DNA of 64,000 nt from the NCBI RefSeq assembly GCF_002087085.1, contig NZ_MWQY01000001.1:186001-250000 (forward strand), given 5' to 3'. Below are positions 1 through 64,000 of the stretch, piece after piece. The first letter of the stretch is position 1. Each line of letters begins with the position of its first letter. The notes under the pieces were generated by a model. That model had not been told where the DNA came from. It did not search any database and saw only the letters and a program-made list of their open reading frames with translations. The position numbers were made by a program, and so were the translations under genes.

Positions 1-431
1 ATGAGGCCGCTCTGAACCACAGTCCTTACCTTCTCTACGGAAGGGTATCCCCTGCGGTAGAGGGCAACGCCGAGTTTTCGTTTCGCCCTATCCGCTGCCT
101 GAAGCATTCGTTCACAGGATCCGGAGCCCGGTGCCATGGGGTGCTCGACGAGAACATGCTTTCCCGCTTCCAGCGCGCCCAGGGCCTGCTCCTCGTGGAG
201 CTCCGTGGGAGTGGCGATATACACCGCATCGATGTCGCCGCTCTCGACAAGTTCGCTGAAACTTTCCACGTAGCGTCCCTTGCCGTGGCGGATGACGAAC
301 TCCTCTCCCTCTTCGCGGTTCCGCCGGTGAACCAGCTCCAGGGATGAGTGTGCCACGAGATACAGGGGAGGCCCCGACATGTTTTCGCAGACATGACCGG
401 CTCCGACGACGCCCCAGCGAACATGTTCCAT
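1..431 (-). CDS. Gfo/Idh/MocA family oxidoreductase, runs off the left edge; not in the ORF track
   Basis: Translated by hand from ATG at 431: MEHVRWGVVGAGHVC...SGDIDAVYIATPTELHEEQALGALEAGKHVLVEHPMA. Has a Rossmann GxGxxG-like motif and the DAVYIATP and GKHVLVExP signatures. Confidence 0.9.
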   Translation of the reverse strand, partial: MEHVRWGVVGAGHVCENMSGPPLYLVAHSSLELVHRRNREEGEEFVIRHGKGRYVESFSELVESGDIDAVYIATPTELHEEQALGALEAGKHVLVEHPMAPGSGSCERMLQAADRAKRKLGVALYRRGYPSVEKVRTVVQSGL

Positions 432-533
432 AGAATAAGGCTACCATGGAACAGGGGAGTTGTCGACACAATCCGGACCGACAGCTGAAAGCGGCTTGCC
501 CTTTACGGTAAATTACGGCATCCTTGAAGCGGT

Positions 534-1592
534 ATGGAAAACCGAACAATTCTGCTGCTGATCCTCACAGGGGCCCTGATCCTGTTTGCCTATATTACGC
601 GCTTCTTTTTCGTTCCCATTGTTGTGGCCCTGACGATCGCCAATCTTTTTTATCCCCTCCATGAAAGGATAGTCCGCTCTCTTAAGGGGCGCCGCGGTGC
701 GGCTTCGTTTTTTACAACCTTTCTGATATTCCTGGTTGTGGCTGTCCCCGTCTATCTTGTGGCCCAGCTTCTGGTCGTGCAGGCCCTGGATCTCTACAGT
801 TTTCTGCGTGCTTATCTCAAGGACCCGGGAATCGAGGGCCTGATAGGGCAGATCAAGGGCCTTACCATTCTGCAGCGCTTCGATCTGCCCAGGGTAGACT
901 GGGCTTCCGTGGCCAGCCGGAGCCTTTCCCAGACAGCCTCCTTTGTGTCGGATCTTATAAACAGGACCTCCGCGGGCATCCTCTCCGGGATAGCGGATAC
1001 CTTCGTAATCTTCTTTTCCCTCTTCTTCTTTTTCAAGGACGGCCCGACCATGCTGGAGGGGTTGAAAACGGCTCTGCCCCTGGAACCCCGGCATGTTGAA
1101 CGGCTGGCGGGGGAGTTCCGCCGGACCAGCAAAGCGGCGGTTTCCGCAACGGTAATAATCGGGCTCATTCAGGGATTCATCGGCTCCCTGACCTTTCTGT
1201 TTGTCGGTATCAAGGCCTGGCTGCTCTGGGGAGTCATCATGACGATTCTCTCCATCGTGCCCCTGGTGGGCTCCTACCTTATCATGGTGCCCGGAGCCCT
1301 GATACTGCTCGCCCAGGGCAGGGTCTGGGCCGCGGTCTTCGTGCTCTTCATGGCAAGCGCAGTCTCCTACGGAGCCGATTACCTGCTGCGTCCGCGCCTG
1401 GTGGGACGGGACGCCAGGCTGCACGATCTGCTTGTGTTTGTCGCTTCCCTTGGGGGGCTCGCGGTCTTCGGGCTTATGGGATTCATCGTTGGGCCGGTAG
1501 TGGCCAGCGTCCTGGTGGCCATGCTGAACATCTTTAAAGAGGGCTTTGAGCTTCCCGGCTTGGAAGACGGGGCAGTGGGGGAAGAGGAGTGA
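534..1592 (+). CDS. AI-2E family transporter (PerM/YhhT-like)
   Basis: Multi-TM; FFFFKDG, LSIVPLVG, DYLLRPRLVG and GGLAVFGLMGFIVGP motifs. Confidence 0.9.
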   Translation: MENRTILLLILTGALILFAYITRFFFVPIVVALTIANLFYPLHERIVRSLKGRRGAASFFTTFLIFLVVAVPVYLVAQLLVVQALDLYSFLRAYLKDPGIEGLIGQIKGLTILQRFDLPRVDWASVASRSLSQTASFVSDLINRTSAGILSGIADTFVIFFSLFFFFKDGPTMLEGLKTALPLEPRHVERLAGEFRRTSKAAVSATVIIGLIQGFIGSLTFLFVGIKAWLLWGVIMTILSIVPLVGSYLIMVPGALILLAQGRVWAAVFVLFMASAVSYGADYLLRPRLVGRDARLHDLLVFVASLGGLAVFGLMGFIVGPVVASVLVAMLNIFKEGFELPGLEDGAVGEEE

Positions 1593-2581
1593 TCCCCTGC
1601 GCCATAATCGGGCTCGGGCGTATCGCCTCGCTCCTGGAAGACGATACAAAAAGGGAGAAACCTGCCAGCCACGCCGGTGCTGTCAGCGCCCACCCTGAGA
1701 CCTTTATCGCCGCCGGCATGGACAGCGATCCGGAGCGGAGGGAACTCTTTTCCCGGCGCTGGGGCGACGTGCCGGTCTACGACGACCCCCGGCTGATGCT
1801 GCAGGACAGCTCCCCCGAAATCCTTCACATCTGCACCCACGCGGACTCCCATCTCGATTATCTGGCCCTCGCCCTGGAGTACCGGATACCCGTGGTGGTC
1901 CTGGAAAAGCCGGTAAGCGATTCCCTGGGCAGAGCGAAACGCATGCTGAAGCGTCTTCAGCGCAGCAGTACCAGGGTCGTGGTCAACCATGAACGGCGTT
2001 ACTCCAGGGACTACCTGGCCGCCCGGGAGTGCATCAGGAGTATGCGCTACGGTCCGGTGCGCTCGGTAAACGCCCGGCTCTTTATGGGACGGAACAGGCC
2101 CCTGGAGGCGGTGCTGCTCTATGACGGGACCCACCTTTTCGACATCATCAGTTTTCTCCTGGCAGAACCCATCAGGGGAATCCGACGGCTTCCTGGAATC
2201 CCCCCGGAAAGCAGCAGTATCTTTACCGGGGCCCGCTGCGCTTCGGTTCCCGTCTGTGTAGAGGTTGGCAATCACCGGGACCATGTTGTTTTCGAACTGG
2301 AGTTTTCCTTCGAGGAAGGGCGCCTTCGAATCGGAAACGGGGTCTACGAAGAGTTCGAAAGCCGGGAATCGCCCTGGTACGACGAAATGCGCTCCCTGAT
2401 TCCCGTGGAGACGGAGCTCCCGGAAAAGACCGGTTACTTCAGCGGAATGTTCGAGGATGCCGTCAGGCTGGCAAAGGAACCCGGGGCTGTTCCCCTCTCA
2501 TCCTATGCCGATGGTCTTGAATCCCTGAGGATTGTGGAACTTATTCGCCGGAGAATGAGATTTACATCTTTTTGGAGATAA
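1589..2581 (+). CDS. Gfo/Idh/MocA family oxidoreductase
   Basis: IIGLGRIA, VLEKPV, VVNHERRY and DGTHLFD motifs; GTGA overlap with the upstream gene. Confidence 0.88.
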   Translation: MIPCAIIGLGRIASLLEDDTKREKPASHAGAVSAHPETFIAAGMDSDPERRELFSRRWGDVPVYDDPRLMLQDSSPEILHICTHADSHLDYLALALEYRIPVVVLEKPVSDSLGRAKRMLKRLQRSSTRVVVNHERRYSRDYLAARECIRSMRYGPVRSVNARLFMGRNRPLEAVLLYDGTHLFDIISFLLAEPIRGIRRLPGIPPESSSIFTGARCASVPVCVEVGNHRDHVVFELEFSFEEGRLRIGNGVYEEFESRESPWYDEMRSLIPVETELPEKTGYFSGMFEDAVRLAKEPGAVPLSSYADGLESLRIVELIRRRMRFTSFWR

Positions 2582-2665
2582 TAAACATAAAGTCCCCTGA
2601 TGCAGTTGAATAAAATCCTGACGGCGGGTAGTATTTTCAGCAAAGATCTATATTCGAGGAACTGT

Positions 2666-4462
2666 ATGCAAAAGTCGTCCCTGTTATTCAGACTGAGTCT
2701 GGCCTTCGTTATCATAATGATGATTTTTATTCTGGTCGTCGGTTTTATGCTGTTCTCCAACAGTCGGAACCTCAAAGCCCTGAATAAAGTGGAAAGCGAG
2801 TATCTTTCCGCTACATTTAACCTGATGGAAATCGAAAAACAGATCCTCTTTATTGAGAGCAGGTTTACCAGAGTCGCCGCGGAGGGCTCTGCGGCGGACA
2901 GCACAGACTTTGACCGGGCGGAAGAGGGCAGAAATACTGTCGAGGAGCTGATTTCCGGACTCGCAGATCAGTACCACCGGCGGGGAGAGGAGGAGCTGGT
3001 CCGGGAACTGGAGCTTATGGCTGATTCCTTCGGGGTCTTTTACCGGACAGGACTGAACATGGCAAAGCGCAGCCAGTCCATGGGGAACTCAGGAACGAAT
3101 CCCTACAGCAGGGATTTTCATGATTTTTCCTCCGGTTTTATCGAGGAAATCGATACCCTGGTTATGGAACATCAGGCTGAACTGAAGGAGGCGATACTCG
3201 TTCTGGAACAGCGCTTTGGGCTTGTAAACCGGGTCGCCCTGATGGGAGCCGGGCTGGCACTTCTGTTCTCGATGGTAATCTTCCTGGTAATAATGCGGGC
3301 CGTCAAGGTACCGGTTTCGGAACTGAACCGGGCCGCCCGTTCCCTGGAAGCGGGGAATCTCGCCGATCCCCCCCGCTACGAAAAGTCTGATGAACTGGGG
3401 GAAGTCTGCCGCTCCCTTTCCAGTGCCCTGAAAGGGATGGATGGACTCGTGGTGGGGATACGCTCCATGGTGGGTGAGCTCTCCGGCCGTATGGATGAAC
3501 TGGCTGCGAATACCGGTGAAACCTCTGCGGCGGTTACCGAGATTTCCGGAACCATCAGTTCGATGCTCGAGCAGGTTCATCTGCTCGATTCGGATATCGA
3601 AACCTCGGCAGACTCGGTGGATCAGATCGCCGGTATCGTCGACCGCTTCGGAGAACTCGTTGACTCCCTGGCCGCGGTGGTGGAACAGTCCTCGGCGGCG
3701 GTGAACCAGACCATTGCCCAGATCCGTTCGGTAAGTTCCATCGCGGAAAAGCGCATCTCCTCAAGCCGGGAGATGAACAGGGCCCTGGAAGACGGAGAGC
3801 AGAAGATACTTGCAACGGACTCAGTTGTGCGCCAGGTAGCCGAAAGTGTCTCGCAGATTCAGCAGATGCTGGAACTCATCAACCGCATATCCGCCCAGAC
3901 CAACCTTTTATCCATGAATGCCGCCATCGAGGCTGCTCATGCAGGGGATGCCGGACGGGGATTTTCGGTGGTCGCCTCGGAGATCCGCAATCTGGCGGAA
4001 GAGTCGGGAAACAATGCAAAGAATATATCCAATGCCCTGAAGGAGATTATCCTGCGCATTCAGGAGGCCTCCGAAACCAGTAGGATATCATTGGAAACCT
4101 TTGCCTCCGGCAAGGGGACGGCCGAGGAGGTGGGCAGCGCCTTTGGAGAGATAACCGCTGCCATGAGTGAGATGTCCTCGGGAAGTGAACAGGTCCTCTC
4201 CGCCCTCGGTCGTCTTAACGAGTTGTCCGGAACAGTAACGAGCGGGTCCGGCGAGATTGATGAAAGTACGAAGACCTTTTCCGCCGCCATGACCCGTCTG
4301 CGGCAGATATCCAGTCAGACCAGGAGCGGTATGGAGGAGATGAAGATCAGCGCGGAGGAAATAAACAGGGCCATGGCAGATGTCAGCCAGCTCTCCGAAG
4401 CGGTCGGGTCCGCTGTGGCCGGGGTGGACCGGGAGATAGGAAAATTCTCCACCAGCGAATAG
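2666..4462 (+). CDS. Methyl-accepting chemotaxis protein (TM-periplasmic-TM-HAMP-MCP signal)
   Basis: Two TMs, HAMP (DELGEV) and [35 protein letters not shown]. Start could be 2600 or 2666. Confidence 0.95.
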
Positions 4463-4524
4463 GCCGGGCAGTCCGGAATCAACCCTTGTCTTTTTCTTTC
4501 CCCCCGGAGTAGTCTGGTAAGGAT

Positions 4525-6378
4525 ATGGCTTCTTTTGATGAGCGTACCGACCTTAGTGCCCCGGCGTATTCCCTTACGGATTCCATCCTCGGACGGGTAC
4601 GGGGGGCTGCAAGAAAAGAACGATGGGGAAGGACCTTTCTGCAGATTGCCTGGACCGCGGGGCCCGTAACCTACCTTGCCCTGCAGGGGGGCTACTACAT
4701 CGGCTACGGCAAGTCGGCGCCTATCCAGGTATTTTTCTACTTTGCCGGCTATACGGTAATCGCCGCCGTCTTTGCCTTGGCGGTGCGCTTTCTCTACAAC
4801 ATGACCAGGGGGAGCGAAAAGGACGCCGACCGTCTCAGTCTTCAGCGGGTTTTTGATCTGCTGCCGGACCGCATCATCGAGGTTCGGGATCTGCAGCTCT
4901 CGGGGCTGGACCCTTTCGGCAGAAAAGTTCTGGGTGCCAAGTACCTGCTGGAGAACCCGGATGCCGGCGCGGAGGCGGCGGCCACGGCCCTGATGGATCT
5001 GACCGGGGACAAGGAGATAGCCGCGGCCATGCGGGATGTGGAGGTTTACCGCCGCTATGGTCTGATGGTCCGGGCCCAGGAAAAGAGTACCGTTCTTAAA
5101 GAGCACCTCGAACAGTATCGTGATTTTCTCGCTTCCACCTCCGAGGAGGTCTCAAAACTTGTCTGGCTCAGGGCCGCAGGGATGGGGCCCTCCCGACGAC
5201 TCGGCCGGACCAGGACCCGGGGTTTTATCGGACGGGTTCTCGCCGCCGCCGAGGCGGACAACCTGAATCTGATGAGCCTGGTGGACGTGGAAGAGGTCTG
5301 CATACTTGTGTTCGAGATGATCTGCGGACGCCGCTATCCCTATTTCAAACTTCGTTACTACGGTGACAAGGCCTATACCGAAGCCGCCCGGCGGCTTTCC
5401 CATACCCGCAGGGAGTACCGGGCTTCCGTATTTGTACGAAACAGCCGGATTCGGGTCCTGGCGGAGCGGCTCTATGCCGCCTCGGATGAGAAAAAGGAGG
5501 GCATCCGGGGAGAGGCGAAAAAAGGGAGAAAAGCCATACGCCGTGTTCTGGCATCCTTTACCCAGATTCGCTCCGCCAGGATCCTGCAGGAGATGATAAC
5601 CGAGGAGATGGACAGGCTCGTAAGGAACTTTAATCCGGAAAAAAGCGGAAAATCCGAAATCCGACGGATGCGCACCCTGGTGGAGCTTTATCGTCAGCTG
5701 CGGCGATCCGCTTCGAGGGTGGAGAAAAACTACCAGGCCTTCAAAGGGGCCTGGGAACGCTATGCCCGGGTTCTGGAAGGACGCAACAGCCAGGTGCCGG
5801 TGAGACTGATTAAACCCGGAGAATCCGGATGGGGGGTTGGTCTGCATCTGCGGAGCATCGGTCTGGGGCCCCGGGAGACCCTGCCGGCAGCACGGCTCAT
5901 AGAGGAGCGCCTCGAGGAGTTCAGCCTGGAACATGAGGAGAGCAATATAAAAGCCAACGATCAGAAGGAACTCGCCGTATCCCTCCTGCAGATACTGGAG
6001 AGGTTCATACCCCTGGGGGAAACCCAGGTACAGCGGGCAATCGAGAGCACCAACTCAGCCTATCTGACGAATCTGAAACGGGAACTGTCCCACGCCGCCA
6101 GGGAGTCCTGGGGACTCTCCCTGGTTTCCGGCGTTGCCAGCCCGGTGAGGGAGAGCATTCATGAGACCCTCCGGGGACTGATTGAATTTGATCGTCTGCA
6201 GGTCAGGGAAGAGGATATCCCTTATCTTGTTGAACGCTTCAGCGCGGATCCGGAGTACCTGAAAGGGCTGCTTTTTGAAGGTCCCGGGGGCTGGATGCCG
6301 GTATTCGATCTTCCCGAACCGCCTCCGGTACCCCCGCTTCCGGATTATCCTTCAAAGGCTGTCCGTAAAAGCTCCTGA
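4525..6378 (+). CDS. Hypothetical membrane protein (two N-terminal TMs, large basic helical region)
   Basis: 617-aa ORF filling the gap between genes; no recognised motif; 3' end overlaps convergent yejF. Confidence 0.75.
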   Translation: MASFDERTDLSAPAYSLTDSILGRVRGAARKERWGRTFLQIAWTAGPVTYLALQGGYYIGYGKSAPIQVFFYFAGYTVIAAVFALAVRFLYNMTRGSEKDADRLSLQRVFDLLPDRIIEVRDLQLSGLDPFGRKVLGAKYLLENPDAGAEAAATALMDLTGDKEIAAAMRDVEVYRRYGLMVRAQEKSTVLKEHLEQYRDFLASTSEEVSKLVWLRAAGMGPSRRLGRTRTRGFIGRVLAAAEADNLNLMSLVDVEEVCILVFEMICGRRYPYFKLRYYGDKAYTEAARRLSHTRREYRASVFVRNSRIRVLAERLYAASDEKKEGIRGEAKKGRKAIRRVLASFTQIRSARILQEMITEEMDRLVRNFNPEKSGKSEIRRMRTLVELYRQLRRSASRVEKNYQAFKGAWERYARVLEGRNSQVPVRLIKPGESGWGVGLHLRSIGLGPRETLPAARLIEERLEEFSLEHEESNIKANDQKELAVSLLQILERFIPLGETQVQRAIESTNSAYLTNLKRELSHAARESWGLSLVSGVASPVRESIHETLRGLIEFDRLQVREEDIPYLVERFSADPEYLKGLLFEGPGGWMPVFDLPEPPPVPPLPDYPSKAVRKSS

Positions 6379-7952
6379 GTGTAGGGATGCTCCGGGGAGC
6401 TGAAGACCTTACGGGCTTCCCCTTCTTCGACAATTCTGCCGGCCTTCATGATGACTATGTAATGGCACAATGATCGAACGACCTTAAGGTCGTGACTGAT
6501 GAAAACATAAGTCAGCCCGTGGCGTGCCTGAAGTTCCTTGAGAAGTTCCATGACCTGGAACTGGATCGAGCGGTCCAGGGAGGATGTGGGCTCATCGAGG
6601 ATGATAAAGTCCGGCTTCAGCACCAAAGCCCTGGCCAGGGCGATGCGCTGTCGCTGCCCCCCGGAGAACTCGTTGGGGTAGCGGAAACGGGTTTCCGGGT
6701 CAAGGCCCACCTCGTGCATGGCGGCAATGATCTGTTTTTCCCGTTCCTCCCGCTTCAGGTCCGTGTGGACCTCCAGGCCTTCGCCTATTATATCCTCAAC
6801 GCTCATCCGGGGGCTCAAGGAGCCGTAGGGATCCTGGAAGATAATCTGCATGCTGCGCCGGAAGGGGCGGAAATCCTTCTCCCGGATTCCGGCAAGGCTT
6901 GACCCCTTGAAGGTTATTTCCCCCTGACTCCCCGTCAGCCGAAGGACCGCCCTGCCGAGGGTGGTCTTGCCGGAGCCGCTCTCTCCCACTACTCCCAGGG
7001 TCTGCCCCCTGCGCACGGTGACGGTGACCCCGTCGACGGCTTTTACGTGGTCCACGGTACGGCGCAACAGACCCTTCTGAATGGGGAACCAGACCCTGAG
7101 GTCCCTGGTGCTGAGAATGGCCCCGGCATCGGGATCCGGCGCGGGAGGCTCATCGTGGGGTTCCGCCTCGATGAGGCGTCTGGTGTATTCCGCCCGGGGA
7201 GAGGAAAAAAGACTGGCTGTCTCCGCGGTTTCAACAACCTGTCCCTGCTGCATGACAGCGACCCGGTCGGCGATGCGCTGAACGATGGAGAGATCGTGGG
7301 TGATAAAAAGCACCGCTGTATTGAGTTCATCCTTAAGCTTCAGAATCAGGTCGAGGATCTGGGCCTGGATGGTAACGTCCAAAGCTGTGGTGGGTTCGTC
7401 GGCTATAAGGAGTTCGGGCTCGTTTATCAGGGCCATGGCGATCATGACCCGCTGGCGCTCTCCCCCGGAGAGCTCATGGGGAAAGGCCTTGAGCCGTTTT
7501 TCCGGATCCCGGAGTCCCACCTTGTTCAGCCATTCCAGGGCGATGGGCCTGGCCTGTTCGATATTCAGTCCCTGGTGCAGGAAAAGGCTCTCGGCGAGCT
7601 GTTTTTCTATGGAGTGCAGGGGATTCAGAGAGCTCATGGGTTCCTGGAAGATCATGCCGATTTTACCCCCGCGGATAGAGTGCAGGGTCTTCTGGTCCGC
7701 CTTCAGGAGGTCTGTTCCCCGGTAGAGGATTTCCCCCGTGGGATAGGCGACACGTTCATCCGGCAGAAGCCGCAGGATCGAACTTGCCGTGACGGTTTTA
7801 CCAGAGCCGCTCTCTCCCACCAAAGCCAGGACCTCGTTGGGACGGATTTCGATCTCCGCATTATGGACCACCCGGTTCAGTTCTTCGCCCTTTCTGAAGG
7901 CGAGACTCATGTTGCGGATATGTACAAGATTCTCCATGGGTTTGTTTTCCAT
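6345..7952 (-). CDS. yejF: Peptide ABC transporter dual ATP-binding protein (YejF-like)
   Basis: Two GESGSGKT Walker A motifs, LSGGERQR and FSGGQRQR signatures; operon context. Confidence 0.9.
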   Translation of the reverse strand: MENKPMENLVHIRNMSLAFRKGEELNRVVHNAEIEIRPNEVLALVGESGSGKTVTASSILRLLPDERVAYPTGEILYRGTDLLKADQKTLHSIRGGKIGMIFQEPMSSLNPLHSIEKQLAESLFLHQGLNIEQARPIALEWLNKVGLRDPEKRLKAFPHELSGGERQRVMIAMALINEPELLIADEPTTALDVTIQAQILDLILKLKDELNTAVLFITHDLSIVQRIADRVAVMQQGQVVETAETASLFSSPRAEYTRRLIEAEPHDEPPAPDPDAGAILSTRDLRVWFPIQKGLLRRTVDHVKAVDGVTVTVRRGQTLGVVGESGSGKTTLGRAVLRLTGSQGEITFKGSSLAGIREKDFRPFRRSMQIIFQDPYGSLSPRMSVEDIIGEGLEVHTDLKREEREKQIIAAMHEVGLDPETRFRYPNEFSGGQRQRIALARALVLKPDFIILDEPTSSLDRSIQFQVMELLKELQARHGLTYVFISHDLKVVRSLCHYIVIMKAGRIVEEGEARKVFSSPEHPYTQELLRTAFEG

Positions 7953-7961
7953 CTTCTGTTC

Positions 7962-8993
7962 CTATCCCGCCCGCCGGGGATCAAAAGCGTCCCGTACCGC
8001 TTCACCGATAAAGACCAGGAGGCTCAGCATTCCCGCGAGCACGAAAAATGCGGAGATTCCCAACCAGGGGGCCTGCAGGTTGGCCTTGCCCTGGGCCAGG
8101 AGTTCACCCAGGGAGGGCGAGCCCACGGGAAGCCCGAATCCGAGAAAATCCAGGGAGGTCAGGGTGGTTACCGCTCCCCCGAGAATGAAGGGCATGAAGG
8201 TAAGGGTCGCCACCATCGCGTTGGGAAGGATATGCCGGAACATGATCTTGCTGTTGGAAAGCCCCATGGCTCTGGCGGCCTGAACGTACTCGAAGTTTCT
8301 GCCCCGTAAGAACTCCGCCCGTACCACCCCCACAAGACTCATCCAGCCGAAGAGCAAAGTAATACCCAGGAGCCACCAGAAGTTGGGTTGTACGACACTG
8401 GCGAGGATTATGAGAAGAAAGAGGGTCGGCATCCCCGACCAGATCTCCATGAAGCGCTGTCCCAGAATGTCCAGGCGGCCTCCGTAGTATCCCATGGCAG
8501 CCCCCACGGCTACACCTATTATGGAGGAACAAATGGTCAGGGTCAGTCCGAAGAGGACGGAGATCCGAAAACCGTAAATAATCCTGGCAACCACATCCCG
8601 CCCCTTGTCGTCGGTGCCCAGCCAGTTATCTCCCGTGGGTGGTGACGGAGCGGGGGATGGCAGGTCGTAGTTGATTGTCTCGTAGCTGTAGGGGATCAGG
8701 GGCCAGAGGATCCAGCCGGACTCCTCTATCAGCTCGATGACATAGGGATCCCGGTAATCTGCGGCCAGTTCGAACTCTCCGCCGAAGGCGGTCTCCGGGT
8801 ACTCCCGGAGTATCGGGAAAAAGATGTGTCCCCGGGAGTAGATCAACAGGGGAGAGTCGTTGGCGATGAGTTCGGCGAAGAGGCTGAGAACAAAGAGTAT
8901 CAGGAATATCCACAGGGAGTACCAGCCCCGTCTGTTGGCCTTGAAGCGCCTGAGCCGTTCCGCAGCAAGGCGGCCGGTAAAGAGCTTTTTCAT
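7962..8993 (-). CDS. yejE: Peptide ABC transporter permease
   Basis: RFKANRRGWYSLWIF, NWLGTDDKGRDVVAR and GEAVRDAFDPR. Confidence 0.92.
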   Translation of the reverse strand: MKKLFTGRLAAERLRRFKANRRGWYSLWIFLILFVLSLFAELIANDSPLLIYSRGHIFFPILREYPETAFGGEFELAADYRDPYVIELIEESGWILWPLIPYSYETINYDLPSPAPSPPTGDNWLGTDDKGRDVVARIIYGFRISVLFGLTLTICSSIIGVAVGAAMGYYGGRLDILGQRFMEIWSGMPTLFLLIILASVVQPNFWWLLGITLLFGWMSLVGVVRAEFLRGRNFEYVQAARAMGLSNSKIMFRHILPNAMVATLTFMPFILGGAVTTLTSLDFLGFGLPVGSPSLGELLAQGKANLQAPWLGISAFFVLAGMLSLLVFIGEAVRDAFDPRRAG

Positions 8994-10102
8994 CAGGCCA
9001 CCTCCCGGCTTTCAAAGTCGATTCGCGGATCCACCAGGGTATAGGTAATATCGGAGATCAGGTTCAGAACGAGCCCCAGAAGGGTGAAAATGTAGAGAGT
9101 GCCGAACATTACCGGGTAGTCCCGCTGCATGGTGGCCTCGAAGCCCAGGAGACCCAGGCCCTCCAGGGAGAAGATCACCTCGATCAGGAGGCTCCCGGTA
9201 AAGAACATGCTGATAAAGGCGGAGGGAAAGCCGGCTATTATCAGGAGCATGGCGTTGCGGAAAACGTGGTTCCGGAGGATGCGCTTTTCCGTGGCCCCCT
9301 TGGCCCGGGCGGTAACCACGTACTGCTTGTTTATCTCGTCCAGAAAGGAGTTCTTGGTCAGCATGGTCAGGGTCGCAAATCCGCCGATCACCAGGGCGGT
9401 AATCGGCAGGGCCAGATGCCAGAAATAGTCGCCGATTTTCCCTAACAGGGAGAGCTCCCGCCAGTTATCGGACAGCAGCCCCCGCAGGGGAAAGATCTTC
9501 AGATAACTTCCCCCGGCAAAGAGGATGATCAGCAGAATGGCGAAGAGGAATACGGGAATCGCGTTTCCCAGGATTACCGCCGTGGAGCTCCAGACGTCGA
9601 AGCGGCTGCCGTGGTTCACGGCCTTGCGAATCCCCAGGGGAATGGAGACAAGGTAGATTATCAGGGTGCTCCAGATTCCCAGGGAGACGGAGACCGGCAT
9701 GCGATCGCCGATGAGGCCGATCACCGTGCGGCCGCGAAAGAGACTCTCCCCGAAGTTGAAGGTGGCGTAATTCTTCAGCATTGTAAGGTAGCGGATGTGA
9801 AGGGGTTTATCGAATCCGAAGCGCTTTTCGATGGCAGCGATTTCCTCAGGGGCCAGACCCCTGGATCCCCGATATCGGGATGTTCCGGACCCTCCTTTTT
9901 CAGCCTCCGGCTCCGCCGTTTCCCTCGCGCCCTGTCCCGAGATGCGTTCCATCGTCATATTGCTTTCGATTCCGCTCATCCTGGCGATAGCCTGTTCCAC
10001 CGGGCCGCCGGGTGCAATCTGCACTATGAAAAAGTTTATGGTGATGATCGCCCACAGGGTCGGGATTATCAAGATCAGCCTTCGCAGGATATAATTTCCC
10101 AT
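8993..10102 (-). CDS. yejB: Peptide ABC transporter permease
   Basis: YILRRL...[21 protein letters not shown] and DPRIDFE. Confidence 0.92.
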
Positions 10103-10111
10103 CTGAATCCC

Positions 10112-12091
10112 TTACTCCTGCTGAAACCGGTCTGGAAGCGTTGCCGCTTTTTCCGTATCGATCCACCAGGTGTCTATTCCCAGAGCGTATTTCGGGCGGG
10201 TTTCCGGTCTGGAAAACTTGTTCCAGTAGGAAATCCGGAATTTCGACAGGTGCCACTGGGGAATCACATAGTGATTCCAGGTAAGAACCCTGTCCAGGGC
10301 CCTTCCCCAGTAGAGCAGGGCGTCCAGGTCGTTCTGGTTATCGACGATTCCCTCAAGAAGATAATCCACCGCATCATCTTCCACCCCTGCCTGATTATAG
10401 GTTGAATCGATATAGTCGCTGTGCCATCGCAGCAGGAGACCTGAACCGGGAATCGCATTGGCGGCGAAACCCTGGGAGATCATGTCGAAATCCCTGTCAC
10501 GCAATCTGTTCAGGTACTGGGTCGGATCGATAGTTCGAATGTTCAGGGTAATTCCCATCCTCTCCAGGTTCTGCTGCAGAGGGATGATGACCCTCTCTGT
10601 GGAGGGACTGTAATTGATCAGTTCGAATTCCATCGGTTCGCCGGTCTCGACATTGACCAGGCGTCTTACACCCCCCGCTGAATCTCCGCCGAAGAGCCCC
10701 AGGATCCAGGAAAAAATGGCGGAGAAAAAACTCTTTATGCCTCGCCATATTTTTCCAAGAAAACCCGGCTCTTCAGTCTCCTTCTCTTTAGATGAATCCC
10801 CCTCCTGATCCTCCAGGGATTTTTCCGGGGCTGCTACTTCCCGGATTTCCCAGCCCGCCTCTTTTAGAATTTTCAGGGCCTCCCGAATCTGTGGTCGTAT
10901 GTTTCCTGACCCGTCGGTTACCGGAGGATTGTACTCTTCGGTGAAGACCTCTTCAGGGATTTTGTCCCGTATAGGTTCCAGAATTTCCAGTTCCTCCGCC
11001 GAGGGGATTCCCTTCGCTTCGTATTCGGTATTCTGGAAGTAGCTCCGGGTGCGGGTATACTGGCCGTAAAAAAGGTTCGTGTTCATCCATTGAAAATCCA
11101 GGGCGAGGTTCAGGGCCTGCCGTACCCTCCGGTCACTGAAGAAGGGGCGCCGGGTATTGAAAACGAAGGCCTGCATGTTCGCCGGTATCTCGTGAGGAAC
11201 TTCTTCTTTGATGATATATCCCTGGTCGTAATTTGGCCCGCTGTGCAGTGTCGCCCAGTTCTTTGCTATACTTTCCAGGTAAAAATCATACTCCCCCGCC
11301 TTGAAGGCTTCCAGGGCCACGTTCTCGTCACGATAGTAGTCGTAGCGGATGAAATCGAAGTTGAGCCTGCCTCGATTTACCGGGAGGTCTAGTGCCCAAT
11401 AATCCTCGATACGCTTGTATACCACGTACTGGCCCATATTGTAGTCGGAGATCGTGTAAGCCCCGGAGCCCAGGGGGACATCAGTAGTGGGTTCGCTGAA
11501 ATCCCGGTTCTCCCAGTACTGGGGTGGAAGAATGGGGAACGAGGCTAGGTACATTATTTTTTCCCGATCGCCGTCGGGAATGTCAAAACGAACCGTAAGC
11601 TCGTCGATTACCTTTCCGGTAGTACCGGGTATGTAGGTCTGGATGAACTCGACCCCTTCCTCGAGGAATTTCTGGACGGTAAAGACCACATCCTTCGCCC
11701 TGATTGGCCTTCCGTCCTGGAAGCGTGCGGCGGGATTTATGGTAAAAATGACATAGGAGTAGTCGGCGGGATACTCGATTTTTTCGGCAATCAACGGATA
11801 CATGCTGTCGATCTCGTCGTCCGACGAAACCATCAGGGAGTCGTAGATAGTCTCACTGCCTGCGGGTGTATCACCGCGCTGGGCATAGCGGTTGAAACTA
11901 TCGAAGGTCCCGATACTGTGGTAGCGCAGAGTTCCGCCCTTCGGGGCGTCGGGATTGACGTAGTCGAAATGGGTAAAATCGGGGCCGTACTTGGGTTCCC
12001 CGTGCAGGGCGATGGCGTGGCTCACGGTGACCTGGGCGGTCAGGGCCGCCGCCCCGAAAACAAGGATTGCGGCAATAAGAACGTTCCGCAT
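10112..12091 (-). CDS. yejA: Peptide ABC transporter substrate-binding protein (YejA-like)
   Basis: Signal peptide; HAIALHGEPKY..DFTHFDYVNPDAPKGG, RALDRVL and DTWW. Confidence 0.92.
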   Translation of the reverse strand: MRNVLIAAILVFGAAALTAQVTVSHAIALHGEPKYGPDFTHFDYVNPDAPKGGTLRYHSIGTFDSFNRYAQRGDTPAGSETIYDSLMVSSDDEIDSMYPLIAEKIEYPADYSYVIFTINPAARFQDGRPIRAKDVVFTVQKFLEEGVEFIQTYIPGTTGKVIDELTVRFDIPDGDREKIMYLASFPILPPQYWENRDFSEPTTDVPLGSGAYTISDYNMGQYVVYKRIEDYWALDLPVNRGRLNFDFIRYDYYRDENVALEAFKAGEYDFYLESIAKNWATLHSGPNYDQGYIIKEEVPHEIPANMQAFVFNTRRPFFSDRRVRQALNLALDFQWMNTNLFYGQYTRTRSYFQNTEYEAKGIPSAEELEILEPIRDKIPEEVFTEEYNPPVTDGSGNIRPQIREALKILKEAGWEIREVAAPEKSLEDQEGDSSKEKETEEPGFLGKIWRGIKSFFSAIFSWILGLFGGDSAGGVRRLVNVETGEPMEFELINYSPSTERVIIPLQQNLERMGITLNIRTIDPTQYLNRLRDRDFDMISQGFAANAIPGSGLLLRWHSDYIDSTYNQAGVEDDAVDYLLEGIVDNQNDLDALLYWGRALDRVLTWNHYVIPQWHLSKFRISYWNKFSRPETRPKYALGIDTWWIDTEKAATLPDRFQQE

Positions 12092-12158
12092 GGCAATTCC
12101 CCCTATGTTGTACGCAGGCGTTTCTGCGTATCAACATACGGGAATTGTTATGCTGTCG

Positions 12159-13421
12159 TCAATGAGTTCGGCTGCTCCGGCGGCTGTTAATGCTCCGGTC
12201 CCGGCTCTGGCGGCGCTGCTGGCTGCGTTCACGCATCCGCTGGGCCTGGACAATGTGGGGGGGCGGGCCGGCATCCTTTTCCATCCGGAAGCCGTTTATC
12301 TCCTGTACCTCGATCCTGCGCTTCAGGAGCTTCTCGATCCCATCCAGGTAGCCCTTCTCGTCGGCGCTCACCAGGGAGGATGCCAGCCCCGAAGCCCCTG
12401 CCCGGCCTGTCCGGCCGATGCGGTGGACGTAGTCCTCCGGCACGTTGGGCAATTCGTAGTTTATAACGTGGGGCAGATCATCGATATCCAGTCCCCGGGC
12501 TGCAATGTCCGTGGCAACCAGGGTTTGGACATTTCCGGCTTTGAACTCCTTCAGGGCCCTGGTGCGGGCGTTCTGGCTCTTGTTGCCGTGGATAGCCGCA
12601 GAGGGTATCCCGTTCTTGGCCAGATGCTTCGAAAGCCTGTCGGCGCCGTGCTTGGTTCTGGTGAAAACCAGGATGCGGAACCAGTTGTGCTCCTTTATAA
12701 GCTGGGTAATAAGCTCGCTCTTGCGGGCTTTCTCCACAGGATGCACCACGTGGCTTACCGTTTCTGCGGCGGTATTGCGGGGTGTAACCTCCACCGCCAC
12801 GGGGTTGTTCAGGATGGAGTTCGCCAGCTTGCGGACATCGTCGGAATAGGTGGCTGAAAAGAGAAGGTTCTGCCGTTTTACGGGCAGTTCCCGTATAACC
12901 TTGCGGATATCGTTGATAAAGCCCATATCCAGCATCCGGTCCGCCTCGTCCAGCACCAGGGTTTCGATTCGGGAGAGGTCCAGGGTTCCCTGGCCTACAT
13001 GGTCCAGGAGACGTCCCGGGGTAGCCACCAGTATATCGATTCCCCGGCGCAGGGCCTGTATCTGCGGGCCGATGCCGACACCGCCGAAGATGACCGTGGA
13101 ATGGAGGCGCATATTGGCGCCGTAGTCCACAACGCTCTGGTGAACCTGGGCGGCAAGCTCCCTGGTGGGGGTCAGAATCAGCACCCGCGGGGCGCTTCCC
13201 CGTCCGCCGGGCCTGGCAAGGCGCTGCAGCAGGGGCAGAACAAAGGCGGCGGTTTTGCCGGTACCGGTCTGGGCGCCGCCCAGTACATCGTTTCCTTTGA
13301 GGATCAGGGGGATGGCCCGGAACTGGACCGGTGTGGGGCTGCTGTAGCCCTGAGTTTCAACGGCCTTGAGCAGCCGCGTATCCAGACCAAGGGCCTGAAA
13401 GCTTTGAGTTGATTGAGACAT
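12159..13421 (-). CDS. rhlE: DEAD-box RNA helicase (RhlE-like)
   Basis: Q motif, [29 protein letters not shown] and [10 protein letters not shown]; Arg-rich tail. Confidence 0.9.
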
Positions 13422-13619
13422 CTATGGTTCTCCGTTGTATCCGACGTCGCGGCGCCACGTTTATCATTTTTTTCGTGGGCCGGTCCGGTCGCGGCGGAAG
13501 GATTATCTGCTCGGTAGGTACTTGAAAAGATGGAAATCAGTTACATACAAAGCGCGGCGCCGACCGGGGCGCCGCTCTGTTCATGAGCTTAGCATATTCA
13601 ATGACTGTGTGTACACCCG

Positions 13620-14384
13620 TTACAGATCCAGCTCGATCGAGACCGGACAGTGGTCCGAACCCATCACATCCGCGTGGATAGAGGAGGATTTTACCGCCCC
13701 GGCAAAACCGTCGTTGACGCAGGCGTAGTCGATACGCCAGCCGATGTTCTTCGGCCTGGCTCCGGCACGATAGGACCACCAGGTGTAATTTTCGCCTTCA
13801 CTGGTGAACATCCGGAAGGTGTCGGTAAAACCGTCGGCGGTAAAGCTGTCCATCCAGGCCCGCTCCTCCGGAAGGTAGCCGGGGTTCTTTTCGTTCTGGT
13901 CGGGTCTTGCAAGGTCGATGGGCTTGTGGGCGATATTGTAGTCCCCGACGATGACGACGTTCTCCCCCGCGGCGACCCGTTCTTTCGCGGCTTCATGAAG
14001 GAAAGAGCAGAAATCCAGCTTGTAATCGAGCCTGGCCCCTTCGGGCTGGCTGTTGGGAAAATAGCAGTTGAACAGGGTAAACTTCGGGAAGGTGAGGACC
14101 AGTCCCCGGCCTTCGGAGTCGAACTCCTCCGCCCCCAGGGTATCCACCTTCAGGGGCTCCTCCCTGCTGTAGACTGAGACCCCGCTGTAGCCTTTCTTCT
14201 GAGCGCTGGCCCACAGGGCGGTGTAGCCCGCGGGGGAGATCAGCTCCTCATCCAGCTGTTCCGGCTGGGCCTTGGTCTCCTGCAGGGCGAGGATATCCGG
14301 CTGTATTCCGCCGAACCATTCCATAAGCCCCTTCTTTTGGGCCGCCCGAATACCATTGACGTTCCACGAGTAGATGTTAATCAA
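13620..14384 (-). CDS. xth: Exodeoxyribonuclease III / AP endonuclease
   Basis: SWNVNGIRA, LQETK, GDYNIAH, GWRIDY and SDHCP. Confidence 0.95.
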   Translation of the reverse strand: MINIYSWNVNGIRAAQKKGLMEWFGGIQPDILALQETKAQPEQLDEELISPAGYTALWASAQKKGYSGVSVYSREEPLKVDTLGAEEFDSEGRGLVLTFPKFTLFNCYFPNSQPEGARLDYKLDFCSFLHEAAKERVAAGENVVIVGDYNIAHKPIDLARPDQNEKNPGYLPEERAWMDSFTADGFTDTFRMFTSEGENYTWWSYRAGARPKNIGWRIDYACVNDGFAGAVKSSSIHADVMGSDHCPVSIELDL

Positions 14385-15108
14385 TTTTTTCTCCTGATTC
14401 TCTTTGTGCTTTTTTTATCAGTTTTTCCAGGCTGCCTGCCAGCTTATCCCGGGAAAAGGGTTTTCCATGGCCCGGATAGAAGTGTTCAGCGCCGCTCTGC
14501 AGAAGGTATCGCCAGCTTGTAAGCAGATCTTCCGGATCATCCGCAAAGGGTGGAACCACCGACCAGGGAAGAATGTTGAATGCCGCATCGCCGATGAAGG
14601 CGGCTCCATTCTCCAGCAACAGCGCTATGGACCCTCCTGAATGCCCGGGCATGGGAACGATCCTTCCGGGAATGCCGAAGTCCGACAGGTCCCTCTCGTC
14701 TGTTATAAGAATATCCGGCTGTACTGCTGTGAACTGTTTTCTTCCGGCCAGGATTGTGCCCGCCAGTTTTGATACGGCTTTCGAGTACAATCCGAGACCT
14801 TTGGGAAAGGGGGTTCTGCCGGAAAGCAGATGAGTTTCCTCGTAACGGGAGCAGCATACCGGGGCCCCGCTTGCCTCCCTGAGCGCCGCCAGGGATCCTG
14901 CGTGGTCGTAATGGGCGTGGGTCAGCAGGATAAGAGATATCTTCTTCGGTTCGAGACCTGCTTTGCTTGCGGCGGCCAGTATTTTCTGTTCCGATCCCGG
15001 AATACCCGTATCCACAAGAACCCCGGTATCCCCCGCTTTGATCAGGTAGACATGAGCATGGCCGATGGAAACAGGGTGTATCTCCAGGAAAGGTAAAACG
15101 GGCTGCAA
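14377..15108 (-). CDS. Metallo-beta-lactamase fold hydrolase
   Basis: THAHYDHAG, PGHSGG, FIGDA and PGHG. Start codon uncertain. Confidence 0.88.
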   Translation of the reverse strand: MQPVLPFLEIHPVSIGHAHVYLIKAGDTGVLVDTGIPGSEQKILAAASKAGLEPKKISLILLTHAHYDHAGSLAALREASGAPVCCSRYEETHLLSGRTPFPKGLGLYSKAVSKLAGTILAGRKQFTAVQPDILITDERDLSDFGIPGRIVPMPGHSGGSIALLLENGAAFIGDAAFNILPWSVVPPFADDPEDLLTSWRYLLQSGAEHFYPGHGKPFSRDKLAGSLEKLIKKAQRESGEKID

Positions 15109-15126
15109 AAGGCACTTCTCCTCTGA

Positions 15127-16581
15127 TTAATAGTGGTGTCCAAGAACGATGAAGAGTTCATAATTCTCTCCTCCCCAGTCGCCCTGGTCGATAACCGCCT
15201 TCAAATCGATCCCAAGGGATGTTCTAATATAATATCCCCTGGCGAAAAAGGGAAACCCGATGGCCTCAAGCCCCAGGCCCATCTTGAAGTGCTTATCCGG
15301 ATCAAAGGCCGTATCCTGCTCCTTGACCCATCCGGCGTCGAAGAAGACCGATCCCTGTCCTTCCACAAAATCAGGGATTGTGAAGGCCCTCATGGTCAGA
15401 TCGGTATTGATGAATCCCCCGTATTCCACAGCCTCACCCATCTTCAAATCCCGGATGCCCCGGATATAACTGGCGGCCTCTTCCTCGAACTCGCCGTCGA
15501 ACTCGGCAAAGCCGGCCACCCTGCCGGAAACCATGAAGGGCCAGAAAAGAATCCTGAAGGGAAGGGGATAGAATCCGGAGAGGGAAGCCCTGGCATCCCG
15601 GTTCCAATAGAGGTGCTGCAGGTTCCAGGTGTTGGTGTTCTCGATCCGCAGATCCACTCCCTTTCTGAAGTTCCCGATCCAGTCCACCTGGCCGGCCGTC
15701 AGGAGCTGTCCGTAGCCGATTCCGGGTCCCTCCTTCTCCCGGGATATGGGTTTATCGAACTTGTAATCGATCTCCGTATAGATCCCAGGGGTATAGATGA
15801 ACTGGCCGAAACCGGGAAGGAAGAGGCCGGTGGAGAAATCCTCCGCCAGTTCCAGCCGGGAGGTAATCCAGTTTTTGTCTATATCGGTGCTCTCGTAGTT
15901 GTAACTCTCCCTGAAGCTCAGGGTGGGGGTGTAGTCTTTTATCGGAAGATCGACGCCCACGGAGGTGTAGGACTCAAGATCATGCTCCCCCGCCGTGTAT
16001 TCCCAGTAGGCTGCCGTGTCCCAGTGCCACTGATGCTCCAGCCACTGGAAGGGCAGGATGAACTCCAGCTCCAGACGGTTGTTCGTATCCCCATCCTGGC
16101 GTTCCCAGGCGACATCCAGGGCGAAGCGTTCCAGGGTTCCGAAGAGATTCAGGTCGCGGTACTTGAGAGTCAGGGAAAAACCGTTGTTGGAATCGTACTC
16201 GGGGATAGGGAGCACGATTATGTTCCAGCTGTCCTCGGTGTAGATGTCCAGGCGTACCGGGTAGTGTCCGCCGGTCTTTTCTCCAACTGAGTATTCAATC
16301 CGGGAGCTCTCCTTCAGCTGCCTCAGGTTCAGAAGCAGCTGCCGCTGTTCGGCTATAAAATTCTGCAGCTCGTTTTCGCTCTGAAAGGAGATCCCTGTTC
16401 TCAGGTCGCCGAGCTCCTTCATGAGTGCACCTTTTCGGGTGATTCCATCAATATGATAGTTGATTTCCTCCACCATATATGGGCCTTCGGAACTCCCCGG
16501 TTCCGGGGCCTGGGCGAAAAGGCCGCTGGTAAGGATCAGCAGAAGGGCGATACCAGGATAGAGTCGGAAAGCGGTTCTCAC
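15127..16581 (-). CDS. Outer-membrane beta-barrel protein, probable Omp85/BamA-TamA superfamily with one POTRA-like domain
   Basis: Signal peptide (GLFA|Q); POTRA-like region (I.GITRK..L.KEL); RDLNLFGT barrel start; YIRGIRD (VRGY-like); FFDAG; C-terminal strand ending in Y. Confidence 0.65.
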   Translation of the reverse strand: MRTAFRLYPGIALLLILTSGLFAQAPEPGSSEGPYMVEEINYHIDGITRKGALMKELGDLRTGISFQSENELQNFIAEQRQLLLNLRQLKESSRIEYSVGEKTGGHYPVRLDIYTEDSWNIIVLPIPEYDSNNGFSLTLKYRDLNLFGTLERFALDVAWERQDGDTNNRLELEFILPFQWLEHQWHWDTAAYWEYTAGEHDLESYTSVGVDLPIKDYTPTLSFRESYNYESTDIDKNWITSRLELAEDFSTGLFLPGFGQFIYTPGIYTEIDYKFDKPISREKEGPGIGYGQLLTAGQVDWIGNFRKGVDLRIENTNTWNLQHLYWNRDARASLSGFYPLPFRILFWPFMVSGRVAGFAEFDGEFEEEAASYIRGIRDLKMGEAVEYGGFINTDLTMRAFTIPDFVEGQGSVFFDAGWVKEQDTAFDPDKHFKMGLGLEAIGFPFFARGYYIRTSLGIDLKAVIDQGDWGGENYELFIVLGHHY

Positions 16582-16712
16582 GTACAGCTCCTTGAACAGT
16601 TCATGTCACTATCTATGTACCACAGGAAAGCAAAAAATCACAGTCCGCTCTTTTTTTCCATATTTTTGTATACGGTAAAATCAGGAGGATTTTTCGCCGG
16701 TTTACCCTGTAT

Positions 16713-18092
16713 ATGAAAGAAAAAATGCGTGCCGCTGTCTGCGGGGCGGGAATCGCTCTACTCTGTCTGCTTGTCGGCATGGAGATCCTCTCCTTTATCC
16801 GTGTAAAAAGCACTTTTATCGAACTCGGTGACCTTCTTCATACTCAGCATGGTGAACGCATGAAAGCTGTTCTGAACCTTGAAGAAGCTGTAAGCGCCGG
16901 TTTCGAGTGTACTGCGGAGGCCTTAAACGGGCTTGAGACGATAGAGCGTTCCCTGAGCGAATGCCTGTACGCCATGAACAGACAATTTTCTTCTGATCTT
17001 GCAGCTGTCCGCCGGGGACAGACAGTTCTGGCCGCAGCCCTGAAGGAGACAGACTTCAGGCCACAGGACCCCGGGGATGATCTGTTTGTGCAGTCCCTGT
17101 TCAGAAAGGGGCAGGATAGTTTCGCCGCAGAACGCTACGGAGAAGCCGCGGTCAGCATGTCGGAGGTGCTTTCTCTCGTGCCGGATTTCCATGAAGCGCG
17201 CCTGATCCGTGCCGCAGCGTTTTACCGGGAAAACCCTCTGGACTCCGGACGCCGGGAAGAGATCAGGGCCGATCTTGCTGTGGTCTTAACCAGGGAGCCT
17301 CATAACATCCTTGCCCTGGCGACCATGGGAAGTATTGCCCTTGAGGAACAGGACTGGCCGAGGGCGCGTCGGTACTGTCGGCACCTCATCGAAGTGGATG
17401 ACCGTAATATCGAGGCTGCCCGGATGTTCGTTGTCGCCTGCCGGGGGGAAGGCTGTATCGAGGAGGCTGAAGAAGAGATTACCCTGCTTTTACAGGATGA
17501 TCCGGACAATCCCCGCTACCTGCTGTACCGCGGTGAAGTGCTGGAGAATCAGAAGAAGTATGGCCAGGCCCTTGCTTCCTACGAGGCAGCCTGCAGGCGG
17601 GATCCTGCCTATTTTCCTGCGCTGCTCGGGGCAGCCCGCACGGCCGCAAATTCGGGAAACTACCCCCGTGCCAGGAAGCTTCTCAGCTCTCCTTCGGTTC
17701 CGAAGAATTATGAAACCTGCAGCCTGCTTGGGGAGTGCTGTATAAGGCTGGGCGAGACTGACGATGCAGTAAGCTGGTGGAAAAGGGCGGCTGCCTCCCT
17801 GACACTGAATACACCCGAGGATACAAAAAAGGCTGCGGATTGTTATCTGAAGATTGCCCGGTATTCTTCTGAAGCTGTCGACTTTGAAGGAGCCTTGAGG
17901 GCGGCGGCAAAGGGGCTTCGGCTTTCCGAAAATCCGGAGCTGCACCTGATCAGGGCAAAAGCCCTGCTGGAAACCGGTCGAAAGGACGAGGCACAGGAGG
18001 AACTGTCTCTGGTCTTTCAATCAGAGGAGGACCCTCAGCTGACCGAAGAGGCCCGGGAACTTCTTGAGCGTCTGGCAGGCGAAGATGGGTGA
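16713..18092 (+). CDS. Membrane-anchored tetratricopeptide repeat protein
   Basis: N-terminal hydrophobic helix, coiled-coil-like segment, then TPR-like repeats (YGQALASYEAACRRDPAY, ALLETGRKDEAQEEL). Confidence 0.82.
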   Translation: MKEKMRAAVCGAGIALLCLLVGMEILSFIRVKSTFIELGDLLHTQHGERMKAVLNLEEAVSAGFECTAEALNGLETIERSLSECLYAMNRQFSSDLAAVRRGQTVLAAALKETDFRPQDPGDDLFVQSLFRKGQDSFAAERYGEAAVSMSEVLSLVPDFHEARLIRAAAFYRENPLDSGRREEIRADLAVVLTREPHNILALATMGSIALEEQDWPRARRYCRHLIEVDDRNIEAARMFVVACRGEGCIEEAEEEITLLLQDDPDNPRYLLYRGEVLENQKKYGQALASYEAACRRDPAYFPALLGAARTAANSGNYPRARKLLSSPSVPKNYETCSLLGECCIRLGETDDAVSWWKRAAASLTLNTPEDTKKAADCYLKIARYSSEAVDFEGALRAAAKGLRLSENPELHLIRAKALLETGRKDEAQEELSLVFQSEEDPQLTEEARELLERLAGEDG

Positions 18093-19155
18093 TCCCTTAA
18101 CGCCCCTGCTGTGTCATCGCCTCCGGGGCTTCTGCTGTATTGCCCTGCTCCTCGTGGCGGGAAACCTGGAAGCCCTTGAGATCCATGTCGCTCCTCTGGT
18201 TGTGGAAAGCCTGAATGCGGGACCCGGTCTTCTTAAACAGAAGAATCCCTGTAAAGACCTTGTCCGCCTCCTGCACGACGGCGATCACCAGGGCGCTGTA
18301 TCCGTAACACTCCTTCCGGAGATGAAATACGGCGCTCCCCGCAGTTTTCTGGAAGCCGCTGAATTATGTGAGACCGTCGGTATCGACTATCTGCTGTACG
18401 GCTATATCAGGGAAGAGGAGTACAGCTGGGACTGCGAGATAAAGCTCTACGTCAGGGAAATGAATACAGTGGCAGAACTCTTTTTTTGCCGGGACGCTAC
18501 GGACCACTACGATCGGATGCTGGATGAGCTCAGCAGGAAGATCCTGGACTATTTTTATAGTGACGTGGGCCTTGCTCCTTATACACCGGCACCTGAACCG
18601 GACAGGAAGATCTTCTCCATACCCATCCATCCGGGATACTGGTCCCCCGGAGGAGAAGAGTTGGGAAAGGTGAGTATCGGGATCGGCCGGATAGAGTCGG
18701 GGGTCCTGTTTGTGCCGGTCTCGCCCCTGTGGTACCACGGGGATGTTCCCTGGGAGCTGCAGACCGGAGTCACCCTTTCGTATTCCCTGGCGACAAATGA
18801 CAAGGAGTATGAAAGCTTTCTGCTCCACAGTATGCGGATCAACCTGCCGCTGCTGGCGGCGGCGGAACTCAGGAATGGGCAGAGCATTGTCCTTGGCGGA
18901 GGCGTGAGCATGCAGTTCGACATCCTGAACCAGGACCGCCAGTACTACGGCAGCTACAGCGCCTTCAGTGCCGCCCCTGGAGTCTTTGTGGAGGCAGCTT
19001 ACCGCTACCGGCTGAATGACTCCTGGAAACTCGGACTTCGTACCGCCCTTGAGCTTGCCTTTTTTTCTGTACTTCAGAGCAATGTCGTTACCGGGGTGTA
19101 CGGATTATACGAGTTTGCGCCTCTGGAACCATCAATCGACGGGAGGAATCAATGA
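18085..19155 (+). CDS. Exported protein with a TolB_N/CsgG-like N-domain and a putative small C-terminal beta-barrel
   Basis: Signal-like LLLVAGNLEA|L; AAELCETVGIDYLLYGYI motif; alternating strands VFVEAAYRYRL..SWKLGL and VVTGVYGLYEF. Confidence 0.6.
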   Translation: MGDPLTPLLCHRLRGFCCIALLLVAGNLEALEIHVAPLVVESLNAGPGLLKQKNPCKDLVRLLHDGDHQGAVSVTLLPEMKYGAPRSFLEAAELCETVGIDYLLYGYIREEEYSWDCEIKLYVREMNTVAELFFCRDATDHYDRMLDELSRKILDYFYSDVGLAPYTPAPEPDRKIFSIPIHPGYWSPGGEELGKVSIGIGRIESGVLFVPVSPLWYHGDVPWELQTGVTLSYSLATNDKEYESFLLHSMRINLPLLAAAELRNGQSIVLGGGVSMQFDILNQDRQYYGSYSAFSAAPGVFVEAAYRYRLNDSWKLGLRTALELAFFSVLQSNVVTGVYGLYEFAPLEPSIDGRNQ

Positions 19156-19934
19156 AAAAGGGATGCCTGCTGCTTTGCGTGCTTATTTCGTGTGCCGGTT
19201 GCTCTGATGCTTTGCTGACAGAGATGGACCGTCTTGCCGCTGACCCTGAGGTCGTACCTCCGCGGGTAGAATCCTTCCAGCAGGAGCTGACGGTTTCCGT
19301 CAGCTGGGAGGAGGATGAGGCGGCGGATGAATATGTCCTCCGGCGTGCGGAAGACAGCGCGGGAGTCCTGAGCTACGAAATTTTATACCGGGGATCGGAG
19401 ACCCATTACCGGGACACTGATGTGGAAGATGAGGGACGCTACCTGTATACCCTGGCAAAGAAGAAGGGCAACCGGGAGTTCGGTCCATCCAGTCCGGTGC
19501 TGGGGGTGGGAAACGACTGCATCGGGGATATATGGGAGCCGAATAACACGAAAGAGCAGGCTGCAGGCCTGGAACACGAACTTGCTGCAAACAGTTTCTA
19601 TTACGAGGATGCCGTTACCCACAGTACGGTTCAGGATACCGACTGGTACAAAATAACCATTCCGCCGCGCTGCAGCGCCTCTATCGTGGTGATCCAGTCG
19701 GACCCGATACCGTCTCAGAACTCATCGCATCTGAGTTATCTGGTGGAAGGGACCGGGCCCGCGGAGACCATCGCCAGCGGCGTTTTGTATCCCCTTGAGA
19801 ACACGGGCTTAACGACGGCAAGCTTCCTGTTCTGCATACGCCCCAGGGCGGAGGAGTGTCGGGAAGAACTGACCTTGAGCGGAGGTGCTGTCGTCAAATA
19901 CAGCCTGCGGATCAGCAGGATTGATTTTCTATGA
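19152..19934 (+). CDS. Lipoprotein with FN3-like and PPC-like (EPNN..DxDWY) domains
   Basis: MKK-hydrophobic-CAGC lipobox; VSWE...ADEYVLRR...YRD...YLYT; DIWEPNNTKEQA...DTDWY; ATGA overlaps on both sides. Confidence 0.72.
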   Translation: MKKGCLLLCVLISCAGCSDALLTEMDRLAADPEVVPPRVESFQQELTVSVSWEEDEAADEYVLRRAEDSAGVLSYEILYRGSETHYRDTDVEDEGRYLYTLAKKKGNREFGPSSPVLGVGNDCIGDIWEPNNTKEQAAGLEHELAANSFYYEDAVTHSTVQDTDWYKITIPPRCSASIVVIQSDPIPSQNSSHLSYLVEGTGPAETIASGVLYPLENTGLTTASFLFCIRPRAEECREELTLSGGAVVKYSLRISRIDFL

Positions 19935-20623
19935 GAATGCCGCGGGTGAAAAAGAATGTACAGAGCTGGAGCCTCCTGTCAGCAGTTCCTGTGCTGCTGA
20001 GTCTGATGATGCTCGCCTGTCCGGTTACTCCGAAACAGGCTGATGATGCTCTGGTCGGCAAAGATGGATTTGAAGAGGTCGAGGAGCTTTTTCTCCAGGG
20101 GGATGAGGAGGGGACGGTCCTCTTCACGACCAGTGATTCAGCCTGGTGGAGCCCCCTGGGCTATACCCTGTGGGCCCTGAACGGAGAGGTCCAGCAACCT
20201 TTTGTCTTTCGTGAAGTGAAGTGCAGCAAGATCTCCGGCGCCGCCGGAGCGGGATACGGTATTGTTTTCTGCCACTATGAGAGCAGCGATCCGGATACGG
20301 GAGAGACTATGCTGACGGTGATGATAAACACCCTGGGGGAGTACATCCTGGGCGAGGTCGTGGAGGACAGGTTTTACGGGTTTGTCCCCTGGAGGGAATC
20401 GGAGTATCTGAAGAAGGGATACAACCAGGGAAATGTCGTGGGGCTGCGCTGGGATTCCGGAGAGTCCCGTTTTGAACTGAGTTTCAACGGAACCCCCGAA
20501 ATCACCTTCTCCGATGAGGTCGAACCGCTGCACGGAGGGGGAGAAAACGGGTACCTCGTTGTCATTTCCCCTGCGGATATCTTTCCGGCGAATCCTGTTC
20601 AGGTGGTTTTTACCGAGCAGTAG
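19931..20623 (+). CDS. Lipoprotein with ConA/DUF1080-like beta-sandwich
   Basis: LMMLA|C lipobox; GYGIVF, VMINTLGEY, GNVVGLRW and FELSFNG pattern. Confidence 0.65.
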   Translation: MRMPRVKKNVQSWSLLSAVPVLLSLMMLACPVTPKQADDALVGKDGFEEVEELFLQGDEEGTVLFTTSDSAWWSPLGYTLWALNGEVQQPFVFREVKCSKISGAAGAGYGIVFCHYESSDPDTGETMLTVMINTLGEYILGEVVEDRFYGFVPWRESEYLKKGYNQGNVVGLRWDSGESRFELSFNGTPEITFSDEVEPLHGGGENGYLVVISPADIFPANPVQVVFTEQ

Positions 20624-20652
20624 TGGAAAAAGTGAAAATAAGGAAAACGTGC

Positions 20653-23600
20653 ATGAACATAAAAAAACGGCTGACAGCCTTTCTGTTGCTTGAATGCTTT
20701 CTTGTCGGGACTGTGGCACCACCGGTGTATGCCGAGGCGCCGCGACAGGAGGTGCTGCCCGGCACTCCATGCAAATGGACCGTGCCGGTTCAGGAGGAAT
20801 CCGGCTTTCTGGGGGAGTTCTGTGTCAGCCCTGAATCCGGGGGAGAGTATATCTCCGATACGGTCTCCCTTCTTGTCCCGCCGGGGGCGGTGGAAAATCC
20901 CGTGATGATTCGAATCGAAAAGTTGAGTCTGGTGGAGGGGCTGCCTGCCGGTATGTCGAACCTCAGCTCCGGCGCGGCGGGGTACCGTTTTCTGCCGGAA
21001 AACCAGAGTTTCCTGAGGGCGGTAAAGGTGACCCTGCCTTTTGACCGGAGGATCCTTGAGTCGGAAACAGCCCTCTCCAACCTCTATACCTGGTATTACG
21101 ACAGGCGGGAATCCCGCTGGAGGAGGCTTGAACGCTGGAGGGTCGATCGACAAAAGGCGACGATAACCAGCCTGACGACCCACTTTACCGATATGATAAC
21201 TTCCACCCTGACCCTGCCGGAGGGGCCGCAGGCTGTTGATTTTAATGTAAACAGCATAAAGGACCTGAAGGCTGCGGACCCCACGGCGGGTGTCCCACGG
21301 ATTCAGGGACTTGATGCAGCCGGCATGGGAGATGCGGGGTTCTCGCTGCCCTTACGGGTACCTACGGGCAGGGGAGCAGTGACGCCGAAACTCGCCCTGA
21401 CCTACAGCAGTGAACATCAGAACGGCTGGATGGGACGGGGATTCGATATCGGGGTTTCATCGGTTGCCATAGATACACGTTTCGGATTACCGGAGTACGG
21501 CGGAGAAGACATCTTCGCAATAGATGGAGAAGAGCTTGTTGCCACCGGAGAGATGGAGGATGGAGCGTTAAAATATCAGCGTCGAAAAGAGGGCAGTTTT
21601 GAAAGAATCCTCTGGTTTGTGAACGATGACCGGCGCTGGGAAATTACGGACAAAAATGGTACCACCCGGGTGTATGGAACAACAGACAGCTGGATCGGAC
21701 CGGACCGCAGGGACCGTACAAAAATCTATTGCTGGTATTTGAGCAGGGTGATCGACGCCAACGGGAATACCGCGGATTACATGTATACCCGGGATGAGAT
21801 AAACAGCGCTGTCTATCTGCGGGAGATCCGTTATTCGGGACACGAAGAGACCGGCGAAGAGGGCCTCTACCGGGTACGCTTTGACCTGGACCTCAGCAGC
21901 GGTGCCCGGCCGGACCGGCGCAGCGAGGCCCGGGGGGGCTTTGTCTCGAAGCTTGCAGGGCTGTTGCGGGGGGTGGAGATCTCCTGTGACGGATTGCTTT
22001 TCCGGCGCTATGAGTTCAGCTATGAACAGAACATATTCGGTCAGACCCAGCTGATCGAAACAGCCGAGTATGACGGAGGGGATCAGCGTTTCTACTGCTA
22101 TGGATTTGAGTATCACAGCCCGAAGCAGCAGGAAGACGGTTATACCGGGTTTGAGGAGACCTCGGTCAGCCTTGGGTATCCGGAGCAGGTTCCTGCCCTG
22201 CAGAAGGATCGCTCCCTTAGCCTCGGAGGGAGCCTCTATACGGGGGTTACCCTGCGGCGACCGAAGATCGATTTCTGGGGAGGCCTTAAATGGGTCGTTG
22301 CCGCCAACTTCGGACTGCGGGCGGGAATGTCCTCATCCTCCGGCAGGACCGAGATTTCTCTTCTGGACCTGAGCGGTGATGGCCTCGCGGATATCGTGCT
22401 CTCCAAGGGAAAAAAGGCTGTCTGTATTCCCAACCGGGGGGACTACTTTGATTTTGAGAATACCATCAATTTCGGACGCCTGCCGCGGGAGGTAAACGAG
22501 AATGACTCGACTTCCTGCGATATAGGGCTTTCTGTCGGGGTTTTCCCCCTGTCCGGATCGACCACCTGGCAGTGGGGTAGTTCAAAAACGAAAAGCAGTT
22601 ACAGTGATCTGGACGGCGACGGCTTTGTGGATTTTATAGCCTCTGATGAATCAGGGTACAGGAAAAATCAGCAGGGTACCGGTTTTACGGATGGACAGCT
22701 TCGCACATCCGGGGTCTCCGGTGAGATTGTCGAGATTTCCGAAAACGAACTCAGGAGCCTTGAAAACAGCTATTATATTCAGGAACCCCTCAGGCGCTGG
22801 AAGGCTTATCGCTCAGGAACAGTCAGAGTGGAGAATGAGTTTTCCTGTGCCGATACCGCCTGGGCGGATCAGCGGAACGAAAGCGCCTGGACCCGCACTC
22901 CGGATACCGCGCACAATGTCTCCTTTACCCGGGCCGGGCCGTCCGAGGATGCTCAGACAATTGATACTGTTTCAATAAATGCCGGAGAATCAATCTACTT
23001 TCACCTGGATACCAGGGGGGAGCCCCGGGGAGATGATCTTACCTGGCGTTCAAGGGTGAGTTATCGGGATATCGAGTATTTTGAGGACTGGGAACAGTAC
23101 GGCGATTTCCTGACGCCACCCTACGAGTATGAACACCTTCCTGACAGTGATTTTGATGAAATCTACAACTGGACCTGTATAACAGATCCGAATGATTCAG
23201 AGCAGACGATCAGCGTCTATCACCGCATAAGCAACTGGAAAGATATCGCGAAAAGCGATGCAGGGGTCGCGAATGCCCTGATTCGGGAAGGCTTTATCAG
23301 CCTGCCGCGGATTCCCGCACAGCTGTATCAGCGTCTCATGACCATGGCGGGGACACGAATGGAGGTCAGGGACCTCATGTCCGGCGGCCGCAAGGTTTAT
23401 CCGTCGGAACGATACCGGCTGTTCTATGCTTATACCCTGGCCCCGGAGGAGAACATGTATTACCGCACAGGCACAGATGGAGAGGCTGTTGCCCGGCAGT
23501 ATCTTGATGACCTGTGCGATCAGGTCGGAACCGCAGCGGTGCGAAACCTGCTTCGTCCAAGCTTCCTTGAAGGTGAACGTATGTATCTTGAACACGACGG

Positions 23601-26600
23601 TTCCGCCCGCTCGTATACCCGCTCTGCTCCTGCTGTTTTCCTGACAGCTGAAATAATAGATGCCGAAGATAGCACCGGAGTCCTCGGGGAACAGAGTCTT
23701 TCCGGCGGGATTGTCCTTGACCGTACCCATGATTCAGCGGGTGAAGAGCTTCTCTATTCCCATGTTCTTATCCCCGGTGAATCGGGATTTCGCCTCGTAC
23801 GGCGGGAGGGAAATACCGATACAGTGCTCGATTCAGCCCGGGTAAACAGCAGCGCTTCCGGCATCAGTGTCGATCTTCCGGAAGACGGTGTTTCCCGTCG
23901 CTTTGTACTGGGCGGCGGCACCTCCCTGATCAGAAGGCTCCCGGAAGCGGCTTTTGAAGGGGTTTTGACAGAAAGTCTGCTTGCAGGAGAGGAGTTCAGG
24001 GCGGATGATCTATTTCCCCTTGACGGCAGCCTCTGGAACGCCGTTTTAGCAGAAGCTGACCTGACCGCGGCGGAAGAGGCGGAGTACGCCGCGGCCTTTG
24101 TGTACGATGAGCAGAACGATTCCTACACCCCGCAGCCTGATATGGATGATGATCTGTATCTCTCATTCCTTAAGCTCCTGGACCGGCAGTCTGACAACGG
24201 ACTTTCTGCTCTGGATACGCTTCCTGAGGAGAATGCCTTTCGTATCGTTCTGTTCAGTACGGAGGAGTACGCCGTGTTTCTGTCCGCTCAGGATCCCGAT
24301 ACGGCCGCCGTCATACAGGACTGCTTTACCCGGTATTCCGAGCCCGAGGCTGTACATTGGTACGCCCTGTCCGAACATTTGAGTTCTCACGAGTCATCAG
24401 CCATGGTCGATGCTCTCCGGCGTTACCGGGTAATGGATGAGCTTTTACCCTGGTACCGGGATGACGGGGAGTATTACCTGCTCGACGAGGCCGTTAGCTC
24501 AGGCAGTGATGAAGCGAACCAGATTTCAGCAGCCCTTGAAAAAGTCGGGCTGAGCGTATGGACGCGTCTTGAACGGAGCATACGCTACAGCTCCGACGGG
24601 AGTTTCAGTGTGGAAGATATCGGGACTGTCGATGCTGAAGGGCTTGAAGCCTTTTGTCCCCTTCCGACTGAAGGACCGGCAGGCCTGGTCCCGGCCGGAA
24701 GGATCCGGATTCCTGTGTACGATTATGAAGGCGTGTGCCGGCTGAAGGTGATCGATATACGTCAGGCGGATTCGGAAATCGATTATTCCCCTGAGAACAG
24801 GGTGGATTACTCATTTCTGGAGAGCATCGATCTTGGTGATTTTGATGGTGGTGCAGGAGGCTCGTCGAGCAACGTTGACACCAGCGCCGTGGAAAACACA
24901 GAATACCATCAGGAAAGCTTTGCAGGCGGCACATATGGCTGGTTTTACGGGGCCTGGACAGGGAACTACCTCTGGGATGAGAATGAGCTTTTCAAAGCCC
25001 GGGCCGATGAACACAGCCCGGATCAGTATACTGAAACCTCTACGCCGCCGCCCCCCAGTTTTCTTCCCCTCAACAAAAATGAAAAAGATGAAAACCGGAT
25101 CATCAGGACGGACGGAAAAGAGGAGATGCGCGAAGTTTCCCCTGAGGCCTGGATCGGTGTGGACAACAGCTATTCGGATTCCGAATGGCGTGATGACGGT
25201 TCGGTCAGCTACACAGAATATACCTTTGCTCCCTATATTGACGGTCAGTTCTTTCATCCGGCCCGGGTGGGAGGCGACAGCTACTACCGAGCACCCGGGA
25301 CCGGAACCATGGTCGGGGACGGCTGCCTCTCGACTTTACGAAAAGGAAAAAACTCAGGACAGGACAACAGTTTTTCCATTGCAGGCGGCCTGTATCTGGG
25401 CAGCCGGAATAGCAGTGAATCCTGGCTGTACAAGGATTTCCTGGATATTAACGGCGACTGCTACCCGGATGTAATCTACTTTCCATCGGAGGGTGGAAAA
25501 TCGGTGCAGGTAATGTACGGTGCTGTCGATGAGGATGGGGCGTTCTCTCTCGGAGATACCGTCCCCTGGACTGCCGCATTCGACTATCTCAGCTTTAGCG
25601 AGAACAACACTGAGGGCTTCGGTGCTTCACCCCTGGCAGCGGTTGGGGCAATTAAGAACCTCTATATCGACGGAAAACAGGTGTCCTCGGGAATCGCAGC
25701 TCCCTTAGGCCTCAGTATCAACGGAACGGCCTCCTCGACCACCCGGCGTATGGCTCTGCGGGACATCAACGGCGACGGGCTTCCTGACCAGCTGCGTCGG
25801 GACGGAACCGGAGCACTCCTGGCTGCAATCAATACCGGAGAAGGTTTTGCTCCCGTGAATACTTTTGCAGGAGGCCTTGATGTTGACTTTTTTACCAGCC
25901 CCGGCGATTTTACAGGTGCAACTGATTCCCGGGGACTTTATTACGGAAATGTCGGGAGCTTCGGCGGGACCGTATCGGTGGGGTTCGGGAACCCCAGCGT
26001 TTCCATCGGCGCAAGCTGCGGCCTGACCGGGAATGCCAACCGAAGCTTGTTCCGTCTGGCGGATGTGAACGGCGACGGACTGCCTGATCAGGTGGCAAAA
26101 CGAGCTGAAGATGACTACTTTGAGGTTCTGTTTAACCTTGGTGACTCCTTTGCATCAGAGAGTGTCAGAATTTACCGGGACGACTGGACTAATCTGGACT
26201 TAAAAGAGGCTATGCGGGAATCCCTGAACAGCCAGATATCTTCTGCAATCAATACCTTTACCGGTCTGTCCGTGCCGACCCGTCTTCCGGGGTTTGACAT
26301 CGATCCGGCTTCCCTGGAGTTTGAAGACAGGCTTGGAATAGAACTGAATCCTTTCAACATCGATGATACCCTGGAGTATGCTGCCGGTCTCTCTCTTTCT
26401 CTCAATTCTTCTCTGACCATTTCCATTCCCCTGTGGTATCCGGTTCTCAGCTTCGACATCTCCCCCGGGGTAAACGGATCCTATGTCAATACTGCGGCGA
26501 CTCTGAAGTTTCAGGATATTACCGGGGACGGGCTGCCGGATCACGTACTCCGGGTCCCCGGAGAAAACAGGGTGCGGGTCATGGAGAACAGGCTGGGGCA

Positions 26601-29600
26601 TGCGGGGCTCCTGAAAACCATACGATCCCCCTTCGGAGGGGTCACAGAAATCAGCTACAGAAGAGCAGGCAACACCGTCGCCATGCCGCAGAACAGGTGG
26701 GTTCCGGAAAGGATCAGCGTGAATGACGGCTTCCAGGACGATCCCGACAGACCGGGAGAGCATTGTTACGTACAGTCCTTTGAGTTCAGAGATGGTTTCT
26801 ATGACCGGCGGGAACGCCTTTTTTGCGGATTCGGTACAGTCAGAATCACCCGGTTCGAATCCCGCCAGTCCAGCGATCCCGGTGACTGGGACATTGCTTC
26901 GGTAACGGAGGACACCTATGCCCTTAACCCCGCTTATGACGATAACATCTATCGCCGGGGGCTCCTTACCCGCCGCGCCGTTTACGACAGACACCCGGAG
27001 GATTCCGGGGCTCTTCTTTACAGCGAAAAGATCTGTACGTATGACCTGGTTCCCCTTACAGACAGGAGTCGCTTTCCGCAGCTCTCCAGGGAGACCGAAC
27101 GGCTCTATTCTCCGGAAGACCAGACCTGCATCGAAAAGCTGATCGAATACCGCAGGTACAATGAGTACGGCAACGTGGAACTTCTAACCGACTATGGCTC
27201 GGCCCGCGACCCTGACGATGACATGACAGCGGAGATTTTCTACGCTGAACCGGACTCAGGCCGCTACCTGCATGCCCATCCCCAATCCATTGAAGTGCGG
27301 GGCAGCGATGATACCCTGCTGCGCCGCCGTTTCGGGGGTTACGACAGATCCCGGGGAAACCTGATCAGACTGGACCAGTACAGCAGCGAAAACCGGTGGT
27401 CCACCCATTTGCTGGAGTGGGATCGCTATGGGAATCTGATCCGCATGGAAGGCCCCCGGGGACATGCTGTTGAGATAGACTATGATGACGCGGTCCATAC
27501 CTACCCGGTGAGCATCCGCAGTCTGAATGACCGGGTCGCCTTTACCCCGAGCTATTCCAGCTCATTGGAGTGGGATTACCGTTACGGCAAAGAGCTTGTC
27601 CTGACCGATCAGAACGCCAATGTACAGACCCGTTCGTATGACAATTTCGGGCGGCTCACGGAAGTATGGAGTCCCTATGATACCGGAACCCGGCCGGCAG
27701 TCGCCTTTGATTACCGCAGCGATGCATTCCCCTGGCAGGCGGTGACTCTCAACAAGGTAAGTCACGATCCTGTCTCCGAAGACGACCTGCTGACAGCCGT
27801 AACCAGCGACGGGCTGGGGCGGATTATCCAGACAGCGAGGGAAGGAGAGGTTCATACCAAAGGGACCGGCTGGAACTGCTCAGGCGCTATAGTCTTTGAC
27901 GGAGCAGGGCGTGTCGTGCAGGAAGGGCAAACGGTCTTTACGGGGGGAACGGGCGAATTTTTTTCAAACCTTCCGCCCCTGGCGGGCCTCAAGAATCCAA
28001 CCGGCACAAGCTACGACCCCCTGGACCGGGTAGTCAGTATCGTGCTGCCCGATGATCCTGAGGACCCGGAGGATGACGCAATTATCTCGGTCAGCTACCG
28101 GGTGGAAGCGGCCAATCTGCTGGAGATAAAAACAGACCCCCTGGGAAATATCACCGAAACAATCAAGGACCCCCGGGGAAACATCCGGGAACTGAGAAAG
28201 AAGGCCCCCGGGGGAGAGCTCCTGAAGAGGGCAAGCTATGAGTACTCAGCCTTGAACGAGCTGATCCGCAGCCTTGAATACCAGCTGGAAACAGGAATAT
28301 CATATCCCGTGGACTACGCCTACGATCTGGCAGGCCGAAGAACCCTCATCGAAAGCCCGGACGCCGGGAGAATTACCTTTGAGTATGATGAAGCCGGTAA
28401 CCCGTTAAAAAAGGTGGATTCCAGGCTGCGGGCAAAAGGACAATCCATCCGCTACAGCTACGACGGACACAACCGGCTCATCCGAATAGAATATCCTGAA
28501 ACGGCAGACACCACATTTGAATACGGCACAGGCAGCCAGACTGATGAGAACCAGGCCGGGCGCCTTGTACGGCGGAGCGACTCCTCCGGTACCATCGAGT
28601 ACCGCTACGGAAAACTCGGTGAAGTGCTTTTTGCGGGCCGCAGCTTAAATCGCCTCTCCCCCGGAGCCCCTGCGAAGAGTGCGGAGACAGGCTTTGTCTG
28701 CGACTACCTGGGTCGCCTTGAATCAATTACGTACCCGGATACGGAGGTCGTCAGCTACAGCTACACCGCCGGCGGCCAGGTAAATCACGTGGAAGGCGTC
28801 AGCAAAGGAACGACCACCGTATACATAGAAGAGATCGGCTACGACGAGTACGGACAGCGGGTATATATGGAGTACGGCAACAAAGTTGTAACCGAGTACA
28901 GCTATAATCCCTGGAGGCGCTGGCTCGACACCATCGTAACCACCAATCCCGGCGGCTGCCGGGAGTATCAGAACATCGAGTACAGTTTTGACCCCGTGGG
29001 TAACATCGAGGGCTACAGAAACGAGGTCTACGGTTACAGAACCGAACAACAGTACAGCTACGACGCCCTGAACCAGCTTGTGAGTGCAGGCGGGACCTAC
29101 GAACATACCCCCTACAACACCCAGGTTGACTATACCTCCCGTTACAGCCAGGAGTATGACTTTGATTCCCTGGGGAACTTCAGCCGAAAGACCTCGAGTC
29201 AAGGCTACTCACCGAACCGAACCCCCATGGGTTCTCTGAATTACAACCTTGAGTATCGCTACTGGGAGGGAAAATCCCACAGGGTACAGTGGGTCGGCAA
29301 TACCCACTACAGCTACGACGCCAATGGAAACATAATAGAAGAACGGGAAGGCGGCCCCTCAGTCGAAGCAACCGCCGGAATCTCTGCCCTGGTGAAGGAC
29401 GGAGTCTTGCGATCGGTTAACCGCGGCTTTGCCCTGATACGGAATCCCGATGAGAGCGAAGAGACCGTCGCCATGCGAAGCTATGAGTGGGACGAGGAGA
29501 ACCGCCTGACCGGCTACGCTGACAGGCGGGTGAACATGGCCTACACCTATGACGCCGATAACCAGCGGACAGTGAAGTACCACATACAGGCAGGAGAAGA

Positions 29601-30660
29601 GACCCTCTATTTTGACCAGTTCTGGCAGGGGGTAAACGAGGACAGCGACTTCCGCCAGTCCAAGCACATCTACCTGGGGGAAACGCGCATTGCAACACGT
29701 TTAAACCTGGAATCCCGGAACGGAAGTACCGATAACAGCTATGAACTTGCGAACACCTACTACTACCATCCGGATCATCTGGGAAGCGCCCATTTCGTGA
29801 CCGACCGGCATGGAGGCCGGTACGAGCACATGGAATACACGCCTTACGGAGAGCTGTGGGAGGAACAGGTATCCGACAGCCACGACATGATCCCCTTCCG
29901 CTTTACCGCAAAGGAGTGGGACGAAGAGACCGGGCTGTATTACTACGGTGCCAGGTACCTTGATCCCAAGCGGGGGAGGTGGTTGAGTGCGGATCCGGCG
30001 GGACCGGAACTGGGGGATCCGAACAGGGAGGGGTTTTCTATTGTAGAAGCGGCGAATTGGTATAGTTATGTGAGTAATAATCCGGTGATGTATGTTGATC
30101 CTACGGGATTAGAAAGCGCCGATGCAGCAAAACATTGGTACAACGCAATCTATGAACAGAATAAGGGATGGGAAATAACTCAAGATTATGGCTCTGCTGA
30201 AATGGCATCAATGGGATACTACCCAAAATCTAATGGGATTCATACAGGTGTCGATCTGAAGAAGACAGATGACTTAGGAAATAACGTAACAACAGGTACA
30301 CCTATTTTTCCGGATCGACCGGGTAAAATTAAATATATTAGAGATGAAGATCCAGGCTGTGGATTTGGTAAGTATGTCGGAATTGAAAGTGAGGATGGAT
30401 CTAATATTGAGGTACTTGCTCACTTAGATTCCATCGCTCCTGAAATTAGAGTAGGTTTCTACGTTGATAAAACGACTTCTGTGGGAACAGGTGGAAATAC
30501 TGGGAATTCAACAGGGCCACATTTACATAAACAAGTACAGCGAGATGTTCTAAAAAATGGAAGGACTCCTGGGATGGGTGCTGATGGAAATGTCGTTCAA
30601 AGTATGAGTAATTATGACAGAATTACTATTCCAGTATCAAAATCATGGTTTATGAGGTAA
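20653..30660 (+). CDS. Giant TcB-TcC-like Rhs polymorphic toxin: signal peptide, ZU5-like, SpvB, FG-GAP, TcdB-midN, YD repeats, Rhs core, M23 peptidase tip
   Basis: SpvB-like GDAGFSLPLRVPTGRGAVTPKLALTYSS; six DxxGD repeats; DGFYDRRERLFCGFG; YD repeats; YYYHPDHLGS...ETGLYYYGARYLDP...NPVMYVDPTGL; then HTGVD and GPHLH. ATG 20653 preferred over GTG 20623. Confidence 0.93.
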   Translation: MNIKKRLTAFLLLECFLVGTVAPPVYAEAPRQEVLPGTPCKWTVPVQEESGFLGEFCVSPESGGEYISDTVSLLVPPGAVENPVMIRIEKLSLVEGLPAGMSNLSSGAAGYRFLPENQSFLRAVKVTLPFDRRILESETALSNLYTWYYDRRESRWRRLERWRVDRQKATITSLTTHFTDMITSTLTLPEGPQAVDFNVNSIKDLKAADPTAGVPRIQGLDAAGMGDAGFSLPLRVPTGRGAVTPKLALTYSSEHQNGWMGRGFDIGVSSVAIDTRFGLPEYGGEDIFAIDGEELVATGEMEDGALKYQRRKEGSFERILWFVNDDRRWEITDKNGTTRVYGTTDSWIGPDRRDRTKIYCWYLSRVIDANGNTADYMYTRDEINSAVYLREIRYSGHEETGEEGLYRVRFDLDLSSGARPDRRSEARGGFVSKLAGLLRGVEISCDGLLFRRYEFSYEQNIFGQTQLIETAEYDGGDQRFYCYGFEYHSPKQQEDGYTGFEETSVSLGYPEQVPALQKDRSLSLGGSLYTGVTLRRPKIDFWGGLKWVVAANFGLRAGMSSSSGRTEISLLDLSGDGLADIVLSKGKKAVCIPNRGDYFDFENTINFGRLPREVNENDSTSCDIGLSVGVFPLSGSTTWQWGSSKTKSSYSDLDGDGFVDFIASDESGYRKNQQGTGFTDGQLRTSGVSGEIVEISENELRSLENSYYIQEPLRRWKAYRSGTVRVENEFSCADTAWADQRNESAWTRTPDTAHNVSFTRAGPSEDAQTIDTVSINAGESIYFHLDTRGEPRGDDLTWRSRVSYRDIEYFEDWEQYGDFLTPPYEYEHLPDSDFDEIYNWTCITDPNDSEQTISVYHRISNWKDIAKSDAGVANALIREGFISLPRIPAQLYQRLMTMAGTRMEVRDLMSGGRKVYPSERYRLFYAYTLAPEENMYYRTGTDGEAVARQYLDDLCDQVGTAAVRNLLRPSFLEGERMYLEHDGSARSYTRSAPAVFLTAEIIDAEDSTGVLGEQSLSGGIVLDRTHDSAGEELLYSHVLIPGESGFRLVRREGNTDTVLDSARVNSSASGISVDLPEDGVSRRFVLGGGTSLIRRLPEAAFEGVLTESLLAGEEFRADDLFPLDGSLWNAVLAEADLTAAEEAEYAAAFVYDEQNDSYTPQPDMDDDLYLSFLKLLDRQSDNGLSALDTLPEENAFRIVLFSTEEYAVFLSAQDPDTAAVIQDCFTRYSEPEAVHWYALSEHLSSHESSAMVDALRRYRVMDELLPWYRDDGEYYLLDEAVSSGSDEANQISAALEKVGLSVWTRLERSIRYSSDGSFSVEDIGTVDAEGLEAFCPLPTEGPAGLVPAGRIRIPVYDYEGVCRLKVIDIRQADSEIDYSPENRVDYSFLESIDLGDFDGGAGGSSSNVDTSAVENTEYHQESFAGGTYGWFYGAWTGNYLWDENELFKARADEHSPDQYTETSTPPPPSFLPLNKNEKDENRIIRTDGKEEMREVSPEAWIGVDNSYSDSEWRDDGSVSYTEYTFAPYIDGQFFHPARVGGDSYYRAPGTGTMVGDGCLSTLRKGKNSGQDNSFSIAGGLYLGSRNSSESWLYKDFLDINGDCYPDVIYFPSEGGKSVQVMYGAVDEDGAFSLGDTVPWTAAFDYLSFSENNTEGFGASPLAAVGAIKNLYIDGKQVSSGIAAPLGLSINGTASSTTRRMALRDINGDGLPDQLRRDGTGALLAAINTGEGFAPVNTFAGGLDVDFFTSPGDFTGATDSRGLYYGNVGSFGGTVSVGFGNPSVSIGASCGLTGNANRSLFRLADVNGDGLPDQVAKRAEDDYFEVLFNLGDSFASESVRIYRDDWTNLDLKEAMRESLNSQISSAINTFTGLSVPTRLPGFDIDPASLEFEDRLGIELNPFNIDDTLEYAAGLSLSLNSSLTISIPLWYPVLSFDISPGVNGSYVNTAATLKFQDITGDGLPDHVLRVPGENRVRVMENRLGHAGLLKTIRSPFGGVTEISYRRAGNTVAMPQNRWVPERISVNDGFQDDPDRPGEHCYVQSFEFRDGFYDRRERLFCGFGTVRITRFESRQSSDPGDWDIASVTEDTYALNPAYDDNIYRRGLLTRRAVYDRHPEDSGALLYSEKICTYDLVPLTDRSRFPQLSRETERLYSPEDQTCIEKLIEYRRYNEYGNVELLTDYGSARDPDDDMTAEIFYAEPDSGRYLHAHPQSIEVRGSDDTLLRRRFGGYDRSRGNLIRLDQYSSENRWSTHLLEWDRYGNLIRMEGPRGHAVEIDYDDAVHTYPVSIRSLNDRVAFTPSYSSSLEWDYRYGKELVLTDQNANVQTRSYDNFGRLTEVWSPYDTGTRPAVAFDYRSDAFPWQAVTLNKVSHDPVSEDDLLTAVTSDGLGRIIQTAREGEVHTKGTGWNCSGAIVFDGAGRVVQEGQTVFTGGTGEFFSNLPPLAGLKNPTGTSYDPLDRVVSIVLPDDPEDPEDDAIISVSYRVEAANLLEIKTDPLGNITETIKDPRGNIRELRKKAPGGELLKRASYEYSALNELIRSLEYQLETGISYPVDYAYDLAGRRTLIESPDAGRITFEYDEAGNPLKKVDSRLRAKGQSIRYSYDGHNRLIRIEYPETADTTFEYGTGSQTDENQAGRLVRRSDSSGTIEYRYGKLGEVLFAGRSLNRLSPGAPAKSAETGFVCDYLGRLESITYPDTEVVSYSYTAGGQVNHVEGVSKGTTTVYIEEIGYDEYGQRVYMEYGNKVVTEYSYNPWRRWLDTIVTTNPGGCREYQNIEYSFDPVGNIEGYRNEVYGYRTEQQYSYDALNQLVSAGGTYEHTPYNTQVDYTSRYSQEYDFDSLGNFSRKTSSQGYSPNRTPMGSLNYNLEYRYWEGKSHRVQWVGNTHYSYDANGNIIEEREGGPSVEATAGISALVKDGVLRSVNRGFALIRNPDESEETVAMRSYEWDEENRLTGYADRRVNMAYTYDADNQRTVKYHIQAGEETLYFDQFWQGVNEDSDFRQSKHIYLGETRIATRLNLESRNGSTDNSYELANTYYYHPDHLGSAHFVTDRHGGRYEHMEYTPYGELWEEQVSDSHDMIPFRFTAKEWDEETGLYYYGARYLDPKRGRWLSADPAGPELGDPNREGFSIVEAANWYSYVSNNPVMYVDPTGLESADAAKHWYNAIYEQNKGWEITQDYGSAEMASMGYYPKSNGIHTGVDLKKTDDLGNNVTTGTPIFPDRPGKIKYIRDEDPGCGFGKYVGIESEDGSNIEVLAHLDSIAPEIRVGFYVDKTTSVGTGGNTGNSTGPHLHKQVQRDVLKNGRTPGMGADGNVVQSMSNYDRITIPVSKSWFMR

Positions 30661-30663
30661 CAA

Positions 30664-31284
30664 ATGAAAGCATTGAAAATTTCTACCATTGTTGTATTTC
30701 TATTTTTAGCTACCGCATGTACTGAAGCCGATGAATCAAACCGTTCTACAGAAGTCGCAGAGCTAAAAGCAAAGGTTTACAATCTCCAGTCTGAAAATGA
30801 AAAACTGAAAGAGCGTAATGAAGAATTAACTACTGCCAATTCAACTCTAATCAAGGAGAAGAGTAGTCTATACAACCCTTTTTCTGGTAGTGGAAATCCT
30901 TTTAAATCCTTCCTGTTTTCCAACTCAACATCTTTTCCTTTTGGATATCTACAGGTTACAGGTTACTTCGAAGAAATTTTGATCTCAGATGTTGATAATG
31001 GATTAGAAGGACTTTGTCCGTTCTTTGTTGTTAATGAGATGGATTCAGATTTAAGTAACTACTTTTGGTCAATGATAAACAAGGGTAATACGTTCAATCG
31101 AAATATCGATGATCATATAGGTCTTTCTCTCAATCTTGATGATACACCAGAGATCATCATTGATGAACTGAAATCGAGTAGTAAGGAAATCACTGTCATC
31201 GGCTATCTAAGAGATTTAGAACTTGGTGGAAATATGACGTTGTGTAATCAGTATTTTACTCCCTTGGCAGTAATTTCCCCATAA
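30664..31284 (+). CDS. Lipoprotein, putative cognate immunity protein
   Basis: Starts 3 nt after the toxin stop; AT-rich like the toxin tip; FLATA|C lipobox followed by a coiled coil. Confidence 0.7.
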   Translation: MKALKISTIVVFLFLATACTEADESNRSTEVAELKAKVYNLQSENEKLKERNEELTTANSTLIKEKSSLYNPFSGSGNPFKSFLFSNSTSFPFGYLQVTGYFEEILISDVDNGLEGLCPFFVVNEMDSDLSNYFWSMINKGNTFNRNIDDHIGLSLNLDDTPEIIIDELKSSSKEITVIGYLRDLELGGNMTLCNQYFTPLAVISP

Positions 31285-31299
31285 TAACCGTATTACACA

Positions 31300-31323
31300 G
31301 CATCCCGGAATTCTCCGGGATGC
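31300..31323 (+). terminator. Stem-loop closing the toxin operon
   Basis: GCATCCCGGA-attc-TCCGGGATGC, a perfect 10-bp stem 15 nt after the stop; no clear U-tract. Confidence 0.55.
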
Positions 31324-31520
31324 CTGTCCGAATTATTATATTATGCAGTACGTAATGAGATTATTTATTTATATGTACTACAGTAGTAGTTTATCTGCTT
31401 TTGGGGATAAATTGAACAGAAGTAACGATCGCAATTTTCTGTCGTCCATTCATCAGGCATGAAGAACCTTTGAGACTGAAAAAAAGCGCATGATCGAAAC
31501 CGTTGTTGGCTAATGGTTCT

Positions 31521-32342
31521 TCATTTCTCAGAAGCCAGTGCGAATCCTTTCATAAAGCTCTCTTGCATAATAAAGAATACAAAAAGGGGCGGAATCATGG
31601 TAATCATGACTCCTGCCATAATGACGCCCCAGTTATTCATCGCTTCGGCCTGGATAAGCATTTTGACGCCGATTTGAACTACGCGCATCTGCTTGGAGTT
31701 GGTAGCCATCAGCGGCCAGAGATACTGGTTCCATATATATATAAACTCGATTACCGTGAGGGCGCCAATTGAGTTTTTGGATAAGGGAATAAGGATTTGA
31801 AACAGGTATCGAAGGGGGTGACATCCATCCATCTTGGCAGCATCGAGAAGTTCAAGGGGAATGGTACGGAATCGCTGGACGAAGAGAAACGTCCCGGTTG
31901 CACTTGCCAGGAAGGGAAAAATAAGTCCGGCATATGTATCTATCCAGCCGAAACTGCTTACGATGCCGAAAAGAGCTACTATGCGTACCGGTATGGGCAG
32001 CAGCAGGGTTATGATTACTATGAAGAAGAGCAGGTTCTTTCCCTTGAAGTCGAAGTGGGTAAAAGCAAAGGCCGCCAACAGGCTGAATACTATTTTTCCA
32101 GCTGTCACGGCAGCTGCAATAATTGTTGAATTCAACATCATCCGGCCGAGGCTGACGCTTCGCCACGCGGCAGTGTAATTACTGAAATGTGCGGAAGGAA
32201 GAAGTTTAGGAGGTGAAGAGTAGACTTCCGCCGGTGTTTGCGTACTTATAACGAATGAAAGCACAACGGGAAGGCTGACTATCAGGATGCTGAGGATTAT
32301 CACAGCATGCAGGGCGATTGTCTGTAATCTTGTACGTTTCAT
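31521..32342 (-). CDS. ugpE: Carbohydrate ABC permease (UgpE-like)
   Basis: ASATGTFLF.Q.F.TIP.EL.DAAKMDG and FIYIWNQYLWPL. Confidence 0.8.
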   Translation of the reverse strand: MKRTRLQTIALHAVIILSILIVSLPVVLSFVISTQTPAEVYSSPPKLLPSAHFSNYTAAWRSVSLGRMMLNSTIIAAAVTAGKIVFSLLAAFAFTHFDFKGKNLLFFIVIITLLLPIPVRIVALFGIVSSFGWIDTYAGLIFPFLASATGTFLFVQRFRTIPLELLDAAKMDGCHPLRYLFQILIPLSKNSIGALTVIEFIYIWNQYLWPLMATNSKQMRVVQIGVKMLIQAEAMNNWGVIMAGVMITMIPPLFVFFIMQESFMKGFALASEK

Positions 32343-32351
32343 GGCTTTTTC

Positions 32352-33233
32352 CTATTGATAGTAGACCTTACGGCCGGTTGTCTTGAACTGTATCAATGTA
32401 AGAAACACTACAAGGGTGAACAAAATAAGACTCTCAGCAGCGGCGTATCCGGTCTTCGCGTTGACAAAAAAGTCTCTGTATAACTGATAGATAAGAATAT
32501 TTGTTGAATTCGCCGGTCCACCTTCCGTGAGAACATCTATCAAACCGAAGGACTGGAAATATGAGTAGATAATATTCATTATCAGGAGAAAAAAGGTAGT
32601 AGGCGAGAGCATCGGAAAAGTAATGTAGATGAACCTCTTGACGGAGCCCGCCCCGTCGATCGCTGCCGACTCTATGGCTTCTTTCTGCACATTCTGCAGA
32701 CCTGCAAGATAAAATATAATGTTGTACCCGAGGTTTTTCCATGTGGCCGCCACTGTTACCACCAGAATCGCGAGGGTGCTGTTGGTAAGCCACTCCACAT
32801 TCATACCGGTGGCTACCTGGAAAAAATGGTTCATATACCCATTGGCAGGGTTAAAAAGGAATCTGAATATTGCTCCCGATATCGCCGGGGACAGGGCGTA
32901 GGGCCATATAAGCAGGGTACGGTAGATTTTAATCCCTTTTATATCCTGATTCAGCATGAGAGCGATCAGTAAACTGATGCTGAGGCCTGCGAGTACCACT
33001 GCGAGAGAAAAAACGACGGATGTTATAAAACTCTTGATATATACTTCATCAGAAAACAGATTGATAAAATTATGCAAACCGGCAAAGATTGTCTTGAGAC
33101 CGAAGGGATGAACCTTGTAGAAACTCAAGCGGAATGTTTCAATGGCAGGATAGAAAAGAAATACTATCAGAATAATGAATGTTGGCAGTAATAGCAGGTA
33201 TGGTAACCGTTTATTGTGAAAATAGGACTGCAT
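32352..33233 (-). CDS. ugpA: Carbohydrate ABC permease (UgpA-like)
   Basis: YRTLLIWPYALSPA, ESAAIDGA and FPMLSPTTFFL. Confidence 0.8.
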   Translation of the reverse strand: MQSYFHNKRLPYLLLLPTFIILIVFLFYPAIETFRLSFYKVHPFGLKTIFAGLHNFINLFSDEVYIKSFITSVVFSLAVVLAGLSISLLIALMLNQDIKGIKIYRTLLIWPYALSPAISGAIFRFLFNPANGYMNHFFQVATGMNVEWLTNSTLAILVVTVAATWKNLGYNIIFYLAGLQNVQKEAIESAAIDGAGSVKRFIYITFPMLSPTTFFLLIMNIIYSYFQSFGLIDVLTEGGPANSTNILIYQLYRDFFVNAKTGYAAAESLILFTLVVFLTLIQFKTTGRKVYYQ

Positions 33234-33261
33234 GATCCTTTTCCTTTCTGAATTGTCAGGC

Positions 33262-33282
33262 GGGCGGCAGATTCTGCCGCCC
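33262..33282 (-). terminator. Intergenic stem-loop after the binding-protein gene
   Basis: GGGCGGCAG-att-CTGCCGCCC; typical mRNA-stabilising or attenuating hairpin in ABC operons. Confidence 0.5.
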
Positions 33283-33301
33283 ATCCCGCTAAATACGGCG
33301 G

Positions 33302-34660
33302 TTATTCGACTAATTCATTCCATTCAAGCATCGATTTGGTAGTCTTTTCAGCCGCTTCATCAAGGGCTTCCTTGACTGTCATCTCTCCTGCATATACCTT
33401 CTGGATTCCTGTCTCTATAAGTGACCGTGCTTCAGGGAATACTCCCATCAGGGATCCGGCTGTATTGAGGGTATAGGGACTTTCAAGGAGTTGGTCAAAA
33501 GCCGTGCGGAAGTTGGGATTCTCATCGAACCAGCCTTCGGCTTCAAGCATTTCCATTGCAGTCTCTCGTACGGGAAAGTACCCCGTTCCTTTGTGCCAGC
33601 GAACCTGGGGCTCGTCGCTGGAGATGTACTTTACGAGTTTCAGAGCAGCCAGGAGCTCTTCGTTCGGATGATTGTTGGTTATCCAGAGACTTCCTCCGCC
33701 GATGGTTACGCCGCCGCGTGCCCCTTCCGGACGGGGAATATAGCCGGTACCCATTTCCCATCCCTTTTCCTTTAGAAGACCGGTAAGCTGATTTACATCG
33801 GATGTGGAGGACATTACCATGGCAACTTCCCCTGAACCGAAGGCCGCTCGATGGTTGGCCCAGCCAGGTCCGACGTCGAGGAACAGTCCGTCCCGCTCCA
33901 TTCCTGTCCACCATTCGAGAATCCGTTGTCCCGCTTGGCCGTTGAATAATGCCCTGGTCGGATATTCACCCATTCGACCGTTGTCATTGTTGACAAAGGG
34001 TGCGTCCATGAGGCAATGAAATTCCTCGAAATACCAGCTGTTCAGGTTCCATGAAATTGGAGCTTTTAATTGAGGAATCTTCTGTTTGAGAATTTTTGAG
34101 TATTCTATGACTTCTTCGAATGTTTTCGGTGGCTTTTCGGGATCAAGACCAGCCTGTTCAAAGAAGGTCTTATTGTAATACATCAGAGGAGTCGAAGAAT
34201 TGAAAGGCATGGAATAGTGTTTCCCATTGATTGTGTAATAATTACGTACCGGCGAAAAAAACGTTTCCCAGTCTATAGGATCCCATGCCTCGATTTCGTA
34301 GATTGGTGTAACGATCCCGCTGTTGGCCATCTGAAGGGTTCCGATTTCGTAGATATGAAACACATGGGGGGCATTCCCCGCTTTCGATGCCGCTTTGACT
34401 TTGTTCAAGGTGTCGTTGTACGATCCAGTGTATTGTACCTCAACTTTTATATTTGGATTGGCCTTCATAAAATCATCCACTATTCCCTGGATGAGATCAA
34501 TTCTTGAGCCTCCCATGGCATGCCAGAATTGAATAGTCACCGGTTCTGTGATTTCCACTGTCTCTTTTTCACCTGCGGCAGTCTGTTCCGGCTGCCCGCC
34601 TGAGAAAAGTGGAAATACAATTAAGAGCAGGCTGCATGTAACTAGTAGAACATTTTTCAT
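33302..34660 (-). CDS. ugpB: ABC substrate-binding protein (UgpB-like, glycerol-3-phosphate type)
   Basis: FWHAMGG, SMPFNSSTPLMYYNK, IGGGSLW and WHKGTGYFP. Confidence 0.8.
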   Translation of the reverse strand: MKNVLLVTCSLLLIVFPLFSGGQPEQTAAGEKETVEITEPVTIQFWHAMGGSRIDLIQGIVDDFMKANPNIKVEVQYTGSYNDTLNKVKAASKAGNAPHVFHIYEIGTLQMANSGIVTPIYEIEAWDPIDWETFFSPVRNYYTINGKHYSMPFNSSTPLMYYNKTFFEQAGLDPEKPPKTFEEVIEYSKILKQKIPQLKAPISWNLNSWYFEEFHCLMDAPFVNNDNGRMGEYPTRALFNGQAGQRILEWWTGMERDGLFLDVGPGWANHRAAFGSGEVAMVMSSTSDVNQLTGLLKEKGWEMGTGYIPRPEGARGGVTIGGGSLWITNNHPNEELLAALKLVKYISSDEPQVRWHKGTGYFPVRETAMEMLEAEGWFDENPNFRTAFDQLLESPYTLNTAGSLMGVFPEARSLIETGIQKVYAGEMTVKEALDEAAEKTTKSMLEWNELVE

Positions 34661-34709
34661 ACGCACTCTCCTAATCTGGATTTTTATTGTGGATGTTTCC
34701 CCTCTTTCT

Positions 34710-34738
34710 ATTAAATATCCGTTATAAGTATTTGTCAA
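34710..34738 (-). promoter_or_regulatory. sigma70-like promoter for the ugpBAE-like operon
   Basis: Minus strand TTGACA-17 nt-TTTAAT, ~50 nt upstream of the ATG. Confidence 0.6.
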
Positions 34739-35038
34739 ATTATCTTCCGTCTCAGGTCGCAGCTCTATGGATATATATAGAAAAATAGAGATTATATTCT
34801 GAAGTATATGACTTTCTTCGGATTTTTCTTTTATTCATTCTCGATGGCAGAGGCTCTTTCCCTGACTTGGTGACATAGGTGCCGCAGTTATCTGGCCCTG
34901 GAGAGGGCAGTTGAATACGTGAATACATTTTTCACATTATCCCGTACCAGATTCATAATAGGTGCGGTTTTCTCTTCCTGGTCTTTTGACCATATCAATC
35001 AGGATTGTAATATTGACAGAAGCGGAGTAGGATACTTT

Positions 35039-36232
35039 ATGGCCCGGTTCGATCGTTATCTCCGGCGTTTGTTGTATATAGTATTTCTCTTCTTTCTGTT
35101 TCTTGATTTTCCGAGTGATTGGGAACAAAGGATAATTCTGCTGGCTGTGTCCGGTGTTTCGTTACTGGCCGGACTGTTCTTCGCAGAAATATGGTGGGGC
35201 GAACATTCTTTTTTTCAAAACAGACTGGTAATTGCATCGGAACTTGTCCTTGCCTCCTGTGCGGCATCATTTTTCTCCTTGCCTCATTTTCTGTTTTTCA
35301 CTCCCGTCATTGCACTGCGAATGGGATTGCTCTTTGCCGATGAATCAGGCTGGAAGCAGCGGATTGCACTGGTGATGACCTCCGTTCCTCCTCTACTGGC
35401 GGGGATAGCGGCAAGTCCCCCGGCGCTGACACTGTATCTTGCAGCAGCCCTTGCGGCTTCCTGCGCCGCCTGTTTTTCCATGCTTTTTCATCGTGAGCAG
35501 AAATCAATCCGCCTGGAAACTGAAAAGAACCTTCAAACGAAGGATGCCATTCTTTCAACCCTGGCCCACGAGGTTCGCACGCCTCTTACCGTTATCCAGT
35601 CCACCGTCGATATCATGTGTGAAGGCAGGGGCGGTCCCTTGAGTCCACGGCAGTATCAGTTTCTCCAGTCCGTGGGGAGCAATGTACGCAGACTGGTAAC
35701 ACTCTCCGACGCCATTCTTGCCAGTATACGAGTGGAGAGTGCCTGGTTTACGGTCAGTCTGCACCCCATTGATATCCGGCGGTTAATAAAGGATGTTGCA
35801 GTTCATATGCGGCCCGTCCTGGAGGAAAAACAGATCGAACTTCGCTACTCGTTTCCGAAACTCCTGTCCCGTCCGCCTGCGGATGAAGGATGGATACATC
35901 AGGTGCTGGTAAATCTTGTTCATAACGCGGTCAAGCATCTTCGCTATGGAGGACGGATCATTATTTCCGTAAACGAAAATGAACAGGCCATGGTTGTTTC
36001 TGTCAGCGATAATGGTTCCGGAATACGGCTGGGGGAACGAGCCAAGGTCTTCAATGAGTTTTTTCAGGGAGACAGCTGGTCGGATGAACAGCTGGACGGT
36101 GCCGGATTAGGACTGGCCATTGTCAAGAAGGTAATCGAAAAGCATAATGGAAAGGTATATGTCAGCTCTGTGGAACATGTGGGTACTACTGTCTCCTTTA
36201 CGCTGCCTCATCATGAGGAAGATGATCAGTGA
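35039..36232 (+). CDS. Membrane sensor histidine kinase
   Basis: Multi-TM N-terminus; AHEVRTPL, QVLVNLVHNAVKH, DNGSG and GAGLGL. Confidence 0.93.
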   Translation: MARFDRYLRRLLYIVFLFFLFLDFPSDWEQRIILLAVSGVSLLAGLFFAEIWWGEHSFFQNRLVIASELVLASCAASFFSLPHFLFFTPVIALRMGLLFADESGWKQRIALVMTSVPPLLAGIAASPPALTLYLAAALAASCAACFSMLFHREQKSIRLETEKNLQTKDAILSTLAHEVRTPLTVIQSTVDIMCEGRGGPLSPRQYQFLQSVGSNVRRLVTLSDAILASIRVESAWFTVSLHPIDIRRLIKDVAVHMRPVLEEKQIELRYSFPKLLSRPPADEGWIHQVLVNLVHNAVKHLRYGGRIIISVNENEQAMVVSVSDNGSGIRLGERAKVFNEFFQGDSWSDEQLDGAGLGLAIVKKVIEKHNGKVYVSSVEHVGTTVSFTLPHHEEDDQ

Positions 36233-36930
36233 GTGATACTGCGAAAAAGATCCTTGTGGTGGATGACGAACCGCATATTCTGGATCTTCTTCATTTTCTC
36301 CTCACCGATGAAGGATACCTCGTTACTGCCGCGGATACCGGAGAGACGGCCATCGAGCTCGCCGGACATGAGGATTTCGACCTGGTAATACTGGATCTCG
36401 CGCTGCCGGGAATAGACGGTTTTTCCGTGTGCCGGCGACTGCAGAATCAGAATATACCCGTGCTTATGCTCAGCAGTTACGATGAGGATGATTATGTTGT
36501 GTCCGGTCTGGAGACGGGCGCCCTCGATTATGTCCGAAAACCATTCAATCACCGGGAGCTGATTCTCAGGGTGGCCAATCTTGTCGACAGAAACACGAGC
36601 TTGAAAACGCCGAAAACCCTGATCAGTGAGGATGTCCGGATTAATCTTGATACGGAAGAGGTTATCTGCCGGGGCCGCGTTATACGGCTTACCCCCACCG
36701 AGTATCTGCTGTTAAAACTGCTTATGAGCAGACAGGGAATGGTTCTCAGCTCTGAGGATATCCTGCATGAAGTATGGGATGCCGATGAATGGGACGGCTA
36801 TCGGCAGATGGTGAAAGTAAATATTCAAAGACTGCGCAACAAAATTGAGAAGTACCCCCGGAACCCGGTAATGATTGTAAACCAGTGGGGCCGGGGTTAC
36901 CGCTTTGTCCCCACTGTTACCGTTTCGTAA
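36229..36930 (+). CDS. OmpR/PhoB family response regulator
   Basis: LVVDDE, LDLALPGIDG, KPF, LTPTEY and WGRGYRF. Confidence 0.95.
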   Translation: MSDTAKKILVVDDEPHILDLLHFLLTDEGYLVTAADTGETAIELAGHEDFDLVILDLALPGIDGFSVCRRLQNQNIPVLMLSSYDEDDYVVSGLETGALDYVRKPFNHRELILRVANLVDRNTSLKTPKTLISEDVRINLDTEEVICRGRVIRLTPTEYLLLKLLMSRQGMVLSSEDILHEVWDADEWDGYRQMVKVNIQRLRNKIEKYPRNPVMIVNQWGRGYRFVPTVTVS

Positions 36931-36982
36931 CCCGATTGTAACCATATTGTTTCTTGCCCGTTACAGGGGCTGCCTCTACACT
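36915..36982 (+). promoter_or_regulatory. 11-bp-periodic direct repeat array overlapping a sigma70 promoter
   Basis: GTTAC, GTAAC, GTAAC, GTTTC and GTTAC at 36916, 36927, 36938, 36949 and 36960; TTGCCC (36954)-17 nt-TACACT (36977). Confidence 0.65.
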
Positions 36983-37027
36983 GAAAGGGACTTTAGATCA
37001 TTACGGTAAATATGGAGGAGAATTATC

Positions 37028-38056
37028 ATGAAAAGAGTAATTGCATTAGCCCTGGTGCTGCTGCTGTTCGTCTCTTTCGGTGTTTTTGCGGGGGGAGAAA
37101 AAGAGAGCGCCGGTAAAGTGACAGCGTATACAACCCTGGACGAGGAACTTGCCAGAAAGGTATTCAAGGCTTTTACAGACGAAACTGGCATACAGGTTGA
37201 CTGGGTACGGCTTTCCACCGGGGAATGCGTAGCCAGAATGGAGGCGGAAAAAGAGAATCCCCAGGCAAGTATCTGGTACGGAGGGGTGGGCCTTGGTCAT
37301 ATCGAAGCAAAGAACAAGGGACTGACCATGCCCTACGAGAGTCCTGCCGCTGCGATGCCTGAGAACTTCCGCGATGCCGACCGTTACTGGTCCGGAATCT
37401 ACGCCGGCCCCCTCTGCTTCGAAAGCAACACCCAGGCCCTGGAGAAATTCGGTCTTACAGCCCCCACTTCCTGGGAAGAACTCGCGGATCCCAGGTACAA
37501 AAATCATGTGCAGATGGCGAATCCCGGTTCATCCGGAACCTCCTACAATGTGCTGGCGACCATGGTCCAGATATACGGCGAAGAGAAGGCCTTTGATTAC
37601 ATGAAGCGGCTGGATCAGAACATTACCCAGTATACCCGCAGCGGTTCCGCCCCGGGAAAGAACGCCGCCATTGGTGAGATAACCGTCGCCATCGGATATG
37701 CTCATGACGGCGTACGACTGGTCAACGAAGGCTACCCTCTGGAAATCACCTTTCCCTCCGAAGGGACCGGCTATGAAGTAGCATCCGTCAGTCTTATCAA
37801 GGGCGGGCCTGCGGAAGAACTTGAAGCCGCGAAGAAACTCTATGACTGGGCCCTGAGTGAAACCGCTGCAGAAATCTACACCACGGCCTTTGTCGTTCCC
37901 TTTGTTGATGTACCCCTTCCCAAGGGTGCCATGCCGATCAGCAAGGTTAACACCATTGATCAGGATGACGAATGGGCGGCAGAAAACAAGACCCGCCTGG
38001 TGGAAAAATGGAACGCCATCATTGGTGGTGAATCCAGGACGGAAGCCAAGAAATAG
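37028..38056 (+). CDS. ABC substrate-binding protein, AfuA/FbpA-like (sugar-phosphate or Fe3+ class)
   Basis: RLSTGE, EKENPQASIWYGG, ANPGSSGT, QYTRSGSAP and GTGYE. Confidence 0.85.
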   Translation: MKRVIALALVLLLFVSFGVFAGGEKESAGKVTAYTTLDEELARKVFKAFTDETGIQVDWVRLSTGECVARMEAEKENPQASIWYGGVGLGHIEAKNKGLTMPYESPAAAMPENFRDADRYWSGIYAGPLCFESNTQALEKFGLTAPTSWEELADPRYKNHVQMANPGSSGTSYNVLATMVQIYGEEKAFDYMKRLDQNITQYTRSGSAPGKNAAIGEITVAIGYAHDGVRLVNEGYPLEITFPSEGTGYEVASVSLIKGGPAEELEAAKKLYDWALSETAAEIYTTAFVVPFVDVPLPKGAMPISKVNTIDQDDEWAAENKTRLVEKWNAIIGGESRTEAKK

Positions 38057-38134
38057 TCGTACTGGTAATCCGGAAGGGCGTTTCCATGTACGGGAAGTGC
38101 CCTTCCTTTGTGTTTTTTCCAAGGAGCATTATTC

Positions 38135-39820
38135 ATGATTACTGCACGGAATCCGCGACGGATTAATAACGGCTTTCATCAGCTCACCAGGGAGCCGGCC
38201 CTGATGATCGGTGTACTTATCATTACCGGACTGCTGGTCCTGTTTATTCTTTACCCCATGTTTGCGGCGGCCAAAATGAGTCTGACGCCGGATGGTAAGT
38301 TTTCCGGTTCGGTGTACCGTTATGTGCTGACCCATTCTCAATATTTGAGCGCCATCAGGAACAGTGTTCTCCTGGGTGCTATTGTTGCGTCACTGGCGAC
38401 GTTTATCGGTTTTCTGTTTGCCTTTGCCCTTACCAGGGTGCGCATCGGCGGGAAAAAGTTTTTTCAGGGAATGGCGCTGCTGCCGATCATCTCGCCTCCC
38501 TTCATGTTTGCCCTCTCGGTTATTCTTCTGTTCGGACGAAACGGCCTTATCACCTCAAAACTGCTGGGAATGGACATGGCCAATATTTACGGACTTAAAG
38601 GTCTGGTTATCGTGCAGACCGTCAGTATGTTTCCCATTGCATACATGACCCTTTCGGGTATTCTGCAGGGGATAGATCCTGATCTTGAAACCTGTGCCAT
38701 GAATCTCGGAGCAAAACGCGGAAGGGCTTTTCTTACCGTAACCCTGCCATTGGCACTCCCGGGTATTTTTGCTTCCTGGCTGCTGGTTTTCGTCAGCAGT
38801 CTGACCGACTTCGGCAATCCCATCATTATCGGAGGAAACTTCAACGTTCTGTCGGTCCAGGCATACCTGGAGTTTACTGGTATGGGAAACCTGCCCAGGG
38901 GTACTGCTCTGGCCATGCTGCTTCTGGTACCGACCGTCGGCGTCTTTTTTGTTCAGAAATACATAATGAAAAACAAGAGCTATGTCACGGTTACCGGAAA
39001 ATCGAGTCGGCGAAGCACGGCCCAGTCTTCTGCTGCCCTGAGAATAATTCTTACTTTTGTCTGTGCAGCCATCTCCGGTTTTATTCTGCTTTTTTATGCC
39101 ACCATCATCGGCGGAAGCTTTATAAAACTCTGGGGAATCAACTGGAGTTTTACGCTTAACCATTTTGTGTACAGCTGGGACGTGGGCTTTACTACCATGA
39201 AGAATACGCTTTTTCTTGCCATTGTAAGCACCCCCATTACAGCTCTGTTCGGTATGGCGATTGCCTATATTGTCGTGCGCAAGGATTTTCCCGGCAAGCA
39301 CCTCATGGAGTTTATCTCCATGCTCAGCTACGCTATTCCCGGTACAGCCGTGGGTATCGGGTATATCCTCGCTTTCAACAAGGCTCCTTTTGAGCTTTCC
39401 GGAACAGCGTTTATTCTTATTACCTGTTATGTTTTCCGGAATGTTCCTATTGGAGTGGAGGGGGGGATTGCCGCCCTTAAACAGATCTCCAACGAAATAG
39501 AGGAATCATCAATAAACCTTGGTGCCACCAGTGCCGCGACGTTCCGCAAAATAACCCTCCCGCTTATCCGCCCGGCCCTGTTTTCCGGGGCGACTTTTGC
39601 CTTTGTGCGGAGCATGACTGCAATCAGCGCCATTATTTTTCTTGTCTCGGCACGGTGGAATCACATGACGGTACTTATTCTCGCCCAGACGGAAATTATG
39701 CGACTCGGAGCGGCCTCGGTCATGTCGTTTGCCCTCATAATCGTAATAATGGTCTTCATTTTCATAATCATGAAGGTCACGGGTCTGGGACGGGAACAGA
39801 TCTTCGGCACAACAAAGTAA
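38135..39820 (+). CDS. ABC permease, fused duplicated FbpB/AfuB-like
   Basis: LPIISPPF, DFGNP, YAIPGT and two EAA-like loops. Confidence 0.9.
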   Translation: MITARNPRRINNGFHQLTREPALMIGVLIITGLLVLFILYPMFAAAKMSLTPDGKFSGSVYRYVLTHSQYLSAIRNSVLLGAIVASLATFIGFLFAFALTRVRIGGKKFFQGMALLPIISPPFMFALSVILLFGRNGLITSKLLGMDMANIYGLKGLVIVQTVSMFPIAYMTLSGILQGIDPDLETCAMNLGAKRGRAFLTVTLPLALPGIFASWLLVFVSSLTDFGNPIIIGGNFNVLSVQAYLEFTGMGNLPRGTALAMLLLVPTVGVFFVQKYIMKNKSYVTVTGKSSRRSTAQSSAALRIILTFVCAAISGFILLFYATIIGGSFIKLWGINWSFTLNHFVYSWDVGFTTMKNTLFLAIVSTPITALFGMAIAYIVVRKDFPGKHLMEFISMLSYAIPGTAVGIGYILAFNKAPFELSGTAFILITCYVFRNVPIGVEGGIAALKQISNEIEESSINLGATSAATFRKITLPLIRPALFSGATFAFVRSMTAISAIIFLVSARWNHMTVLILAQTEIMRLGAASVMSFALIIVIMVFIFIIMKVTGLGREQIFGTTK

Positions 39821-39843
39821 CAAAGCATTAGAAGGAACAGGCG

Positions 39844-40935
39844 ATGCAACAGAATAACTATTTACAGCTCAATAATCTGGTTAAGGATTTTCATGACGGC
39901 AGAGGCAATGTTGTTCGTGCCGTGGATAATATCTCTCTCTCGATTTCCAAGGGTGAGTTTGTAACCCTTCTTGGTCCTTCGGGTTGCGGGAAGACAACGA
40001 CCCTGCGCATGGTTGCAGGCTTTGAAGTACAGACCGCCGGAGACATAATCCTGAACGATAAAAAGATCAATAATGTCCCGGCTTTTGACCGCAATATGCC
40101 CATGGTGTTTCAGAGTTATGCTCTGTTTCCTCATCTCACCATTTTTGAAAATATTGCTTACGGGCTTCGGATCCGAAAAATGCCGAAGGACACTATCCGC
40201 AATGATGTGGCTATGGCCGCACAGATGGTGAACCTGGTGGGACTGGAGAACCGCTATCCCGGAGAACTTTCCGGAGGACAGCAGCAGCGGGTGGCTCTGG
40301 CCCGGGCCCTGGTGCTCAAACCGGAGATTATTCTATTTGATGAACCTCTCTCCAACCTTGACGCCAAACTCAGGATTCAGACGCGAACGGAAATCAAGCG
40401 GGTACAGCAGCTGCTCGGCATAACGGCACTGTATGTTACCCACGATCAGAGCGAAGCCCTCAGCATCAGCGACACTATCGTTATCATGCATAACGGAAAA
40501 ATTGTACAAAGCGGAAGTCCGGAGGATATCTACAATCATCCTGCGGATCCCTTCGTCTCGGATTTTATCGGTAACGCCAACTTCTTCGAGGGAAAAATAA
40601 CTGAACTGGATAAGAGCTTTGTAACTGTCTCGCTTCTGGGCTCGGAGGTCAGGATCCCCACTGCAAACGCTCAGGAAGGGCTGAATACCGGGGATGAGGT
40701 CATGCTGGCTATTAAACCCGAGGCTGTGGAGGTCCAGCCTGATACCGGACAATTTACCGGCAAAATAGAGGTGAGCAGTTTCCTTGGCGCAACTACGGAA
40801 TACAAGGTAGAATACTCGGATGGATTTCTTACAGCGATTCATCCCAATACCCATGGAGAGGTACACAACTTCCGGTTTGGACAGGATGTCCACTTTTCTT
40901 TCAAGACCGATTTCTTTAAGGTGTACAAGCGTTGA
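39844..40935 (+). CDS. ABC ATP-binding protein (FbpC/PotA-like, TOBE)
   Basis: GPSGCGKTT, LSGGQQQRVALAR and DEPLSNLDA. Confidence 0.93.
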   Translation: MQQNNYLQLNNLVKDFHDGRGNVVRAVDNISLSISKGEFVTLLGPSGCGKTTTLRMVAGFEVQTAGDIILNDKKINNVPAFDRNMPMVFQSYALFPHLTIFENIAYGLRIRKMPKDTIRNDVAMAAQMVNLVGLENRYPGELSGGQQQRVALARALVLKPEIILFDEPLSNLDAKLRIQTRTEIKRVQQLLGITALYVTHDQSEALSISDTIVIMHNGKIVQSGSPEDIYNHPADPFVSDFIGNANFFEGKITELDKSFVTVSLLGSEVRIPTANAQEGLNTGDEVMLAIKPEAVEVQPDTGQFTGKIEVSSFLGATTEYKVEYSDGFLTAIHPNTHGEVHNFRFGQDVHFSFKTDFFKVYKR

Positions 40936-40977
40936 TGCGGATGTCTCCGAAAAGAGTTATGGTGGGAAGATAAAGAT

Positions 40978-42450
40978 ATGACCGATTTTGGCTCTCTGGT
41001 TCGGGCTCACGGAAAAACGCAGCTGGAGATCAAGAACCGCTATCCTCTTCCAACGGAAAAAAACCGGGTTTCTTACAGCATCGATGCCTTTATGTTCACG
41101 CCGGCACAGCTCGGAATAAACGATGAACGTTTCAGCGTTGACCAGTTCTTTTCCGATGTTAAGAGTCATACGCGTTTTTCAATTTCCTACGTGCCTCTGG
41201 CCCGGCTGGTTGACCCCGGCTGTTCAATCAGTCCCCTGACGAGAATAAGGAACTACCTTGATACAGCTACGTTCTCTGCCGACATGAGCGAGCATCGCGT
41301 TCTCTATGAGCTGAGGACCCTGGCCAATCTTTTTTCCGCGGAAATGAAGGCGACCTACAGGCTCCTCAGTGATATTGCCTCTGCCGGAATCAGTCAGCAT
41401 CTGGTAAAAAAGACAGAAAAGTTTCTCGATGAAGCATCCGTCTTTTTGCAGCAGTTCCGGGAATTCCATTCCAGGTTCATGGAGCCTTCCATAAATTCCC
41501 GCATACGAACGGCGATGCGCTGGAGTGATGAGTCCATAAGCCTTTCGGCGGAAAAAATGCTGTTTTACCTTCACCGGGTTTTTGACGGACACAAGATTCA
41601 ATCTGTAATAGAAAATATGATGAAAGCGGAGAATCAGCACCGTCGGGAGATGAAATACCCTTCAGTCCTGAAGAATAAAAACGACAGCGAGATTGAGCGT
41701 ATTCTGTACCGGGAGAGCATTCTGAAAAAGTGGGCTCAGACGGTTCTCTATATGTCCAGCGAAGAAACGGGTACCAACCGGAAGATCGGTCATATTCTGG
41801 CGGGGGTTGCAGCAGCGGCTGCCATGACTTTCGCCATTGTTGCGACTTTCTTCGCCGAGCGGCTCTTCGCCAGTTACAGTATTCCCTGGGCAATGATCAT
41901 AGTCGTCAGCTATATGCTGAAAGACCGTATCAAGGAAATCCTCAGGGGAATCCTGCTGCGAATAATGCCGCGCTTTATTTCAGATCGCACCGAGAAACTG
42001 GTGGATCAGATCCTGCAGAAAAACGTGGGCAAGACAAAAAGTATGGTACGCCTTGTTCAGCTGAAGGAAACACCCCGCAGTGTTCAGGCGGTTCGAAATG
42101 CAGGGGCGAATCCCTTCCAGACCATACTGCCCCCGGAAAACATAATCCACTTTCGCAAGGACATAAGCATAAAAAGCGGGAAGCTGATGAAGGAGCATTC
42201 CCGGATCGAAGCTGTTACAGAAATCATTCGTGTAAAAATGGATCGATTTCTTGAGGAAATGGACGACGCCAAGAAGCTGCTGCGAACCTGGAAAGACGGC
42301 AGAATATCAGCAGTCAAGGGTAAGCGGGTATATCATATTAACCTTGTGCTGCGGCTTGTCTCCAGCGAAGATGAGGAGCAGTTATCCAGATATCGGCTGG
42401 TGGTTAACAGGCAGGGGATTCAGCGGATAGAAGAGGTGGTTTCCAGGTAA
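40978..42450 (+). CDS. Hypothetical protein with a central TM hairpin
   Basis: 490-aa ORF; hydrophobic segments ILAGVAAAAAMTFAIVATFF and IPWAMIIVVSYML. Confidence 0.78.
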   Translation: MTDFGSLVRAHGKTQLEIKNRYPLPTEKNRVSYSIDAFMFTPAQLGINDERFSVDQFFSDVKSHTRFSISYVPLARLVDPGCSISPLTRIRNYLDTATFSADMSEHRVLYELRTLANLFSAEMKATYRLLSDIASAGISQHLVKKTEKFLDEASVFLQQFREFHSRFMEPSINSRIRTAMRWSDESISLSAEKMLFYLHRVFDGHKIQSVIENMMKAENQHRREMKYPSVLKNKNDSEIERILYRESILKKWAQTVLYMSSEETGTNRKIGHILAGVAAAAAMTFAIVATFFAERLFASYSIPWAMIIVVSYMLKDRIKEILRGILLRIMPRFISDRTEKLVDQILQKNVGKTKSMVRLVQLKETPRSVQAVRNAGANPFQTILPPENIIHFRKDISIKSGKLMKEHSRIEAVTEIIRVKMDRFLEEMDDAKKLLRTWKDGRISAVKGKRVYHINLVLRLVSSEDEEQLSRYRLVVNRQGIQRIEEVVSR

Positions 42451-42495
42451 TAAGACAGGAAAAGGCCTTTCTATATGATTTTTCTGAGCACCTTT

Positions 42496-43293
42496 CTACT
42501 CATACCACTGTGGTGCTTTTTTCAGGCCTTCGAAGAATCCCTGGTGGTGGGGGAAGATAACCTCTGCATTATAGCGGTTTTTCAGGATCCTGACTTTTTC
42601 TATTGAATCGAAATACGCCTGCATATCATGGACAATCCCCGAGGCTTTACCTGTGGGCTCAAAATTATCCGGGGTGTATATGCTGTCCTGGGGGAATATC
42701 AGGACCCGGTTCTTTAAATGAAGGATCAGTCCCAGCACCTCCGGGGCATGCCCGGGGAGGGATATCAGCTCCACTCCTTCCATTATTGAAAACTCCGATT
42801 CCACCAGATGGAGTCGGTCCGTGGAAAAGTGAAAATCCTCAGCAATGTAGGCCCCGTGTTTTCTGATATCCGGATCAGAAATAAGGGTCTTGCCGTATTC
42901 ATAGTCCTTTCTGCCAACATATATGTCCGCATTGGGAAAGAGACGAATGTTACCCGCATGGTCCAGGTGCATATGAGATATAAGCAGGGTGGAAATATCT
43001 TCGGGTCGGGTATTGCACAAAGACAGCTGATGCAGCAGATCCTGTTCAGGGGATATGGATACGGGAAAAGACCTGCGCAGATGTTCCGGCCAGTAGCCTT
43101 CCATGGCCCTCTTGTTGCAGCCTGTGTCGAAGAGAAGGGTACCGCTCTCGTGCTGTATCAGTACGGCGAATACCGGAACGGGAATCCGCACTGTCTCCTC
43201 TTCGGGCCTGGCTCTGTAGGTCCGACCTTTTTCAATGACAAACATATCCCTGTCGCAGTGCAGGGTTCCTGTATCAAGTATAAATACCTTCAT
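42496..43293 (-). CDS. N-acyl-homoserine lactonase family MBL hydrolase (AiiA-like)
   Basis: LFDTG, SHMHLDHAG, PGH, DSIY and FPHH ligand set. Confidence 0.82.
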   Translation of the reverse strand: MKVFILDTGTLHCDRDMFVIEKGRTYRARPEEETVRIPVPVFAVLIQHESGTLLFDTGCNKRAMEGYWPEHLRRSFPVSISPEQDLLHQLSLCNTRPEDISTLLISHMHLDHAGNIRLFPNADIYVGRKDYEYGKTLISDPDIRKHGAYIAEDFHFSTDRLHLVESEFSIMEGVELISLPGHAPEVLGLILHLKNRVLIFPQDSIYTPDNFEPTGKASGIVHDMQAYFDSIEKVRILKNRYNAEVIFPHHQGFFEGLKKAPQWYE

Positions 43294-43422
43294 TTCAGCT
43301 CAACCTTGTGTGCAATTTGTGTTCATCATAATATCGGATATCCCGGACTGCAAGACACAATAAGCTTGAATATGCGCTGCTTGTTGTTTAGGATATAGAC
43401 CGGAGGACAGGTATAACATCCT

Positions 43423-44541
43423 ATGGATCTTTCCGTGCACCCGTGTAAAACAGAGGATATTCGCGTTACGCCTGTACTGCAGCAGACGGCTTACTGGTCC
43501 GAGGTGAAAAAGCTTCAGGGGGTATCCTCCGCCGCTTTCAGTGTCTCGGTGACTTCAGATGAACTGACAGTTACCGCGGCCACCGGCGATTCGTCAGAGG
43601 ATCTGCTGGTACTGTTTCAGGAGATCGGTGACGGGCTTTCCATTGCGTATGTCCCCTATGGACCTGAGCTCGATCCGGGACCGGAGAATTTCGGCCCTTT
43701 CCTGGAGGAGTTATCGGAGACTTTACGGGGGTTTCTGCCTGCAGGCTGCATTCTGATCCGTTATGATCTGCTGTGGAGATCTCCCTGGTCAGAGGAGGAC
43801 GATCGTTTTGACGAGAACGGCAACTGGCTCGGCCCTCCTGAACAGCGAAGTCAGGAGATCAGGATCAATTTCCCTACCCATAACTGGAATCTCCGAAAAG
43901 CCGGATCCAATATCCTTCCGGCGGATACGGTATTCATCGATCTGTCCAGGTCTGAAGATGAGCTGCTCGACCGCATGCGGGCCAAAACCAGGTATAATGT
44001 CCGTCTTGCTCAAAGGCGGGGGGTTGAGGTCATTTCCGCCGACAGAACCCGGCTCGATACCTGGTATGATCTGTACCGGGAAACCTGCAGCAGAAACGGA
44101 ATCAATCTTCACGGGAGATTTTTTTTCCGCGCCGTTGCAGATGCAGCGACGGCTTTTGATGATAATTCCGCGGATATGGAGCTCCTTGTTGCCAGAGCAG
44201 ACGGTGAAGATCTGGCCGCAATGTTTCTTGTAAGCACCGGTAAACGGGCTACCTACCTCTTCGGTGCCTCGGCAACGAAAAAAAGAAACCTGATGCCCAC
44301 CTATGCCCTCCAGTGGGAAGCAATACAGCGGGCAAAACACAAGGGCTGCAGGGAATACGATATGTTCGGCGTCTCGCCTTCTGCCGACAAAGCTCACCCC
44401 ATGTACGGCCTCTACCGCTTCAAGACGGGATTCGGCGGATATATCTTTCACCGCATGGGGTGCTGGGATTATCCTCTTGATCCCGCGGTATATGATCAGT
44501 TACGCACTCTTGAGATGAACAGCACCGGGTATCACGTGTAA
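43423..44541 (+). CDS. FemAB/FemX family peptidoglycan bridge aminoacyl transferase
   Basis: LQQTAYW, YVPYGP, KTRYNVRLA, YLFGAS, YDMFG and GLYRFKTGFGG. Confidence 0.9.
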   Translation: MDLSVHPCKTEDIRVTPVLQQTAYWSEVKKLQGVSSAAFSVSVTSDELTVTAATGDSSEDLLVLFQEIGDGLSIAYVPYGPELDPGPENFGPFLEELSETLRGFLPAGCILIRYDLLWRSPWSEEDDRFDENGNWLGPPEQRSQEIRINFPTHNWNLRKAGSNILPADTVFIDLSRSEDELLDRMRAKTRYNVRLAQRRGVEVISADRTRLDTWYDLYRETCSRNGINLHGRFFFRAVADAATAFDDNSADMELLVARADGEDLAAMFLVSTGKRATYLFGASATKKRNLMPTYALQWEAIQRAKHKGCREYDMFGVSPSADKAHPMYGLYRFKTGFGGYIFHRMGCWDYPLDPAVYDQLRTLEMNSTGYHV

Positions 44542-44576
44542 ATCATTATTCATAAATAACCTGTAGGAGTTTCTTT

Positions 44577-45668
44577 ATGCCTGTACGGGATTCTGTTTTA
44601 GAGAAAAAATTGTCCCGCTTTCGGGATTTCTGGGACCGCAAGCCTGTTAAGCGTCCCATTATCGGTATAGACATAGGCGGCTGGTTTCCTTTTCAACGTT
44701 TTTCTTCCCTGAGCAGAATTGCCGACGGCGCGCAGATCTCCCCGGAACAGCTTTCAAGCGGAGAATGTCTTTCTGACTACGAGGAGTTTTTCCAGCGGTC
44801 CCTGGCGACGGAGGATGACCTGATAAAAGGGGCTGCGCCGATCTCCGCCATACCCTGGATGGAGGGGGTACTTGGCGCACGCCTTCGGCGTAACCGGGAC
44901 AGTGTGTGGGCCGATGAACGGCGGCTGAGCTGGGACGACATCTTCTCCTTTGAGCTGACGGATGATAACCCCTGGCTTCGCAGGTATCTTAGCTTTGTTC
45001 AGGATCTGTCTGAACAGGGCAGGGGACGGTATCCGGTGGGGCTTCCTATTCTGCGGGGAACGGCGGATCTTTTCGGAATGCTCCGCGGGCACAGCGAGGC
45101 CCTGATCGACTGCATTGAAGAGCCGGAACTTTCCAGGAAGGCTTGCGCAGTCTGTGCCGATGCCCTGACAGGGCTTGTTCGGCAGCATCACGGTACCGCG
45201 GGGGATTTTTTCGGAGGATACTATATCGAGCAGTACGGAATCTGGGCCCCGGGACCCTTCGTCCGTCTCCAGGAGGATGAGTCCGCCGTCTATTCTCCCG
45301 ATCTTTATGTCCGGATAATACAGGATTTTGACCGGAAGATCGCCGCTTCTTTTCCTTACAGTCTTATCCACCTGCATTCTGCAAGCCTCTTTCTGCTCGA
45401 ACATTTTCTCGATGTTAAGGAAATCGATGTGTTCGAGATCAACAAGGATATCTGTGAAATGGACCTGCCCCGGATGATGCCCTATCTTAAGCGCATACAG
45501 GAAGCAGGGCGCCTGCTGTATATCCGCGGTCCCTTGACCCGGGATGATTACCGGCTTATAAGCCGTGAGCTTTCTCCTGAGGGACTGGTACTGCAGACGG
45601 TCGTTCAGAACCTGGAGGAGGCCCGGGAGGTCCATGAAGCCCTGAACGGAATATACCCGGGCCGATGA
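44577..45668 (+). CDS. Uroporphyrinogen decarboxylase/cobalamin methyltransferase-like barrel protein
   Basis: LRGTADLFGMLRG, LQEDESAVYSPDLY and SLIHLH pattern. Confidence 0.6.
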   Translation: MPVRDSVLEKKLSRFRDFWDRKPVKRPIIGIDIGGWFPFQRFSSLSRIADGAQISPEQLSSGECLSDYEEFFQRSLATEDDLIKGAAPISAIPWMEGVLGARLRRNRDSVWADERRLSWDDIFSFELTDDNPWLRRYLSFVQDLSEQGRGRYPVGLPILRGTADLFGMLRGHSEALIDCIEEPELSRKACAVCADALTGLVRQHHGTAGDFFGGYYIEQYGIWAPGPFVRLQEDESAVYSPDLYVRIIQDFDRKIAASFPYSLIHLHSASLFLLEHFLDVKEIDVFEINKDICEMDLPRMMPYLKRIQEAGRLLYIRGPLTRDDYRLISRELSPEGLVLQTVVQNLEEAREVHEALNGIYPGR

Positions 45669-45684
45669 TGGTGCCGGATTCTGT

Positions 45685-46779
45685 ATGATGAACAGCGTTT
45701 CCAGAACTGCGCCGTTTTTTCTGTTGTCTCTCTTCCTGGTGCTTTTTTCCCGTCCCGATCCGGTTTTTGCCCATGGTCCGTTGCGGGGAAAACTCCTGGA
45801 TGTTCCGCACCAGATCTACTATGGCTTTCCCGGGTTTTCAGCTTCCCAGGGCCTGGACCGGTCTGTGCATGCCCGGGGGCAGGTTTATTACCTGAACGAA
45901 TTTCGGGGGTATGCCTTTGATCCGGATGAGGAAAGCCTCGATGAAGAGGGCAGGTTTTCAGATCCCGATCGCGCCAGGGAGCTCACGGCAATGGATTTTG
46001 AAGCCCTGGTTCTGGACAGCACACTCAGTTTTCCCTTCGGGCGGGCACACAGAATGGGAATAAGCCTCCGTTTCTACAGTTATTATGGAGGTTTTCTTGA
46101 TCCCGCCATAGAGGGCTTTCATTCCGCTTTTAATCTGCCCAATGCCTCCAGGGAGTATTTTCCTCAAGGGAAAACCGCTGTGTCCATCGATAATGACAAT
46201 GGGCTTACAATTGATCTGGAGAGGCCCGGAATACTTCCCGGGGACATGGAAATTTTCGGTATCTGGACCTTTTCAGAAACCCGGCGGACAGTCTGGGGAC
46301 TGGCCTGGGCTGTGGAACTCCCCACGGGGAAAAAGGGGACTCCCGGGGGAAACGGCCATACTGATCTGGGAGCACAGCTGCTGTTTGAGCATCTTTTGGG
46401 GGAATCCTTTGTCCTGCATCTGCAGCAGGGTTTTGTTGTTCCCGGAGAACTGATCTTCGGAGCCGGCGGTGAAGCGAAACCCCTGCTTATCAGTCAGTCC
46501 CTCGCTGGTCTGGAATGGTTATGTTCCGATGCCTGGAGTCTGCTGGGGCAGATAAGGATACATACATCTCCCCTTACCTCCCGGGCGCCCCTGAATCACT
46601 CCCTCTTTCCAGGCGCGGATCAGTTTGAAATGCCTGTAACAGCCCTGCAGACGGGCTTTCGCCGAAGCTATGATTCCTGGAGTCTGCAGGTATACCTTGA
46701 GCAGGATTTCCTTACCCATGAAGGACCGGATATCCTGCTCAGTGTTGCAGCGGACTGGAGAATCGGCAGCCGGAACTGA
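45685..46779 (+). CDS. DUF3187-like exported beta-barrel protein
   Basis: Signal peptide; GGFLDPAIEGFHSAFNLPN and ELPTG...GNGHTD; terminal amphipathic strand. Confidence 0.7.
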   Translation: MMNSVSRTAPFFLLSLFLVLFSRPDPVFAHGPLRGKLLDVPHQIYYGFPGFSASQGLDRSVHARGQVYYLNEFRGYAFDPDEESLDEEGRFSDPDRARELTAMDFEALVLDSTLSFPFGRAHRMGISLRFYSYYGGFLDPAIEGFHSAFNLPNASREYFPQGKTAVSIDNDNGLTIDLERPGILPGDMEIFGIWTFSETRRTVWGLAWAVELPTGKKGTPGGNGHTDLGAQLLFEHLLGESFVLHLQQGFVVPGELIFGAGGEAKPLLISQSLAGLEWLCSDAWSLLGQIRIHTSPLTSRAPLNHSLFPGADQFEMPVTALQTGFRRSYDSWSLQVYLEQDFLTHEGPDILLSVAADWRIGSRN

Positions 46780-46803
46780 AGAGCCCGGCAGACGGGGTTC
46801 AGC

Positions 46804-48441
46804 TTAAATTACCAGGCTGAGATGCTTGTGGTAGAGCTTGTCACGATGGGCCCGTACATCCTCGGAAGCCAGGTAATCATCAAGACGCATTCTTCGGTCT
46901 ATTATTCCCCCCGGGGTAAACTCGATTATTCTGTTTGCCACGGTATCGACAAACTGGTGGTCATGGCTGGTAAACAGAATGGCCTCGCTGAACTCCATAA
47001 GACCGTTGTTCAGGGCGCTGATGGATTCAAGATCAAGGTGGTTTGTCGGTTCATCGAAAATAAGAAAGTTCGCACCGGAGAGCATCATTTTTGACAGCAT
47101 GCAGCGGACCTTCTCGCCTCCGGAGAGTACCTTGACCGATTTGAGGGATTCTTCGCCGGAAAAAAGCATACGCCCCAGAAATCCGCGGACGTAACTCTCT
47201 TCTTCCTCTGCATCGGTGTACTGTCGCAGCCAGTCAACCAGGGACATGTCGGAGGTAAAATATTCGCTGTTGTCCTTGGGAAAATATGCGGGGGTTATGG
47301 TAACTCCCCAGTCAAAGCTTCCTGAATCGGGCTCCATGCGTCCCATGAGGATCTCAAAAAGGACCGTTTTTGCCTGGTGGAAGGGACCGACAAAGGCAAT
47401 CTTGTCACCTTTGTCGATGGTAAAGCTTATATCCTTCAGCAGGACTTCCCCGTCAAGGCTTTTTGTAATGCCCTCCACGCTGAGTATGCTCTTTCCGCTT
47501 TCCCGGCCTGGATCGAAACTGATATAGGGAAACCTTCGGGAGGTCGGCTTGATGTCGTCGATAGTCAGTTTATCGATGAGCTTTTTCCTTGCCGTCGCCT
47601 GCCGGGCCTTTGATGCGTTGGAACTGAAGCGCTGGATAAACTCCTTCAGTTCTGAGATCTTGTCCTCCCTGCGCTTCTTCTCATCCTTCATCTGCTTGTT
47701 GGCAAGCTGGCTTGCCATGTACCAGAAGTCGTAGTTGCCCACGTAGAGGGTGATCTTGCTGAAGTCGATATCCGCTATGTGCGTACAGACCCTGTTGAGA
47801 AAGTGTCTGTCGTGGGATACGACGATGACGGTATTCTTGAAATTGTAGAGAAAGTCCTCAAGCCAGCTGATTGATTCCAGGTCGAGGTTGTTGGTGGGCT
47901 CGTCCAGAAGCAGAATATCGGGGTCTCCAAAGAGGGCCTGGGCCAGGAGTACCCGTACTTTCTGGGCTCCTTCCAGGTCTTTCATCTTCTTCGCGTGAAA
48001 CTCCTCGGCGATTCCCAGACCGCTCAGAAGCTGGGCCGCTTCGGACTCTGCCTCCCATCCCCCCATTTCGGCAAATTCCCCCTCGAGCTCGGAGGCCCGC
48101 ATACCGTCCTCTTCGCTGAAGTCCTCCTTGGCATAGAGGCTGTCTTTTTCGGACATGATTTCGTAGAGTTTGCGGTGTCCCATGATGACCGTATCAAGTA
48201 CCGCGTACTCATCATAGGCAAACTGGTCCTGCTGGAGTACGGCGATACGTTCCCCCGGGGAGGTGTTTATTTCGCCGGAGTCGGCTTTGATTTCTCCCGA
48301 AAGGATCTTCAGGAAGGTCGATTTTCCCGAGCCGTTGGCGCCTATAACACCGTAGCAGTTGCCGGGGGTGAATTTGATGTTGACGTTTTTGAACAGTACC
48401 CGCTCTCCAAAGGAGAGGCTTATGTCACTTGCGCTTATCAT
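46804..48441 (-). CDS. ABC-F family ATPase (YbiT/YkpA-like)
   Basis: FTPGNCYGVIGANGSGKST, RVLLAQALFGDPD and LSGGEKVR; no TMs. Confidence 0.92.
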   Translation of the reverse strand: MISASDISLSFGERVLFKNVNIKFTPGNCYGVIGANGSGKSTFLKILSGEIKADSGEINTSPGERIAVLQQDQFAYDEYAVLDTVIMGHRKLYEIMSEKDSLYAKEDFSEEDGMRASELEGEFAEMGGWEAESEAAQLLSGLGIAEEFHAKKMKDLEGAQKVRVLLAQALFGDPDILLLDEPTNNLDLESISWLEDFLYNFKNTVIVVSHDRHFLNRVCTHIADIDFSKITLYVGNYDFWYMASQLANKQMKDEKKRREDKISELKEFIQRFSSNASKARQATARKKLIDKLTIDDIKPTSRRFPYISFDPGRESGKSILSVEGITKSLDGEVLLKDISFTIDKGDKIAFVGPFHQAKTVLFEILMGRMEPDSGSFDWGVTITPAYFPKDNSEYFTSDMSLVDWLRQYTDAEEEESYVRGFLGRMLFSGEESLKSVKVLSGGEKVRCMLSKMMLSGANFLIFDEPTNHLDLESISALNNGLMEFSEAILFTSHDHQFVDTVANRIIEFTPGGIIDRRMRLDDYLASEDVRAHRDKLYHKHLSLVI

Positions 48442-48569
48442 AGTGAATATATTCCTTTACCGGTGCGGTTGTTTCTGAAGAGTATATGGGCATCTCCAGG
48501 ATCTGCCCATGCATAATTCCTACCCGAGACGGCTGGAAAGGTCAAGTCCGCAGCTTTAGAAAAAAAATG

Positions 48570-48599
48570 TTGACATATTGGTCCGACCAATGGTATTAT
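48570..48599 (+). promoter_or_regulatory. sigma70 promoter with an embedded GntR/FadR-type operator
   Basis: TTGACA (48570)-18 nt-TATTAT with an extended TG; perfect palindrome ATTGGTC-C-GACCAAT at 48577-48591. Confidence 0.7.
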
Positions 48600-48605
48600 G
48601 ATTCC

Positions 48606-48752
48606 AGGCTATACTGTGGTTTATGCAGTATAGCTCGTTTTTTCTGTTCCTTACGGGGAGCAGGGCGGTTCTACTGGATAAGCTGCCGAAACCAAGCACT
48701 GTCCCATCCGTTCTTGGGGGGGCACGGCGTTGCCGTGTCCCCCTTACTTTTA
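48606..48752 (+). ncRNA. Candidate small RNA of ~145 nt, family unrecognised
   Basis: Lies between the promoter and a GC hairpin with a U-rich tail; contains several stem-loops and no credible ORF. Confidence 0.4.
48716..48752. terminator. GC-rich hairpin terminator at the proW 3' end
   Basis: GGGGG(G)GCACGGC-gtt-GCCGTGTCCCCC followed by TTACTTTT. Confidence 0.7.
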
Positions 48753-49631
48753 TTACTTCTCAGTACTGTTGGTGTAGTCGTTTTTCGCGAAAGAGTGGGT
48801 AAGGCGATCGATGATTATTGCCAGAAGTACAATACTGATGCCTGCTTCAAATCCCCGTCCGACATCTATGCGGTTAATCGAAAGAAGGACCTCCATTCCC
48901 AGTCCCTTGGCTCCGATCATCGAGCCGATTACCACCATTGCAAGGGCCATCATGGTTGTCTGGTTGACGCCGACCATGATCGACGGTTTCGCCAGGGGCA
49001 GCTGCACGTCGAAGAGGACCATACGGGGGGTGGCGCCGAAGGCCAGGGCGGCTTCAACAGCCTCTTTGTCTACTGTTCGTATGCCCACATTTGTCAGTCT
49101 TATTACCGGGGGTACAGCATAGATAATCGTCGCTATTATTGCAGGGACCTTTCCAAGGCCGAAAAACATCAGGGCCGGAATAAGGTACACAAAGGAAGGC
49201 ATTGTCTGCATTCCGTCCAGTATGGGTTTGATGATGGATTCCGCCCTGTCGCTCCGGGCCATGACAATCCCGATGGGAAGTCCGATAAGAAGAGAGAATA
49301 TCACCGCTGCGAAAACGATACTCAAGGTGAGCATTGCCAGCTCCCAGTAACCGAAGGTTCCAATTAAAAACAGCATCAGAGCGAAGGCAAAGCCGTCATA
49401 CCACTTGCCGAGGAATTTCCACCCCGTCAGAAAGACCAGTATGATGATGACAAACCAGGGGACCAGGGTAAAGAGGTTCTCGAAGGCCAGCATAACCTGG
49501 AGTATGATGAATCTGATGATATCAAAAATCTGTTCCATGTTGGTAAGAAGCCAGTTCATGATGGCATCGATCCAGTCTGCCAGGGGGATGGATATTACTT
49601 CCGGGAACTCAATCATGTTTATCTTCCTCAT
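48753..49631 (-). CDS. proW: Glycine betaine/proline ABC permease
   Basis: PILDGMQTMPSFVYLIP and GVNQTTMMALAMVV. Confidence 0.92.
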   Translation of the reverse strand: MRKINMIEFPEVISIPLADWIDAIMNWLLTNMEQIFDIIRFIILQVMLAFENLFTLVPWFVIIILVFLTGWKFLGKWYDGFAFALMLFLIGTFGYWELAMLTLSIVFAAVIFSLLIGLPIGIVMARSDRAESIIKPILDGMQTMPSFVYLIPALMFFGLGKVPAIIATIIYAVPPVIRLTNVGIRTVDKEAVEAALAFGATPRMVLFDVQLPLAKPSIMVGVNQTTMMALAMVVIGSMIGAKGLGMEVLLSINRIDVGRGFEAGISIVLLAIIIDRLTHSFAKNDYTNSTEK

Positions 49632-50892
49632 CTGATTTGATGGTTTCGAATATTGTGTCCGTCTTTACGACGCCAAGAAGCTTTCCGTTGTCATCGGTAA
49701 CCGGGATGGGATAGGGATTCGCGTTAACAATACTGAAGAGCTCCTCTATATAGCTGTCCTCCCTGACCGTCGGTACCCCGCGGATCGCTTCCGGAGGGAT
49801 TTTAGCGTTCTTCTTCTTTTCCGAGGCAAGGGGTTTGAGACGTTCTATAGTGGCGACTCCAAGGAGTCTGCGGGTTTTATCCACGACAAAGGCTGCTTCA
49901 CGTTTGTTTGACTGCAGCATATGAATCGCCGTATTCGGACCTTCCCAGGCGTAGAGAAGAACCTCCGGTTCCTGCATGATGCTCGAGGCTGTCAGGACCT
50001 TGGCAGGGGAAGCGTCCCGGACGAATTCATGGACATAATCATCCGCGGGTTCGGTTACAATCTGTTCCGGAGTCCCGATCTGTACGATGCTGCCGTCCCG
50101 CATTATTGCAATCCGGTCTCCCAGTTTAAGGGCTTCGTGAAGATCGTGGGTTACAAAGATAATCGTCTTTTTCAGTTTGTCCTGCAGTTCGACCAGTTCA
50201 TCCTGCATCTGACGCCTGATCAGGGGGTCCAGGCCGGAGAAGGGTTCATCCATTAAAAGGACGTCCGGATCGTTTGCCAGGGCCCTCGCGAGTCCGACGC
50301 GCTGCTGCATTCCGCCGCTCAAGGCCCCGGGATAGTAATCCTCCCAGCCCTTGAGCCCCACCGTTTCCAGGGACTGCATGGCCTTGGCGTAGCGTTCTCC
50401 CTTGGGGAGTCCTTTGACCTTCAGACCATAGGTCGCATTATCCAGAACGGTCATATGGGGAAAGAGTCCATAGTGCTGAAACACCATACCGTAGGTTGTC
50501 TTGCGAAAATCAAGGATCTCTTCCTTGTTCAGCTTTGTAACATCCGTGTTATTGACAATGATTGTACCGCTGGTCGGTTCATTGAGGCGTATCAGTGAAC
50601 GGATGAGGGTGGATTTTCCACTGCCCGAGAGACCCATCAGGATATAGAATTCGCCTTTGCTTACTTCCAGAGAGATATCCCTCATTCCTATGACGCAGCC
50701 GGTTTTCTCCTGGATTGCTTCCTTTGAGAGCTTTCTCATCTTCGGAGAAAGTACTCGCTTTGCATCCCGGCCGAATACCTTCCAGAGGTTTTTAACCTGA
50801 ATAAAGCCTTCATTTTCTCCGGCAGATTCTTCCGGTGCCTGCGGCTCGGGATAGTGAGCTTCGGAGCCCTCCCGGTTGTTTTGACTGGACAT
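49609..50892 (-). CDS. proV: Glycine betaine/proline ABC ATPase with CBS domains
   Basis: MGLSGSGKST, LSGGMQQRVGLARAL and DPLIRRQMQDEL. Confidence 0.93.
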   Translation of the reverse strand: MSSQNNREGSEAHYPEPQAPEESAGENEGFIQVKNLWKVFGRDAKRVLSPKMRKLSKEAIQEKTGCVIGMRDISLEVSKGEFYILMGLSGSGKSTLIRSLIRLNEPTSGTIIVNNTDVTKLNKEEILDFRKTTYGMVFQHYGLFPHMTVLDNATYGLKVKGLPKGERYAKAMQSLETVGLKGWEDYYPGALSGGMQQRVGLARALANDPDVLLMDEPFSGLDPLIRRQMQDELVELQDKLKKTIIFVTHDLHEALKLGDRIAIMRDGSIVQIGTPEQIVTEPADDYVHEFVRDASPAKVLTASSIMQEPEVLLYAWEGPNTAIHMLQSNKREAAFVVDKTRRLLGVATIERLKPLASEKKKNAKIPPEAIRGVPTVREDSYIEELFSIVNANPYPIPVTDDNGKLLGVVKTDTIFETIKSDEEDKHD

Positions 50893-50950
50893 ACAGTTTT
50901 ATCTCCTTGATCTTGTATAAAGTTCAGGACATATAATGATTATCTTTAGA

Positions 50951-50979
50951 ATACTAAATAGTAAACGTGCTTTAGTCAA
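50951..50979 (-). promoter_or_regulatory. Possible sigma70 promoter for proVW
   Basis: Minus strand TTGACT-17 nt-TAGTAT in AT-rich intergenic DNA. Confidence 0.45.
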
Positions 50980-51150
50980 GTTTTTTTGAGGAATGCGAGG
51001 CTTCATGTTGAAGTGATCATGTTTTAAAATCATATAAAGCAATTAATTATGCTGATAGTGTTCCAATTCAAACCTGAGGCGGATACTAAAATAGAGATAA
51101 CAAAGAAATTGAATTGAACTTTGTGTTGTAACTATTCTCCTGCTGTCCCC

Positions 51151-52056
51151 TTATTGTTCTCCTTTTAAAAAGGAGCCTTCCTCGAGTTCCCTGAAGGCTG
51201 TCTGCAGCTCCTCCCGGGTATTCATGACTATGGGACCGTACCAGGCGACAGGTTCTGCAAGGGGAATGCCCGATACCAGCAGAAATCGGATTCCTTTGCT
51301 GCCGGACTCAACAGTAATGCTGTCGCCGTCGGAAAAGAGCAGAAGATGCCGGTTCGCGGCCTGTTTCTCCACAAGCGTATCAGCCCAGCCGGCGCTCGAG
51401 CGGGGTACATCGAAGGGCTCCTTTTTACCGCAGAAATCTCCGCTTCCTTCGATTATGTAGGCAAAGGCATGTCGTCCCGGGGCAATGGGTATCTCCTGGA
51501 GGGTTCCGGCGGGTATTTCAATATCAAAATAGGCCGGATCAACGAACGTTCCATCCACGGGCCCCCGGCCTCCCCAGAGTTCTCCGCAGATTATTCTGGC
51601 AGAGGAACCCTCTCTGCTCGTTACCGCCGGGATATCTGCGGCCCCGTACTGCTGGTACCTGGGGGGGATCATCTTTTTTGCCCTCGGAAGATTCGCCCAG
51701 AGCTGAAAACCGTACATGCGTCCGGACTCGTCTCCCCGGGGCATCTCCTGGTGGATTATTCCGCTTCCTGCGGTCATCCATTGGACTTCCCCGGGGCCGA
51801 TGACCCCGCTGTTACCCAGGCTGTCCCGGTGCTCCACCGTGCCCGCAAGTATGTAGGTTATGGTCTCAATGCCTCTGTGGGGGTGCCAGGGAAAACCTGC
51901 TCTGTAATCGGCAGGATTATCCCCCCGAAAATCATCCAGAAGCAGGAAAGGATCATACTCTTCGGTTTTGCCGAATCCGAAGGCTCTATGCAGGTGTACG
52001 CCTGCCCCCTCGGTGGTTGGAACGGATTTACTGACAGAAACTATTCCCCTCTGCAT
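51151..52056 (-). CDS. Pirin family protein
   Basis: DPFLLLD, FPWHPHRGIETITY, QWMTAGSGIIHQE and YGPIVMNT. Confidence 0.95.
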   Translation of the reverse strand: MQRGIVSVSKSVPTTEGAGVHLHRAFGFGKTEEYDPFLLLDDFRGDNPADYRAGFPWHPHRGIETITYILAGTVEHRDSLGNSGVIGPGEVQWMTAGSGIIHQEMPRGDESGRMYGFQLWANLPRAKKMIPPRYQQYGAADIPAVTSREGSSARIICGELWGGRGPVDGTFVDPAYFDIEIPAGTLQEIPIAPGRHAFAYIIEGSGDFCGKKEPFDVPRSSAGWADTLVEKQAANRHLLLFSDGDSITVESGSKGIRFLLVSGIPLAEPVAWYGPIVMNTREELQTAFRELEEGSFLKGEQ

Positions 52057-52116
52057 TTGCGGGCCTCCCTGTATATAATCATAAGCTGCCCGCCGGACGG
52101 GTACAAGAAGAGGGAC

Positions 52117-52147
52117 AAAAAAAATGCGGGCAGATCCTGCCCGCATT
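52117..52147 (-). terminator. Rho-independent terminator
   Basis: AATGCGGGCAG-atc-CTGCCCGCATT with an A-run giving a U-tract on the minus strand. Confidence 0.8.
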
Positions 52148-52167
52148 CGAATCAGGGTGATTATCTG

Positions 52168-52947
52168 TTAACCCAGGGGTGCTCCGAAGGTTACGCCCAG
52201 GCTGAAGGCCCGGTTGTCATCCAGAGCATCGGTCATGATGGCATCCAGGGCGAACTTGAACTTCGAGAAAGCAGGTATGCTTGCCAGGTCTATCCTGATT
52301 CCGGAGTTGAATACTCCCCTGAAATTAGCATCTGCTCCGTAGGCATCGGCGGAATAGGAGAAGTTGGCGAAATCGTTGATCCAGTGAACGAAACCCTGAA
52401 AGATGTCCGGAAACAGCAGAAGATCAAAACCCATTCCAAAATCGATGGCGTCGTCCGGTGCCTCGTCGCCGAAGCTCTTGCCTACCACAACAGTGGTTTC
52501 CGCGGGCATACGGAAGAATTCCCCGGGATAGGTCGCCGCCAGGTAAATCTGGGTCAGATCGGTGTCATTCCCCGCGGTCTGGAGCATCTGATGATTTCCC
52601 CCGATGGCAACCGCAGAGGATCCTTTGATGGGAAGTTGGATTTTTCCGTGCAGAATTGTGTCCGCGTTGTCCGAATCATCCTGGGTGTCATAGGCGAAAC
52701 CGAGTTCCGCGATCTTGAAGAGGCTGATTGACGCCTTGGGAATATGAACGGTTTCTTCATCGACGATGGCGTGATACCCGAGATCGATGCCGATATCGGC
52801 GCTCCGTTCCCAGCCGATGCGTCCGGTGGGTATGCTGATAAGACCGGTAGCTCCGTTAAGGGACATTCCCTTCAAAGGTGCGGCCCAGGCAAATGTAGAC
52901 ACAAGCATCAGTATCAAAAAAAGGGTTGCAGTTTTTTTTAGTTGCAT
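52168..52947 (-). CDS. Exported putative outer-membrane protein (YjbH-like N-terminus)
   Basis: Signal peptide FAWA|A; SLNGATGLISIPT; amphipathic strands ending AFSLGVTFG. Confidence 0.65.
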   Translation of the reverse strand: MQLKKTATLFLILMLVSTFAWAAPLKGMSLNGATGLISIPTGRIGWERSADIGIDLGYHAIVDEETVHIPKASISLFKIAELGFAYDTQDDSDNADTILHGKIQLPIKGSSAVAIGGNHQMLQTAGNDTDLTQIYLAATYPGEFFRMPAETTVVVGKSFGDEAPDDAIDFGMGFDLLLFPDIFQGFVHWINDFANFSYSADAYGADANFRGVFNSGIRIDLASIPAFSKFKFALDAIMTDALDDNRAFSLGVTFGAPLG

Positions 52948-53063
52948 GGTTTTTCTCCTGTAAATATATTTTGGCTCAATAATATCACCATTCAGCATCG
53001 ATGACCAGTTCCCGGGAAAAAAGCTTTTGAAAGGGCCTGGAAGATAGTATCTTATTTATAGAT

Positions 53064-53753
53064 ATGAACTTTTTAGAAAAGATCTGGAAGGCAATAATCC
53101 AACGTTCTCTCAGTTCGGGTCCTGTGGAGGTGTGGGTTTTCCTGGTTTTGATCCTGCTTTTTATCGCTTTCCTTGTGATATCCAACAAGCGCCGTAAGAT
53201 TCGGGAAAGAGAAATACTCCACAAAGCCTACGAAACCAAATGGAACCGCTATATCGAAAAGTTCGATATTACCCCGGAGGAAGCCGAGCTCCTTACAAAG
53301 CTCGCCGGCTATTTAGGAACCCCCGAAAAACGTTATTCCCTGCTGGTGGACAGTCATGTTTTCAATGCATGCCTGCGCAAATATCTTCAGCATGAAGGCG
53401 GCCGGGACGATCTTGTTCGAAGTGTGATGTACAAGGCCGGACTCAAGCCCATCTCCGAAGAGGTGCGGGCTGTTGCCCTTACTCGCAGAAAACTGCCCCG
53501 CAGACGGGTCGATATTGAAGCGACCCTCGCTCCCCTAGGGGGTGCAAAGGAGGGGCTGACTGCCGGGATGCATGACCTCAGCTCCCACGGAGCCTGTACG
53601 GACAATCCGGAAAAGCGTTTTTCCGAAGGGGATGACCTTACTGTCAGTTTTTCATTTCAGGGAAGGCGGTATCGGAACATCGGTGCCGAGGTTATACGGG
53701 TTTCCCGGAAGGGGGAACGCCTGCACCTGAAGTTTCACCACAGGGATTCTTGA
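53064..53753 (+). CDS. Membrane-anchored PilZ-domain protein
   Basis: One TM; RRKLPR (RxxxR) and DLSSHG (DxSxxG). Confidence 0.8.
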   Translation: MNFLEKIWKAIIQRSLSSGPVEVWVFLVLILLFIAFLVISNKRRKIREREILHKAYETKWNRYIEKFDITPEEAELLTKLAGYLGTPEKRYSLLVDSHVFNACLRKYLQHEGGRDDLVRSVMYKAGLKPISEEVRAVALTRRKLPRRRVDIEATLAPLGGAKEGLTAGMHDLSSHGACTDNPEKRFSEGDDLTVSFSFQGRRYRNIGAEVIRVSRKGERLHLKFHHRDS

Positions 53754-53760
53754 ATCACCT

Positions 53761-55200
53761 TCAGGAGAGAAGATCCTTCTCAAGCTGATCGGCCCATCTT
53801 TCCAGTTCACCCACGACAACCTTTTTGCGGGGTGCCAGGGTTTTATCCTCCCGGTACGCGGCCAGCTTCTTTCGGAATTCCGGCAGCCTGACGGCTTCTG
53901 CTGCGGTGGGTATCAGTATTCTGGATGCGCAGAAGCTCTTCCACTTTTTCTTTTCATTCTCAGGCATTACCTGGGGGTAGTTTCGAAAGATATACCGCCA
54001 TAACAGTTCCGGAATTCGCGGGTCATCCCATTTTCGCTGAAGATCGGGCAGTTCCTCCGGCTTTGCCGAGTGGATCTGTTTGAATCCTTCCCTGTCGCTG
54101 TCCTTGAAAAACCCCCCTGAGTAAATCTGGAGGTCCGGGTCCCGGGAGTCGTCCTGAGGCCTTTCCACCGTGTATACCTGGCGGACCTTCTGCAACAGGT
54201 CACCGGCCCCTTTGAGGAGACGGTAATGCTTTCTACAGGTGTCCAGGTCTATTCCGAGACGCCCGGCGGAGCTGCTGTCCAGCATTTTAACCGGGGCAAT
54301 GGACGGTCCGCGATTTACATGGATTCCCTTTATATGGATTCGGTCGCCCGTGAGCTCCTGGCTCGGGGTAAAGATCTGTCTGCGTACCTCGTCGGCACTC
54401 TGTTCAATGAGAGGACCCGGGTCGTAGCGAAGATCGTAACAGAGGACGCAGTTCCCGTTGTTCGGATCCAGGGTCAGGGGCATTACCAGGGAGGTGCAGC
54501 CGGAAGGGGAGGTGAACATTCCGGAGGTATGCAGAAAAGGTGTCTGCTTGTACAGATCGATCTGCTTCCACACCTCCTGTTTTCTGCGCAGACGAAAAAG
54601 GTAACGGAACAGGCGGGGCTGTTTTTCATGGACCAGCCTGGCCATACCAATGGTAGCATATACATCGCTCAGGGCGTCGTGGGCGTGTTCATGTTCAATT
54701 CCGTTGGCCGCTGCCAGGGTTTCCAGGGTAAAGTCGGGTTTTCCATCCTCTTTGCGAACCCAGGTGATCCCCTCAGGACGCAGATCGTGGGCGGTACGGA
54801 GCAGGTCCAGGATGTCCCAGCGGGAGTTCCCGTTCTGGTACTCCCTTTCGTAGGGATCGTGGAAGTTCCTGTAGAGAAGATTCCGGATAAACTCGTCGTC
54901 GAAACGGATGGAATTATACCCGGTCACGCAGGTTCCGGGCTGGGTGAACTCTTTCAGAATCTGCCGAACAAATTCCGCTTCCGGCATACCCCTGGACTGT
55001 ACCTCCTGAGGGGTTATGCCGGTGACCATGCAGGCGGCAGGATCCGGCAGGTAATCCGGCGAGAGTCGGCAGTAATAAACCTGGGGCTGACCGACAGGTT
55101 CAAAGGAGTCGTCGGTCCTCAGCCCGGCGAACTGGGCCACGCGGTCGTAAAAAGGGTTTTTCCCGAAGGTTTCCAGATCGTACCAGTAGATGCTTGCCAT
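53761..55200 (-). CDS. sbcB: Exodeoxyribonuclease I
   Basis: WYDLETFG, QFAGLRTD, GYNSIRFDDEF, NSRWD and HAHDALSDV. Confidence 0.93.
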   Translation of the reverse strand: MASIYWYDLETFGKNPFYDRVAQFAGLRTDDSFEPVGQPQVYYCRLSPDYLPDPAACMVTGITPQEVQSRGMPEAEFVRQILKEFTQPGTCVTGYNSIRFDDEFIRNLLYRNFHDPYEREYQNGNSRWDILDLLRTAHDLRPEGITWVRKEDGKPDFTLETLAAANGIEHEHAHDALSDVYATIGMARLVHEKQPRLFRYLFRLRRKQEVWKQIDLYKQTPFLHTSGMFTSPSGCTSLVMPLTLDPNNGNCVLCYDLRYDPGPLIEQSADEVRRQIFTPSQELTGDRIHIKGIHVNRGPSIAPVKMLDSSSAGRLGIDLDTCRKHYRLLKGAGDLLQKVRQVYTVERPQDDSRDPDLQIYSGGFFKDSDREGFKQIHSAKPEELPDLQRKWDDPRIPELLWRYIFRNYPQVMPENEKKKWKSFCASRILIPTAAEAVRLPEFRKKLAAYREDKTLAPRKKVVVGELERWADQLEKDLLS

Positions 55201-55261
55201 AACCGGCAGTCTATCATGGCAGAGATCATGAAACAATTGCCCCGGAAAACGATGGCCCTCT

Positions 55262-55708
55262 TTAATCAATCACGAGAGAGGCTCCGGTGACGTAATCTTC
55301 CAGCATTTTGTTGTCGTGCTCCAGGCTTTCCAGATGGGCCTTGAGGGCGTCCCCGATGGAGACAATGCCTATAATCCGGTCTCCCTCCAGAACGGGCAGA
55401 TGGCGTATCTTGTTGTTGGTGAACACCCTCATGGCGTATTCGACTGTGTCATCCCTGTGTCCGATAATCAGGCGCGATCTGGGGGTCATGATCTTTTCCG
55501 CCGTAAGGCCCCTGGCGCATTCGGTAAAATGCCGAAGTACGTCCCGTTCCGACAGAATTCCCAGAAGCTGTTTCTCCCGGTCTACTACCAGTACCGCCCC
55601 GATATGGTGCCTGTTCATTTCTGCCACAGCTTCGGCGACGGGAGTATCTCCGGCGATGGTAATTACACCGGGAACAGCTTTGCTCTTAAGCAGGGCTTCA
55701 ATAAGCAT
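55262..55708 (-). CDS. CBS domain pair protein
   Basis: GILSERD, IRHLPV and GIVSIGD. Confidence 0.9.
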   Translation of the reverse strand: MLIEALLKSKAVPGVITIAGDTPVAEAVAEMNRHHIGAVLVVDREKQLLGILSERDVLRHFTECARGLTAEKIMTPRSRLIIGHRDDTVEYAMRVFTNNKIRHLPVLEGDRIIGIVSIGDALKAHLESLEHDNKMLEDYVTGASLVID

Positions 55709-55878
55709 ATGCTCCTCCTCGTCTCTTTTTCTTTAAGTGTACGCCCGGACTGCTGATTCTGCAATTGGATTATGCGACTTGCCTGACTGGCCATTACTTT
55801 TTTTGAAAAAGATGTTGACAGGGGGGATAAGCCGGGGCCTTCTCCTCGGCTGGAGAGTGCCCCGGCTTTTTATCGATT

Positions 55879-56220
55879 CTAGCCGATTGCCTTGTTGCCC
55901 CGTTCCCGGGTTCGAATGCGTACGCACTCGATCAGTTCGGTCACGAATATCTTGCCGTCCCCGATTTCTCCGGTATAGGCACCTTTGCAGATGGCATCGA
56001 TGGTGGTTTCCACGAAGTCTTCGTTTACCGCGATATCAAGTCGGATCTTCTTCAACAGGTTGATTTCGGTAATGGCACCGCGAAAGGTTTCAGTGTAGCC
56101 TTTCTGCTGGCCGCATCCCTGGGTCGAGGTGACGGTCATTTTATGGACATCCGCCTCGAACAGGGCCTTTTTAACGTCCTCCAGTTTCTGGGGTTTGATC
56201 ATTGCTGTTATCAGTTTCAT
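55879..56220 (-). CDS. glnK: P-II nitrogen regulator
   Basis: [20 protein letters not shown] and VRIRT; linked to amtB. Confidence 0.9.
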
Positions 56221-56230
56221 TCTTCCCTCC

Positions 56231-57574
56231 CTATTCGATTATCTGGAATCCGTTATACGACTCCACACCGTGTTCGCCGATATCCAGGCCCCGGTATTCT
56301 TCCATGGCACTGACCCTGAGGCCGATTGTCTTCTTCAGGACAAGGAATACGATTCCCATGCTTATAAAAACAAAGACCGCGATGGTGACGGTGCCCAGAA
56401 GCTGAATGCCGAGCTGGCTGAAACCTCCGCCGAATAAGAGTCCGTCGCCGGCGAGGCCCAGGGACTGTCGGCCGAAAAGTCCGACGGATATGGCTCCCCA
56501 CATGCCGTTGACGCCGTGTACGGGGAAAGCGCCGACGGGATCATCGATCTTCAGATCGTCGAGGCCGAGGGTTGCTACTACTACAAGAAAACCGCCGATT
56601 CCCCCGATAACGATTGCCGAGACGGGAGAGACGAAGGCGCATGGTGCGGTTATTGCGACCAGACCCGCAAGGGCGCCGTTCATTATCAGCGACAGATCGG
56701 GTTTGCCCACCTTGATCCACACGGTTATCATTGCACCGATTGCTCCCGCCGCAGCCGCGAGGTTGGTGTTTATGGCCACGAGGGCGATGAGCGAACCGTC
56801 TCCGACTCCCAGGCTCGATCCGGGGTTAAATCCGAACCATCCGAACCAGAGAATAAATACCCCCAGAGCCGCAATGGGAATATTGTGACTGCCGAGAACG
56901 TTCGGTTTGCCGTCGGAACGGTACTTTCCCGTCCGCGGTCCGAGGATGATGGTCCCCACCAGGGCTGCCACGCCGCCGGTTGTATGAACTACTGCGGAAC
57001 CTGCGAAGTCGGCAAAATTGAGTTCCGCAAGCCAGCCGCCTCCCCATACCCAGTGTCCTATAACAGGGTATACCAGGGCCGACACTATAAATGAGTAAAT
57101 AAGATAGGCGGGGAACTTCATGCGTTCCGCCATTCCTCCGGCCACAATAGTCGCCGCTGCTCCAACGAACGCCGCCTGAAACAGCCAGAAGGCGTAGAGC
57201 GGAACGTCGGCTCCGCTTTCCGCTCCTATCATGAAGAAGCCGGAAAATCCGATAAAACCGTTACCATTTCCGAACATGAGTCCATAGCCCAGGATAAAAA
57301 AGGCAATGGACGCCATGCAGAAGTCGAGGAAGTTCTTTGTCAGTATGTTGGCCGTATTCTTCGCACGGATAAAACCGGCCTCCACCATTCCAAAACCGGC
57401 CTGCATAAAAAAGACCAGAAAAGCCGCCAGCAGAACCCACACGGTATCCAGGCCCACTCTGATAGTTTCCCAGTCCTCCATGGTCTGTGCGTAGAGCGAT
57501 CCGCCTGCGCTTAGCGCCATTATCAGGAGAATAAGCAGGGCTTTGATTCTTCCATTTCCAGTTCCAATATTCAC
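56231..57574 (-). CDS. amtB: Ammonium transporter
   Basis: [26 protein letters not shown] and [10 protein letters not shown]. Confidence 0.95.
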
Positions 57575-57606
57575 AATTTCCTCCAGGAGTGTGTTGACTA
57601 TAGGAA

Positions 57607-57622
57607 AGCAAGAGCTGTGCCA
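57607..57622 (-). promoter_or_regulatory. sigma54 (-24/-12) promoter of amtB-glnK
   Basis: Minus strand TGGCACAGCTCTTGCT, matching TGGCAC-N5-TTGC. Confidence 0.85.
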
Positions 57623-57844
57623 TATTGAATGATGTTCTGCGGAGCTTTCCAGGCGGCAGCAGGTATTTTGTTATCAGTGAATAAATTGACCTGTCTCACA
57701 TCGATGTCGTTTGCTGGATGTAATAATACGTAAGGGTAATATGTGTAGAAAAATACTACAAAAATGTATGTTTGCGGCGCAATATTATTCCTTCATGTAG
57801 GATGGTGACAAGGGTTGTTGCGGGTTGGAAACCGCGTGACGGAT

Positions 57845-58363
57845 TTACTTCTGCGAAAGATACCGCTGATATTCCCTGAGGAACTGAATCTGGTTGATCG
57901 TGAGGTTTGAGGAGGGGCGGGCGGAATGAACAGCCATTATGGCCCGGGCGGCGCTGCTGCCGAGCTTTATCAGGACTCCCGCAGCTACCATGGCGGTACG
58001 GCTGCATCCGGTTTTGCAGTGGATCAGTACATTTATCTTCAGCAGTTTTTCAGACAGACGGGACATGAGCTGATCGAAAACCTCTATCCCCCGGGGGGTA
58101 CCGAAATTCTCCAGGGGGAAGTGGAGTACCTCGAAGCCTGAGCGGCGGTATTCTTTTACCAGATCAGTGCCCTTGTAGTTTCCAAGAAGTTCTTCCTGGG
58201 GCAGAAGAACGGTAACGGCCCTCACTTCCAGCTTGTTCAGGTCAGCAAAAAACGACCGGAGTGTCCCGGGAAACTCCTCTTTCTGCTCGACCTTCTCCAG
58301 CGGATGGGCTGACATGATTATGGAATGCCTTCCCGCTATCTCAAGGATATCTAACTGCGCCAT
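57845..58363 (-). CDS. Dual-specificity/PTP-fold phosphatase
   Basis: VLIHCKTGCSRTA (HCX5R) and NQIQFL. Confidence 0.85.
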   Translation of the reverse strand: MAQLDILEIAGRHSIIMSAHPLEKVEQKEEFPGTLRSFFADLNKLEVRAVTVLLPQEELLGNYKGTDLVKEYRRSGFEVLHFPLENFGTPRGIEVFDQLMSRLSEKLLKINVLIHCKTGCSRTAMVAAGVLIKLGSSAARAIMAVHSARPSSNLTINQIQFLREYQRYLSQK

Positions 58364-58486
58364 GTTCAATAGTATGCGTCCATACACTGGACTTGTCAAA
58401 ACAGAACATAGAAGAAAGCCTGTTGGTAATTTTCTGCATGCTCGTGTACAATATTCACAGGTTTTTTGATGCAAGGAGTTCCGTAT

Positions 58487-59950
58487 ATGGCTGGGGATCT
58501 TCTTTCTCCCACCTCAGTGCTGCTGTTCCTGTATGCTGTATTTGTAGTCTCTCTGACGGTCCGTATTCTTCTGGATAACAAGGCTCCCGAAGTCTCCATA
58601 GCCTGGCTCCTGGCGATCTATTTTCTGCCCTACGTGGGGGCGGGTATGTACATTCTGGGGGGGATAAACTGGAAGAAACGCAAGATAATGAAGCTTCTTC
58701 CGGAAAAAACCTTTCAAACCCTTCTTGGCCCGATTCTGGAACAGCAGATGGATTTTCTCAGAAACGACTGGGACTCCATGGATAATGATATTGCCAAATC
58801 GATCAACCTTGCCCTCCGGGCCGGCAATTCCATTATAACCCTGTACAATCAGGTAAAGACATATTATGAAGGGCAGGAATTTGTAGAAGACCTGCTTTCC
58901 GATCTGGAAGGAGCGCGGGACTCCATTCACCTGGAGGTGTATATTTACAGGTCCGATGAGCTCGGCAAAAGAATCCGGGATGTCCTGCTGCGCAAGGCCG
59001 CGGAGGGGGTAAAGGTACGGCTTCTGTTTGACGGGGTGGGGTGTTTCAATAAAATGAGCTGGAAGTTCAAACGGGAACTGCGGAAATCCCCCATCGAAAC
59101 CAGATATTTTCTTGATCCCATGAATGTGCTGTCCGGAAGGCTGCTGAACTATCGTAATCATCGCAAAATTATCGTCATTGACGGGCAGGTCGGCTATACC
59201 GGCGGAATGAATATCGGGGTCGAATATATAACCGGCGGCCGGTATTTCAACAGCTGGCGGGATACCCACATTCGACTTGAGGGTGAATCGGTCCAGCTTC
59301 TGCAGGCCGTGTTCCTCTCGGACTGGTATAATTCCGGCGGAGAATTAATACAGGACCAGCGTTTTTTCCCGGAAGAGGGTCGCCGCCGGGGGTGTTCCAG
59401 TCAGCTGCCCATGCAGATTGTGTGCAGCGGCCCTGATTCGGACTGGAACAGTCTCAGAATGATGTATGCCAACCTGATCCATAACGCAAACCACCGTATC
59501 TATATTCAGAGTCCCTACTTTGTCCCTGAAGCGACCATTACCAATGCGTTGATAACCGCCGCCCTCTCCGGGGTGGAGGTCAACGTCATGATGACCGGAG
59601 TGCCGGATAAGCGGATTCCCTTCTGGGTTGCCCACACATATTTTGAGGATCTGCTGGAAGCGGGGGTGAATATATACCTCTACGAGGACGGTTTTTTTCA
59701 CTCCAAGACCCTCTGCACAGACAGTTCCATCGCTACCATCGGCAGCTGCAATCTGGATGTCCGGAGTTTTCATCTGGACTATGAGCTTAATGCCTTTTTT
59801 TATGATGTTGATATTGCCCGGCAGCTGGAAGAAAAGTTTCATTATTATATGCAATTCTGTAGAAAGATTACCGGCGAGGACGTGGAATCCATGAGCATTC
59901 CCCGAAAACTGCGGAACTCTCTCTTCCGGATGATTGCACCCCTGCTTTGA
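58487..59950 (+). CDS. cls: Cardiolipin synthase
   Basis: N-terminal TMs (AWLL...LPYVG); two HKD motifs, RNHRKIIVID and HSKTLCTD. Confidence 0.93.
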   Translation: MAGDLLSPTSVLLFLYAVFVVSLTVRILLDNKAPEVSIAWLLAIYFLPYVGAGMYILGGINWKKRKIMKLLPEKTFQTLLGPILEQQMDFLRNDWDSMDNDIAKSINLALRAGNSIITLYNQVKTYYEGQEFVEDLLSDLEGARDSIHLEVYIYRSDELGKRIRDVLLRKAAEGVKVRLLFDGVGCFNKMSWKFKRELRKSPIETRYFLDPMNVLSGRLLNYRNHRKIIVIDGQVGYTGGMNIGVEYITGGRYFNSWRDTHIRLEGESVQLLQAVFLSDWYNSGGELIQDQRFFPEEGRRRGCSSQLPMQIVCSGPDSDWNSLRMMYANLIHNANHRIYIQSPYFVPEATITNALITAALSGVEVNVMMTGVPDKRIPFWVAHTYFEDLLEAGVNIYLYEDGFFHSKTLCTDSSIATIGSCNLDVRSFHLDYELNAFFYDVDIARQLEEKFHYYMQFCRKITGEDVESMSIPRKLRNSLFRMIAPLL

Positions 59951-60047
59951 CAGACTGTATTGCAGGTAGACGTTCTCCTGCTCATTGATTTTTCCCGCTT
60001 CTTTCTCTACTATGCATTTTTAAGCATCTGCTGACAAAGGAACATAC

Positions 60048-60971
60048 GTGGTAAATCCAGGTCTCTCATATAAAGTGCCGTCCTGGGCCCTGGCAGTGGT
60101 ATCCTGCCTGCTCTGGTCCAGCGCCTTCGCGGGGGTTAAAACCGGTCTGCAGCACGCTCCGCCTCTTTTTTTTGCCGGGCTTCGCTTTACCCTTGCGGGG
60201 ATTCTGCTTATTCCACTGGCAGGCTCACCGCTGAAATACCTTCGGGAACTGAGGGGTTCTCCCTTTCTTCCGTTTAAGGTCGGGATATTCCAGACGGTTC
60301 TGCTCTATTCCCTGTTCTTTCTTTCCCTCAATCTGGTTCCCGGCTCCGTGGGGGCCGTGGTAAACGGGATGCTTCCTCTATGGGCGGCCCTGGCAGCCCA
60401 TGTTCTCCTGAAGGATGACAAAATGGGCCGACGGATGCTTGTGAGCCTCGGTATCGGCTTCGGGGGCATTGTTCTTTTGAGCGTGACCCGAAACGGAGGA
60501 GTTCCCGGAGAAATCGGAGGTCCGGAGCTGGTCGGTATTTTTCTCATGCTCGGGGCGAGTTTTGCAAATGTTCTGGGTCAGATAGTCGTGTATCATTCCC
60601 GGGGCACCATGAACTCCATGGTCCTTACCAGTTCGCAGTTCATTCTCGGAGGACTTATGCTGCTCGGGATCTCCCGTATTGTGGAAGGGGCATTTGTCCT
60701 TCCCCCGGCTCCTGTTTTCTGGGGGGCCCTGATCTACCTGGGATTTCTTTCCGCCGCGGCTTTCTCCATCTGGTTCCACCTTTTATCCGTGAGGGGAGAG
60801 AAGGTGTCGGTAATCGGTATCTGGCAGTTTCTTATTCCCGTGGCCGGTGCTGCTTTGAGCTGGCTGATAATCCCCGGAGATGATCCCAGCTGGCCGGTAT
60901 TCAGCGGTATGATTCTGATTGCTTCGGCGATTATCTACTTTTTCTACCCCTCAAACAGGAGCCCGGAATGA
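60048..60971 (+). CDS. DMT/EamA family transporter
   Basis: LLWSSAF..VK and FAGLRF; about 10 TMs. Confidence 0.9.
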   Translation: MVNPGLSYKVPSWALAVVSCLLWSSAFAGVKTGLQHAPPLFFAGLRFTLAGILLIPLAGSPLKYLRELRGSPFLPFKVGIFQTVLLYSLFFLSLNLVPGSVGAVVNGMLPLWAALAAHVLLKDDKMGRRMLVSLGIGFGGIVLLSVTRNGGVPGEIGGPELVGIFLMLGASFANVLGQIVVYHSRGTMNSMVLTSSQFILGGLMLLGISRIVEGAFVLPPAPVFWGALIYLGFLSAAAFSIWFHLLSVRGEKVSVIGIWQFLIPVAGAALSWLIIPGDDPSWPVFSGMILIASAIIYFFYPSNRSPE

Positions 60972-62224
60972 CGGAATTCAAACGTGACCTGCAGTACTGG
61001 AAATTCTCTCTCTACGGTTTCGTTAAAAACCTCCAGTTTTTCGACCCTTTTCTTATTCTCTTTTTTCGCGAGATGGGGATCAGCTTTTTCCAGATAGGTG
61101 TGCTCTATTCTGTGCGGGAGATTATTACAAATATTACCGAAATCCCCACAGGGATTCTCGCGGATACCCTGGGGCGCCGCAGTGCGATGCTTTTTGCCTT
61201 CGCAAGCTATATTGTCAGCTTTGCCCTGTTTTATCTGTTTCCGAACTACTGGGTCTATATCGGAGCCATGGTGTTCTTTGCCCTGGGAGAGAGCTTTCGT
61301 TCCGGGACCCATAAAGCCATGATCATGGAATATCTGAAAATCCACAACATGACCGATCAGAAAGTGGCCTACTATGGACATACCCGGGCCTGGTCACAGA
61401 GGGGCTCGGCGATTTCCGCGCTCATAGCATCTCTGCTGGTCTTTTTCTCCGGAAGCTATCGCTCGGTTTTTCTCTGGAGTATTCTTCCCTATCTGGCGGG
61501 TATGATCCTTATTGCCAGTTATCCGAAAGAACTTGATTTCTCCTGTGACGAGGAGGAGTGCGACGAGGAACAGCGAAAAAAAGGGTGGAAGGATGTCGTC
61601 ACCACGATCAGAAACTTTATCGGTCTGTTCACGGAGCCGAAGGTCCGTCGTGCCCTTATTAATTCCAGTCTTTTTGACGGCGTGTTCAAGACCATAAAGG
61701 ATTATGTGCAGCCCATTCTGAAAAACCTTGCCCTTGCCCTGCCGCTGTTTACCATGCTGGAAGGAAACCAGCGGGTGGCGATTATGTCCGGGGTGGTGTA
61801 CACCATTCTGTACCTGCTTACCAGTATCGCAAGCAGCCGGGCCTCCCGGTTTCACTCCATGTTCTCCGACAGAATTACCGGACTCAACATAACCTATGTG
61901 AGCGGTGTTGTCGTAGTTGTGGGCATCGCCTATTTTCTGAATGTGAATCTTCCGTCCCTGGCGGTACTACTTTTTGTAATCTACTATCTGCTGGAAAATC
62001 TCAGACGTCCGGCGACTCTGGGATTCCTGAGCGACCGCATCAAAGGCTCTGTAATGGCCACCGGGCTCTCCGGAGAGAGCCAGCTCAAGACCCTCATGAT
62101 CGCCGTGCTGTCCCCCCTCTTCGGTCTCGCCGCGGACCGCTTCGGCCTGGGGCCGGCAATGCTGCTGGCAGCCCTCGTTCCGGCCCTGGCGTATCCTCTT
62201 ATAAGGTTCCGTCCGGATACCTAG
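60968..62224 (+). CDS. MFS transporter
   Basis: EIPTGILADTLGRR and FRSGT; about 12 TMs. Confidence 0.9.
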   Translation: MTEFKRDLQYWKFSLYGFVKNLQFFDPFLILFFREMGISFFQIGVLYSVREIITNITEIPTGILADTLGRRSAMLFAFASYIVSFALFYLFPNYWVYIGAMVFFALGESFRSGTHKAMIMEYLKIHNMTDQKVAYYGHTRAWSQRGSAISALIASLLVFFSGSYRSVFLWSILPYLAGMILIASYPKELDFSCDEEECDEEQRKKGWKDVVTTIRNFIGLFTEPKVRRALINSSLFDGVFKTIKDYVQPILKNLALALPLFTMLEGNQRVAIMSGVVYTILYLLTSIASSRASRFHSMFSDRITGLNITYVSGVVVVVGIAYFLNVNLPSLAVLLFVIYYLLENLRRPATLGFLSDRIKGSVMATGLSGESQLKTLMIAVLSPLFGLAADRFGLGPAMLLAALVPALAYPLIRFRPDT

Positions 62225-62230
62225 GAAGCT

Positions 62231-62268
62231 TTCTTCTGCGGCCCTCCGCTGCCCCGGCCGCAGAAGAA
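62231..62268. terminator. Hairpin between convergent genes
   Basis: TTCTTCTGCGGCC-12 nt-GGCCGCAGAAGAA. Confidence 0.6.
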
Positions 62269-62277
62269 CGGGGTTAT

Positions 62278-64000
62278 TCAGTCCGCCGGCCGCAGAAGCC
62301 GCATGCCGTTCAATATAACCAGCATTACCGAGGCCTCGTGAATCAGCATCCCCCCCGCCATGTGGACGTTACCGCTCAGAACGCCGATCAAGAGTCCCGT
62401 GACGGTAATTATTGCCAGCGCGATATTCTGACGTATGTTCCGCAATGTTCCGCGGGAACGCTCGATTGCCTGGGCGACCACGGTCAAATCATTCCGCATG
62501 AGGGCTATATCGGCGGTTTCCATGGCTATATCGGTTCCGCCGTCTCCCATTGCGATGCCCACGTCGGCGCTGGCCAGAGCGGGGGCGTCGTTTATGCCGT
62601 CCCCCACCATTGCCGTGGTGAATCCCTCCTCCTGAAGAGCCCGTATATGTGCCAGTTTTTCTTCAGGCAGCAGTTCCGCGTGCACTTCGGTAATGCCCAC
62701 CTGCCGGGCGACGGCCTGGGCAGTTCGCCGGTTGTCTCCTGTAAGCATGACAATTCTCTTGACCCCGCTTGAGCGCATCCGGGCGACGGCCTCCTTTGCA
62801 TGGCTTCGCACCGGGTCGGCGACGCCGATAAGCCCGACCAGCCGATCGTCCAGGGCTACAAATACCATTGTCTCCCCCGATCCGATATCCGCTGCTCCGA
62901 CATCTTCTTGATCAATATTGATCCCCGACTCTTCCATGAAGCGTCTGGAACCCACCAGGATATTTTTTTCCTGCCACGCCGCCTTTATTCCTTTGCCCGC
63001 GACAGCCTCGGCGCTCGTCGGCGGGGGAACCGGCCCCTGCTTCTCTGCAGTCTTTACAATTCTTCCCGCTATCGGATGTTCCGAGGCGCTCTCGGCAATC
63101 GCAGCGTAAAACAGAACCATATCCGGACTGATTCCGTCATCTTTCTGCAGAGAAACAATCCTTTCCACTCTCGGATCGCCGAGAGTGAGGGTTCCCGTCT
63201 TGTCTAGGGCGACAGCGTCGATTTTTCCGCTTGTTTCCAGATGGGTTCCGCCTTTCATGAGGATTCCCTGCCGCGCCGCTCCTCCTATGCCGGCTACGAT
63301 CGAGACGGGGGTCGAGATCACCAGCGCTCCGGGGCATCCGATTACCAGCACCGTCAAGGCAAAGGACGGGTCTCTGGTAACAAGGTAGATCACCCCTGAA
63401 AGCCCAATAATAAGGGGGGTATACCAACGGGCAAAGCGTTCCATAAATCGCTGGGCAGGGGCCTTGGCCTCCTGGGCTTCTTCCACGCGGTGAATGATAC
63501 GCGCCAGGGTTGTGTCTTCTCCAATCCCAGTAGCGCGGAGGGTAAGTACTCCGTTCTCGTTCTGCGTACCCGCAAAGACGGAATCTCCCGTCTGTTTAAG
63601 GACCGGAAGGGGTTCTCCGGTAATGGCGCTCTCGTTGACACTGGAGGAGCCGCTTTTGACCTCACCGTCAACGGGGACGCGGCCTCCGGGTTTCACTATC
63701 AGAATATCGTTAACTTGAATTTCCTCTAGAGGAACAGAAATCTGCTCTCCGTTTTTTAGCAGAATGGCTTTGGAAGGAGCAATTTCAATGAGCTCTCGGA
63801 TTACCCGGCGAGTTCTGGCCATGGTACGGGCTTCCAGATATCCGCCGAGGTTGAACAGAAAGGTAACCGCCGCGGCTTCCCAGTATTCCTGAATAAGAAT
63901 GGCCCCTATCATTGCGAGAGAGACCAGGAGTTCGATTCCGACGTGGCGGTTTCCGAGGGATCGGAGGGCTTTTGCCGTTATGGGCAGGCCCGATACAAGC
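62278..64000 (-). CDS. Heavy-metal P1B-type ATPase; 5' end lies beyond the right edge
   Basis: TGEP, GCPGAL, DKTGT, SEHP and GDGINDAP; frame stays open to position 64000. Confidence 0.93.
   Translation of the reverse strand, partial: LVSGLPITAKALRSLGNRHVGIELLVSLAMIGAILIQEYWEAAAVTFLFNLGGYLEARTMARTRRVIRELIEIAPSKAILLKNGEQISVPLEEIQVNDILIVKPGGRVPVDGEVKSGSSSVNESAITGEPLPVLKQTGDSVFAGTQNENGVLTLRATGIGEDTTLARIIHRVEEAQEAKAPAQRFMERFARWYTPLIIGLSGVIYLVTRDPSFALTVLVIGCPGALVISTPVSIVAGIGGAARQGILMKGGTHLETSGKIDAVALDKTGTLTLGDPRVERIVSLQKDDGISPDMVLFYAAIAESASEHPIAGRIVKTAEKQGPVPPPTSAEAVAGKGIKAAWQEKNILVGSRRFMEESGINIDQEDVGAADIGSGETMVFVALDDRLVGLIGVADPVRSHAKEAVARMRSSGVKRIVMLTGDNRRTAQAVARQVGITEVHAELLPEEKLAHIRALQEEGFTTAMVGDGINDAPALASADVGIAMGDGGTDIAMETADIALMRNDLTVVAQAIERSRGTLRNIRQNIALAIITVTGLLIGVLSGNVHMAGGMLIHEASVMLVILNGMRLLRPAD

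Follow-up and report, generated by a model that had tools for sequence, protein, structure and literature searches.

A 64,000-nucleotide window of contig NZ_MWQY01000001.1, from a spirochaete genome, had been predicted to contain six co-oriented genes that overlap or nearly abut, and the open reading frames and junctions were re-found at the same positions, all on the forward strand. Gene A (16713..18092) encodes an N-terminal membrane anchor or signal, a predicted coiled segment, and TPR repeats, and its 3′ end (stop at 18092) is overlapped by the ATG of gene B at 18085 (18085..19155). ATGA overlaps at 19152 and 19931 join B to the lipoprotein gene C (19152..19934) and C to a second lipoprotein gene, D (19931..20623, stop at 20623). 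The Rhs toxin gene follows (20653..30660; ATG at 20653, stop at 30660; 3,335 aa), and directly after its stop codon an immunity-like lipoprotein gene begins with an ATG at 30664 (30664..31284). A hydropathy scan found one hydrophobic N-terminal stretch in each of the six proteins and in the product of a divergent Omp85/POTRA-like gene (15127..16581, reverse strand), with no later window above KD 2.0; together with the lipobox Cys of C (Cys17, without variation in its alignment) and of D (conserved to at least 90%), this bears out the expectation that all six carry an N-terminal signal, anchor, or lipobox. The hairpin said to end the cassette (31300..31323) is a true 10-bp palindrome that recurs once, as a near-copy, in the rest of the genome; it lacks a T-run, however, and is absent from the output of the terminator scan.

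The toxin comprises a Sec signal peptide, a putative ZU5-like domain, SpvB, an FG-GAP propeller with a long insert, TcdB_midN, YD repeats, an Rhs core, and a tip. Pfam and NCBIfam models matched SpvB, FG-GAP, TcdB_midN, RHS, Rhs core, and a C-terminal Peptidase_M23, with PF05593 (YD repeats) and TIGR03696 (Rhs core) both over cut-off, and returned no PAAR match, as the original prediction had it; the Pfam search also gave no TPS domain and no T9SS C-terminal sorting domain. Residues 28–216 match no Pfam family, and 36 of 37 toxin N-termini display an HF[TS] motif, here HFT (21181..21189, +), a putative autoproteolysis site that we take to be of the ZU5-type class. The Rhs core ends in a PxxxxDPxG motif (DPTG; 30097..30108, +; residue 3144), which bounds the exchangeable tip (30109..30660, +). 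With its HxxxD and HxH motifs and a PF01551 score of 47.7 bits (cut-off 28.7), this M23 tip is probably a peptidoglycan endopeptidase.

GC content along the 3′ end falls from 55% to 39% in the tip and 35% in the immunity-like gene, and a comparison of 15 tips yielded one similar pair. Tip and immunity-like gene were without cover in all four runs of near-identical strains, and one bridging contig carried 1,349 other letters in their place; the two are exchanged together between near-identical strains. Position behind the toxin, lipobox, and low GC make the downstream lipoprotein a probable periplasmic immunity protein, for which Pfam and NCBIfam gave no confident family and the best Atlas relative stood at 0.83.

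Its YD repeats, PxxxxDPxG core, and variable tip swapped with the downstream gene identify the protein as an Rhs polymorphic toxin, and its signal peptide, SpvB, integrin-like propeller, and RHS repeats place it among the TcdB/TcaC-type toxins. Spirochaete toxins combining signal peptide, SpvB, propeller, and RHS were already described by Zhang et al. 2012 (PMC3482391), whose account of the TcdB/TcaC type, in the passages relevant here, also shares variable tips with immunity genes and ZU5 among the associated peptidases, the N-terminal ZU5 autopeptidase being frequent but not obligatory. The B–C shell of Tc (ABC) toxins likewise consists of fused SpvB, FG-GAP, TcdB_midN, and YD repeats with a core cleavage motif; the present toxin differs in its Sec signal peptide, its immunity-like gene, the absence of a TcA-sized gene from the cassette, and a putative cell-wall-cutting tip, which points to bacterial targets. 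The TcA profile PF18276 had no match in this genome and none in the control genomes either. Polymorphic tips with paired immunity genes, as well as orphan tip cassettes, are shared with T6SS PAAR-Rhs proteins and CdiAB, but PAAR and Hcp (PF05638, PF05488) had no match in this 97%-complete genome, with controls positive in 1 and 3 of 14. A genome search for T9SS gave no signal, the control genomes being equally silent.

Gene A, whose TPR repeats were matched by Pfam, heads the cassette in most loci, and its aligned relatives span 200–570 aa. Neither Pfam nor NCBIfam assigned a family to B, C, D, or the Omp85-like gene, and searching PDB sequences with profiles of B, C, and D returned nothing significant, the Fn3-like structure 3mpc being a weak match to C (E 0.025), which displays an FN3-like N-terminal domain and a second domain of no assigned family. 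The AlphaFold model of B (pLDDT 83.5) predicts, behind a signal peptide, a TolB-N/CsgG/PelC-like domain (residues ∼30–165) and an 8-stranded outer-membrane β-barrel (∼171–345), with structural similarity to TolB (Z 11.6, rmsd 2.6, 117 aligned) and NspA (Z 18.6, rmsd 2.6, 150 aligned), respectively. Because it has eight strands, the barrel as modeled is too narrow for the toxin, and B would not be the channel. D is predicted to adopt a concanavalin-A-like jelly-roll (pLDDT 90.6) resembling CBM66 (Z 15.6, rmsd 2.7, 145 aligned). It lies directly upstream of the toxin even where A, B, and C are absent (loci L092, L093, and L102) and no other gene is tied as closely to the toxin; its profile reaches 1,641 clusters at an E threshold of 0.001, or 173 when this is set to 1e-30, and the 10 inspected were unnamed or "hypothetical".

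The order A, B, C, D, then signal-peptide SpvB/Rhs toxin recurs across the class Spirochaetia. Since the D alignment is too variable, C was chosen to scan the genome collection; full-length homologues were confined to Spirochaetia among the 401 phylum genomes scanned, and the 381 class genomes contained C in 35, SpvB in 42, and a GspD-like secretin in 101. SpvB is present in 32 of the 35 C genomes and lies within 5 kb at 30 of 38 C loci, so the anticipated synteny of the upstream genes with SpvB-Rhs toxins of variable tips was recovered. On metagenome contigs, some of them duplicates, the toxin was found in 15 of the 16 loci that extend downstream for 2.5 kb or more. Locus tallies leave out L024 and L025 (partial D matches in unrelated settings) and the duplicates L026–L028, L031, L095, L100, and L108. 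C, D, and toxin also occur without adjacent A or B (L144, L148–L150). This gene linkage supports the view that A–D form a conserved module dedicated to partnering SpvB-Rhs toxins, whose tips vary.

The original prediction could match the module to no named secretion system, yet the cassette co-occurs with a type II secretion-like cluster. A GspD-like secretin is encoded in 34 of the 35 C genomes against a background of 101 of 381, a comparison in which related genomes are not independent, so that Fisher P values overstate the association. In one genus (g35), 4 of 9 genomes have C and precisely those four have the secretin; in one family (f17), the two genes are restricted to one shared pair of 17 genomes. 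In 15 of the 35 C genomes, no more than 25 kb separates the secretin from C; these represent 8 of the 15 C-bearing families, and the secretin is found mostly within a gspDEFG-type cluster and in four arrangements relative to C (upstream co-oriented, divergent, downstream, or inside the operon). T2SS genes were likewise found in 7 of the 14 metagenome loci with at least 5 kb upstream, a set that includes duplicates. C and secretin show no significant co-divergence, their sequence distances correlating weakly (rho 0.25, 15 loci; 378 of 5000 permutations as high). Because 67 of the 101 secretin genomes are without C, the T2SS is not exclusive to the Rhs toxin. Other Rhs types also adjoin the same T2SS.

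In the present genome, the gspDEFG cluster is located on another contig than the cassette (C18), with a prepilin peptidase on a further one (C20). Its GspD, E, F, and G share 36–58% identity with the toxin-linked counterparts, and weaker matches extend to K-like, L-like, and lipoprotein E genes. GspG scored 123.3 bits against TIGR01710 (cut-off 88.85) and matched PF08334; secretin (PF00263) and prepilin peptidase (PF01478) are over cut-off; E and F have gspE and gspF as best models, below the equivalog cut-offs, while orthologues pass Pfam T2SSE and T2SSF. Minor pseudopilins and GspC/L/M were placed by position and N-terminal motif, the GspM match being weak (E 0.0011). The secretin scores about equally against PilQ and GspD models, but the PilT retraction ATPase of a type IVa pilus was not found: the C18 ATPase retrieved only itself from the six-frame genome at E 1e-3. 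On these family matches, GspG, secretin, secretion ATPase, GspF platform, and prepilin peptidase together mark the cluster as T2SS-like. Beyond this shared core and K/L/M-like genes assigned by position, the spirochaete system departs from known T2SSs in GspD, E, and F scores below the proteobacterial NCBIfam cut-offs, in only one further pseudopilin-like gene besides the K-like one, and in an extra lipoprotein E (CarboxypepD_reg and TPR), toxin-specific accessory genes, and a reduced secretin-only form. T2SSs had been extended to Spirochaetes by Denise et al. 2019 (PMC6668835), and a Leptospira GspD is covered in PMC7941034.

The proposal of a "self-contained" system, in which A–D, alone or together with the Omp85-like gene, would suffice for export or display of the toxin and the T2SS is only a frequent neighbor, gains from the envelope character of all four proteins and from their accompanying the toxin away from the T2SS, as in both cassette copies of this genome. 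Language-model features alone (Atlas 0.97 to Omp85/POTRA clusters) mark the divergent gene as Omp85/POTRA-like, and an Omp85-like gene also lies 3.2 kb from C in L047, L149, and L150. However, direct adjacency to the cassette is limited to two close relatives (L016 and L017, with metagenome copies L114/L115), and no such gene was detected beside the second cassette copy or in other long loci; it is probably a chromosomal neighbor and not a conserved part of the system. Two-partner (CdiAB, T5bSS) secretion is not indicated either, the toxin having no TPS match and no conserved TpsB partner. With the 8-stranded barrel of B, the module offers no channel wide enough, and the secretin is kept in nearly every C genome; we consider export by A–D alone very improbable.

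Reduced forms of the locus bear on how much of the T2SS would be required. Four g35 genomes encode E-A-B-C-secretin-D-toxin in one tight run; the short secretin there, 400 aa long and equipped with a signal peptide of its own, aligns to no more than residues 357–728 of the full secretin. One complete genome with cassette and short secretin (G270) was negative for gspE, F, and G and another (G215) for gspE, while G195 was positive for E and F in the same searches; a full T2SS is thus not universal. The sole C genome without secretin (G011, complete) has no gspG match either, and there the toxin is broken into four ORFs, B is truncated, and A is missing, which speaks for the secretin route. In the complete genome G096, two full-length toxins occur with D and E, and A, B, C, secretin, gspG, and gspF all returned no match. 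The compact g35 run, the missing gsp matches in G270 and G215, and the joint absence of A, B, C, and secretin in G096 would suit a toxin that needs the secretin, lipoprotein E, and A–D but not the pseudopilus motor, although we judge this unlikely: the reduced form, seen in one genus, counts as one event and might represent a locus in decay, all other loci tested place the secretin within a full gsp cluster, and A–E contain no evident energy source. It is similarly doubtful that A–D supply docking and driving parts for a distinct secretin-based exporter that often lies beside a T2SS. A–D, lipoprotein E, and secretin would then constitute an exporter of a new type, serving giant Rhs shells, added on to the spirochaete T2SS and, in one genus, working with a shortened secretin and without pseudopilus, ATPase, or platform protein, a proposal that we likewise hold to be unlikely.

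The G096 toxins could also mean that there is no dedicated channel, with the toxin leaving through outer-membrane vesicles or lysis or being a surface adhesin, A–D acting as chaperones or tethers, and the T2SS link reflecting a shared island of conflict genes. SpvB genes in 126 of the 401 phylum genomes, mostly without full-length C, and the other Rhs types beside the same T2SS are consistent with this, as is the description of treponemal YD proteins as possible carbohydrate adhesins in the relevant part of PMC3747143. The secretin linkage nevertheless survives several rearrangements in 8 families, including a secretin gene inside the operon, and low-GC tips that vary and come paired with a downstream gene are as expected of toxins, leaving this account with a slim chance.

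We favor, with somewhat better than even confidence, a route through Sec and a T2SS-type secretin as the outer-membrane channel, with the cassette as its cargo-and-accessory half and A–D as toxin-specific accessories. Directed by its signal peptide, the Rhs protein would cross the inner membrane by Sec and, judging from its domains, fold in the periplasm as a Tc B/C-like shell around the tip, while the downstream lipoprotein, by its domains and position, would guard the producer against the M23 activity. Co-occurrence and linkage point to exit via the GspD-like secretin on C18, where the genome has its one T2SS-like cluster. Consistent with their folds, A–D may serve as substrate-specific helpers, A as a scaffold at the inner membrane, B and C as an anchor in the outer membrane, and D as the closest partner, an adaptor or surface tether. 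ZU5-type and DPxG autoproteolysis would free shell and tip, and the tips, swapped between strains, may serve competition with other bacteria. Toxin export and partner binding are inferred from genomics alone.

Several observations were counted against the secretin route: the G096 toxins without secretin, the C-D-toxin loci without A or B, the weak C–secretin distance correlation, a T2SS neither exclusive to the toxin nor complete everywhere, and the cargo size. To our knowledge, a folded 360-kDa Rhs shell would exceed established T2SS substrates. Substrate-specific T2SS chaperones have been reported in Acinetobacter (PMC4713064). T2SS use was also predicted from gspG linkage for Xanthomonas and Ralstonia Rhs proteins, with function unconfirmed in the sections concerned (bioRxiv 10.1101/2025.05.08.652813); those are proteobacterial and gspG-linked, whereas the SpvB/ZU5-type protein of 3,300 aa described here shows linkage either to an entire gsp cluster or to a secretin gene on its own and, unlike them, to four or five dedicated envelope genes. 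T2SS export of Rhs proteins is so far a prediction from gene linkage.

The relevant passages of PMC3482391 name TcdB as the sole associated component of TcdB/TcaC-type toxins and give no outer-membrane channel, nor do A–D, lipoprotein E, the secretin link, or "M23" appear there. Mainly freely available texts, taken without supplements, contained no description of the cassette or of a spirochaete secretin–Rhs link; supplements of PMC3482391 and PMC6668835 may list these loci. A treponeme genome survey noted RHS/YD genes and, in the portion concerned, no complete secretion system (PMC8049484). The present analysis provides a candidate channel and five specific helper genes by which signal-peptide SpvB/Rhs proteins could cross the outer membrane without T6SS or TcA, and natural variants (full cluster, secretin only, none) make the export question directly testable. 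If the secretin route is true, the known size limit of secretin cargo would be pushed up, and spirochaetes of sediments and animal guts, as well as treponemes, would possess a defined interbacterial weapon. The pattern points to an undescribed export route for very large toxins in many spirochaetes.

The cassette comprises six same-strand ORFs, and the overlaps and N-terminal signals ascribed to them in the original prediction were all confirmed in the sequence. Gene A (16713–18092, +) encodes TPRs behind a hydrophobic N-terminus, and gene B (18085–19155, +) encodes a protein whose structural model combines a TolB-N/CsgG/PelC-like domain with an 8-stranded barrel resembling NspA or OmpA (Z 18.6, rmsd 2.6, 150 aligned). 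Such a barrel is too narrow for protein passage. The lipoproteins encoded by genes C (19152–19934, +) and D (19931–20623, +) display a weak FN3 match and a concanavalin-like jelly-roll, respectively; the latter shares its fold with CBM66 (Z 15.6, rmsd 2.7, 145 aligned), which is no evidence of function. The toxin (20653–30660, +) combines SpvB, FG-GAP, TcdB_midN, RHS repeats, an Rhs core, and a C-terminal Peptidase_M23 domain, with no PAAR domain retrieved by Pfam or NCBIfam. An HF[TS] motif precedes SpvB in 36 of 37 toxin N-termini, within a region lacking a Pfam match; we take it to be a putative ZU5-type autoproteolysis site. An immunity-like gene (30664–31284, +) follows the toxin. The terminal hairpin proposed at 31300–31323 is a genuine palindrome but has no T-run and is absent from the terminator scan. 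The overall toxin architecture is the one that Zhang et al. 2012 classed as "TcdB/TcaC", naming spirochaetes among its hosts (PMC3482391).

Past the core motif, GC content drops from 55% to 39% in the tip and 35% in the next gene. Only one similar pair was found among 15 toxin tips, and a Pfam scan of 13 tips identified M23 in the window tip alone, with one other above the cut-off. Four public runs with near-identical DNA leave the bin 30264–30927 uncovered, and one contig from near-identical strains joins 30102 to 31292 through 1,349 different letters; the tip and downstream gene are thus exchanged as one unit. In an orthologous locus (L016:9383–11731, G002:C6), ~2 kb of other DNA with a 443-aa ORF splits the start of the toxin gene.

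Homologues of the upstream genes proved not to be mostly unlinked to Rhs genes. Among 381 class genomes, SpvB is present in 32 of the 35 bearing gene C, and at 30 of 38 C loci a same-strand SpvB gene is no more than 5 kb away; at least four of the remaining eight stop at a contig edge (G296, G446, G476, G523), and another, G255:C9, has a C-D pair but lacks a toxin. Conversely, gene C lies within 5 kb at 30 of 50 SpvB loci. SpvB occurs in 126 of 401 phylum genomes, and full-length gene C is confined to class Spirochaetia. Given this proximity and class restriction, the module–toxin linkage survives. Metagenome contigs with enough downstream DNA carry the toxin in 15 of 16 cases (duplicates included). 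Named related loci are spirochaetal, except one unclassified bacterium, and a gene D homologue with 79% identity is named Marispirochaeta sp. The source genome holds a second A-B-C-D-toxin cassette (L015, contig C33; 27–36% identity). Its small contigs C36, C39, C40, C43, and C48 bear several Rhs core-tip fragments resembling an orphan-tip array. Further C-D pairs without a toxin, these with long downstream sequence, occur at L039/L129 and L089. Gene C is enlarged to many FN3-like repeats, or duplicated, at L088:5658–10279, L049:5705–8269, L145, and L147; at L088, D is not followed by a toxin. The Omp85-like gene directly adjoins the cassette in two close relatives only (3.2 kb off in one treponemal lineage), and we therefore treat it as a neighbour. 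The exonuclease III-like and metallo-beta-lactamase-fold genes after it (13620–15108) look like housekeeping backbone.

Upstream of A, many loci carry a secretin, T2SSE, T2SSF, T2SSG, and a small lipoprotein gene, E, linking the cassette to a known secretion family where the original prediction could name none. Secretin occurs in 101 of 381 genomes versus 34 of 35 with gene C and 38 of 42 with SpvB, although Fisher tests overstate this co-occurrence because kin among the genomes are not independent. In 15 genomes, which span 8 families, it lies within 25 kb of gene C, placed upstream, divergent, downstream, or in the operon. C and secretin fall in the identical 4 of 9 genomes of one genus (g35) and 2 of 17 of one family (f17), and T2SS genes appear on 7 of 14 metagenome contigs with enough upstream DNA (duplicates included). 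The source genome encodes GspD, E, F, and G on another contig, C18, at 36–58% identity to the toxin-linked versions. GspG exceeds the TIGR01710 cut-off, D/E/F fall under their equivalog cut-offs, and K/L/M/C-like genes were assigned by position; a prepilin peptidase gene lies on contig C20. Searches of this genome found no second ATPase of the C18 type and no match for Hcp or PAAR, for which control genomes were positive. Self-contained export by A–D, as first proposed, is very doubtful. The sole C genome without secretin, G011, has A absent, B truncated, and the toxin in four ORF pieces, a fragmentation that may be due to sequencing error.

We consider it probable that the toxin leaves by a T2SS-type secretin and that A–D assist this particular cargo, with D as its closest partner. 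The toxin would cross via Sec and fold in the periplasm, where the lipoprotein immunity partner would guard the producer; after exit, it would be cut at HFT and DPTG. Several observations run against this reading. Complete genome G096 encodes two toxins, both full-length, alongside D and E, but searches there for A, B, C, the secretin, gspG, and gspF gave no match; 67 secretin-bearing genomes lack gene C; some loci show C-D-toxin without adjoining A-B; and the correlation between gene C distances and secretin distances is weak (rho 0.25, with 378 of 5000 permutations as high). Once folded, a shell this large would also be bigger than established T2SS substrates. Release by vesicles or lysis, or an adhesin role, is quite improbable beside the secretin linkage. 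Export through the secretin only is unlikely, if less so: four g35 genomes display E-A-B-C-secretin-D-toxin as a single run, with a 400-aa secretin aligning only to residues 357–728 of the full protein. The gsp searches took in two of these four genomes, G270 and G215; complete G270 gave no match for gspE, gspF, or gspG, and complete G215 none for gspE, with G195 as positive control for gspE and gspF. Two readings fit this reduced operon: an exporter that works without a pseudopilus, or a remnant.

The genes divergent from gspD on C18 (L091:505–10862) comprise tatA-like, tatC, and tatB-like genes, a 266-aa ORF, a gene for a radical SAM/SPASM enzyme whose best match, PapB-like, stays under cut-off, and one for a DUF6531-YD Rhs of 2,026 aa that bears a Cys/Asp-rich leader and a twin-arginine-like signal; G002 repeats this layout (L112). 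This Rhs represents a second type next to the same T2SS and may be Tat-routed and enzyme-modified. The secretin of a genome without gene C (L111, G469:C31) has within 17 kb of it a YD protein of the F5/8 type (3,392 aa) and a split Rhs of the SpvB/TcdB type.

Earlier work recognised T2SS in spirochaetes (PMC6668835), studied Leptospira GspD (PMC7941034), and predicted T2SS export of Rhs proteins in Xanthomonas and Ralstonia from gspG linkage, called unconfirmed (bioRxiv 10.1101/2025.05.08.652813). Treponemal YD/RHS genes, listed in a microarray table (PMC7586716), were regarded as possible adhesins or toxins, with no complete secretion system reported (PMC3747143, PMC8049484). Our search of openly available main texts found no description of A–D, E, or the secretin link. 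The accessory cassette A–D is real and conserved and accompanies a toxin class already known, but itself seems not to have been described before. The processed toxin would attack neighbouring bacteria, with the tip found here targeting peptidoglycan.
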